A DNA stretch of 64,000 nt from Cycas panzhihuaensis (Eukaryota; Plantae; Cycadophyta): contig CM041465.1 in the NCBI GenBank assembly GCA_023213395.1, positions 9,238,001 through 9,302,000 of the forward strand, read 5' to 3'. Within the stretch, counting starts at the first letter, position 1, and the number at the start of each line of letters is the position of its first letter. Below, piece by piece: positions 1 to 64,000 of this stretch. The notes beneath the pieces are model-generated. The model was not told where the DNA came from. It ran no database searches and saw nothing but the letters and a program-made list of their open reading frames with translations. Position numbers and translations under genes: made by a program.

Positions 1-1475
1 GAAAATCGTGCTACTCGGTTGATCGACATTTTCTCCATCACAAGGTGCTATTGTGTTCTAGTAAAATCACCCTTCTCTGCTCACGAAGGTCTACATGCTA
101 ATCTCTACACCTATAACCTACCCTTACATTTTTTACCTCTCTATACCTCCCTCGTTCATATCATATGCACCCCTACCTATGCTACCCATCTGAGCAATCT
201 GGTTGGTTTTTATATTATGCAAGCCACAACAACATAAAATTAAAGATTACATAATTCAAGTTACTAGAGGGCAAGTCTAGCACCTTGTAACATAACACAA
301 TATAAGCATATTAACTACTCTAATAAACCAAAAGTGGTGTATTCTCTCACCTAATGGAGCATGAAATGAGCTTCCACCTTACATAGGATGAACAAAACTA
401 TGAAAGGAAAAGAATTTACATGTGAACAGAGCTAAGAGATGAGGATGATCTTATATACATACATAATTTAAAGAGTAACCTATTAAGAAAGATAAAAGAT
501 CAAGTTAGGACAAGATTGGGTCCTTAATGCCTACATTGATAAATGGTAGCAAACTTAAAATATACCTACAATGTTAAAAGCCAAAGGTAATCATCAAAAA
601 AGAAAATTAGAAAAAGGCAAGATCATGATATATTGCCAAGGGGAGAGATTGGAAAGGTATAAGAATAATTACATCTAGAAGCCAAAGAAAGATGGTTGTC
701 CATTAGCACCGAAACTTAAGATTCAATGGAAAATAAGCAATGTAATATCTAAAATCTTGTCAATCAAGAGAATACAATATGAGAGAAACACTAGAAAAAT
801 CACTTGCAAGAAAGACAAGGTGGTGAAATCAAATCTTAAATGAAAATTTCCAGTATTACTTTGAGCAAAGACATTCAAAAGATTACCATCCAAGGAGATG
901 TAGAGGGATTGAAAGTACGCCCTTAGAATTATCAAAGAACAAGTCAATTTTTGACGAGAATTCAACTTATAAACTAAGGAAAGGTTGGTTTTCCATTAGC
1001 AAAGATCAAAATGTGAGACCAATGGAATGACTTGTTAAACAACAAAAATTAGTTTATGATTATGAGTTTGGTTGACTATGGTATCTATACTCTAGTTTAT
1101 GAATAGCATGATCAATGGCAATTCCAATTTATCCATGGAATTTGGTGTAGAGGATATAGTTAAATTTATAAGGAAATTGACCATATTACAATAATATCAA
1201 TTTACAAGAGTACAATAATCAGCTTACAAGAAGTTATTGCTTTACAATAACACAAGTTCAATTTATATAATGGCAAAAGTTTAATTTAAGGTTTAGAATT
1301 GCTTAATTAATTAAGGCATCCAAGCCAACAGTCAACTTAGTAATTAAAGTATTGTTAAAGGGTAAAACAAATTAGTTAACAACCAGTTAACATCAATTTA
1401 GGATAGGATGAATTATACCCATTAGATTCACACCTCTTTAGAATCAACAGTAAGCATAATATATAAACTTAGTTT

Positions 1476-1648
1476 TGTTGAAATATGGGATTCAATCACA
1501 TATGTAATGTTTAATGTTAATGTTGTGTGACACATACACAATCCCACCAATCACATACATTGAGATATGTGATAGGCACAAATATCCATGTAAATATGTT
1601 ATTGAATGATGTAACGGCCCAAGAGAAATTCTAGGCTACTCATGAGGT
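1476..1648 (+). repeat. Partial 5' LTR of element A (first 173 bp only)
   Basis: Colinear with the start of the 3' LTR at 6526 (e.g. CCACCAATCACATACATTGAGATATGT). Interrupted at 1649 by a second LTR start. Confidence 0.8.
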
Positions 1649-2123
1649 TGTTGGAATATGTGATTTATTACATATGTAATGTTTAATGTTAGGTGATGTG
1701 ACACATACACAATCCCACCATTCATATACAACGAGATGTGTAAGATGCACACATATCCATGTAATTACACTATTGGATGATATAAAGGCTCCAAAGAAAC
1801 TATAGCCTACTCATGAGGTGAATCATATTATAAATATGTACATAAACCACTTGAGAACTTGAGAAAGGATATGTAATTATTATGATCATAAAGAGGTCTC
1901 CCGTTGTTTTTCCCACACTAGGTTTGCCACATATAAATTTGTCTCTCTTGTGGTGAATGTTTGGGGCATGTTTGATGTGTTATTTACTTTATGATAATGT
2001 TGATTCCTTTACTTGTGTACATATATTCATGAGATTATTCAATTATTATACGTGCATTTTATATTCCACTATGTTACTCTATATTTCTATTATGGTATCA
2101 TAGTGCAATTATAAATTCTAACA
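1649..2123 (+). repeat. Complete LTR of a related subfamily (B) joined to A's partial 5' LTR
   Basis: TGTTGGAATATG...TTCTAACA followed directly by PBS TGGTGTCAGAGC. Homologous to 6526-7068 but more diverged from it than 1476-1648 is. Confidence 0.75.
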
Positions 2124-5100
2124 TGGTGTCAGAGCACTTTCTAACATGGTATCACAGTCATGGTTAGTTTAAAGATCTTGTGCAGTGAGAAGAAGCCTAT
2201 CAAGCTAGTTTGATAAGGCAATACAAGAGCCAAATATGAGGTGAATATGATGAGCCGAAAGTTTGAATATGCCAATGTTTAACTAGTGACATGTGAGCAA
2301 GATCCAAGGGCTAGATGAAGATCGATGAAGAGTCGCATACAGATGAAGCCAGATAAAGCCGCATATAAGAGATGAAGTAGATATTGATGGTATGTTGATG
2401 TATTTAATTTTATGTAAGCAATTTATTTATGCATGTTGGTACCATATTAACAAAGCATGTAGGTATGAAATTGAACCCACCAAATATGATATGATTGTTC
2501 ATTAGTGAAGGCTTTTGCGAGTGTCATGTTGAGGATTCGTTGTCACTAATGAACCATTATGGAGGCTTTTGTGAGCGTCTCACAATAGATATTCACTACC
2601 AGAATGAAGCCACTAACCCATCAGTAAGACAAAAAAAGGGCAAAAATTAGGCAACAGGCCTATATAGTATTATGGAGAGGCATATTTGACAATAAATGAA
2701 AGGTATATTGCATCATTATTATGTGGGCAACATTACAATACACGATGTTTATGGCATGTGATAAAATATGAAATGAGGGTTGATAAAAATATTGTTGAGG
2801 GCATGTGAGTAAAAAACAACTGATTTGGTGGCATTTTTTGAAAAAGATTCTAATGGCATGATGATAGTATATGGTATAATTGACAGCATAAATGTATGAT
2901 TATGTGGACAATGTGATGATACTGTTGAACTCTGATAATGTCAATAATATTAAGGGCACAAGAATATTATCTTGGCATCATGGGTGTGATAAAAATATAT
3001 GACAGCATGTTATTGATGGCATTATTATAAAGTGTTTGGTGAAAATATTGAGGGTTTCACCAATTTCTCCATGTGATGAAAATTTTATATTGTTAGTGAG
3101 GCTTGTTTTAGGTAGACGATGGGGACCGTAATTCCGTTGTTGTAACAATGGCGTGATATGATAATAATTCTGTCCAAAGGCCATCGGCATGGGCATGTGA
3201 AAGTAATAAAATTGGATGGTGAGATACTCAAGTTCAAAGCGCCGACTATAGTTGAGAAAATGTTGAAGATACTGCCCTCTCCATCAAAATCTATATATAA
3301 CGTGATCAAATCCGGTCCCTTGCTACCTGACAAATGACGACGATTATAGTCTCTGCTATGCATTAAAAGGTGCATGCACATGCACTTGCTATGATCGCAA
3401 CCTCTAAGGTGACCAAACTTAAATGCCTCCTACCGGGGACCCACACCTGCAGATCGCAATCAAAGACACCCTCCACAGCTGTAAAGCACACCCACAGATT
3501 AGAGAAAAATAGACCTCACTAGTCGCACGAACCACACGAAGATTCGAACATGTCTACCAAACGAAACAACCACAGAAAAATAAGCTTTGCATATACAGAC
3601 GTCTCCATAGTTGTCAACCAACAAAGCAGAGAAGCATTGGCAAACAGTCAAAGCCATTTACAAACCTTGCGCAAATCTCCGAAGTCACGCAAATTGCCAT
3701 GAAGAAATAACGGAGGAGAGACACAAAAGCCCTCAACAACCACGAAGTATATCAATGTAGACGATTTTTTGATCATGACAAAAAATTTGCATATGAATTT
3801 TTGGTTTATAAAAAAAATTGCGAAGTTTTTGAGAAATTTAATTGAATTGGATAAACTTTCAAACACAAATTGCAATGCCTTATCAATAAGCTAGAGGTTA
3901 CATGGAGAGCCCACACGACCAGGGGCTAAGGTGTGAAGGGGATAGACTCTAAAATGGAGTAAATCGACTTGGATTAGTTTTGTATTTGCAAAAATTATAT
4001 ACCAAATTTAAATGATTTTTGGGATCTGTCAGCTATTTCTCAAGGATCACAAATATTTTCATGATACACTGGCACTTTTTTTAGCATAACTTCTCATTGG
4101 TATGTCAAATTCAGATGTCATCAATTGCGTGGGAAAAGGAACTTTGAGACGGTTGAAATGAGTGATCGCGCGACATATTTCAAACAATGGATGACAGAAA
4201 AAATTAGTGGTAAAGTTGATGAAAGTGCTCTAAACCTCATAAAATCTACATTCTATAACATTTTTCAAAACAAAATCAGTACATTATGATGTTTTCAAAG
4301 GCTCCTGACATGATGGTGATATTATTTTTTATTGATAGTGAAAGAAAAAGAAAGTTTCATTTAAAAGTGAATAAATTAAGGCTCATTTATGACATTCAAA
4401 GGCTCAAAATCAATTGGAAAATTCATGAAGTGGGAAATATTTTTTATGAAAATGATATAGAAAATTATTGAAATGCTGGACATGAAAACACCCCTTGGAA
4501 AAACACATTTGATTTAGTGAATAACACAACACTAGTCAAATGAATAGGTCACCTGATACATTTGGATACAATTTTTTGATGAATGATGAATGTGAATGAT
4601 ATCGATTCAATGAATAATAACACCACCTGATATTTGATAAAGGGTACTCAATTTGATTGATGTTGGAGAGATAAGGAGATTGAGAGATTATGCTTGTTAA
4701 TGAAACAAGGAGAAGCCTCAAGTGATTGATTAATTCGCATATTAAATTAGTTGTAAATGTGATCCAGCTAATGCTCAACTATTAAACGGTCCAATTGAAA
4801 GATGAAAGATGATGAAAAAGTTTGTCAATGAGAAACCTGACTAGCCATGTATGACAAGAGGTGTGGAAACACATTGCTAATGCTACCTTCTTACGTCCAA
4901 CTTATCTTAGCCAAGTAGTTCAACTTGTTCCTGGAGTTAGTTGTTTTAAGATGATATTGCTGAAAATGGATGCCAAAAGAAAGTTGCAAAAGTGTGCAAG
5001 TGAGGAAGCACACGAAGAAAAAGAGAAAGGAATCTTGTTCAAAAGAGGCAAGTGCAAGTTTCACAAGCTACTCTTGCACAACACACTTGATTGTGTTGTT

Positions 5101-5593
5101 CTAACTCGTGTGCAAGAGGCAAGATTATGCTGCTCTTGTAAAAGCAATTTGAAAGTTGATAAACCATGTATCTAAAGCAATTACCTAGAGAACTAGTGAT
5201 TACAGAAGTTGGTTACCCATGTATTTTGTTAGATGGTTATTGTTTTATATGGACTTGGAAATCAATTTGTTTATTTGATAATTGGGTTGATAGAATATTG
5301 ATGAAAGCAGCTATACATGTGAAGATATGAAGATGTTTACGAAAACACTTCATATATTGTTGATGTTGATATTGGCGAATGATGTTAGTTATATATACAG
5401 GTTAAATGTTTATAGTTAGTCACTGAGATACACAGATGACTGCATACAAGTTGATAACAGGTTATTGATTACAGTGTTGAAGGAATGGATCTAGGGATCT
5501 AGTGCACTAACACTACACAATGGCAAATAGTGGAGACAAGCATAATGTACTCAACAATAGAAATGCTAATAGCTTGAGCTCAAAGAGGAGAAG

Positions 5594-6229
5594 TGTAGAA
5601 TATGATCACTCTCCATGTAATTTTAACTTATATAATGAGAATGTTCATTAGAGTTTGGAATTTGAGTTTTCCCTCCCAATACATTCAGATGAGATTACAT
5701 GAAATTACAATGAAATGAACTTTATGTCATTTCACTTAAGTGACTTAAGCATAGTCACCTTATCCTAAAGTTACAAACATAAAAGTGACTTTATCTAATT
5801 CTAACTTTATGAAACGACCATGTGACATTAACATCGTCACAATCCCCCCCTTAATGGCAGCAGATCATTTTCCTTTATCCTATTCTAATCTATGAGGTCT
5901 TCATTTTAGCCTCATCATTACATTGAGAAAAAAAAAAAATCTACAACCTACAAGACACTTTTGTGGGAAAACCCTCAGGGGAATAAAAACCCACAGACTT
6001 GACTTCCTATTCTATGAAGTGGCTCAGGCGGTTCTTTGAGTGCAGCCAGATAGCCAAGCAGTACAAGTTGGTTGTACAGCTTTAATCTGCTAAGTCTCCA
6101 TATACCGTTTCATTATCCCCCATGCCCTTTCAGGTTTTCATAGGTTCTGATTTTCGAAACAAGTACAACCCAACTCCTTTCGCGCCCACGAGGGGTTTTC
6201 ACGAATGGGAGAGAGCAAAGACTTACTCT
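5594..6229 (-). mobile_element. Truncated copia fragment (3' UTR + PPT + 3' LTR) related to element F, embedded in A
   Basis: 5842-6229 aligns with F's 3' UTR at 30909-31270 (ATGCCCTTT(T)CAGGTTTTCA-AGGTTCTGATTTTC; GGGGTTTTCACGA; ACTTACTCT). Reverse-complement PPT ATCCCCCCCTTAAT starts at 5842. The LTR-like segment ~5594-5841 shares TTTCACTTAAGTGA with F's LTRs. Left boundary approximate. Confidence 0.7.
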
Positions 6230-6525
6230 AATTATGATTCATGATTAATATTGTACAGGTTGGATGTTCACAGTTGGTTATTGATATATACAAATAACTA
6301 TATATAGGATTATATAGGTTATTGATCGCACATACATAGGTTAATGCTTGCAGGAGGCAAGCATAATGGATGTCAGATTTACAGATGATGGATGACATGA
6401 TACAAGTTATAGCATGATACAGATTTGATACAGGTTACAGGATCCAACAGACATGAAGACAAAGAAGACCAAGGGATTGAAGAATCGAAGACCAAGATTC
6501 AAAGACATTAAACATTAAGGGGGAA

Positions 6526-7068
6526 TGTTGGAATATGCGATTTAATCACATATGTAATATTTAATGTTAATGTTGTGTGATACATACACAATTCCACCAA
6601 TCACATACATTGAGATATGTAATAGGTACACACATCCATGCAAATATGCTATTAGGATGATGTAACAGCTTAAGAGAAATTGCAGATTACTCATGAAGTG
6701 ACTATTGATATAAATATGTGCACACACCACGTGAGAACTGGAGAAAGGATTGAGAAAGGTCCAAGACCTGGAAATGTATTCATTATGATCATAAGAGGAG
6801 CTCCCAACTCCACCTTCTCCCTTGGTTTTTTCCACACTGGATTTTTCACGCATAAATCTATCATTGCTCTTGTGGTGAATGCTTGGTGCATGCTTTATTT
6901 GTTTATTTACTTTATAATCCATGATTATCCTTTATATGTGTACATTCGTCATCAAACAACTCAATCATAATACATACATGTTATATTTTCGTTGTGTTAT
7001 ACCCAGTACATCACAACATGATACTCTAAATTATAATTTGGTATTTGAGTAAATTTACATTTCTAACA
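6526..7068 (+). repeat. 3' LTR of element A
   Basis: Follows the PPT, has TG...CA termini and a TATAAATA box near 6710, and is followed by the TSD. Confidence 0.85.
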
Positions 7069-10004
7069 AGTTTTAGGATGTGGTAAATCATCAATTCTAA
7101 TGAAAGCATTTGTATTCTCTCTTGTCATAGATTGGAATCAAAAGAGGGTTATAGTTGATGAAAGGCTTTCAATAATGCATTATCATTTTATAAACTTCAT
7201 TAAGTCATGTGTCAAATGAATGAACGTTAAACCAAGTGGAGGGGAAATGAAAGCAGGCTTAATAAATACACAAGACATATAACATCACTTGGTAGGGTCA
7301 ACTATTGTTAACCCTATAGGATTTCTCAGTATGTTCATACCCTAATAAGAAAAAGGATAAATCCCAAGCCAAACAAGACAAAAAAAAAGATTAGACAACT
7401 AAGGCCATAGGTCCTATAGCCAAGTCCATCTGACCTCTCATAACCCTAAACATTACGTAGAAGCGAAATCACCATGAAACAAATGGTAGGACAAATTCAC
7501 AAGGGACAATTCATAATAATACTAAAAAATATTTTGCATTGAGGGGGAAAAATGGAATTTCTAACTACTACACTCACGAAAAAGAATAGAAAGGGTAAAA
7601 GGAAATGTTTTGTGATTAAATTTTTGAAAAGGGTGCAACAAATGTGCAATCCACTTACTTACCATAGCTATTATTGAAATTACCACAGCATCCACTATAG
7701 GAAAAACCTTGATAAGCTACTAAAAATCCCATCCTAAGAAAACTAATTTTATGATGTCCCATGTGTGAATGTATAATCTAACTCATAAAGCCAACCTTGC
7801 CTACTCTTAACTTGTTAGGAACAAACTAAGATTGAATTAACCCAAAATCAAGAAGAAAAATTAGCCAAGAAGAATTAATGGATTTCAACATTCATTTCAA
7901 CTAAACTCCTTGAATGACACAAGTCATCAATAACATTATGGCCCAAATCATTGACTCACATGGGGTCACTAACACAGGCATAAATAGCAATCAAGATTAT
8001 TGTAAATTGCCAACAAACCATGTTGTAGATTACAAGACACATATTGCCATCAAGATTGTGTTGCAAATCACCAACATTTAGATTATTAAGACTATTGTTG
8101 GACATACCACACAAAAATGGATTTGTACAGGACTTTAAACAATTGTGGGACATAAATGCTTATGGATGTTGAACCTAAGAATTTTATTCTAGATTTGGAT
8201 CATAAAATGGGATTGTGCAAAACTTAGAAATATCTTATAACTTATAATATGGTGGATTTATTGAACCATCTCATTTAATCGGCATGCAACTTGTGCACAC
8301 CCACCATAATTGCCTACTAGAGAACGATCACCATACACAATGAAGAGCAAAGAACAAATAGCATAAACAAATCAAGCACACACTGAAAACACTAGGAAAT
8401 TCAGGTCTAAGCATAGATCTTTTATTAATATGAGCAATAGGTAAAGAAATTCCAAAAATGAAACCCCAACTCACCTCATCAACTCATCCACCCTGTACTG
8501 TCTACAAAGAATTACTCAATTTGGGTTATATAAAGAATATCATAAGGAAGTACAAGATCTGAATTGTCAGATCTAGAGTCTTTATAATGAACGACCCTGA
8601 TTCTCTTTTTTGTTTGAACCCTGAAATTTGTTTTAGGGTTGTTGACCCTAAACCCTTACTACCAAAGGGGCCTATCGCCCCCCTTGGATCCCCTCAGGGG
8701 AGTTGGAGGGGAAAACCGTGTCGAAGCAGGACCAAAACTTTAGCCTCCTTATGCATATGTAACACTTGTAAAGTGTTCAACATATCCAACACGCAAAACT
8801 TGGAATTTTGCTATCAACCATATATTGTCCCTGGTCCAAGGCATACCTATTATGTAATAGAGTTATCAAGAACATCTAGTAAGTAAAATGAGGTAAAGTT
8901 GTGCCCCCCTCGCTAACAACATCATTCATTATCTCTGATTCACTACTCAATACGCACTATATATTGAACAAAAAATTGACAAATTCATGATATCAACAAA
9001 AAAGTCCATCTACATATAACCTACACAAAATAGTGCCTACATAGCTTCCACACTAACTTTTCATATTTAACTAACCACATTTCTAATCTATAAAATAAAA
9101 AGCAGTAGAGGCTTCTATCATGTGCACTTATTTCAAAAACAAGTGAAAAGAGTTCAAATTATTAAATTGAATCTAACCATGAAAGCCATCGTTAAGGGAG
9201 AGTTGCATGACAATTATTTGCCATGGGTGCTTACTAGTGTCTTCTAAAGTTATGCACAGAACCAAAGTTTAATTCACTAGTCGGTAGCTCAACTCCATGA
9301 CCACAAGAGACAAGGCACCCACTGAATAACTTAAGAGGGCAAAGTGATGAATTGTAGAAAATGAGCTAGAGTTGGTGTTTGGAGGGGGTGGTGGGCGAGA
9401 GGTTACTCTACCTCCTTATTGGTGAGTAGCTGCCAGTAATAATACTATTACATTGGTAGCTATGATTTGAAATGGGGAGAAAGTTCTGCCAAGCAAAGAG
9501 ATTGTACATGTTTGGGCAACTATAGCTATGGATCCAAAGCCCTCAACATAGAGGGGCACAAAGACTAAGTATTTGAGTGCACCTCATTGGCATTTCATTT
9601 GTTAACCACTTGTGATTAGTTTTGGACCCCTTTCTAGTCTCTTCTATGTGAATTCTACAAACCGTATAAATAAGCTTTTGTTACTCTCTACAAATACAAT
9701 AGTACTTGGAGAAATGCAAGCAAATGTTCTCAGTATTTATCTCTGCTCAAGGATGAAGATCTTAACTAGTAAAGAATATTGAGAGAAGATTTATGTCCAG
9801 ATAGAATTGCTGTATGTTAGAAAATGCTTGAAAGAATAACTATGACAGATGGAGGTAGCCACACCAAAAGCACAAAAGGATGCAACACCACCATCACAGC
9901 AAGTAGGGATAATACAAATCACTTGACCACAAAGACGGGAGCAAATTCAATAGGTAAGCAACATAAGCATATTTGTTATTGCTAAGTATAATCTTTAGGA
10001 AGCA

Positions 10005-10223
10005 GGTTTACTCTAATCAGCAATGGTTTTTGTGTGCGATCCACCAATTGGTGGTCATGAGTTCAACCCCATGGATCCATCAATGGTGCACACGGTATAG
10101 GCTGTAATGCTGAGGACTTGCGGAGAGCTCAATGGTGCACACGGTATAGGCTGTAATGCGAGGACTTGTGGAGAACTGGGGCTTCCAACAAGACTCGGGT
10201 CCCATGGACGGGGGCTATCTAAA
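10005..10223 (+). mobile_element. Possible tRNA-derived SINE with internal 49-bp tandem duplication
   Basis: B-box-like GAGTTCAACCCC near 10059-10070, weak A-box, ends GGGGGCTATCT plus a short A-tail. Flanking AAGCA direct repeat (10000-10004 / 10224-10228). Confidence 0.4.
10081..10177. repeat. Tandem duplication, period 49 bp
   Basis: CAATGGTGCACACGGTATAGGCTGTAATGC(T)GAGGACTTGYGGAGA at 10081 and 10130. Confidence 0.95.
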
Positions 10224-10817
10224 AAGCATCAGCGGCAGTTGCTAACGCTTTTCAGGAGCTCATAGGGAAAATGCGGTCCCATGAGTTTTTGCATTTCCTC
10301 TTTATCAGTCCAAATATACTCATGCAAAAACCCTCCATGCATACGACACAGACATTAAAAATCTCTGGTTAGTAGTTGCTCAATTGAATTTGGTGAAAAA
10401 AACAGTGATTGAGAGTTCCGGTGAATTGATTCATGAGACACATATTTTTGGCCTAAGCCATAGCAACTCAAGCCAGCCACTGAGAATCAGTGGCATAAGC
10501 ATTCCTACTGCTGAAATCCAGGAGAAAATACAAGTTTATCCTTCCAGCGGTCTCAAATCGTTTGCATAAGACCGCATTTTGCAAGAAAATAGGAGCCCAG
10601 CCCGTGCATGGAACCGCGGTCTAAGCTACGGCGCTGGGCTTGTTTTAGTTTGAGGATAAATAATCCTTTATCAACACAGACCGAAAGGACAGATTACACT
10701 GGAGTTGAGAGTCACACATGCTTGTCTGAGTATGGTTGCGTGGGGTAAAGGTCCCCTCTCTACGTGTGTAGCCTATCTGATGTTTAAAAGAAACCCAATC
10801 AAGGTCTGCAACTTTAC

Positions 10818-11235
10818 CTAAGTGGCCCTGCTTTACAGCTATATGGAAAGCATCGTAGCCGGCGAGGTTTTTCTGGGAGACGGAGTCTGGATGGGCGAAC
10901 TTGAGAAGCTCCTTCAACACCTCCAAGTGCCCTCCTTCTGCAGCAATATACAAAGGAGTTTCCCCGAGCTCGTTGACTTCGTTCACCAGCATTTCTTCGC
11001 TGTCTGCATGGGCTCTGCCATTCAGAACGGCTTTCACTCCTTCCAAATCCCCCATCTTCACAGCTACGTGCAGCTCCGTATCATTGTGCCTTCCGGTCAC
11101 CTGCTTCACGTACTGTTTCTTCTCATCCATCTTGTTCCCGGAGTTAGACAATACCAGCGTTGCCGGTGCCGGAAGACCATCTTGTTGGGCACGCCCCCAC
11201 CTCGAATTCAAGCCCTTCTCCTCTGCGTCTGCCAT
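10818..11235 (-). CDS. ITN1: Coding exon 1 of an ITN1-like ankyrin-repeat protein (ANK-transmembrane/PGG family)
   Basis: ATG at 11235 (MADAEEKGL...). KKQYVKQVTGRHNDTELHVAV matches the N-terminal signature of the plant ITN1 clade. Ankyrin motifs GETPLYIAAEGGHLEVLKELL and GYDAFHIAVKQGH. Phase-1 donor TTAG|GTAAAG at 10818/10817. The symbol means ITN1-like; orthology was not tested. Confidence 0.88.
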
Positions 11236-12380
11236 TGCCGATGCGACGGATGAACGTCCAAAACCCAAATCAGACCATCGTTGCTACATCGTTCCCCGCC
11301 CATCCCTCCCAAACAAATGAAGAGGAATCGTGCAGGGTCACAGCACCGAGCATGGTGGTGGGTCCCACCACTCGCATGGGGCCCCCCATGAACCCCGCCT
11401 CCGCACTAACTCCTCCCACGACACAAAACCCCGGACCACCCCTCGTTGGTGATGTGAATTAAATACGTATGTGTAGCGCCCGCGCCCGTTGATGGTTTTC
11501 CGTCCAAATGGACCACAGCCCACACTCCGTTGGACTCATCCATCCGAAATTCACATCACCCATCAACTCCTGCGGATATGTGCTTAGCCTCTGCATAATT
11601 CGCTCGCCACACGCTCCAGGGTCTCCAGGAGAGCGTATATATATACACCATAAATATACATACCCAACCGCAACTACATGGCATGCCCGTGCCAGAGCTT
11701 GCTTTACACGCTTCCTTTCCTTGTCTTTTTTTTTGGCTTTCTTCTTTCGAATCCGACGGTTTGAATTGTCCGTCAAAAGTTATCCAATACACCAAACGCA
11801 CAGGCAAGCACAAAATTCCCCGCACCCCCGCCCCCCCCCAATGTTAGCCGTCGTGTTTCACATGGAATTCTTTTCAGGCACGAAACACCAGCAAGACATT
11901 TCCGTCAACGTGGACGGCTGATTGTCAAAGGCCAAGCGATGAATGCCACCCCAAAAATTTTCGGAGGGAGCCATTCCACGTGGCACCCAAATTTGTCGCA
12001 TAGGATATATGCGATCCCAATGTCTTTCCGGGCTACTTCGTGCTCTGTAATCATTGAATACACGGGAAACAAAACTTGGGTTGCATGTGAACCCGTACAT
12101 AGCGCAGCGTTTCCGCGAAGCAGCATAAAAGCAACACACTCGCCAATGTTGACCCACTAGATAGAAATTACGACTACATTGCTCTTAACCTTGAAAGCTC
12201 ATCTGTTCATTATTTATTAATATTGCGTGGATCAATGATCGTCTTTTTAATTTCATAAAAAGCTCTTCATTTCCTTTACAATGCGGCATTTCTATTTTAC
12301 GTCGATAAAGAAGGCGGCCTTGCTTTTCCAAATAAACGACGGTAACGATGGATCTTTTCTTTGGTGGGTGCCCCGACTTT
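11236..12380 (-). promoter_or_regulatory. GC/CpG-rich 5' UTR and promoter region of the ankyrin gene
   Basis: Abrupt CpG retention compared with the CpG-poor flanks. TATA-like TATTTAA (minus, ~11459-11465) and TATATATA (~11636-11645). G-box CCACGTGG at ~11976-11983. TSS not determinable. Confidence 0.5.
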
Positions 12381-12996
12381 CCTCATGGGTTAGTTACTTT
12401 TCTTATCCACTGTATACACTTGTTTCTTAGTTTCCTAGAAAGAAGTGAACATATACATCTATTTTGTTGAATATATTTAATAATTTTTATAATGATAATA
12501 TCACAAGATGGACATGTATAAACAAAAGGAAAATAGCTTCAACGCATTTTTTAAAATATCTCATAAAAAGTCATTGTCATCTTTGTATATACCATCATCT
12601 TATTGCATAGGAGTGCACTTTAAATTTAATTGAAAAAAAAAAAGTGAGAAATACCTTACATAACAAAAAGTGGTAGGGAAGGTGGAACAAGCAAAGAGAT
12701 CACATGGTATATTTCCATTATACTTAATCATGCTTAAACAACTTAGTCAATTATTATAGTGGGCTTAAAATGTTATTATAAAGATGTTTAAAGTTTAGTT
12801 ACTATATTACAATGCATATTGTTATAAGCTCTTTACCGAATTAACTCCCTAAATGAATGTAGAGAGGAAGGCTCAAGGGAAGTCTAATTGTGTCTTATGG
12901 CCCTCAATGGGAAAGATATCAAATCATGGAGGAGTCATTCTCCAATAAACTTAATCAACCACAAGTAAATGTTGGTGGTTAGAGTCCTTAAGAGTG

Positions 12997-13200
12997 TGAG
13001 CCAATTCAACAAGGGTGGGGTAAGCAAAGTCCTTAAGAAGTCCAAGTAACCATAGAAGGTAAATTGAAAAGTACTATTAAGATCATTGAGGAAAGTAATT
13101 ATGAGCCAATTCAATAGGAGTGGGTTAAGCGAACTCCTTAAGAAGCTTATGTAATAGTAGAAGGTAAAATTAAGAATGTTATTTAGATGGTCAAAGAAGA
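12997..13200 (+). repeat. Diverged 105-bp tandem repeat (2 copies)
   Basis: TGAGCCAATTCAA...CCTTAAGAAG...TAGAAGGTAAA recurs at 12997 and 13102. Confidence 0.8.
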
Positions 13201-13957
13201 TTTGATGATGAAACAGATTAAGCTCAAAAAAAATAAAGGCAAAGTGGCCTAATAAGATTAAACTTTGACCGATAGTGCTTAATATGTTCAAGTTAGAGAA
13301 GCCTTAAGCTATAATGATAAGTTGATGAACTCCTTGAAGACCTCGAGAGAAACTGTAAGTTGTTTTTACAAAATCCCTTTCTCATACCTCTATAACTATT
13401 GATTGTGGCAAATGGATTAGAAGATGTGAGGTGGTTCAGATGTAATTAGCAAGAATCGATAAACATTTAAATATGTGAGTTAATAAGAAGAGGAAAATAG
13501 CTTAAGAAACTTGGTTAATATAGTTGTTTATATTTATCTTTTTATGTAATTAAGAAGATTGGATATTCTTGATTTTGTAATTAGAAAGAAAAAAAAAAAC
13601 TTTGTAAAATTATTACATTGCTTATGTGTGTATTATTAGGTGGACGAGGGTAGCACATAAAATATAATACCAAGGTGTTCATTGGAAGAATAAACTATAT
13701 ACCCTATAGATACTTTGAATTTAAGGAGCATAATTTACTCCATCCTTAGTAAGCACATAATCCATTGACTCATGGACATTTATTATGTAGGTTATATCAT
13801 CATATCCTGATTACCTAAATTTTGTAATTTAATTCTTAATACAAACCTAAATAAGAGTCATAACTAATTTGCTTATAATCCATGCAAGTTCAAATTTCAC
13901 TAAGCAATTTTTTACAATTCATTTTGAACAAGGATACTTAAACTTTTCAAATATGAA

Positions 13958-13961
<4 letters not shown>

Positions 13962-14025
<64 letters not shown>
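13962..14025. repeat. (AG)32 microsatellite
   Basis: Perfect dinucleotide run. Confidence 0.99.
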
Positions 14026-14028
<3 letters not shown>

Positions 14029-16375
14029 TTAATAAGGATTACTCGAGATATGATTTTAATACATGCTTTTTTAGCTCCTCCCAAGGCAAATGAGGTGAGT
14101 CTTATCTTAAATTATATAATCAATAATTAAGATGAGAATTAGGGTTGATATTTGGCCATTACACCATAATTTAGGGAATTATTTGAGTTAAAATCTTATA
14201 ATTTAAAAATATTCCAATTATATCTAATAAAAACACTTATCAAATGGTGTCATTTTAATATTATAAGTAGTTAGCATTAAGTTATGAAGCCTGATAGGCT
14301 TAGTGTTTAAAAATTAGGATTTGACTGCTTAATTACCATGTAATGCCAAGATTTATAGCATAAACTAAAACTTACATGCTTTGGCCATCTACAATTCAAT
14401 TTTTCATTAAGGAAACTGTAATTTATAATTGAGCAAAGCACATACACTTTATAAAAATGGAAAGTGGGCTTAATTAATTTGAATATCATAACTTAAGTAG
14501 AATACACCATCTGAGACCACATGCAACATCTTAGTTAAGTATATATTAGAAATGGTGTAAGACATAGTTATCCATTTTAAGAGAAAATTTGCTTGGAAAT
14601 TGAAATATACATCTCTTTCTCTCTCTTATAAAGTAATAATTATATATTATGCTTCTATGGGCCTTTTGTTTAGGGTGAAAAAATAATGGAATTTATTAGT
14701 ATTATATGGAGAACTCATATATAGGTAAGAAAGTGTAGTGACTCTTTTTTTAATACTTCATTCAGTACTTTTTTTAAAAGTTATATGCATTTCTTACATG
14801 GTTCACATGAGAAAATATTTCCCACCTATATTACAGTGTAATGCATTAAAATTTTAAAATGAATGCTTGTAAAAAATAAAGGATGATATCACTTTAATAA
14901 AAACTAGTGACAATAAAAGTCACTTTAAGAAATAATAATATAATCTATTACTTTTATTTTTACTTTAAATTATTATGCGTATTATTAATGAAAAAGCTAA
15001 TCCTAATTTAATTGCCCTGAAATCTATAGACATGGGAAGATCAAATTTTCCCTAACACCTTAAAATAAAATTAAGGAAGAGATAAATAAAGGTAAAATTT
15101 TAAATTGAAAAAAAAAAAAGGAATAAAGTTCAACCTAACTTAGTTCAAAACCTAAAGTTTAAAGTCCCTACTCCTAAGTTCTTGTAGTGGATCTAAAATG
15201 TATATACAATCTTAATCAACTTTATAAATAACCAATAAACAATAAATAAGTAATAATAAATTCTTAACAGTAATCAAGTTAATGAAAGGCAATGTCTACT
15301 TCTCTTATAGATGTATCCTTTCATATACATCTAATACATACACTATTCTTTATAACATTTCTGATCATTCAATTTATCAATTCAACATTTATCTTCAAAT
15401 TATTTCACCCTCATACTAATAGCCTTAGGTTTATAAGTGTTAACCATTATGGGTTACCCCACTTAATATTAAGATCAAGTTCTTTACACTTAGGGGGGAT
15501 TTAAAAAAGAGGATAAAAGGAAAAAGCATCATTCACTATTCAACCTTCCAAATCCATTTCCACTTATTATTTCATTTTCTATGCCACTCATCTCCTATAT
15601 TATGCCTATCATATTATACCTCAGTTGCTATCTCATTTTATATCTACCCCTCTTTATTTACATTTATTAACAATATTAGTATTATAGTAATAACTATTCA
15701 ATAATTGCTAATATTGTATTATCTGCTTAGTATATATTATATATTTCATTGTATATTTGACATTTTGTATTTGATGATTATGGTCATATGTAATTACCTC
15801 TTCAATGTAAAATAAGAGCCTAGTAAAATGCCCTATTAAGTATGGTGGTGCACCTTTACATATTTTATGTTTTGCATTATGATGTTATGTAGTTCCATAT
15901 CTTAGGGCCAACCACCTATTAGATTTACGTGAAAAGGAAACTAATGGTAAGATGTCTCAAGCGTGGACCTTTCAACTAATCTCTACGAAGAGGCCTCTTT
16001 ACTTGTGTGCTTAAGTGAGAATAAGTAAATTAAAATAATCTTGTAAATTTAACTTCTTCACATACGTACAATAAAATCAAACCAAAATTCGATCAAGTAT
16101 AACCAATCAAATCAATCAAATAAGTCCAACAAAAGCCTTCTTAACTTCAAAGAGGTCACAAACAACCTTCCAATAGGTGAAAGGATTGTTAGGTGTCCTT
16201 ACCCTAAAGTAAATATCGTAGGCTTTCTATATTTTCACTTAAAAAAGCCTTCCTATGGATAAAACTCTAACCTAGACCTTCATTCCCATCTAAAAAGGAG
16301 TAATCTACGTCATACTAGCTATAGATTAGAAGAACTAATGAGTATGGGGACTTAGGAGAGCTCAAATCTTAGATT

Positions 16376-16724
16376 TGTTGGAAATAATCCTAATGCTACT
16401 AAAAGACATGTGCGCCTAGGGCCCCTCAAAGCCACCTTTGAGGTTCCCTAGGGCACCTTGAGCCTCCCAATAGCCACCAGGAGCTGAAACCACTTTATTA
16501 AGGTACGCGTTTACATTTATTATTGTTAATTTTTTAACATATTTTGAATTATACATCGGCTAACGTGCAGGTAGGGTGATGGCGCTTATGGCCTCCCCAA
16601 AAACTCTATTTGAAAGGTGGGAATGCCTCCTTGGTGTTTTTTAACACTACCAACAATTAGAAATCACCTATTTTCTCAAAATACACTCGATCTAACGTCT
16701 TACTTTACTCCTCTGAATCTATCA
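16376..16724 (+). repeat. 5' LTR of element C
   Basis: TG...CA, followed by TT + PBS; direct repeat of 24826-25174. Confidence 0.96.
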
Positions 16725-19700
16725 TTTGGTATCAGAGCCAAAGAGGTGTTTGATATTTGTTTATGCTGATCTAGCTTCTTATACATCTGGCAAAATAGTT
16801 GCATATGATTACTAGTTAGAATCCTAACAATCTCACCTGTCTACTAGAGAAGATGGTTTGGAGTTTCGACCACTATGTAAGATGTTCTCACGCTTTGAAG
16901 TCAGTACTGCAAACCTGTCACAATGACTTTACCAGGTTCTTCGTGTTTTTTTTATACAAATATATATTTGTCATTTATTTGATGTATCTTTGTGAATATA
17001 TTTTAAAAAATATTTGGTTTATTTGAAGTATTTGTGTAATAAAAAAAAATAAAAGTGTAGATCCTCGTTGAAAGACCTATACTCATATAGATCACGTTTT
17101 TTCTCCCACCTTACTTTCTGGTGCTTCTGCATTCTCTTAGATTCACAGTTGATCCACGTTGTTCCTCTTCTATTCATCGTAATTTCGCCCTCTGGTTCCA
17201 CGAGCCTTCTGTGCTTAGATTGTGCTTGGACTCAGTTGTCTCTCCTAACATTTTTTTATTATTCAGATACAAATATATAGATATATTTCTTATTTATTTG
17301 TTATTACTTCTTCAATATATTCATAAGATTTGGAATCATCTACTGTATTTACGCGCTCTCTGCATTCTCTGTTTGTGTGGTGTTCCATTCGTGGCATCCC
17401 TTTATCTGCGTAACATCTCCCAGGCTTTTTGTTGGCTCTAGCTCTCTGTGGCTTGTCCCTCTTTAGATCTCCCCCCTTCCATAGTCCTCAACTACACTCG
17501 TTTACACTAATTTTTTCTCGGTTATGCTTTTGATAATCAATTTGGATCCAATTCGAATGGCTGCTCAATGGCATAGTTAGATTTTAACATTCCCGGAAGC
17601 TTTTGGAAGAAATCATTCCTTGCGATGCATAAGGAGCCTTTGCTCGTACAGGCCCTACTTTCGTTCGGCACTACATCGATATGTATTGTATTTGCACTAT
17701 GGCTACCTTGCAGTAACAGAGTCCTCGATTCTTCTTTCGAACCTCAAAACAGAAATGTTCCTTCTCTTATCTTCTTTTTGTGAAGTACCAAAAATATTGT
17801 CGCTGGTTACACCGTCAAAGCACAAACTTTTTTACTAATTTTAGCAGTCCTGCTCTTCGCCTCTTCTTACAGCCAAGTCACATAACCCCAGTCTATTCCT
17901 TGCAGCCAGTTGGGCATGCTTCCTATGAGTTCGATGTTTTATTCAGTAACATTCCCTATGAGTCATAAGCTGAGATATGCCACAAGTATTCCAACTGCGG
18001 TCCAAGAAGGAAATGCCAATAGAGGGCAAGCTTGTATAGCTGCAACGAGCCATCCTGCATCAATTTCTTATGCTCTATATGATGTGAAAATAAGCTAAGG
18101 AGAGCATTCTACATGTTCTTCGTTATTAGCATGAATCTAGCCAAGTGGTAGTTCACTCTAGGTGCCCAAGATTATGATAGTGATTTATATTTGTTTTGTT
18201 TGAAACCCTATCAGAAGGATTATTATTACTCTTCTTCAGCTGTTCGTTTATGTGAATTGAGCAATTTGACTATGATATCTTATACATCTTTCTTAATTAA
18301 TCGAGAAGCATACATGGTTTGTTCCTGTGCAGAAGCCTCGTGTTCTTAAGCACATACGACGAATACTACCATCGATTTGAACTTTTTAACAATAGCATAG
18401 TCGAAAAGATAAGAGCCGTCATCTTTTCTCCTTTTTTGGTTTTATACATTATACATAAAAATATATATGTATGTTTTTTTAGTGTGCCTTACCAGGTTTA
18501 CAAAGTCTGGTCTTTGTTTATGCTCTTTTTTCGATTTCATTTTATTATATTTTTTTTGCCCCGTTTTTGCCATTTTTATATTCATAGTGGCGCTCTTTTA
18601 TTTTCACTCCATATACTTCTTTATAAAGTTTTTAAAAAATCAAAGTAAATTGTATATATTTTTTTAGATTTGGGTGTTTAAAGGGTACTAGCCCCCCTTG
18701 GCATTTAGCCCCCGGCCCTGTGTCCCTTCCTCGTGATCTTCAACTCATTATTAAAAGGGGCCTTATTCTTTAAAGTTTATTGTGTCTTTTAAACTTGATG
18801 AGTGAGTTCACCCTCTTGGCATAGGAGGGGTTTATCTTTTGCAAGGTCTTGGGTTTAATCCCTACCCAGTCTACCCTCAGGTTGATATTCTAAGGGGGTT
18901 ATCTTAAGGATATAACACTTTACCTTTTATTTATTTATTTTAATTTATTTTTAAAACATAAGGTACTTGGTTATTTTCTGCTATATCTCCTCACTAGGTC
19001 ATCGGTTTCTGACGAAACCTATCCCATTGCATCCAAAAGTTTATGAGGTATGATTTTGACTAGTCATATGCCCTATTCAGAGCTGACTTGACTTATTTTC
19101 AATCAGTTTAAAAGTCACTTATTATTTTTTAAAGCTGTTGTAAACTATTTTCACAAAATCCTTTTTTTATTATATTATATTTTATCACCGAAAGATTATT
19201 TTCTACTCGGATCTACTCTACAGTCATCTATTATCAGTAAACTTTATCACCATCTATTCATTTTAATTTTTAGGATTTATTTTAATCATTATTTTAATCG
19301 ATGAAAGTGACACTTCAATATTTTTTTAATATATTAACATAAAAGTACTTACTGCTATTTCTATTATAACTTTTCTGTTTTACATCAGAATTCAGATCCG
19401 TTAGTTTCGTTGGGAAGCTGACTCACTCCTCTTCGAACTGACACTATTATTTATAAGTTTTAAAGTGTTTTTTTACAGATTTTCAAAGCCATCAAATTTG
19501 AGGTACATAATAGCCTCTAATTTGTCATTATTGCATATTTACATATATTATTTCTCAAATTTTTTCAACTGAAAATATATTAAGCAGCTTTCTAAACTGT
19601 ATTTGATAATTTTTTTATCATTTAATAAATTTTTATGTCTTATAAGTTTGTCATTTATTCGAAAGGCATACACTTATTGAAAGTTTTTTTATTTTTTATT

Positions 19701-20013
19701 CATCATTGTTGAAATATATCACTTACTTCTTGCACTTATAAAAGTTGCATTTAGTTTATTTAATTTCCAAAGGCATCTTTCATTTATTTAAAGAGCATTG
19801 CATTTTTTTCTTTTAAAAAAGTATTTACTTTCTTATCTCTTTCAAAGTGCTTCTTATTTATTTCATCTTGCTTAGAGGTTATTATTTTGTTTTCAAGTTT
19901 TTCTTTATTATATAAAAGGAAACCTTTTTTTTCTAATCAAGACCACACTGCTAATTAATTTATTTTTCACATTAAATAAGATAATCCCAAATTGAACCAC
20001 CCTATTTTTTCAG

Positions 20014-20376
20014 CCTTGTAAAGGGAACGGTTTGGACCCCTGAAGTTACCACCTCGCACACACTAATCAACCTACTCATATTGGATGAGAACAACAATTA
20101 GTTATCAAGTGTATTCAGTAGTAGGCTGAGGTGTAGAACCTGTTCATTTTATGGTGTATGGAGACCAATGCTAGACTTAGAGAGCATGAGTGCCTTGGTT
20201 CGAGAACCTTCACCGCTAGATCTGTTGCTAAGCATAAGTCTGGCGCAGGTGAACCAACAATTCAGGGGGGTGTAAAAACTTTTTTAATAGCCCACGTATT
20301 AAGGTATATAGAGCCTAGCGCTTATGTACAAGTATATTGGGTCCCTGTTTTACCATTTATGGGTAGGCGCCACTAG
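20014..20376 (+). pseudogene. Putative terminal exon of an unknown accessory gene carried by element C
   Basis: Acceptor TTTTTTCAG at 20013. Frame PCKGNGLDP*SYHLAHT...GGVKTFLIAHVLRYIEPSAYVQVYWVPVLPFMGRRH-stop. Homologous to 62743-63104 with many synonymous differences. Confidence 0.6.
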
Positions 20377-20632
20377 ACAGAATAACAACTGAAGGTTGCC
20401 CTAGGAGAAACTTAAACTTAGAGCCTATTAGCCTTAATAGGTCCTAGTTCACTTATTCAAAACTTTAGAAAAAACCTTGGGTTATATTTGGAAGTAAATT
20501 TTTTATATTTAACCATTTTTTTCAAAATTTAAATTCAATTTTTTTTTATGTTCACATTTACCTTTTTAAAATCTCATTTGTCACATTTGATTAACACAAC
20601 TTTCTTTCAAAATAACGTTTAGCTTTAGGAAC

Positions 20633-23600
20633 ATGATTATCCCAAAATTTGGTGGAAATAATTTACTAAACTAGAGGAGGAAGATGAGACCCATCCTCAT
20701 AGCTAATGATATGTGGGACATTGTGAGAACTAGCTACAACAAATTAGGACCTAATCTATTTGATGCAAAAAAAGTTACCTATAAAGAAAATGTAAAAAAT
20801 GATAACAAAGCCTTAGCCCTTATCTTTTACACATTAGAAGATCACGTGTTCCTAAGAGTTAGTGAATTAGTTAAGTCCAAAGAAGCTTGGGACACTTTAC
20901 AACTAATTTATAAAGGAGCAGCCTCCTTTAAATTACAAAACCCAAGAAGTAAGTTTGAAAATTTACATATGATACCCCATGAATCAGTAACAGAATTTAT
21001 GACCAAAGTCCAAGATATTGTTAACCAAATGAGGTCACTTGGGGATACCCTAACTAAACAAAGGGTAGTTGAAAGGATCCTTAGATACATAGGAGCTATA
21101 AGATGTTTTGAAATAGTAGCTACTAGTATTAGTATATTAAAGGATCTAAGTACCCTCAGAGTGGAACAATTTAGTGCCATGCTCATGTCTATAGAAGAGC
21201 AGCAAAATGCAAATAAATCTTTAGAATATGCCTTTGCTACAAAGGCCCGAATTTAATCTAACTCCCAAGCAGGAACCTCAAGAGAAAAGGAATCTCCTCT
21301 AAGGAGAAAATGTGGAAATCCTAGAAAAGAAACTAGATAGGACCCTCCACAATATTAAACCCCTCACCAAAAGAGGTAAGGAGGACCGCAACAACATGAA
21401 GATCCTCCAAGAAATTTCAATCAAAGGAGACAAGTTGAGAATCATCCTTATTGTCCACATTATTAAGGGAATTCTCAACCTTCAAGATCAACTTAAGAAT
21501 ATCATAACAACTGACCAAGAAACAAGCCTCCCCAATCTTATGAGGAAAGGGGGAGATCTTTCAATATTGATTGTTCTCAACCAAGAAGTCGAAGGCTAAG
21601 TTATGGGAGAAGAGATCCATTGTATTATACTTATTGCCATAGAAATGGTCACACCGAAGATAAATATTTTTTAAAACATGGACCACCATGTAGAGGACAG
21701 GCTTCAAATTCATCAGAATGAAAGGTTAATAATAGGTTATTTCTATCCAGTTTTTCTGCTAAGGAAGAAGAGGATGATAGCTGGTATATTGATTTAGGTT
21801 ACTCAACCTACATGACCCATAAAGAACATTTATTTCAAACCTTAGATAAAAATAGAAAAGGGTTAATTATGTTTGGAGATAATACTTCTCATGAATTAGT
21901 TGGGAAATGTAACATAGTCTTGTTGACTGATATTGGTGAATATAGATACTTAGATGATGTCTTATACGTCCCTGCCCTAAGAAAGAACTTGCTATCGGTA
22001 GGACAGATGATGGGACAAGATTATAAGGTGATTTTTGATAATGACGAATGTGTCATTAAAGACAAGAGAAAAAATAAAGCTATTATTGCCAAAGGTATAA
22101 TGACTAAAGATCGTTTATTTAAACTTATCCTTACCCCTTCAGATACCTATGCCCTCAGAACTTCAACTACAATGGATAGTGATTTGTGGCATAGACGGTT
22201 TGGTCATCTTAACTACAACAGCTTGGCTCTTATGAAAAAGTTGGATATGGTTAATGGTTTACCACCTATTGATGTCAATAAAAAGTTGTGTGAGGGATGC
22301 CTTCTTGGCAAACAACATAGAGAAAGCTTTCCAGATTTTAGCCATCAAGCATCTACCCCTCTTCAACTAGTATACACAAACATTTGTGGACCGATGACTA
22401 CTCCCTCCTTAGCAGGTGCAAAGTATTTTCTCATGACTTCACAAGAAAGACATGGGTTTTCTTTCTAAAATATAAATCCAATACTTTCGACCACTTTGTT
22501 AACTTCAAAACCTTTGTTGAGTGACAAAGTGGATATCATATCCTTTCTTTAAGATCAGATAATAGAAGAGAGTTTACATCTAATTCTTTTAAGGATTATT
22601 ATATCCATGATGGGATCAGGAGACAATTTACTAACCCCTACACCCCACAACAAAATGGTGTAGTGGAAAGAAAAAATCGAACTATCATTGAAATGGCATG
22701 ATGTATGCTTAAGGATAAAAGCTTCGGCCATGGATTTTGGGCTAAAGCAGTTCATACAGTCGTCTACCTACTTAATAGATGTTCCATTAAAGCGCTTAAG
22801 TGGAAAACTCCCGAAGAAGTATGGACCAGTTATAAACCAAGTATACATCATCTCAGGGTATTTGGATGTTTAGTATATGCCCATATTCTTGATCAAAGAA
22901 GAACTAAGTTGGATGACCATAGTGTCAAATGTATCTTTATTGGTTACAATGAATCTTCTAAATCCTACAAAGTCTATGATCTGAAATCAAGAAAAGTTAT
23001 AGTAAGTAGAGATGTAAAATTTTAGGAAGACACATACTACCAAGATAATTAGGAAAAGTAGAAGGAGATTGCCATTAAATTTGACACATCAAGTAAGTCC
23101 AAATATATGCCTCCTATGCGGAGAAATATCCAAGAACCCACTAGAGAGGGAACATCATCTCAACCTCCACCACAATATCTATCCAAATGGATTCATCGCA
23201 ACCATGACTTGGGAAATATATTGGATAATAATAGAAGATTCACATGCTCTCATAGGGTCAACTTTACCCTAATGAGCAAGGTACATAAAATTCATGATCC
23301 TTAAATCTTTGATGAGGCTAATCAACATGAATGTTGGCAAAAAGCCATGAAAGAGGAATATAAGTCCATTATTAAGAATAATACTTGGGAACTCATAGAT
23401 TTACCACCAAAGAAGAAAGCTATTGGCACCAAATGGGTCTATAAGACCAAGTTCCACTCAGATGGCTCCATCGACAAATATAAAGCTAGATTGGTCATAA
23501 AAGGATATGCCCAAAGAGAAGGCATAAACTATATTGAAACATTTGTCCATGTCACTAGGATGGAATCTGTTCACATGATGATGAGTTTAGCTACCCAAAT

Positions 23601-24800
23601 AGGTTAGAAAATTTATCAAATGGATGTAAAAAGTGCTTTCTTAAATGGTTATGTCAAAGAAGACATATATGTCACTCAACCCATCAATTTTGAAGTCAGG
23701 GGGGAAGAAAACAAAGTGTACAAGTTAAAGAAGGCATTATATGGTCTAAAACAAGCACCCGGGGCTTGGTATTCTCGCATAGATAAGTATTTTAGAGATC
23801 AAGGGTTTGAGAGATCTCCAGCAGATCCAAACTTATACATCCAAATCAACGGAAATTCGATATTAATTGTAGGACTCTATATGGATGATTTAATTTATAC
23901 CGGAAACGACTCCTATCTTTTACACCAATTTAAAGATGCTATGTGTAAAGAATTTAAGATGATAGACTTAGGCCTCATGCATTACTTCCTAGGATTGGAA
24001 GTCTAGCAAGACAAACAAGGAATCTTCATCTCTCAACACAAATATATATTGGATCTACTATAAAGATTCAGAATGACAAATTGCAAACCATTGACAGTAC
24101 CAGCAGAAATTGGAATCAAACTTTCTAAGACAGATAACTCGACTTCATTTAATCCCACTCTCTATAGGCAGCCTAATATATTTGACATCTACTTGACCAA
24201 ATATAATATATTCAGACAGTGTTGTGTCTAGGTTCATGCAGGATATAAAGACGTCTCATTGGCAAGCTGCCAAAATAATCCTTCGATACATTAAAGGGAC
24301 TCCAGATTTTGGGTTATATTACAAAGCCACATCCAAATTCTAGTTAATTAGTTACACAGATTCAGATTGGGTAGGTGATGTTGATGATAGAAAGTCTACC
24401 ACGGGTTATGTATTCAGTATAGGATCAATAGCAGTAGCTTGGAGTGCAAAGAAGTAAAATACCATTTCCTTATCCACAGACGAGGCAGAGTATAAGGCTG
24501 CAGTTTCAGAAGCTTGTGAATCAATATGGCTAAGAAGACTTTTACAGGATTTTCAGATTAAATAATGAGGTCCCACTAGAATTTGGTGTGACAATCAAAG
24601 CATTATTCAAATGGCCAAAAATTCAGTATTCCATGGCAGAATAAAACATATTAAGACCCAACACCACTTCATTCGGAAACTTATATAAGTAGATGAGATA
24701 GAGTTGACTTATTACAACATTAAAGATTAGACAATAGATATTTTCACAAAGGCTTTGGGAAAGATCAAATTCGAGAAGTTTAGAGACAATTTAGGAGTCA
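20633..24800 (+). pseudogene. Disrupted copia gag-pol polyprotein of element C
   Basis: Gag (IPKFGGNN..MRPILIANDMWDIV), protease (WYIDLGYSTYMT), LWHRRFGHLN, integrase (YTPQQNGVVERKNRT), RT (MDVKSAFLNG, LYGLKQAP, LYMDD), RNase H (YTDSDWVG, DIFTKAL). Multiple stops and frameshifts. Confidence 0.95.
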
Positions 24801-24825
24801 TACACATTGGGCTTATTGGGGAGAA

Positions 24826-25174
24826 TGTTGGAAATAATCCTAATGCTACTAAAAGACCTGTGTATCTAAGGCCCCTCAAAGCCACCTTTGAGGTTCCTTA
24901 GGGCATCTTGATCCTCCCAGTAGCCACCAGGAGTTGACACCACTTTATTAAAGTACACGTTTACATTTATTATTATTAATTTTTTAATATATTTTAAATT
25001 ATACGTCGGCTAACATGTAGGTAGGGTGATGACACTTGCCGCCTCCCTAAAAACTCTACTTAAAGGGTGGGAATACCTCCCTGGTATTTTTTAACATTGC
25101 CAACAATCGAAAATCACCTGTTTTCTCAAAATGCACTTGATCTAACGTCCTGCTTTGCTCCTCTGAATCCATTA
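24826..25174 (+). repeat. 3' LTR of element C
   Basis: Follows the PPT. Terminal CA mutated to TA. Followed by TSD AGATT. Confidence 0.96.
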
Positions 25175-27169
25175 AGATTAATGACATTATTAGAGATCAA
25201 CTGCTAAGGACTCCCTCACTCAATGATGATCCATTTATGAGGATGGACAACCTTGGGATGCCCATATTTAATTCTGATGAGTTCACACACTTAGAGGTGA
25301 AGTTAGAAAGAGGAAGTCCTTCTTAACCTAACAAATAATAGTAAGCCACTTCCTTTAGTATTCAAAATATATATGGAAAGAAAATAATCTCAAGGAAGGA
25401 ATAACTTGTATGCCAAGGATGTGAGGTTCCAGATGATCAACAGACCCCTAAAGATAATAAGTATTTGTTCTTTAGAGAGGATAAGTTTATACACTAGGGA
25501 TGCCAAGTCTTAAGTGATAAAATAAGTCCTAAATAAAGGGGTGGGACCTATTCTAAAGGGACCAAATAAGAGTAATCCACATATATGTATAAGTCTAGTA
25601 TATAACTTAAGATTAAATGAAATAAGAATTATACACATAACATAATAATTAAATCATGTATAGATGAATGCATTTCTTTCCCTTTCTCTTGTTTGTCTTC
25701 TTTTAATGGATTATAAAAGAAAGAAACTAAACACACAACTAAAAAATAATTACAAGTTATTTCATAGTACTTATGGTTATCTGAGTTGTTATTTTTTCAC
25801 CTATTTTCAATCTGTTTATGACCTACTTACTAGAAAGTAAAAGAATATGATAATCTAAGAAACGTGCAATTACAACTTTTGATTCCAAATCAGACATTCA
25901 CTTCTTATCTTTCCTTTTTGTGAGCAAATAAGAAAGAGATATCAATTAATAATTCAACAAGTAATGTAAGTGAATGCTCCTTTCCTTTCCTTTTCCTTCT
26001 TTTCTTTGTTTATGTAAACTTAAGGACAAAAAGGAAAGTTACCAAAATATGAGGATAAGGTAACTACCTTGTAATAAAGCTATAAAGTAATATATTCACC
26101 TTCTTTTGATTACCACCACTTTAGAATAAAGTCAACAGAAACCATCATCTTTAAGAGAAAAATCTGAAAGTAATTTTAGAAATGTATTAAAATTCTAACA
26201 ACATTTCTACTACACATGAGGAATTTTGATAATAAAGGAATGCCTTAAGCTGCTCAAAACTCTATGGAAGAGAGTAAGGACACTAAACTAGTCAAAAGTC
26301 ACTTTTCTTACCATTTATCTCTTCACAAAGAATTAGAGTGGTTTGTTTAACTCTTTGTTGGGACCAACTTCTTTGTAAATTATGAATAGGTATATGAAAA
26401 AGGGGCTAAAAGTGTGATTAAGGGTTGATGGTAGTTAATATTATGGATTGAAATCAATTCAATCCCTTAAAATAATCCCTTTTAGTGCTTCTAATAATGA
26501 GAGATGAGATGGAGATCAAAACTAGTTTGATCCTTAAGTCATATCACTCAATAAACAAAAAGAAAACCAGTAAGCTTTAATAAAAAATGATAGAAGTAAC
26601 AATAAAAATCTTTTTTTTTTTTTTTACTTTTTTAAAATTAAGCCAAAGTAAATTACTCTAAATGATAAAATAAACATTAAACTATAGAGGAAGAAACTTT
26701 AAACTTAATAAAAATATGTGTGATGTGCCCTAGATTGACATTATGTTCCTATCCAATATTTTATGAAAAGAGCTCTAAACACCATAAGAATAAGAAACTT
26801 AAGAGCATAAAAGTTATAGGAGAGAAGAATATAGCCAAAGAACTAGTGGAAACTGACAGAAGAAGACCCAATAGGTAGGTGGAGGGGTGAAACTAAGAAC
26901 TAAGAAATAATTGATGATGGAATTAGAGGATAAACACAAGAGAACAAGTAAAAGAGATAACCAACAATTTGTAAGGAAGGTGGTATTAATGAACACTAGG
27001 GTTTTTGGATCCCATATAAATATAAGTAGGACTAAGAGGATTTGGCATACCTCTAAAGGTCCATTACCACCTATCATTAACAAATATCTAATAATATACT
27101 ACCATAAGATTTTTACCCATAATATGGTTATTGTCCCAATGTGGGTAATATTCACCTGATCCTCTATCC

Positions 27170-30100
27170 TATAATAAACCAATTTTAATTCACCTTATTG
27201 TACTAATTCTTCAATGAAGTGATGATGTGTTTCAATGTGCTTTGTCCTACCATGAAATACTAGATTCTTAGTCATTTAAATTATTCTTTAATTATTACAA
27301 ACCAACTATATAGGAGTAATTTATTCTTCTTATAAATCTTAAAGTAATCTCCTAATCTAAATTGTCTTATCAACTCCTACTACAACTACTTTGTACTCTC
27401 CTTCTACAATAGAAAGAGATATTATTGCCTACTTCTTTAAACTATATACTATTGGTACTGAACCCAAACTTAATGCATAACCTAGAGTAGATTTTATATC
27501 ACTCATATAACCTACCTAGTATGAGTTTATATAATCAATCAACCTATAATCCCCTAATGTCTTATAATACAAACCATACCGAATAGTACCTTTGAGATAC
27601 TTGAGAATCTTTTTGGATACTTACTAATGCTTTACCTTAAGTTTATGCATAAACCTAGAAACCATACTAACTACATGCATAATGTTTAACTGAGTTGAAG
27701 TCAAGTAAATAAGACTCTAAATCAACTACTTGTAAAGTGTAAGATCAATTGATTTAGATTCCTCAAACTTAAATAATTTCAACCCAACTTTTATTGGTGT
27801 TACAAGTGGATTGCAACTATCTATGTTGAATTTATGTAATATATCCAATATGTATTTCCTTTATAATACAAATATTCCATTTTCATCTTATCATACTTCA
27901 ATGCCTAAGAAATAATGCATAAGTCCTAAGTCTATCATCTCAAATTCTTTATACATATCTTCCTTAAACTTTTAAGATAAGTAATCATAATTTTTAGTAT
28001 ATACTAGGTCATCTATATATAAGCCTATAATTAATATTGAGCCTTCTTCTAACTTTATATATAAATTGGGGTCTGATTGGCTTCTTGGGAATCCTTTATC
28101 CTTGGAGTATTTATTAATTATAAAGGACCATGCTCTGGGTACTTATTTGAGTCCATACAAGGCCCTTTTGAGTTTATAGACCTTTTCTTCCTTTCCATTC
28201 ACTTCAATACCCTTAAGTTGTTGGACATATATCTCCTCATGTACATATCCATTTAAGAAGACACTTTTCACATTCATTTGATGGATTGTCTAACCTTGTT
28301 GTGTAGTTAAAGCCATGACTAATCTAATTATTTCCATCCTTACAATATGTATAAATATTTTATTAAAGTATATGCCTTTAATTTGAGCATAGCCTTTTGT
28401 AACTAATTGTTCCTTATATTTGTTAATGGACCCATTTAACTCATACTTGGTCTTACAGACCCATTTTGTCTTAATGATATTCTTTCTAGGTGGTAAATCA
28501 ACTAACTCCTATGTGTCATTCTTCAAAAAGGCATTGCATTCTTCCTTCATGGCATCTTTCCATTTATTTTAGTAATTTGCCTCTTCAAAGTTTTGAGGCT
28601 CATTCGATTCCATAACTTGAGTCATAAGTGCAAATTTTATCCTTTAAGATTTTGTTGTTCTTCTCTCAAAGTTTGTTTCTAAAATATTTTAGGGTTTTGG
28701 GTCCTTTGCACCTATTTTAAAACCTTTTACCTTGAAGTAGATGGTTCTACATCACTTGTACTAGGTACATTTGTACCACTTGAGTTAGAGTCCACTTCAA
28801 TCATAATATTTTTTTCTTTCTCCTTTTTAATAACTTCCTCTTAATAGAATTCATCTTATTTAAAGATGAGATCCCTACTCATGATGATTTTTTTACCCAT
28901 GGGGTCATATAATTTATAAGATCTTGATGAGTCATTATATCCTATAAATATATACTTATTACTTTTGTTATTTAGTTTTATCCTTCTTTGTTTAGGAACA
29001 TATGTATAAACTATACACCCAAAAATTCTTAAGGATTTAATGCTTAGTTTGTGACTTATCTGAGCTTCCTCAGGTGTAACCCATCTCATTGCCTTAGTTA
29101 TGCATTTATTCAACAAATAAATAATTGTATATATATCTTCTACCCAATACTCATTACCAAGATGCTTATCCTTAAGCATGCTTCTAACCATCTTAAAAAT
29201 GGTCTTATTCTTCCTTTCTGCTTCCCCATTTTATTGAGGGATGTAAGGATTTATAAGTTGCTTCCTTATCCTAGAGTAATTGTAATAGTCCTTAAATTCA
29301 TTCTAAATGAATTCTCCCCTATTGTCTGATCTAAGGATTAATATCTTATGCCCACTATGTCTTTCGATCATAACTTTGAAATCAATAAAACATTAAAGTA
29401 CATCTAACTTGTATTTAAGAAAATAACTCAAAGTCATTCTTGTAAAGTCATTAATGAAAGTTATGAAGTGCTCAACTCCTCCAAGTGAAGGGACATCCAT
29501 TGGCCCATAAAGATCTATGTACACTAGCTAAAGAGGCCCATTTGCCTTGTAATTATTATTAGGAAATCCTTTTATTTGTCGTTTGCCTAGTATGCAGCCT
29601 TCATATACTTCTTTGCTATATTTAATGATGGTAGACCCATTGTTATTTTCATTTTTTTCAGTAATGCTAAATTATTGTAGTTTACATGGCCAAGTCTTTT
29701 ATATTAAGTCTCACTATCCACATTAATTATTGCCTCTAAGTCATAATAACTAGTTGGGAAAATAATTAGTTTAAATAATATATCACTAATCATTTATCCC
29801 TTTTCAACTATTTCCTTATTCGTTAACTTGTCATTAATGGTATACTCACTATTATCAAAGATAACCTTGTATTTTTGCTCCATTATTTATCCCATTAATA
29901 GTAAGTTTTTCTTAAGTGTAATGACATAGGGTATATCATTGATACTTCTATTTTTTCCAAAGACTATTTGAATGGCTACATTTCCTTTACCAATTACAAA
30001 TTATATAGTATTATCTCTAAATATGATTTTACTTTTTTTGGTGCTATCTAACTCCTTGAACCATTCTTTTCTATGTGTTATATGAGTATAGCATCCTGAT

Positions 30101-30610
30101 TTAATAAACCAACTATCTTCCTCTTCATTGGCTATTATACTTAATAGAAAAAGTCTCTCATTTTACCTTGGTTCTTCAACTACTGTATTAGCTACTTCTC
30201 TTTACATGTTAGACCTTTTTGTAAAATAATTTATTTTCTAAGTATCCACTTCTATGACAATAGGAACAATGTATTATTCCTCTATCTTTAAGACTCATTC
30301 TTTTTTGTTCTTGATTCCTGGCCCTTAGACTTTGTCCTTTACCTCTTCCTTGAGGTCCAAAACCTTGTCCTTAGCCTTGGTTAAATTGGCCTTAAAAGTA
30401 TTATCTTTGCCCTTGACCTTATCCTTGATAGAATTGACCTTGGACTTGATAGTATTGTCCTTGCCCTTGACTTTGATAAGCATCACCTTCTCTTTGATGA
30501 AATTAACCTTTGTTTTAGAGGTTTTGTCCTCTTCCTTTAAGATATTGTCCTTTTTCCCTAGAACTTTGGCCTTTAAAGGTTAGCCTAATCTTTGACTTAG
30601 TGGCAAATGC
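27170..30610 (-). pseudogene. Element E gag C-terminus and pol, decayed
   Basis: WFIKSGCYTHIT (protease), integrase ORF 28856-29191, LYGLK*VPRAW (RT), VFHGRTKHIETHHHFI (RNase H). The RNase H end and PPT appear deleted at the LTR junction. Confidence 0.9.
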
Positions 30611-33600
30611 TGAAAAGAGTGGATCTATCCTTCATCTCCATGCACTAAACATAAAGGCAAATATGGGAGCAAGAGAGACTTGAGAGAAAGAAAGTAGCTC
30701 TCACAAAATGGGGAGGTAAGAATGAATCTCCTCTATTGAGCTTTTACTTTTATATTGAGAGAGGGAGCATTAGAGTTAGGTGAAATGAAATTACACATAA
30801 TGCACATGAAAGTATATTTCACTTAAGTGATCTAATTTAATATTCACTTAAGAGCCTTTTTCGAAATAATCAACTAATGTAATAACCTTATGATATTAAT
30901 CCTTTTCAATCTCCCCCTTAATGGTAGAAGGTCACTTCATCTTATTTGATTCAATCCTATGAGGTCTTCATTTGAGCCCCTTACAAAGTAAACTATTATG
31001 ACACTTTTTTGGGAAACCCTCATGGGGAAGAAAACCCACAAATTTTCTAATCTACTAACCTGGCTCAGGCGGCTCTTTAAATGAAGCCAGATAGCCAATC
31101 AATACAATGAATTTTGTAGCTAAAATCTATTGAGTCTCCATATATCATTTGGCCGTCCCTCATGCCCTTTCAGGTTTTCACAGGTTCTGATTTTCTAAAA
31201 TGATATAACCCTTATCCTTTCATGCCCACAAGGGGTTTTCACGACTGGGATAGAGCAGAGACTTACTCTTGTCCTTCTGCGCCCACAAGGGGTTTTCACG
31301 AATGAGACAGAGTATGATGGTCCTATTGTCATCTCCTTCAATCAGTCAGAGATGGAGGCCCTAAGGCCAAGTTACTTTCGAAACTATTCAAACTTTACCC
31401 TCTTTAGTAGTTTCGTGAAGATATCGGCCACTTGATCTGATGTGAGGTAGTACTCCAGTTGAATTATGCCATCATGAACTAGTTCTCTAATCATATGGAC
31501 TTTCACACTTATATGTTTGGTATGATCATGAAATATAAGATTTTTAGCCATCTGGATTGTAGATTGATTATCTACATGTAAGCTAGTAGAACTTCTTTGG
31601 GTGGTATTTAATGTATTCAACAAATTTTTAAGCCATATCACCTCCTTGCTTGTCTCAAAAGTAGCAATGTACTTAGCTTCGGCAGTTGAGTCTATAACTA
31701 TCTTCTACCATCTGGATCTCCATGATATTAGTGATGTTCTAAGAAATGTTACCTACCCAAACATAGATCTTCCTATGTCTTTATCTCCAGCAAAGTTTGA
31801 GTCTATGTATGCATAAATTTTAAATTCTGCATTGGGTTCATACAATAGACCATATTTGCTAGTTGTCTTTAGGTACCTCAACACTTGTATTACAGCTTAC
31901 TAATGATTCTGCTTAGGATTTATCATGAATCTTACAAGAATGCCAACAGGGTGTGTAATATCTAGCCTTGTGTTGGTAGTATATATGAGACTACCTACAA
32001 GTTACCTATAGAGTGTCGTGTCTACCTCCCTAATATCACCATCAACTAAGAGTTTAATATTAGGATCCATAAGTGTATCCACTAGTCGAGTACCTTCTAA
32101 CTGAAACTTTGTCAGAAGATCGTTGATATATTTTTCTTGGGAGAGAAAGATTTTGCCATTCTTTTGAGTTACTTTAATTCTCAAGTAATATTTCATCAAT
32201 CCAAGGTTAGGCAATTCAAAAGTTTTAGCAATGTCCTTCTTCAGCTGGCTGATTACCTATTTACTATTTCTCGTTATTAGCATGTCATCCACAAAGATTA
32301 AGAGGTAAGTGACTTTATCATTTTGGTACTTGATGAATAAAGTTACATCAATATATTGATAATCACAAACCTCATATCCAAGTTGCCTCATTCTTTTAGA
32401 TAACTTGGTAAACTAAGCACGAGGGGCTTGCTTTAGGCCGTATAAGGACTTTTTGAGCCTGCAAACCTTATGCTTCTGACTAACAATCTCGTATCCTTCT
32501 AGCTAAGCCATGTAAATTTCTTCTTTAAGGTCCCCATTGAGAAATACGGTCTTAACATTGAGTTGCTGGATTTTCCAACCTTGTTGAGTAGCTAAGGCTA
32601 TAAGAGTTCTAATTGTAGGCCACTTGGTTGTAGAAGCAAAGATTTCAGTGTAGTCGATGCCTTTCCTTTACGTGAATACTTTTGCTACCAACCTCACCTT
32701 GTATTTTTTTAGGGTGCCATCTGATCTGTACTTATTTTTGAACACCCATTTATTTTGAACTACCTTTCTTCTAAGTGGTAGATCAACAAGCTCTCATGTA
32801 CCATTCTTGATAAGAGATTGGTACTCTTTGTTCATGGCATTTCTCCAAGTTGTATTCTTTACAGCTTCTTGGTACGTTAGGGGCTCTTCATTAAGAGCAA
32901 GGTGCAATTTTGCTGGTTCAAGCTCAACGGAAAGTGATTCATGCATCCTTGCTCCATGGGCACTTTTAGTGCCAGTTTTGCCTACCTCATCTGGTCAAAT
33001 CTCCTTGTGTAGCTAGTAGGCTTCACAAAAACCTCAAGTTAGGAATGAGGTTTTTATTTCTATAGCCTCTTGGTCTTCGTTTTGTTCCGGAAAAGGATCA
33101 TGTGAAATGTTTGGCATGGAGGAAGTTGACAATGCTAGAGAAGATGGGCCAGCCACAGATGTTGGAGAAGATGATCCTTCTGCTATGGCTTTGCCTTTGT
33201 CAACTTGCCTATTCACAAATGATGGTGCTAAATGTGTACACATTGGCTAAGAATCACAGCTTGTATCCTCCGAGGCTCTATTGTTATATTCCAAGATTTT
33301 GAGTAACTTTTCAGCATCTCCCCCCCTAAATTTTAGAATCTGGACATCAAATTCAGTAGCATCATTAAATCGGTATGAAGGTGCCTTGGAGTGAAGTCTA
33401 AGTAATTGATCTTCAGTCTCTACAAAGATAACATCTCTAGTGATGATGATTTTATGTTATGAAGGTATGAAAACCTTGTATCCCTTTTTGTCCATAGGGT
33501 ATTTGACAAAGATGCCTTTGATGGCTCTATCTTGGAGTTTATTTCTATATTCCTCTAGAATATGAGTATAACAAGTAGAGCCAAAAATTTTGAAGTGGGA

Positions 33601-36600
33601 GATAGAGGGGATTTGTCCATATCATATTTCATGTAGAGAGGGGCCCAACTTAGAGGGACTAACAGTGTTGATGCAATACACAACAGTCCAGATAGCCTCA
33701 GCCCAAAGATAGATAAGGACATTCTTATATACCAGCATAGCATGAGCCATATTTATGATGGTCATGTTCATGTGCTCGACAACTCTATTTTGCTGGGGAG
33801 TACTTGCAATAGTGGTCTAATGTTTGATTCCATGTTGACGTAGGTACAATTTAAAATCATTGGATGTGTACTCGCCACCATTGTCAGTCCTGAGTATTTT
33901 GATCTTGAATCCAAATTCATTTTCTACACAGGCCTTGAAAGCTTGAAACATAGAAAAAGCTTCATCTTTCTTTGCAAGAAATGTAACCCATACTTTCTTG
34001 GTAAAATCATCAATGAAAGTAATATAATATCACTTCTATTTAAGAGAAGGGATGGGCATAGGACCAGATATATTTGAGTGTACAAGCTGCAAAGGTTAGC
34101 TAGATTTCCACTGACTACGAGGAAAGGGTTGTCTTTGAGATTTGACAATAATACATGCTTCACATTTAAAGGGCTTCGAGGAGAGCCTAGGCAAACTAAG
34201 AAGAGTGGCTTGTAGTTCTCTTAAACGGTCAATTTTGATATAGCCCATACGAGCATGCCATAAGGCCACTTGGGACAACTTTTGAGGAGTCAGGGTTATG
34301 GTAAAAGCAAAGTCATCATCAACATAGTTGGCTTCAGAGGATGGTGAGCCAGTTAAGCGAAAAAGTTTGCCATCAAGAATTTTGGTCATAACCACAACAT
34401 TTGAAGGAGGGTGAATGACACAGAGAGTTTGATTGTTTGCAATTACACTCAGATCAAATCCACGAGAGACAAGGGTGGACAGGGAGAGCAGATTCTACTT
34501 CAGAGTAGGAATATATAAAACATCAATAAGTGTAAAATCTGGAAGGCCTAGGAGTTTCAGGCAAACAATTCCAAGTCCTTCGACTGGGTGAGATGATTTA
34601 TCAGCCACATGTATAACACCATGAACTTCAGAGTCAAAATCTTGAAAGAACTGGCGATGACAAGTCATGTGTTGTGTTACTCTAGTATCCATGATCCACG
34701 ATGAAGTATTTGAGGTGGCACTATTTGCAACTCTAAGTGGTGAAGGCAAAAGTGAATAAGCATAACCACAATGAGCCTCAATATACTTAGTGGATCTATC
34801 AACAACATTTGATGAAGTGGTCCCAATTCTTTGAAGGTGTGCATGAGCAAATTGCGTTCCACGAAAAGTATCTTTAAAAGAAGTATTATCAACATTATAT
34901 GCACCATGGCACTGTTGATAACTTGGTAGTTTTTTGGTGGCAGTTTTATAATTTTTGGCATAATGTCCTTTTCTATTACACCTTTGGCTCATAATTATTT
35001 GATTTCCGGTCCAAGTATTAAATTTGGTTGGATTGTCTCGATTCGGATCTAGGTCCAGGTTGATTATTTTAGCCTTAGCCTTGAGACTATTTTTGTTGGA
35101 GTTGAGGAGCTTGTTGACTAAGAGGACGTTGTCCTTGTTGTCTACCTCTTCCTCTTCCATAGGGATTACCACCTCTATGAGAGCATTGACCTTGATTTTT
35201 GGTATAACAAAGATCTTCTTCCACTTCAAATGCAGCATCAACTGGATTTGATGTAGTGGCAAAGTTGGTATCAAAGGTCTTATCAAATTCAATAAACTTA
35301 TCAGCAAGATCCTCAAAGTTTAGGGTCTTCAAAGTGCCATTAGATTGAAGACTTCCCAATAGATTTTTATAATTTGGGATATGGAGACATGACTGAATCA
35401 AGAAAGGCCATGTAATGCATTAAGTTTTAAAATCTTTATCAATGGCTTGTTTGATTGGATGAAGGAGATTGATTGTCTCACTTGCATGTCCTTTTTGTAT
35501 TTTCAATTTATTCATCTTCAGCACTACGTGAACAAATTCTAAGTCTGATTTAGTGTCAAAGTTTTTCTTAAGAACTTCAAGAACTTTCCATGCTGTATCA
35601 TGTATAACTTCATCAATGAGATTATGTAGGGAATAATCAGTGACAAGTAGTATCCCTGCAAGGATTTTATCATCATCAAGTTCCCATTAGCGTTTTGCTA
35701 CAACTTCAGTGGGAGCAGTTGGAGCACCTCCTCCTAAAGCAACTGTGGTAGTTGTAGCTGTAACAGATGGTGTAGGTTGCAAGTGATCTCTCCATAGACC
35801 TTCATACTTTGCAATATTTCTGACACCAGTGAACCACATGTCCCAATTTTCTTTCCCTTTTAGAATGTAATTCACATTTTTCTTGAACTTTGAAGACATG
35901 GTATCTTTTTAGAAGGGAAGAAATGAATAAGAGACTATAAAAGTGATGGAAATAAATGACTAATCACTATTTACAAATAGGAAATGTAATGAAGTAGTGT
36001 AGCAGAAGGAAGAGGAAGTGAGAATGGTTACTCAAAGATGAAGGGAGTAACTTAAAGTCACCAACACTTGTGATAAATATTAACTTGACGCAGTAGGAAT
36101 ATGAGAAACACTATGATAAAAATTGACCACTAACACTTGTGGCAAATATTAACCTGACGCAATAGGAATATGAAAAGCACTATGATTGTGATTACATTAT
36201 GGATCACTTTTTACAAATAAGTAAGTGATCAATATACAAGATTGTAGGCCAATGTAGAAGCTGACATCATTGGGTTTATATAACTTGAAACTCAAATGTA
36301 GGATGCGTAATTGACCTAATAACCTCTAACTTGTGTCTAACATATAGTTGAAGTTGTTGAAGGGATGCCTAGGATTCTAGTAGAATTAAGTTGGCCTTCA
36401 GCCGCGATACCTGTAATTGTGCTTAGTGATGAAATCCAAGTCACATCGGAGCCCAAGTACTCTCAATCCTCACATAGTTCACCAATGAGCAGCTATATAC
36501 CTCCTCTAAAGAGTGGTACTTGCATACCCAGGGCTATGATGGATATTGGATTAGGTATATTTTAATCTTGTATTAAAGTTTTAGTTTTCCTGGTTGGTTA

Positions 36601-38226
36601 TCAAGATGATCGCTGATTGAGGCACGATGGTATGACTAACCAAACCTCACCAATATTCCGATTTAGTCTAGTCCCAACTTGAAACCCACACCTCCTTTAT
36701 GGCACAGCATTCTACCAACCAAGGTATTTCAACCTTGGTGAGTATGTGAATAGGTACAAGATGGTAAAAAATAGCGTACGTGATGCGTTCCTTTTAGGAA
36801 GAGTGAAAAGATTATTAAATTGCATCAAACATACATTTAACTGAAAATAGAATGCTTGCTTGGAGTGCTTGCTTGAAGTGTCTTTAGAGTGCTTGCTTTG
36901 AGTGATTTTAGAGTGCTAAAATGCAATGCTAATAAGTGAGTGAGGACACCAGATATTGCTCAGATCCAGGTGTTTTTTTCTCATTTTTACAATGGGCTTT
37001 TAAGCCTTATAAAAAGAACGAAGAAATTTTCTTCACTTTTTTTTTTTTGGTTAATACAAGAGAAAGTATTCTTTACTAAATTAGCAATAACTTTCTCCCA
37101 CGATGTCAAAATGGAGTGCTGGTTTTTGTGCTGCAAACTAGACTCAGAGCTTCATCTTCAGGAAGTGGAATCAGGTCCAAATGAGTTCTGGAAAGATTTT
37201 GGCAACCCCACAAAATTAGGAAATTATATTTTTCTAGAATTCTTACTAAATATAATTATTGTTCACTAAAATAGCAATAACTTCCTCATACGACATCCAA
37301 ATTAGGTGCTAGTTTTTATGCTGGAAAGTAGACTCAGAGCCTCATATTTGACAATTGGAATCACTTCAATTAGAGCTTTGTGGAAGATTTTGCAAACCTA
37401 TGAAGTTCAACAATCAAATTGTATTTCTGCAAAAATTTCAGCTTGCTAATATCTCATTAACACATGATACCATATGAAATTTCCATCATTTTTTAATCAT
37501 CAGGATCCCAATATGGGTAAGGTAAGAGCATACAATGATGGATATTTTAAATGGACTAAAATTCTTAAAAATAAAAGGGTAAAACCTCCCTTTACAATCA
37601 TTCTTCTAAATGCTGAAAATTTTTCGGTAGCATTTCCCCTTGTTAAATGGACAAAAAGAGGGGAAAGAAAACGAAGAATGAGATAGCATAAATGGCCACC
37701 AAAGGATTAGAATCCTTGGGCCTTATAACTCCTTATGTTATGCTTCCAAACCTGCAAAAGAGAAAGGAAAAGCAAACAATACAAAATATGCTATCATAAT
37801 AACTTAAAAATATTTCTAAATTTACTTTCACAATCTCCTTCACCACATGGATTGTGGAGGAGAAGGAAGTGATAGCTCCATTGTAAGTGTAATTAAGGAA
37901 TATGAAGGAAGCAAGCTCTGATACCACATGAAAAGAGTGGATCTATCCTTCATCTCCATGTACTAAACACAAAGGCAAACATGGGAGCAAGAGAGACTTG
38001 AGAGAAAGAAAGTAGCTCTCACAAAATGGGGAGGTAAGAATGAATCTCCTCCATTGAGCTTTTACTTTTATATTGAGAGAGGGAGCATTAGAGTTAGGTG
38101 AAATGAAATTACACATAATGCACATAAAAGTACATTTCACTTAAGTGATCTAATTTAAAGTTCACTTAAGACCCTTTTTCAAAATAATCAACTAATGTAA
38201 TGACCTTGTGACATTAGCCCTTTTCA
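30611..38226 (-). mobile_element. Element F: full-length decayed Ty1/copia nested in gag of E
   Basis: 298-bp LTRs at 30611-30908 and 37929-38226 (about 15 mismatches). PBS rc GCTCTGATACCA at 37915-37926. PPT rc ATCTCCCCCTTAAT at 30909-30922. Degenerate TSD AATGC/AATAT. E's gag reads LDH-AFATK across the insertion. Confidence 0.95.
31350..35899 (-). pseudogene. Disrupted copia gag-pol of element F
   Basis: MSSKFKKNVNYILKGKENWDMWFTG (gag), WIMDTRVTQHMT (PR), LWHARMGY, TFIDDFTKK, DNGGEY (IN), LYGLKQAPRA, IFVDD (RT), DQVADIFTK (RH). Confidence 0.93.
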
Positions 38227-38605
38227 AATATATGATCTAACGATTCATTACCTCTCTTTTTCTCTTAAATCCTTAGTATTTAGAGTTTTGATGTAGTAAC
38301 TCCTTTACAGGTGGTTTTCAAAGTATCTCATACCTCCTTTGATGTAATCACCTTAACGACTCTTAAAAATATATGGTCCTCCAATGCATAGAAGATGAGT
38401 GCTAAGGCTTCATTATCTCATTTTCCATTCTCTTTATAGGTCTTCTTTTGATCTTCAATAGCATTAGGATTAAGTTGTCCATAACCTTCTCACTCAAGTC
38501 CCATATATCTTTTGAGATAAAGATAGGTTTCATCCTATGACTCTAATTTATGAAGTTGGTACCATCAAATTTAAGTACCATTACATTGCTTGTGGTAGGG
38601 GCCAT
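38227..38605 (-). pseudogene. Element E gag N-terminal part
   Basis: MAPTTSNVMVLKFDGTNFIN*SHRMKPIFISKDIWDL, similar to C's gag start. Confidence 0.85.
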
Positions 38606-41600
38606 GATAAAAGAATTACCTTAAAAAATAAATTGTTTTGAAAGGAAAAAAATTCTTAAATCATATACTGAAATGCCCTTAAACAAGGTAATAAAAGACA
38701 CTAAAAAAACACAAGCCAACCCATCCCCCTTCAACTCTACGACATACACAAGTGTCCCAATTAGGACTCAACCTCCTTTAAAACGAAAATTTATATTAAT
38801 TGTGACTATAAGGTAAAGTTTTGCTAAGTTTGTTTAAGGGTTAACTCATAGGAAGTGCACAAACTAACATCAACTTTAAGTGAAAAAAAACATATTAAAT
38901 GATTTCAAAAATACTTAAAAGACCATTCCGTTAATAAAAGATTAAAATATGAGCCTAATGCTTTAAACAACACTTGATTCTAATACTTTATGATTAAGTC
39001 ATACTTTAGATAGTACAAAGAGGTCAAAAAATAATAAAGAGCCCTTTAGCATATGAACTACATAGAAAATTTTCATCAACTTTTAGTCATTAAATGAACT
39101 ATCAAATTCAAACCTAACATAGGTATATGACCACTCATTTTGTTTGAGTGAAAATAAAGAATACTTTGTAGTTGATAGATCTAAAAATGGGTCCTACAGG
39201 TGATAATTACACTTAATTAAGTAAAAATAAGTACTTAATATGAGACAACCTTCTTGAAAATGCTATTAATCCTCCTTTAAACTAATCTTCTAATCACTTT
39301 GCTACTTTATATGTCTAAGACTTTCCATTTAATCTTCATATTTGGCTCTCAAGTCTATAAATACTTTCTTCAACAAGTACATGATCTGCCTTACATATCT
39401 ATTGCATCAAGGTAGACTTCTCTCTCTTTACTCAGTAGTCTTCTCTTTGTCTACTAAAGAGCATCATAATAGATATACATTATAATGGAAGAAGTCCCAT
39501 CTTCCTATAGAGAACAACTAAACTAGTAAGGAGTGATGAAATGAAAGATGTTACAAAAGAAGAACAAGGCAGATCTAACCTACGTTAGAATAACTATATG
39601 AGATAGATGATAGTTTTGCCTTGTTGTGCTTTTATATATGATTATATATACTAGTAAATCAATAGACTAGATTACGTGGTGTGCAATGCAATGAAGGGAG
39701 TTAGTTTTATTAATTAAGATATAATAGGTACAATATCTTGGGGAGAGTCATGTTATACCAAATGATTTAAAAGATAAAGGCACAAATATAATAAATTTTA
39801 CGCTTATTCCAAGCGAGAAAAAAAATATATCATGTGACTAGTAAAATTATAGTCTAAGACCAATGGTATGCACATATAAGGCATAACTATAAAATACATG
39901 AGTGATGGGCTTTTCAATTCAAAATGATGGGACAATAAGAGACTTTGGATTGATTACGATGGACTATTAAATATTGGCCAATAACACATAAACACTTATG
40001 AAAAAAGGTAGTTACAATATTGATGCACACATAAATCAAGGCACAAGGATGTAAATACTAGATGAAGGCATATGATACACATAGGAAAGTACTTAGGCAT
40101 AAGGTGAACACAATCAAGCTACCTTAGTTATCACAATAATTCAGAGGGCAATGTTATCTCTACCACTAAAGAAAGCATAGGACCAAAATAAATTGGCTCA
40201 ATCCTATAAAATGCATACATATAGATATCTCGATGGAGAGGATGTAGATGAAAGCAAATGCCATCAATCAATATCTAATGTCACCATCAATATAAATGAA
40301 ATTTGAGATAATGGAAACATTTTAAAACACTCCCAAATACAAAGGTAGATTCAAATATAGTCAAGCGAAATCATCATGTTCCAAAGCATAAATAAAAAAT
40401 GCTTCAAGTGTAAATATAGACATACACACATAGTCCATATAATAGAGATAATATTTATGTAAGGACAAACCTTTGCATTACTCAAATAGACATCATATAA
40501 AATGTATATAAAGATACCCTATACTTAGTCATTCCAATGTAGATTTTATAAATGCAACATCAATAAATACAATCATAAGTACCAAACCAACAATGAGAGC
40601 TATCAATAAATTATAGATGAATGTGGCTCTAATACCAAATGATGGAATCAAAGGACAAACACAAGAGAGTAGGCAAGAGGGATAACCAATAATCCATAAG
40701 GAAGGTGGTGTTGATGAACACAAGGGTCTTTAGATCCCATGTAAATATAAGTAGGACCGAGAGGATTTGGCACAAATCTCAAGTTCCACCACTACTTGGT
40801 GTTGATAAATGCCTGATAATATGCTACCATAAGATATTAACCAATGATATGGTTATTGCCCCAATATGGGCATTATTCCAATAATTGATCCAAAGATGGT
40901 CACATAATTTTTCTAGCAAAGTTCACAATCTTCCAAAAAGATGATTTCTAATCTACTTTAATCAGTAATAGATCATTAGAAGGGAGTGCTAGAAAAATTT
41001 TGGTAGTATTTCCTTATATTAAAAACTCTTCTCATTCCTTTTGAAAATGCATAGGGATTTATAGGAAAAAAGAGAGGAGGGTGAATAAGAAAACCATGGT
41101 TTCTGCCCATGGTTTAGGCTAATGTTTCTCAATCAAATCTTATATAGAGAAAGGTAAGATTATTATGGATTAGTTAGAGTAGGTGAGGTAGCACTAAACT
41201 ACAAATTTGGGTAGAAATTATATTGAAATAGATAAAAAATTTATATTTTATTTCTTAATTTACAAATATGACAATCAAAATATGATAAATAACTAAAAAC
41301 GCAATAATATGAATAAGATGTAAAACACGTCAAGTTGTCATATTTTATTTGTGTTATCACATTTTTGGTATTACTAAAAATGTGACAAAATAGTGAGGCT
41401 ATAAGAAAAATAGAAACAAAGAATAAAATTCAATAAAATAAACTTGTGAGGCCCTCTAAAAGTAATAATGGCTTTAATGAAGACTAAATTATGATGAGAA
41501 AACATCAAAAAGTGATAAAAATAAGATTAAGATCGATCATAATGCTTGATAGTATTGAAAAATAAATGATAAAAAGGAAAGACTTGTAGCAGTTTACTAA

Positions 41601-42987
41601 CCATGTTAGATAGGAGCATTTAATCACATCATAATATCAATCATTGATAAATTAAGATTATCACAATCACATGCATTCAATCATCTAATTAGCAATCCTT
41701 CAACTTTTATGGCTTAAAACAAAGAGACGAATGCATAATCATGTCTTAACTAAATCTTTTCAAATCAAATAATGAATTGAAGTAGACCCAATAACCAAAA
41801 TGCTAACCAACTGATATTCATTAAACAAACACAAACCATAACTAGTAAATAACTTAAGCAAACAAATCAAGACATGAACCTAACTAAATCAAAAGGGTGA
41901 GTTACAATGAAATATTATAAGACATTAGTAATGAGAGGTATGTGTTTATGCATATGTATATGTAAATGTTTCTAGGGTTAAATGTCCATATGCTTTATAA
42001 AAAATGTAAATACCTATTAATAAAAATAAGGTTATATTGTTTAAAGGGAGTAATAAGGGGTATATGATATGTGTAAAGGGGGAAGTACCTAGGGAGTAAT
42101 GCCTTTGTTATTAATCCTTAGTGTTTTATGCCCTCTTTATAAAACCACATGGTTATTAAATGAATTAGTGGAAAATTAAATGAATCCATAACTACGTGTG
42201 ATACATATTTACCCTATAATGCCATTTAAAAGGGTGATTGATCCTAACTATCCTTTAATAGTCTTAATCTAAATTGACCATGGTCTAAAAGACAACTAAT
42301 ATGAGAGGTGGTTGACTTATAACAAAAATTCAAAGAGTAGACAATTATTCTAATCTTTGGCATATTTACCTTTAGCATGTTAATCTTTTGGATATTTGAT
42401 TTTATGTACATGTTTACCTTTTAGGCATTTAAATTTAAATATGTTTAGCACTCTCCCTAGTGTTGTAAGGTTTTCATACCTATAATTAAAAATGTGCTTG
42501 TAAAGCTATAAGTAAGCTTTCTTGTTGAGTTTATGGTTGATTGTAAAAGGGAATTTTATTGTGGTTAATGTGTGAGGCTTTTTGTAACAATCCTCTATAC
42601 CATTACTCAACATATAATGATTTGACAATAAATCCAAGCAAGGGAGGAAAACATAGAAGCTAAAAGTGTGATTGATCTTTAACAAAGATGTAATTGATTT
42701 GAATTAAATAAAAACTAAATAATACAATGCATAAGATGGTGCATTTATATATAAAATATGCATACCATTTCATATAGCATCACCCTTAATCTTCATGTCA
42801 ACTACCGATTAACATTAACCCACTAACTCTATTAATCTTAGCTCATTTCTTTATTATTTTATCATTCTAATTCTACATTAAAATTAACCATTGACTCTAT
42901 TATTCTTAACCCATAATATTAACTATATAATGTAACCCTATTGTATAAACTATGTTATACTATTCGTAGGTTATGGGGACCATAGCA

Positions 42988-43486
42988 TTACCTTACGCTT
43001 GGGAATGCTTTACCCTCAAAGAATCAAAATTCTATATGACCACCTCTTATAACTACTAAGATGTCTTTGATGTTGATATCGAAGAGAAGAGGTTGCTACT
43101 ATACAATTTTCTAGTAGTTAGTGATACATAATATTTACTAATTGATTTTATAAATTAAGAAAACACAACTCCTTTAACTAGTTGTCATCATTAAAGAAAT
43201 AATATCCCATAGTATAGTAAATTAGAGATCCATAAATATTATGACCCAAATACTCCAATGAGGTGTATAACAAAGATTTTTCCTTGAGAAGGCCAAGATT
43301 ATGAGCTTTAGAAGGGAAAAGGACTACATTGTGATCTAGATTTTCTCCTTGAGGGGGATGAAAATCCTCCTAATCATCCAAAAGTTTACTTTATATAATA
43401 AGTAACCCATCATCTTTTTCTAAGGTAACTGACTCAAGGTTGATCATATTGGCATCTAGTGGAGATGTAAGTGAAGAAGGGATATC
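42988..43486 (-). pseudogene. Highly deleted Ty3/gypsy pol relic (host of element G), probably continuing at 51087-51380
   Basis: HPPQGENLDHNVVL (resembles the RT-proximal LPPxRxxDHxIxL motif), EYLGHNI (RT) and a gypsy-type terminus TTTGAGGGTAAAG...GGTAA-TGCTA, giving a likely LTR start at 42987. Confidence 0.55.
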
Positions 43487-43802
43487 TGTAGTGGATCTCA
43501 TATCCACTACCAAAATAGAAATAAATGTGATAAATATTTCTATAAGAAATACATTTTTATTGAATTGAATTAGATGTGATATCTTTACTAGATTTTGGGG
43601 GCATATAAATATATAGTAAAGCACCCTTTACAAAGAGTCACATCCTTAAATTAATATGTATGAATAATGTAGTTGCAAGGTTTTCAATGAATCCCTCCCC
43701 TTTCAAAATGTTTTAGGCTTAAAGCATGGGAAAGTTTCATGGAATTCTTGTATGCAAACACTAAGCATTTCTTAATTGATTGTTGGTTTATTTATTGTTA
43801 AA

Positions 43803-45050
43803 TTATTCTTTTGTTAGAATGTATATAGAGTATAATTGAGCGATATAATCTACTTTCCATTGGTTTCTCTTTGATATAGGGGTGTTTTTAGATTTAGGTA
43901 AAGAAAATTTAAAGAATTGATGGGGTTTTCCACCCCATTGAAAATAAATAAAGTTTTGGCTATGGTTCAATGCATATGTTCCTAGTTTCCTAAGCCATTT
44001 AACCCCAAGTATAGCATCTACATCTCCTATGGAGAAGGCATAATACTTAGTGTAAAAGATAACAATGTTGATTTGAAGTTGATGACTAATAAGATCTGTG
44101 TCATAGTGTATTTGTTGATCACATGTCATTGCTATATGAAAAGTCTTGGATCTAGTAGTGAAAAGGCCTAAATAATTTACAACCTTGGTGATTATAAAGT
44201 TGTAAGTACTTTCTAGGTTGATAAGAATGACTACATTTTTCTTGTGTCTAAGTCCCTAAAGTTTGATGGTATTGGATTGTGGGTTGCTTAATATAGTTGC
44301 TGAAGAGATGGAAGGTTGGCCATCATTAAGAGGTAGTGTCCCCACTAGAGGTGGCTAATCATTAATAATATTAATTTCACTATTATCAACTTCTACTACA
44401 TAGAGTTAGATTCATCATAAACACACCTTAAAAAGTGTCCTATAAACCACTTTTTGTTATAATACCAATAATTTCCATCTTGAATTAACCTTTTAGGTTT
44501 TAAAATATGGTCAATAAGTAATTGTTGATTTCTAGAACTTGATCATTGCCCAAGAGGAAACTTTTGAGAGGTTTGTGCTTACTTCTTGACCTCAACTTGT
44601 CATGTAAGTTTGATGGATTTCTCTAGTATAGTAGGCTAAAATATTTTGACTTCAATGTCAATGCTAGGGTTTAAGTTAACTTAATAGAATTACACTCTTT
44701 CCTCATTTGAAATAGATGTCTTGAGTTAGAGTCTTTCAAAACATTTAATAAATTCCTCGACTAATAAATCACATTGAAAATAATAAGACAACTAGACTTT
44801 ATAGGGAGTAGCATTTGGTCCTTCTACGCGTTGGTATATGGCATCAATAAAGTCATCCCAAATAATATAACCATGATTTAAATGCTATTTTTATATCCAT
44901 GTGAAGATAGGTCATTCTAAATAGTTAATAACACATATAGTTTTTTTTCCAAGGGTATTAATTTTAAGATCTTAAAATACTACTTCAAGTTTAGCAACCT
45001 ATTCATCAAGATTAATTATACCTTTAATACTAAAGTTGGGAATAGTCAGT
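43803..45050 (-). pseudogene. Ty3/gypsy gag-protease relic
   Basis: IWDDFIDAIY (gag), VILINLESTYNFI (decayed LIDSGSTHNFI protease motif), DVDAILGVKWLRKLG. Confidence 0.8.
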
Positions 45051-46755
45051 TGCCTTTTATATTAGATCATTCCTTGTTTACTAGTATTGCTATTGTTTTA
45101 AGAGTTAGATGATTTTGGCTTTGATTATACTTGCTTGGTCATGAGTTGGTGTATAATGTCATTAGTTTATTTCATCCATTACTCATAGTGTCAGGTCAAG
45201 AGTTGATGTCTCTTATTGAATTATCTTGATTACCCATTCATGAGCATTCCTTATTTTTAACTTTGACTGATGTTGTAAGTCTAGATTTGAGCTTTAGTGC
45301 CTATTGCTTGTGGAGGATAAATTTATTAGTGTTATATACTTTTAGCAATTGAAAAGTTACCCACAAGAGACTTTGTCTCTTAAAATACCACTACGATTAT
45401 TAACTTGATAAAGTAACAAGGAGATTTTAAATCTTGATGGTAAAAAATAATAGGGTAATTAGTTGTAATATGGAATAGACTTAGTTTGAGAAGGAAATAT
45501 GTAATTGAATGATGATTATGGGTTTGGGAAGAGAATATTCTTCAAAGGAGAATATGCCTTTAAAGGTGAATTTATTATTCACTTTGATTATTCTTACTAT
45601 TATAAAACTAATTTAGCATACAAGTAAGTTATATATAGATGATAAAGAAAGAATGAATGTCCCAAGATAAGGCGAGAAGGTGAGAGTAATTATAATTAGG
45701 CAAGGAGGTGAAAATGATTATGATTACTAAGCATTAAGAATGAGGCATTAATGAGGAGTAGAAAATGAATGTATGATTGGGCATGAATGTCTAACTCTCA
45801 ATGGAACCTCCACACATATTGCAAATCAATTTTAGATCACATCCACGAGGATCTCAAAGTAATAATAAACCTAATATCTACAAGATACATGTATATCATA
45901 GGAGTGTCACATATGTTGGATGGCGTTATCCTATTTTGAATAATCAAAGCCTTCACAACTACTTGTAGTACCACAATGGTAATTTTTTTGTAGTCTTAGT
46001 GTGATGAATTACACCCCATTATTAGGACAATAATTTGAAACTATACTCTATTATATGCATATGGCACTAGATTAGAGTAGATATCTTGAAGCACCTGAGA
46101 TGATGAGATTAATGCATGTAATATGCCTCGTATAACTAAGTGGGAAAGGATAGTTTTGGTAATAAGTGATGATTTTTTTTTTTTTAATAAAAGAATATCC
46201 TTTGAAATGGTAATGATCACTTTAGTTGGCTAAAAGTTAAAGGTTGGGTCACTACAAATTGGTTGGATGAATACGATGGAGGAGTAATATGTGCAAAACA
46301 AAATCAAGGTAATCAAGGGATAATAATTACAAAATAGAAGTAATAGAGGGTATAGAAGGTAACATGGGAATGACAAACTTAAAATTAAGTCTAAGACTAT
46401 AGATTCTTTGGCAAAATGGCTATGGAATAAAGGAAGGATAATGGCTACAGAAATAGTGATGAACAACTATAAAATGGAATGATCAAATAGTGATGGCAAT
46501 ATAGGAGAATGATTGGAGGAATGGAGGCAATGATAAATTGTAAGACTAATGCAAAAATTGAGCAAGGTAATGCCTAAGTAATTTGTTTTAGGTAAAAAAC
46601 TACAAATTAATCATTTTTTACAAAGCTAAGAACCATTAAGCTCTGATACTATTTATAGTGGATCTCACATCCACTACTAAATAGAAGTAAGTTTGATAAA
46701 TATTTCTATAAGAAATATATATTTTATTGAATTGAATTAGATATGATGTCTTTAA

Positions 46756-49700
46756 TATTGGAATTAATGTTCATATATGAGGACATATTGAGATGTGAGT
46801 TATCAAGATTGATGACATGTGTCATAGGAGTCACTAAAGTCCTAAATGGACTTGTAATAAGTGTCATAGGAATTATTAGTCTTAAATGGAGTGTTGACAA
46901 ATGATAATAGTTATGGAATCTTGTTGGACTATTATTAAGCTTAAGCATATATTAAGATGTAACATATGTGATGTAACAATGCTAGTTTTTAAAGGTCATT
47001 CTAAATGAATAATATTTTCAGTTATAGTTAGACTAAGTCTACCTTGCATCTATTCTTATCTTTTTGATGTATTTGTTATTGTACTTGTGATTGGTTCCAT
47101 GATCAATCTTATATATCATATTTGGTATTAGAATAGGTCATTGTTATTAGCTATAAATCATTTTTATAACTAATAACATATGGAACATTATAGGCTTATT
47201 TGATTAAATTCTACCAAGTTTGTTAGTTTTGTTGATTATTGTTATTATAAAGATCATGATGTGTAGCTTTTGCACATTGGCCTAAATGGAATGATTGAGA
47301 GTATTGCTTGTATATGACAACTATTTTAGAGTTATTAGTACTGCAAGGGCCTTAAGAAGCATGTAGTTATGGTGAATGAACCTTAACTGATTGTGGTTAG
47401 AGATGGAGAGTTGGCTACTTTGCCTATTATACAACCATAAGATTATTAGGGAAATGAAAACTTTGAAGAGTAACCTCACCAAGGGTAGAGTTTAAAGTAT
47501 AAAATGGATGCTATAGTGCAATATGATAGTCTCATAGCCTAATAGTTATGTTTTGATATCTTAAGTTAATATTGAGGAAGTGGAGAGCCAAGATTCTAAT
47601 GTTCTATTAAATGGCCCTAATGCTTAAGGTCTGTAAAATAATAAAGACAACCTACACCGACTTTAGGTATGGAAGATCCTTTATTGTATTACAACAATAC
47701 GATGTTGTAATTCATATTTTTCATAGACACTCAATATTCATGAATGTTACATTGATAAGGCATTGGTCACATGTGATAAGCATACATAGTGTTTTAACCA
47801 AATTTGGGGATGACATTTCCAAATAACAATATGCATGTAGTGTGTCATCATAAACAAATTAATAAAAAACACTCATGATGTAAACAATAGAAGCTTGATG
47901 ATTAGATGAATGAAGTTTTGACATTAAAAATTGCATTGCATTGAGTGCGTTCTAGAATCACTTAGGATTTGGCCTATGAGAGTCTAGAAATACTGCACTA
48001 TTAGCCATAGATAGGGTAGTCTAACATGGTGAGAAGGCATGCTTAGTTCTTTGCCATTATGATAAATTTTATATTATTAATGTAATTTCAACAAGTAAAT
48101 CCATTTGAGATCAAACTATGAGACATTAAAGGTATTAACACCAACATATTCATGTTTGAATCTTCTTTGATGATCTTAAGCTATTGATGTGATAGAGGGT
48201 GACTATAATTTATGGATCTAACCAAATGCCATAGTTAAACAAGAATTACATTATTTAAGTGATCTTTGGGAGAAGATGACACTATCTTAGAGGTGATATT
48301 AACAAATTTAAGAATGCCAACTAAGTCATTAATGAAAATAGGCACAAAATTATTGTAGCGAGGTGTTATATAAATAAAATCTGCCAACATAAGAGCATAG
48401 GATAAAAACATATTTTTTATTTGGTAATGTAGAAATGAAATTAAATTATTTCTAATTTCACTTTGAGGTTTGAAGCCCCCCTCTCTGTTAGCCTAAGATC
48501 ACATAGACTAAAAAGGTGCTAAGCTATTTTTTAAGTCATAAGATGGTCTTTTAACAAAATAAAGAACACTTTCTTATTATAAGTTTCTTTGTTCTTTATA
48601 ATTAGCATGGTCATACAGGTAAATTTTGACTCCTTGCATGGGGTTCAATGACTTAGCATAATTTGTTGGCACTTTGCCTAGTGACTCAAAGGTTCTTAGT
48701 CAGTGTTGTTTAATAAAATTTAGGTATGTTGTCACAGGGATATTTAAATGCCCATTACATAGTTGTCATGGTTGCTTTTGTTATTTTTAAAACATTTAAA
48801 TAAGTGGAATATGTCTAATTTTTCACTCAATTAAAATACCTCAGAGGACCTGCCATTATTATAAGAAATTAGGATATATTAAAAGATATTATCGGTTATT
48901 ATAGGCTGATCAATAACATAGAGATAATTTGTAGTATGGAATTGATTAACAAATTATGGTAGCACATAATAAAAGGTACAATGATGTCTGATATATAGAC
49001 TCAACTACTTCTAGACACATGATAGGTAGGCTTGATTAGTTCAAGTATATGTGGGAGGCATTAGGGCATATTATATCTCTGGGAGACAATAAGATATTAA
49101 CTATCAAATGCATTAGGGAGGTTCCAATTATAACTCCAAATCATAATGATTATTATGTGGAGAATGTTTTGTACGTGGTCAAATTTAAGAAAAATCTAAT
49201 TTTTATCAGTTAAATAAAGGACAATGGGATGCGTGTTCTCTTTAAGGATAAGAATGTGATTATATGTGATCATGAAGGAAAAATAGTTATAGAAAGAGTA
49301 AGATAAAATCATCTTTATAAGCTCTTAGGTATGTTTGTAAACCAAAGAACATATATGACTACATGAGTATGAAATAAGATTTAGTTATGACATGAAAGGT
49401 TGGGACATCTACATTTCATTGGCCTTTAGTTAATGAAGAAATTAAATATGGTACATGGTTTTTCAAAGTTTAGAGTAAGAAGGTCATGTGTGATCATTAT
49501 ATTAATAGGAAGCATCATAAGGAAAGATTTTCAAAAGGCAAGACAACTAAAAAATTAAGCCTAGTACACTCAAACATTTATGGTCCTATGCTAAACACTT
49601 TACTTAGAGATGAAAAATAACTCTTAACCTTTATTGATGACTATTATAGGAAAATATGGGTTTATGGGTTTATCCTTTAAAGGAAAAGTCTTAAGTATTC

Positions 49701-50980
49701 AAGACATTTAAGGAGTTTAAAGTAAAAGTGGAGAAGGAAAGTGGACTAAGAATTAAGGTACTAAGGTTAGATAAAAGGGGAGAATTTACCTCTAGAACCT
49801 TTGTCTAGTTTTATAAGGACCATAGCATCAAACAGATGATATTAACATACTCACATTAGTAGGTCATGTTATGTGAGAGAATAAACAGGATGCTGGTTGA
49901 AAAGGCCAAGAATCTCTCAAACATATTTTAGGCAAAAGCAGTTGGTATAGTAGCTTACGTGACAAATAAGATCATAACTAAAGTTGTAAGGGATAAAACA
50001 CCTAAAGAAGCATGGTTAGGTCATAAGCCTATATTTAACCATCTTAGAATCTTTGGAAGCCAACATATATATAGGTTCCCAAAGATGAATATAAAAAAGT
50101 ATTAATAAAAGCTTGAAAGGCATTGTTGTTGGTTACAATAAAGAGATGAAAGTCTGCCAAATATACAAATTAATAACTAAAAAGGTTTATACAACTTAGG
50201 AGGTTATCTTTGAAGAGGATGACAAACATGTTATAAAAGTCATCTCTAAAGAGGCTGATAAGTAGGTGATAGATTAAGGTCAAGATCTAGACATCTAGAA
50301 AATTTTGGAAGATAAAGAAAAGTAGATCAAAGGAACATGCTAAATCTAGTTCTTCAAATTAGTAGGTTATTAAGCTAAAGATTGAGCCAAATGATGAAGA
50401 AATTGAGGAGGAGATATTTGAAGGCACTCAAGAGACAAAATTAAAACTTGAGGTCATTCCATTTGTCAAATTTCCTAAATGGTACATGAAGACCATTAAG
50501 CAAGCTTAGTTGCCCAAGATAATATGAAAATAGAAATCAACGATGAGGCCTAATACTTTGCCAGTAGGTTAGTTTAATAAATTCAATTAATCATATAAAC
50601 ATTAAAGGAGAGTTTTGGAATTAATATTCATATATAAAGATAAATTGAGGTGTGAGTCATCAAAGTTGATGACATGTATCACAAGAGTTACTAAAGTCCT
50701 AAATGGACTTGTAATAAGTGTCATAGGAATTATTAGAGTCTTAAATAGAGTGGTGACAAATATCAAGCAATTACACAATCTTATTAGGACCATTACTAAA
50801 CCTAAGTGTATATTAAGATGTCACATATATGACATAGCAATGGTGTCTTTTAGAGGTTGTCCGAATAAATGATAATTTTAGTTATAGGTAGACTAATTCT
50901 ACCTAATATTTATTCTTGTGCTTTTAATGCATTTATTATTGTATGTATGCTTCGTTGCATGATTGATCCTATATCTCATG
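46756..50980 (+). mobile_element. Element H: Ty1/copia deletion derivative lacking RT/RNase H, inserted in G's 5' LTR
   Basis: LTRs at 46756-47120 and 50613-50980. PBS TGGTATTAGAAT at 47123. PPT at 50601-50612. TSD TTTAA/TTTAT (the uninterrupted LTR copy has TTTAC). IDSTTSRHM (PR); L*HERLGHL, LVHSNIYGP and TFIDDYYRKIW (IN). Confidence 0.88.
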
Positions 50981-52990
50981 TTTATAAGATTTTTGGGGCA
51001 TACAAATATATAATGAAACACCTCTTATGAAGAGTCACATCCCTAACTTAATATATATTACAAATGTCATTGTAAGGTTTGCAACAATATCAATATGGCT
51101 ATCAACAATGTGTAAATAAAAATATAAACTTGATACATGGGGATTCATGAGAATTAGTTTCCCCAATTTCTTCTTCTAGTGGAGTTAGTTCTAGTTCAAC
51201 AAGAGTTTCTTTTTCCTACTTCCTCTCATTTAGCTTGGGTTCCTTATAATAAGTCGTCTCTTCAAAAATATACTGGCGAAGGCATAAAATGTAGACTTGC
51301 CAATCTTATATGTAATATATGTAATACTAAGTTCTTATTAATTAGTAAAGGCAAATGTAAAAATAATTAGAGGTGAGTAATGTTTGGATAATGCCTAATG
51401 TGTTAAAGAGTGTGCAACCATCCTCGGGCCTGCAAACGACACCTCGGGCCACCTATAGCCACCATGTAGCCATCAGAGCCAACTAAGGTGTGTTAATTTA
51501 ATATTTCATTTATTATTTTATTTATTTTTTGAATTTTGTACTAACATTGGGTTGAGGCAGTCCATTACCTCCCAAAAACTATATATTGAAGGGAATGCCT
51601 CCTTGGTGTTTTTTTAACACTACCTTTGGATCTACGAAGATTACTACCTTGTGAAGGTGGATTAAAGATCTTGTGATCCTCTCACTCTACTCCTCGACGC
51701 CTTCATTTGGTATTAGAGCTTGTGATCGTGTATGGTATTTCAAGTTTTGCCTCTGCATCACTTTACCAAGTTTTTTATGAGTTTATATAAATATTTTTCA
51801 GATATTTCTCTATTAAATTACGAGTGATAAGATTATAGTTTCATCTTGCCTTTATATTTGCTATTCTATTTGCATTTGAATAGTGCGTGGAGCTATTTAT
51901 ACCAGCGTTTTCATTCACCTTATGTATGGTTCCACTATGCCTGCTCCATTCCCAACGTGGTATGTCAACCTTAGTGTCTTTGTCTCCATTTATGTCCTCC
52001 TCACATCTCTGTCTGAACGTTTACCCTCAAGCTACCATATAATGCACATACGAAGAGATTCTTTATTGTACAAAATCCCATTAGATTTCTTATGACCGAG
52101 CTCTGGATCCTTTCCAAACCTACTGCATTATCAAAGTTTCATAAATTTTGATGTTTATTCGACTTTGGAACTCGTTTTATATTTCTATATTAGTATGAGG
52201 CTTCAATTATTTTGAAACTTAGCTTACATTAAAATCCTTTGAGAGTTCCTCCAAGAATTTGTATGAGCTATTGCAAAACGCTAGATGAACGTCAATTCAT
52301 TTTTGCATTGAATATCTTAAAATTTGGTATATATTTAGATGCTGTAGAGTCGTTTGAATCTTCTGGCCTCATGTTGTTCAAAGCTTAGTTGGAGTTGGAA
52401 GTTGTTTTTGTTTCAAGGAAATCGATTGCAAAAGCTTAACCCCCTTTAGATCCCTGTCTCTCCATGCTTGTAATTCATATCCAAAGCATTATAAAAATTT
52501 GTGAGCTAAGAAGAACCGAATGGACCCATGACTTTCACATTGGGCACAAGCTCTTCATATCTATATGCCCATGTTTCTACCCTATCAATATTCCCTTTAG
52601 CGTTTGGATCCTAATTGAGCTGGGTGCCGAGGCTCGGACAGCTGGGATCGACCAACACACTAGACCAACGCTTATGTCTAGTATGTTAAGTATGCTTGTG
52701 AAGGAAGAGTGGCTTATCAAGCTTGTGAAGCTGAAATCATCATCTACTATTATTATTGAAGGCTACTAGTCTTCAAATCTTATGGTCAATCTTTTCACTT
52801 TGTAGATTTTATTTGTCATTTATTTATGTCTTGCCTTCTGACCTTAGTTGTTTAGAGACTGCTCATTAAGTTTTATAGTAAGCATTCTCCAAATTGTTGT
52901 ATATCCTTTGTGTGTATGTTATCTAGTGGATAACTTATGCAAGCTTTGGGGTAAATACTATTCATGTCTTATGGTTTCTGTTTCCTAGCT

Positions 52991-55562
52991 AGTGGGAATG
53001 GACTTGGGACGCATCGACACAGGTTTGTTCAGGTATATGTTTTCACTTTTCTTACTTATGATTGCTAAGGTAATTTGGAGTAATTTGATTGACATATGCA
53101 CCCTACGCATTTGCTTGACTGCTTGCTCATAATGCATGTGCCTAACGGCACCCTTTAGCCTATGACGACTCACAGAGGGGGCATCCATAAGCGGATGCGA
53201 CACCCCGCATGGCGTCTGACCACTCACGATGTCTCCATGGTCTTTCGGGATGCTTTTGCCACTGTTTGCTCTTATTCTGACGTGCCACTTATGTTGCAAA
53301 CCCTTCCTAAGCTTTGGTTTAACCCTTAGTTAGGGCTCTTTGCACCATTTTGAGTACTTGCCTTTGCCTGGCCTTCCCGATTGATTTAATTCATGCTCAC
53401 CCTTGTTCTTACCTTAAAAGCGATTTTTATGACTTTTAGGTTGCTTTTTCTCTTTTTCAAATTTCGTTTGTCTGCGCAAACTTAGCGGTACCACAAAGTT
53501 CTTGATGGTACCGGTCGTCTGCAGTAAACTTAAGCGATGCCGCAGTTCTTGCGTGATCTGACGCTTAAAATTTGAAAAAAGAAACCACGACGATGGCGCG
53601 TTTTTAGAAGCTGGCGTGGCTCCGTACGATTGGGGGCGCCCCAAGGCCCCCAACGTTCACTTGCTATGCCCAAGGCATAAAAACCCTTTTTTCATTCATT
53701 TGCCTCATTCTTGAGTTCACTTTTCTAGACTTCTAAGCAAAAACTCTCTACAAAAAGACAAAGGAAAACACAGAAACTAAGGATTTTCATGTACAGCAGT
53801 TGAGCAGAGGTGAAGTGGGCTACTACCATTGGAGTTGCAGGGGCCATTCTTGCCCCTACGTTTCTCCACCACAAGCTTCACCTTCTCTCACAAATACTCA
53901 AAGTTCCAAGGCATTTCTTCACAAAAAAGACTACTCCAAAGGACAACTTCTAGCTCCCATCTTGCACCTGAGCTTCCTCCTTCCATCTTCTTGCAAAGGA
54001 CACTTAAAACCAGCCTTTAGACATTGTTTGTGCTGCTGCTCCAAGTAGCCAAGGTGCATGCATGCATGCTCTCCTTCATTCAAGGTATTTCTTGTCTCTT
54101 GTTGGTGCATTTTTTCCTTGCTTTTTGTTATTTTACTTGCAAGCTCTTCTCCTTCTTTTGTGTGTGCTTTCTTTGGGATCTCCTTTGTCATTTGATGCAA
54201 GTAACCTTAGCTAGTTGCGGCTTACTATAGTGTTGCCCTAGATTGGGTGCATTTTCTTGCATTTCCTTGAATCCCATCCTCTTCCTCTTAGCTTCCTCCT
54301 TCGCCATTTCCTAAGCTAATAGGCATAAAGGGTTTTCACGAGGATTTGAGGGAGATAGGCGGGGTTAGTCCCCATTGCCGTCCTTCTCCCCAAGGGTTCC
54401 GTCCCTTATCCTCTCCCCTTTAGCACCCGTGCTTTCTTAGGAAGCAGAGCTAGGAAGCCTTGGAGAGTTGGGTTGAGTTTCCCTCTTGGTGTAGGAAATT
54501 TGTTACTACATGACTCACCTTGTTGCATGCTAGCATTGTTTTCCCTATACCCTGTGGAGACCTCTCGTGGGTGAGTTAGCCATCCCGAGGCTACACTCAA
54601 TCCCATTTAGCATGTTTCGTGGTGTATGATAGCTTGCATGTTTCAAATGCGATTACATTTCATTTTCGTTACATGTTGGTGCTTAACTACATGTTTCTAG
54701 CGTAGTTGATTTCATTTTCAGTATATACACATATATCTTGTTGTGCTTCGTAGCCTCTCTCCCGAGAGGAAGGCGTTTGTTGGGATTGTTGGTGGGATTG
54801 CGTTGGAGGAATCATTCGCGAGATCGACCCATTCTTGGGTTACCCCCATATGGTATTTCTTCTCCCTTTTCGGTTGAGCTTTGCTTTCGTTTCCTTCATT
54901 TCGTTTAGTCCTTGCATGCTTTTGGGGAGGTAAGTGCACCACGTTCGTTGCCTGCGATCGACGTTGCATGCGCGAGAGGAGGAAAGGAGCGCAACCGAGG
55001 AGGGGAACTGCGTTCTACTCGGACGCCGTATCCAGGTATTTTCCACGTATCTCTCATATTTCCTTTATGCTTTTATGTCTCTTTGCATTTACTTTGATAG
55101 GTAAAGGAACATAAAGAAGAAGGAAAAATAATATTTATTTTACATTTGCCTTCTCGTATTACTTTGTTACATTGCATAACATAGGAATAGAAGGCTTGTT
55201 CGTTGTATCCTAGCCGCATTCTACCCCGTTTTCTTTACACTTTTGGTTGGTTGCCCCCCTCGTCGCCTTCTCATTGCCTTGAGAAGTAGCGACGCGCGAG
55301 GATTCTTTTCCCTTCCCGACCATCCGAAGGGTAGGAAGGCCTCGTCTTGCACGGCTACCTGGAAGCAACCAGGCACCTTACGATCCGTGCCGGCTTGCGC
55401 GGACGTCTGCGGTATGATCCTCGCTATTTAGCCTGTTTAGCGTATTGTTTTATGCCCTTCCCGCTAGGCGTTGGATCATTGCCCCGCGGAGAGCGTTTCA
55501 GTTTCCTTTATGGGGATTTTGTATATTGTTGTTAAAACGTTGATAATTTTGGGACTGGCTAT
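52991..55562 (+). mobile_element. Element J: GC/CpG-rich ~2.5-kb insertion, probably a long LTR or solo-LTR of a gypsy-type element
   Basis: Sharp composition shift inside D. PPT-like GAGGGGGCA near 53174. TATA-like CATAAAAACCC near 53676 followed by a CT-rich leader. Flanked by CTAGCT direct repeats (52985-52990 / 55563-55568). No clean TG...CA, so boundaries are uncertain. Confidence 0.5.
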
Positions 55563-58500
55563 CTAGCTCTAAGTAAAGTATTCTTCATGTTGTTATATTT
55601 CCTGTGTTAGGGCGTTTCAATATTATATTCTCCTATGCATACAACCCTATGTGGCACTATTTTATCATCTAATAAATGATTTTTTGTAGAAGACTTTGAT
55701 GGTATAAAGCTTAGCATCAATTTGGAGAAGTTTTTATTCAGATCTCAATGATTTTTCATCAATCTCATTAATTTTTTGTTTTTAGTTTTAAGTTCTATAA
55801 GTTGATCTTGTTTCAACCGAGTTTTGCTCTCCAATGGATAATCAAAACCATTACATATGACTATTCATATTATTTATTTTTGAACCATCTTATTAACAGA
55901 AGAAACGGTTCAGAATTTCATCCATTCTCTTAGGAGATATTTCCTCCAGATCAACAGTGATCTCGCAATTTTTACAAAACCCTTGTTGCTTGCATCTATT
56001 TTTTATGGATATATATTTATTTTTAATAATTAATTTTTGATTTCTTCTATGTTTTTTGGATTGACCATCAACTACAAATCCATTTGATCAATTTTCAAGA
56101 ATTTACTTAAGTTTATTTCATTTTTTAATAGATATATTCAATTGACTTTTGTGTGCTTGCATATATGATTAATATTTTCACTTTATATATATTATTTTAT
56201 ATAAAGTTTGGCTTACATTTAATCAAATTTGATTAATTTTTAAATATGTGGGTGTGCAATGTTTACGTTAGCCCCCTCCGCCATATTCTTTGGTCATATT
56301 AAGACTCATATGACCATGATCTTATCCGTTAAGGAGGCATACTTGAATGTATTATTAACTCCTTTTTATAATTTTAAGTTTTAAGAGGTTTAACCATATT
56401 TCATAAAATTTCGAGTCCTAGCCCCCTTAGGCTCTTAACCGCTAGTTTTATTGGTTCCCACATGACCCTCATCTTATTTGTTAATGGGCTTAAGGCCTTA
56501 ACCTTATTTTTCATTTTGATTTTTTTACCTAAAAGAAGATAGTTTACATTTTCAACTGTAACTTAATGCTGGAGAGTCAGTTTTGCGATCTGCTGAACTC
56601 GTTGGATTCCTGACTTAGAACTCTACAACCTAGTGTCCTTCTTTGCTTTATTTGAGCTAATTTCATAGTATTTTATCAGGTTAAAGTTGACATTTATTTA
56701 TTGTGCATATTTTAGTAACCATAAATGGGTCTGTTCACTGTTTCTTTAATAACTTGAGTTTTACAGCTCTATTTTTTAAATTACAAGAACCGTTGGAAAG
56801 GATTTTTAAAGATCTACACCTTGAACTAGTTTCATCTTAATTCGATACTATTTTTCAGGTGTTTAAATCTCCTCAACTCAAGCCTATATTTTAGTCCTAA
56901 TCATACACATTTTATAATATTTTGAGCCAATTTTTCATCTTAATCAAATATATTTAAGTCTTATTTATATAATAATAAGTTATTAATAATATTTATTGGA
57001 TTTTATAAGATTACAAAATGATTTTTAGACCTTTAGCTTTAACTTTGACTACTTGAAATTCATGAGGCCTACTTGGACTATTAGCAATAGTTAACCTAGG
57101 TTAACTATAACTTAATGCTTCATTAAGGTTAATTAGTGTGTGCAGGTGTGATGAATGGATGTGTCCATTGGCAAAAAGATATGACCTTATGTGGTACCAT
57201 TTTGGGGTATATATATTCATACCTCCTTGATATTTAAATCACCAACTCAAGATCATATGATCTCAACAATCTTTTCGTGCTTCATCTCACCTCTGAAACA
57301 CTTTGTATTATTTTATGTTTAATATATTAAAACATTGTGTTGGTGGGTTTTCTCTCTCGAAAGTTTACCATTATATATGTGGTGTTCAAGTCTCCTTATG
57401 AATGATCCTGGTGTGTAGTAGTCTCAGCCTCTGGTTGGATTGATAATGAACCTGCAACCTGTATATACACAAACTCTCATATGGTATTAGAGCCTAAGGA
57501 AGCAAGGAATGATGTTAGAACTTAGATTGAGGTTGGAAATGAGTGAACTTATTACTAACTAGTCAGATTCAGAGACTAGAGACCATAGATCAAACTAGCA
57601 CTGAAATAAGTGGCCATCTAAAGTTGGAAAACACATTAAGCTCCTCATATACTTATGGCACCAACATTTGAAATCTATATAGTGACGTTGGGCTTTAAAT
57701 CGAAGCCATACAATGATGTTGGGCTTATTTGGACATCACAAAGTAGTATTGGACATGAAGCACATGTATAACCAAACCAAAGTAATGCAGAAGACAACAA
57801 CCATATTAGAGACTACAACTTATGATTAGCAATCATCATTGTGGTACTTAAAATGGAAGATATTGATCTTATTTTTTACAGTCGGAGGTACAAAAATCGA
57901 ATACAATTATGTATGTTAAGATGCCACAATTTTCAGTTTATAAATCATGCTGGTTGATAAGTTGTATTGAGCATCTATTAATCATATTTGAAATATGTGA
58001 TTAATCGAATTCAATTTATCATTAAGCTGTTATCCTATACAAACTTAACAATCCATCAAATCGTTCAATATATCTATGCAAACGCGATGATCCATCAAAT
58101 CGTTCAATATAAATATAGTGAGGTGAAATCTTTGTATGGCACTTTTGGATGAAACATCAATTGCGTGGTATACAATACTTTAGGTGTACCATTGAGTCAC
58201 ATGATGATTAAAGTGACAAATATACAGCCATCATTTTGGAAACTTAATTTTTGATATATATTAGTCACCTTTTTATTAACACACAAGGTTTGAATTTGCA
58301 GGCTACGTAGCAAAAAAACATTAATCTTAATGATATAATATAGTTCAAGGGTGTAGATATATATTAATCATATTTTTTACAGCGTACGATTTTGAAAAAT
58401 CAAAATTGAAGAGATTATTCTTTTAAATATTCTTAATTCAATATATAAGGTTAAAACTTAGATTGAAATAGTTGAAAGTGATTTATTTGACCTTTTAAGG

Positions 58501-58795
58501 CACTTTATTTATCGCATCTAAGATTGGCCTCATAACCCGTAATATTCCTCTAAGAGATTTTATCTCTTTCGTCAAGAAGTTTGTAATGTCATAAGTGGTA
58601 TTTTTAATCTATTATTACTTCAATTGATGATAAAAGATATATTATCTTTAGAGAAGGTGTGAACCTTATATCAAATCTTAGTGAACTGATATACAGAGTG
58701 TTTAATTAAGCTTCGTAAAGTGTTAAGACAAGTGTAACAAGACTTATCATCATGATCAGTAATCAAGTGGAAGACGAATCAAAATATCTACAAAC

Positions 58796-61500
58796 ATGGA
58801 CCCTAAGACGACCATGTTGTTGTAAGTAATCTTTGACGGCACTAACTTTGGGGAGTGGAAATCCAACATAAAGCTTGTGTTGATGGTCCAGGAGCTTTGG
58901 GACCTAACTTGCGAGGCTCCACCCAAGAAAAAGGAAGGGGAACTTGATGTTGTGCCAGATAAACTTACACAGAGAAAGTAGCGTCATGCCACTAGTCTAC
59001 TAAAGCTCTCACTTGCCTTAGATCAAAGAACACTTGTTTACAAATTGAATATGCCACATGACATTTGGTAAACTCTTTGTGACACATTTAAACAAAAGAA
59101 GACAAACCGTTTGGTTATCTTATTGGGTGAACTGTTTAATTCTTTCATTGAGGATGAGAGTAGTATTAGCACCTACTTAAATAAGTTGACGAATATTGGG
59201 AATAAGCTGGAGGGAATTGAAGAAGACTTGATTAGCAATAAAATCCTATTTATAATCATCATGAATAAGTTGCCAGTAGCTTACAACACCTTTCAGACCA
59301 TGTATAACATTGACAAGATGTTGTAAGTTACCTCGTTTCAAAAATTGAAGGAACTACTTCTTACAAAGGAAGCTAAGCTCAAACATCATGAGTTTATGGG
59401 TTTAACTGATATTAGTCATGCCCTATCCTCAAAAGTTCAAAAGAATGAGGATGAAGATAGGGATAAATGTTCACATGAAGAGGTTATTAATAAAAGGAAA
59501 AGAAGAAATATATTGGTTTATATACCTACTACAAAAAGATGGGCCACAAAGAAAAGGACTACTCGATAAGGAAAAAGAATTTAAGGCAGACCAATAGAAA
59601 AGAGAAAATTGGAGTATTTTGTGTACAAGTATCAACTAACTTGAGAAAACAACATATCTCTCCTAAAAGGCAGAGTTTTGATGTGTTGAACCAAGATCTT
59701 AGCTAGACAAACGTCATACTCAATAATACTGATGTGGTACCAATAAAAAATGTTGAAACTGTCATAGTAAAAAGTGGTTATCTTGAGAAGCTGTGGTATA
59801 CACATAGAATGAATCAAAATCTTCGTTCTACTAAGGATACTTAGGTATACTCTCCCAAAGATAAGTCAGATGCAAAAGATAAAGTGATAGATGAAAAATT
59901 ATGTGAAAATCAAATAAATTTATTAAGGAGTAATCGTGGAAAAGCTAACGACAATCACATTTCTAAGTTTTGTTCTAATCAAGGTATTTGGTTAATCCCA
60001 CATGATAGTGTTGGCCATATAGAAAGTTGATACCCTAATTGACATGGCATTATGTAAAGTACAAATGCAACATATCCCATTCAACTTTGGGATAGAAGTT
60101 GTGAGAACTGTTGTTCACATTGTGAATTAGATTCCAACCTCTGTAGTTCAAAGTGTGATGCCACAGGAAAGATGGACCAGTCAGAACCCTTCCATTGAAA
60201 TAATCTTAGGGTGCATCGAAAATGCACTAATCTCTGACAAACAAATGAAGGAATCTGACCATAGTCGCAAAAGCTCTTTTATGGGACACTATGGAAACAG
60301 TCATAGACTATAAGATCTAGTGATGTATGTTGGAGCGCATGACACTAACTATCCCAAGGAAGTCCTCTTCCCAAATCACTTTGGGGCTTTTGGTGTAACG
60401 ACAACTTATGACAAGTGGTATCAGAGTGACCAGGGTTCAAAATTGGTCCTGTGTTACCGCAGTAGCGCACCTAGACATACGTGAAGGCAGGGCAGTGGCC
60501 GTCGAAGAACGCCATGGTGGACATGCATGTTGTGTAGGTATAGCCAACTCCTTGTGACAGGTGAGTGTTGGACTGCGTGACACTAACTATCCTGAGGAAG
60601 TCCTCTTCCCAAATCAACCTGGGGCTTTTGGTGTAATGGCAACTCATGACAATGTAGAAGTTTCTTCATTGTCAAGATATAAAATTCAATGAAGCATTAA
60701 CAGACCAGTTTAGTAAGCCTTTGCTAACAGAAGTTTGTTACCCCCCCTTCACGACATCTCCTAATCCTGCAAAGGTTAAGCTCCAAGAGGAAGATGAAGT
60801 AAAAGGTAATGAAAAACATTAGTTACTTGTTGAGGAGACGATAACCTCCTCTAAGTCATTATTAGCCATAATCGAGGATGTAATAAAAAGGTTGATTGAA
60901 ACTTAAACTACTAGTCAACTTTAAATGATGGAAGTCATTCACTCCCACGTTTCTGATTTATTATGGCAAATGAATCATTCTTGGAAAGTAGTTATGGAGA
61001 AGGAAAATGACTATTTACATGGAAATATCCCTTCTATACTAATTGACCTTGAGATGATGATTGTATCCATTGATTAGAAGCTAGTAAATAGGTCAAATGT
61101 AGTAGTTACACTTGGTGGAGAGTTATATCAAAATAATATTCAATCTTTATTTCTTAACCTATACTTGGGGAGATTGTATTAGGCACAAACCTCTAAGGTC
61201 ATTAAGAAAGGATAGGATAAACAATTGTGCTAGTTAAATTGCACTAATGGTACATACCTTATATTTGATTTGGACTTGTCTTCGGTTGATGGAATATTAT
61301 GACCTATAGAAGAAGCTCTTAATTTGGGAGAAGAGTACATGAAAGATCAAATATCAACATCAAAAGTTAGATACTAGTCAATTGTTCGAGAGGTGTTTGT
61401 TAAAAGCAAACTTTAAGTCAAATCTTCTTCGACCACTAATCAGGTTACGAATCAATTCACAAAGTTGTTGGATGAACGTCACTAGTTAACACTCAATAAG
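58796..61500 (+). pseudogene. Element K gag and fragmentary pol relic
   Basis: FDGTNFGEWKSNIKLVLMVQELWDL (gag), EVVRTVVHIVN*IPT (IN), NQVTNQFTKLL (RNase H end). Most of RT is missing. Confidence 0.75.
60328..60651 (+). mobile_element. TRIM (terminal-repeat retrotransposon in miniature), 324 bp, possibly Cassandra-related
   Basis: 86-bp LTRs at 60328-60413 and 60566-60651, both TG...CA. PBS TGGTATCAGAGT at 60416-60427. 152-bp non-coding interior. Perfect TSD ATGTA (60323-60327 / 60652-60656). Confidence 0.95.
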
Positions 61501-62742
61501 ATCATCCTTGAGGTGGGATTAGTCTACAGGTCAGATCTCTTGATTAATAGAGGATTTGGTTTTGCTTCATCCCCTATTCTCATTAAGAGGGGATGTTAGC
61601 GAGAGTTAACTTAGGTTAACTATAACTTAATGCTTCATTAGGATTAATTAGTATGTGCATGTATGATGAACGAATGTGTCCATTGGTGAAAAGACATGAT
61701 GAAAAGATATGACCTTGTCTGGTACCATTTTGGGGTATACATATTCATACCTCCTTGATATTCAAATCACCAACTCAAGATCATGTGATCTCAACAATCT
61801 TTTAGTGCTCCATCTCACCTTTAAAACACTTTGTATTGTTTTATGTTTAATATATTAAAACATTGTGTTGGTGAGTTTTCTCTCTTGGGAGTTTCCCATG
61901 ATATATTTGGTGTTCGAGTCCTCTTATGAATGATCCTGGCATGTAGCAGTCTCGACCTTTGGTTGCATTGATAATCAACCTACAACCTACATATACACAA
62001 ACTCTCACATGGACCAATAAGACAAATCAATACTTCTTACCTTGACTATTCTCTTTATTTAACACTTTCATCTAAATTTAGAATATTTCTTGAATATATT
62101 TGATCATTTAACGTATTAAATCTTTTTGAAAATTTCAAGGTTATAACTAATTTATAAACTTATAAAGGAGCTTTTCATTATTTCATTTGCATTATTATAA
62201 AGAATATTTACAACAATCTTCATACATCTTAAAGTTCATTGGTTCATTAGTCAAAGAAGCTTTCTTAGTTATCTTAAAGTCATATTTTAAAGCTTGAGAA
62301 GTACATAGCAAAGGCATAGTTACAATTTTCTTTTTATTTATTTAATACTTTCAAGGTTCACTTAACATTCTTGATTTAAGGGCATTAAAATATTGAAAGC
62401 TTCATTGATTCATTGTATCACTTAGAGAAGGTGCACATAGTTTCTTATGTACTTTATTTTTAAGGAGCATTTTTCAATTTGAAAGATATTGACTTGTATA
62501 TTGGCATTCATTTTAATTTATTAAGAAAGAATATCTTGATCATTTACTTGATTTTGTCATAGTAAATTGATACAAAAGTATTGCTTATCATTTTTCATTT
62601 GAAATATTTAGTCTTGCTTAAAGTTTTTTTTATTTAATTTCTTATTTTAGAAATGAACCTTTATTATTTAAGAAAGACATATACTATTATTGTTCTCACA
62701 TTAAATAAAATAATCGCCCAAATCAACCACCCATTTTTCTAG

Positions 62743-63104
62743 CCTTGCAAGGGGAATGGTTATGACCCTTGAAGTTACCACTATGCACACACCTTTGGCT
62801 TACTCATATTAGATGAAGAATATCGCTGGCTATCACATGTATTAGGTGGTAGTTTAAAGTATAAAACCTATCTATGTTTAAAGTTCAAAGACCAAGGCTA
62901 GACCTAGAGAGGGTGAGTGCTTTAGTTAGTAAAGCCATCACCACAGCATCTGTTGTTAGGCATAAGACCAATGTAGATGGACCAACAAGTTAGGGAGGTC
63001 TAACCACCTTCTTAGTAGCCCATGTACTAAGGCATATCGAGCTTAGATCTCACGTATATGTATATTAGGTCCCTAGTTTGCCACTTGTGGGCGGGCGCCA
63101 CTAG
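62743..63104 (+). pseudogene. Homologue in element D of C's putative accessory-gene terminal exon
   Basis: Acceptor TTTTTCTAG at 62742. PCKGNGYDP*SYHYAHT...GGLTTFLVAHVLRHIELRSHVYVY*VPSLPLVGGRH-stop, with small frameshifts. Confidence 0.6.
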
Positions 63105-63107
63105 ACA

Positions 63108-64000
63108 TGATAGTGTTTCCTGTCTCCAGAGAATGGGTTCTTGGCAAGTCGACTTAGGTAAGTGTAGGTATGCTTCTATCCCTTGCCTTTATTATTTCTC
63201 TAAAAAGGTAAATAGAAGCATCATTTCATTGCATAGCTAACTGACACATGTGAGTGATTATCTTGCACCTGTTGCTTGATCATACTACTTGTTACTCTTT
63301 AAACCTATGATGATCAGTGGGACATGCATCCCCATGGCACTCCACAATCCTCTTATGCACCTCCACATTATCCTAAGCACCACTCAACCCATGTGATCCG
63401 TCATACCCTGTGCCATATCACAACCCTTAGCACCCCGCTGAGTGTGATTGGTTTATCCTTATGCTAGTTATCAGTTTCCTAAGAGTTTTGCCACTTCGAT
63501 ACCCTATCCAGTTTAGGTCATCTTCTCTGTTTGACTATCCCCAGACATCTGGACAGAGGGCTGGCTCCTCTTAGGCCTGGGGTGCCTCCCTTAAGACTCC
63601 CAGGCACACTCCTTTTGGCTTATTTTGGACTCTGTCACCACACCATAATAAATGTCGTGGTACAACGGTAAACTTCACGGTACCGTGAAGTTTGCTGCAG
63701 GGCGACTGTCATAACTTATTTTTTAAATCTGTCGTGGAAATTTTCACTTTTTTCGTGAAATTTCCATGTGGCTTTGGCACCTCTCGAGCCCTACCTCAAC
63801 CCTAATCATCCATTCAGCCTAGGGTTAGGTATAAAGCCCAAAACAACCTCATTTTCCACCTCTTCTTCCACCTTCCTTTCTCTCTTCTTTCTCTTTCATA
63901 GGAGTTTTCTATAGGGGTGCCTTGCAACACTCAAGTTCCCTGTGTTCTAGCTTGAGATCTACCCATTGCAGCTCTGATCTGTGGCAGCAAGCTCACCAAC
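63108..64000 (+). mobile_element. Element L: start of another long LTR, truncated by the window edge
   Basis: Homology with C stops at CTAGACA (63107) and TGATAGTG begins. Higher GC. TATAAA near 63830 followed by a CT-rich leader. Confidence 0.6.

What the first reader, a model, noticed from the sequence alone, without database searches (positions are those of the whole stretch)
16739..20376. Copia retrotransposon carrying an apparent intron-rich extra gene between PBS and gag
Seen: C has ~3.9 kb between the PBS (16738) and gag (20633). It alternates coding-like blocks with T-rich spacers bounded by sense-strand splice signals. Examples are CTTTACCAG|GTTCTT at ~16935, AAAAGTGTAG|ATC at 17060, TTTTTAG| at 18667, TTTTTACAG|ATT...TTGAG|GTACAT at ~19478-19502 and TTTTTTCAG| at 20013. 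Established: canonical copia elements have a short leader and only gag-pol, and known extra ORFs such as Sirevirus env-like lie 3' of pol. Inference: this lineage carries its own spliced accessory gene upstream of gag. The introns could persist only if unspliced RNA is the packaged genome and a spliced RNA encodes the protein. Function is unknown; a silencing suppressor or targeting factor is speculation.
Basis: partly seen in the sequence, partly recalled or inferred. Interest (0 to 1): 0.88.

Follow-up and report, generated by a model that had tools for sequence, protein, structure and literature searches.

The report
Copia retrotransposon with four-kilobase leader
A dead plant retrotransposon carries a 3.9 kb stretch in front of its genes, and a second, diverged element nearby shares parts of it; it is likely an inherited non-coding control region rather than an extra spliced gene.

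Summary
The element (E1) is real: 349-nt LTRs at 16376-16724 and 24826-25174, 87% identical, target-site duplication AGATT, decayed copia gag-pol, and a 3872-nt leader. The leader is inherited. A diverged element in the window (E3) has at least 3.9 kb of leader with collinear blocks once its nested insertions are set aside. The extra spliced gene is not supported. Splice-like sites are no denser than in shuffles, and 3 of 5 alignable cited sites are kept in E3, about what chance gives. No protein homologue was found. One weak signal remains: a stop-poor sense frame at 17091-18096 (p 0.04-0.07), with an unalignable analogue in E3 (p about 0.1). Best reading: a long, mostly non-coding leader with conserved cis-acting blocks, likely bypassed for gag-pol translation by splicing one large intron. 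That splicing is inferred, not shown. Three other copia elements in the window have 1.3-2.1 kb leaders; relatives from other plants have 57-529 nt.

The parts
16371..16375 (.). Target-site duplication AGATT (second copy 25175-25179)
16376..16724 (+). 5' LTR of E1, 349 nt
   Evidence: 87.1% identical to the 3' LTR, 40 transitions and 5 transversions, K2P 0.146
16727..16739 (+). Primer binding site (tRNA-Met type; the assignment is recalled)
16905..16976 (+).
   Evidence: 69% over 54 columns, score 36, not above the shuffle mean of 39; table 7 (contigs with other flanks join at this motif; two loose ends resemble E1 16905-16925 by eye)
17091..18096 (+). Variable 5' leader part with a stop-poor sense frame (4 stops in 195 codons at 17517-18101); possible decayed extra ORF, unproven; not alignable to E3
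   Evidence: p 0.037-0.068; no homologue
18599..19860 (+). AT/T-rich leader with small GC-richer islands, weakly collinear with E3 56173-57008 and 62037-62600
   Evidence: scores 64, 56, 52 against shuffle maxima 64, 64, 52; the order is collinear
19860..20384 (+). Conserved block, about 73% identical to E3 62605-63112; non-coding substitution pattern; likely cis-acting; AG at 20013 kept in E3
20494..20611 (+). T-rich, AG-free run directly before gag (117 nt, shuffle p=0.055)
20612..24800 (+). Decayed gag-pol (Retrotran_gag_2, Pol_BBD, gag_pre-integrs, rve, SH3_retrovirus, RVT_2); 12 stops in 968 domain codons, several frameshifts
24826..25174 (+). 3' LTR of E1, preceded by a purine-rich tract
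51381..63113 (+). E3: related element used for comparison. LTR 51381-51705, PBS 51708. Leader in three pieces (51720-52978, 55506-57080, 62013-63113), split by a solo LTR (52979-55500, TSD GTTTC) and a nested copia (57081-62012), and cut by another LTR at 63114. Its gag is not in the window.

Best explanation
This is an old, dead Ty1/copia insertion whose family inherits a 3.9 kb leader that is likely non-coding and likely carries cis-acting signals, with one large intron predicted to be spliced out so that gag-pol can be translated. Shown: element boundaries, leader length, a second family with the same layout, and a conserved block near gag that changes evenly across codon positions. Inferred: (1) The leader holds 46 upstream ATGs, so scanning from the LTR-driven full-length RNA to gag would be very inefficient. 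(2) The simplest bypass is a spliced mRNA from the PBS-proximal donor (16936) to an acceptor at 20013 or just before gag, while unspliced RNA is packaged, which keeps the leader in every new copy. An internal promoter or ribosome entry site in the conserved block is the alternative. (3) The conserved blocks would be the splice, packaging or promoter signals, and the sequence between them turns over quickly. Odds: about 0.55 for a mostly non-coding functional leader; within that, about half for splicing as the bypass.
For: Inherited layout: E3 leader pieces sum to 3935 nt or more, with collinear blocks. E3-type leader sequence is covered by 61-73 contigs in each of 3 DNA runs from 3 studies, mostly under 90% alike. 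The conserved block is 73% identical to E3 (LTRs 66-76%). In the one frame path without shared internal stops, mismatches by codon position are 34/29/27. Simulated coding sequence at the same divergence gives so low a third-position share in 0, 4, 16, 111 and 221 of 1000 runs for dN/dS 0.1, 0.3, 0.5, 0.8 and 1.0. The control, RT of E1 against E2, gives 73/53/121. No periodicity in leader blocks and no homologues. 46 upstream ATGs. GT at 16936 and AG at 19478 and 20013 are kept in E3. T excess on the sense strand. Other copia leaders in the window: about 1.3, 2.0 and 2.1 kb.
Against: Splice sites are not enriched over shuffles, so the intron step has no direct support; 3 of 5 kept dinucleotides is about chance at 70% identity. 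No convincing RNA structure: fold z from -2.5 to +0.9 in 12 pieces, and 7 of 83 two-sided changes in a two-sequence alignment are uninformative. No Rfam match in the leader. Stop-poor sense frames lie in the 5' half of both E1 (p 0.037-0.068) and E3 (p 0.087-0.12). In all 3 candidate segments that frame also has the most protein-like composition of the three sense frames. The best spliced sense path scores above the shuffle mean (p 0.05, 0.20, 0.18). The codon test rests on two copies and one block. A block as conserved as the LTRs need not be under selection.
Confidence: 0.55

Rival explanations
1. The 5' half of the leader holds a decayed, fast-evolving extra ORF in the sense direction, mostly one long exon of about 200-330 codons, like the 5' extra ORFs of Ogre or a few Ikeros and Bianca elements. 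It would be read from unspliced RNA; the rest of the leader is non-coding.
For: Stop-poor sense frame 17091-18096, p 0.037 (base shuffles) and 0.060-0.068 (dinucleotide shuffles). E3 has one at the same relative place, 52233-52767, p 0.087-0.105. 4 stops in 195 codons is close to the 1.2% of true decayed frames. These frames have the best amino-acid composition among the sense frames. In E3, 0 of 37 listed differences create a stop in that frame, against 1-3 in the five other frames, and one contig of run X24 differs by a net 15 nt.
Against: The E1 and E3 frames do not align as DNA or protein (best z 1.9), although other parts of the leader do. Periodicity p=0.10 and 0.14. Synonymous share 15 of 37 against 12.6 expected, p=0.24, from 37 of 326 differences, those the tool listed inside the span. 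0 hits among 1.84 billion proteins; 0 of 133 candidates for the E3 frame.
Confidence: 0.22
2. The leader is ancient cargo, nested element remnants or captured host sequence, fixed in the ancestor of these families and carried along without function.
For: Nested insertions are common here: E3's leader holds three. The only confirmed long 'leader' among outside relatives, L002, is a solo LTR inside gag. The 5' halves of E1 and E3 differ completely. The conserved block is no more conserved than the LTRs.
Against: No LTR pair or long repeat lies inside E1's leader. Nothing in it matches other elements of the window except E3. A functionless leader with 46 upstream ATGs would be expected to hinder gag-pol translation (inference). 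Length is similar in two families whose LTRs differ by 24-34%.
Confidence: 0.15
3. One reading: an intron-rich accessory gene between PBS and gag, expressed from spliced RNA while unspliced RNA is packaged.
For: GC-richer and T-rich blocks alternate. Two cited donors rank 2 and 7 of 198. AG at 20013 sits at the AT-rich to GC-rich boundary and is kept in E3. The block 20014-20376 can be read without shared internal stops across its indels and ends at a shared stop. The best multi-exon sense path has p=0.05 at the lowest intron penalty.
Against: No third-position excess in that block. Its four indels are 1, 1, 2 and 1 nt. Splice-site density equals shuffles. The 18667 AG and 19503 GT are not kept in E3. 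The 17060 site is a poor acceptor. The upstream blocks do not align between families. No homologue was found.
Confidence: 0.08

Closest known systems
Ty1/copia LTR retrotransposons of seed plants; nearest RT neighbours are Ginkgo-labelled proteins (Gb_, 59-64%) and angiosperm and pine copia
   Same: Domain order gag-PR-INT-RT, 5-bp TSD, TGG-type PBS, short LTRs. REXdb lists tRNA-Met PBS and 5-bp TSD for most copia lineages.
   Different: 8.8 kb with 349-nt LTRs, against lineage means of 4.8-6.9 kb outside Angela and SIRE. Leader 3872 nt against 57-529 nt in 12 of 13 LTR-confirmed outside loci. E1 and E2 form their own branch (99/92), not inside any clade with those loci. REXdb lineage not determined; the RT motifs look Ivana- or Gymco-like from memory only.
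BARE1 and EVADE (spliced plant copia elements)
   Same: Precedent for a copia keeping a sense, U-rich, facultative intron while unspliced RNA is replicated (PMC3735527 passages; PMC12786077 passages).
   Different: BARE1's intron is 104 nt, lies at the end of gag and yields a gag-only RNA. Here the predicted intron would be 3-3.7 kb, upstream of gag, and no splicing has been observed.
5' extra ORFs (Ogre, Tekay, TatII among gypsy; a few percent of Ikeros and Bianca among copia)
   Same: Extra sequence between PBS and gag; such ORFs are heterogeneous and mostly have no database match (PMC6317226 passages and supplement).
   Different: Those are defined as open frames of 250 codons or more. The longest open frames in this leader are 116 and 115 codons and T-rich, and coding selection was not detected.
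SIRE/Sirevirus env-like ORF
   Same: Copia with an enlarged internal region.
   Different: SIRE's extra ORF is 3' of pol (74% of elements). Here pol runs up to the purine tract and 3' LTR, and the extra sequence is 5'.

Membership tests
Ty1/copia LTR retrotransposon | Two LTRs in direct orientation with a target-site duplication | tested here: met
Ty1/copia LTR retrotransposon | Integrase upstream of a copia-type RT (RVT_2) | tested here: met
Ty1/copia LTR retrotransposon | PBS next to the 5' LTR and purine tract next to the 3' LTR | tested here: met
   (tRNA identity recalled)
A named REXdb copia lineage (Ivana, Gymco, Ikeros, Angela) | RT clusters with labelled lineage references | not testable with these tools
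   No lineage-labelled references held; the tree of 52 rows places E1+E2 on their own branch in an unresolved fork with the Ginkgo-labelled clade
SIRE/Sirevirus | Extra ORF between pol and 3' LTR | tested here: not met
   pol homology runs to about 24800 and the LTR starts at 24826
Element with a 5' extra ORF (REXdb eORF-5'F) | Open frame of 250 codons or more upstream of gag | tested here: inconclusive
   Not open in this decayed copy; a stop-poor frame of about 335 codons has p 0.04-0.07
Element with a 5' extra ORF (REXdb eORF-5'F) | Frame conserved between related elements under purifying selection | tested here: not met
   5' frames of E1 and E3 do not align; the alignable block has no coding pattern
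Spliced accessory gene | Splice signals above chance and conserved | tested here: not met
   (3 of 5 alignable cited sites kept)
Spliced accessory gene | Continuous spliced reading frame better than chance | tested here: inconclusive
   p 0.05-0.2; a stop-only score has little power
Spliced accessory gene or spliced leader | Splice junctions seen in RNA | not tested
   No reads were laid on E1's leader

The most novel reading that the evidence does not exclude
A copia lineage carries its own sense accessory gene between PBS and gag, expressed from spliced RNA while the intron-bearing unspliced RNA is packaged. The stop-poor frames in the 5' halves of E1 and E3 would be its fast-evolving main exon.
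Probability: 0.12. Interest if true: 0.75.

Novelty: new variant of a known kind. Interest (0 to 1): 0.33.

Why it matters
Copia elements are usually compact, with gag close to the PBS: 57-529 nt in 12 of 13 confirmed outside loci here. A lineage that keeps about 4 kb and 46 upstream ATGs before gag must get gag-pol translated some other way. If that is a large 5' intron, it would be the reverse of the known copia splicing patterns and would separate translated from packaged RNA in a testable way. If the weak 5' frame is real, it would add a rare 5' accessory gene to copia. On present evidence this is a structural oddity of one host's repeats, shown in two decayed copies, with no demonstrated new gene.

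Tried and rejected
No whole genome is held, so copies could not be collected. No reads or contigs were laid on E1's own leader, so copy-level conservation and splicing there are open. In one search the one run guessed to be RNA shows no joint inside E3's 5' leader; with 3 contigs this is no evidence. Summed contig depth is higher at the PBS-proximal motif, but the tool says depth cannot rank parts. Protein searches without a result: Pfam; phmmer on 1.84 billion representatives, 0 hits; word-seeded searches with an antisense frame of E1 (0 of 38 candidates) and the E3 frame (0 of 133), lengths near the query only. The protein atlas gave no result for this question. Antisense captured gene: rejected, with 8-12 stops per antisense frame in 17517-18101 and no better-than-shuffle antisense path. 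Structured RNA or known RNA family: no Rfam or tRNA match in the leader. Sliding folds gave isolated z of -3.4 (sense) and -4.2 (antisense) among 128 tests with 25 shuffles each, not followed up. Helitron or tRNA-derived SINE end at 20376: considered from recalled motifs and dropped, because the homology ends only where another LTR is inserted in E3. Motif scans: 0 in metagenome contigs; 1 match in viral contigs, an isolated 18-mer judged chance. Outside relatives: none of 79 loci resembles the leader beyond two short AT-rich hits. 51 of 79 had no gag hit and were dropped; 15 of the other 28 had no LTR-confirmed PBS, among them L036, whose PBS-like site 3854 nt upstream has no LTR pair. Earlier scan notes: nothing found. 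Literature: seven searches listed no paper on a copia with an intron-bearing gene or large intron upstream of gag; most were seen as listings only. REXdb Additional file 1 (per-element extra ORFs and sizes) was too large to read and may hold similar elements.

Full report
Element. The finding lies in a complete copia insertion, E1. Its LTRs are 16376-16724 and 24826-25174, flanked by AGATT on both sides, with the PBS at 16727-16739. The LTRs are 87.1% identical, with 40 transitions and 5 transversions, so the copy is old. Pfam finds gag, protease, integrase and RVT_2 in copia order over two frames, with 12 stops in 968 domain codons. Gag homology to the related element E2 starts near 20612, so the leader is 16740-20611, 3872 nt. 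The nearest RT hits are 58-64% identical and include Ginkgo-labelled proteins. In a tree of 52 rows, chosen from the 120 hits, 12 loci and three window RTs, E1 and E2 are sisters (99/92) in an unresolved fork beside the Ginkgo-labelled clade. The host is a plant by inference; the REXdb lineage could not be set.

Is the leader inherited? Yes. A second element, E3, has an LTR 66-76% identical to E1's and a PBS at 51708. Its leader is split by a solo LTR with TSD GTTTC, by a nested copia, and by a third LTR at 63114. The three pieces sum to 3935 nt. The block 19859-20379 matches 62605-63107 at 72.6%. Weaker matches at 16923, 18599, 18853, 19240 and 19539 fall in the same order in E3, each at or below the maximum of 30 local shuffles. 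E3's 5' leader is covered by 62, 61 and 73 contigs in three DNA runs, mostly under 90% alike, so it is a multi-copy sequence. E1's leader has no internal LTR pair or long repeat. The stretch from about 16980 to 18600 does not align between E1 and E3 as DNA or protein.

Is it unusual? Of 79 related loci from metagenome contigs, 28 had a gag hit and 13 had a PBS confirmed by an LTR pair. Twelve of these, two of them duplicates, have 57-529 nt between PBS and gag. The thirteenth, L002, has gag 107 nt after the PBS and a solo LTR inside gag. In this window the other copia leaders are about 1.3, 2.0 and 2.1 kb. So 3.9 kb is long, but long leaders are not rare in this host.

Splice signals. The cited dinucleotides are all present. 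Scored with approximate recalled plant weights, strong donors number 5 (shuffles 4.4-4.6; antisense 7) and strong acceptors 3 (shuffles 1.9-2.0; antisense 0). The cited donors rank 2 and 7 of 198, and the cited acceptors 7, 16, 20 and 131 of 194. In E3, GT at 16936 and AG at 19478 and 20013 are kept, AG at 18667 and GT at 19503 are not, and 17060 does not align. Three of five is about chance.

Coding tests. In that path, mismatches by codon position are 34, 29 and 27 (four gap-free segments; an 11-nt segment left out). Simulations with 7% neutral decay per copy gave so low a third-position share in 0, 4, 16, 111 and 221 of 1000 runs for dN/dS 0.1, 0.3, 0.5, 0.8 and 1.0; the RT control gave 73/53/121. 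In the longest segment the frames with a third-position excess contain shared stops. Base periodicity is absent in five leader blocks and present in four decayed gag-pol controls. Pfam, phmmer on 1.84 billion proteins and two word-seeded searches found nothing.

Results against my reading. A stop-poor sense frame runs from 17091 to 18096, p 0.037 with base shuffles and 0.060-0.068 with dinucleotide shuffles. E3 has one at 52233-52767, p 0.087-0.105. These frames, and the frame at 20203-20376, have the most protein-like composition of their sense frames. The best spliced sense path has p 0.05, 0.20 and 0.18 at three intron penalties, against a very clear pol control; this test has little power. 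In E3, 15 of 37 listed differences are synonymous in the stop-poor frame against 12.6 expected, and none creates a stop there (37 of 326 differences). An extra ORF in the variable 5' half is therefore not excluded.

Mechanism. The leader holds 46 ATGs. From established scanning rules, gag-pol would be poorly translated from the full-length RNA. The sequence kept between the two families lies just after the PBS (16905-16976) and before gag (19860-20384). Contigs with other flanks also join at the first motif (table 7). I infer cis-acting signals. The most likely use is a donor near the PBS and an acceptor at 20013 or in the T-rich, AG-free run before gag (117 nt, p=0.055), with unspliced RNA packaged. 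An internal promoter or ribosome entry site would fit equally and is untested. No RNA structure or Rfam family was found.

Known systems. BARE1 keeps a 104-nt U-rich facultative intron at the end of gag (PMC3735527, passages). A 2025 review names EVADE and Ogre as the intron-bearing exceptions among plant LTR elements (PMC12786077, passages). REXdb found extra ORFs in 582 copia elements, mostly SIRE and 3' of pol; its summary table gives 5 and 2% for Bianca and 4 and 6% for Ikeros under the 5' columns, though the column alignment of that file looks unreliable (PMC6317226, passages and one supplement). Its per-element file could not be read. A review of additional ORFs says they occur upstream or downstream, most often downstream (PMC7264820, parts 1-2 of 3). 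Seven searches listed no report of a copia with an intron-bearing gene upstream of gag.

Verdict. Observation partly confirmed; interpretation partly supported. Non-coding functional leader 0.55, decayed single 5' ORF 0.22, inert ancient cargo 0.15, intron-rich accessory gene 0.08. New variant of a known kind; interest 0.33. The evidence is two decayed copies and no RNA on E1's leader.

Noticed in passing
window 51700-52978 (E3 5' leader), run X24: Three contigs of a run guessed to be RNA lie on this leader at under 90% identity. 70 of 90 listed differences are A>G or T>C and the loose ends are CpG-rich, as expected of a far less decayed relative of E3; the DNA runs show balanced transitions. 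Transcription is not shown.
   Followed up: partly
window 26914-40878 (-), 30611-38227 (-), 57081-62012 (+): Three more copia elements with long leaders of about 2.0, 2.1 and 1.3 kb; the second is nested in the first's gag. Long leaders may be common in this host.
   Followed up: partly
window 52979-55500 and 63114 onward: A 2.5 kb solo LTR with TSD GTTTC, and the start of a similar-looking LTR, both inserted in E3's leader.
   Followed up: partly
window 19479-19502 and 56859-56882: A 24-nt AG-bounded segment reads without stops in both elements, and its middle codon position looks the least changed when aligned by eye without gaps. The aligner places gaps differently and E3 lacks the following GT.
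   Followed up: partly
window 18680-18790 and 56255-56350: C-runs and G-runs that could pair flank a collinear island in both elements; fold z -1.0 and -2.5.
   Followed up: partly
L002 4530-6934 and about 8890-9560: A copia relative with a solo LTR inside gag (TSD GAAGA) and a second insertion in integrase.
   Followed up: partly
window 1476-6987: LTR-like direct repeats around a 4.5 kb interior with no Pfam hit in the three plus frames; part of it resembles 30907-31269.
   Followed up: no
window 46758-50983: A short, very decayed copia with LTRs 79% identical; protease and integrase remnants, no RT hit.
   Followed up: no
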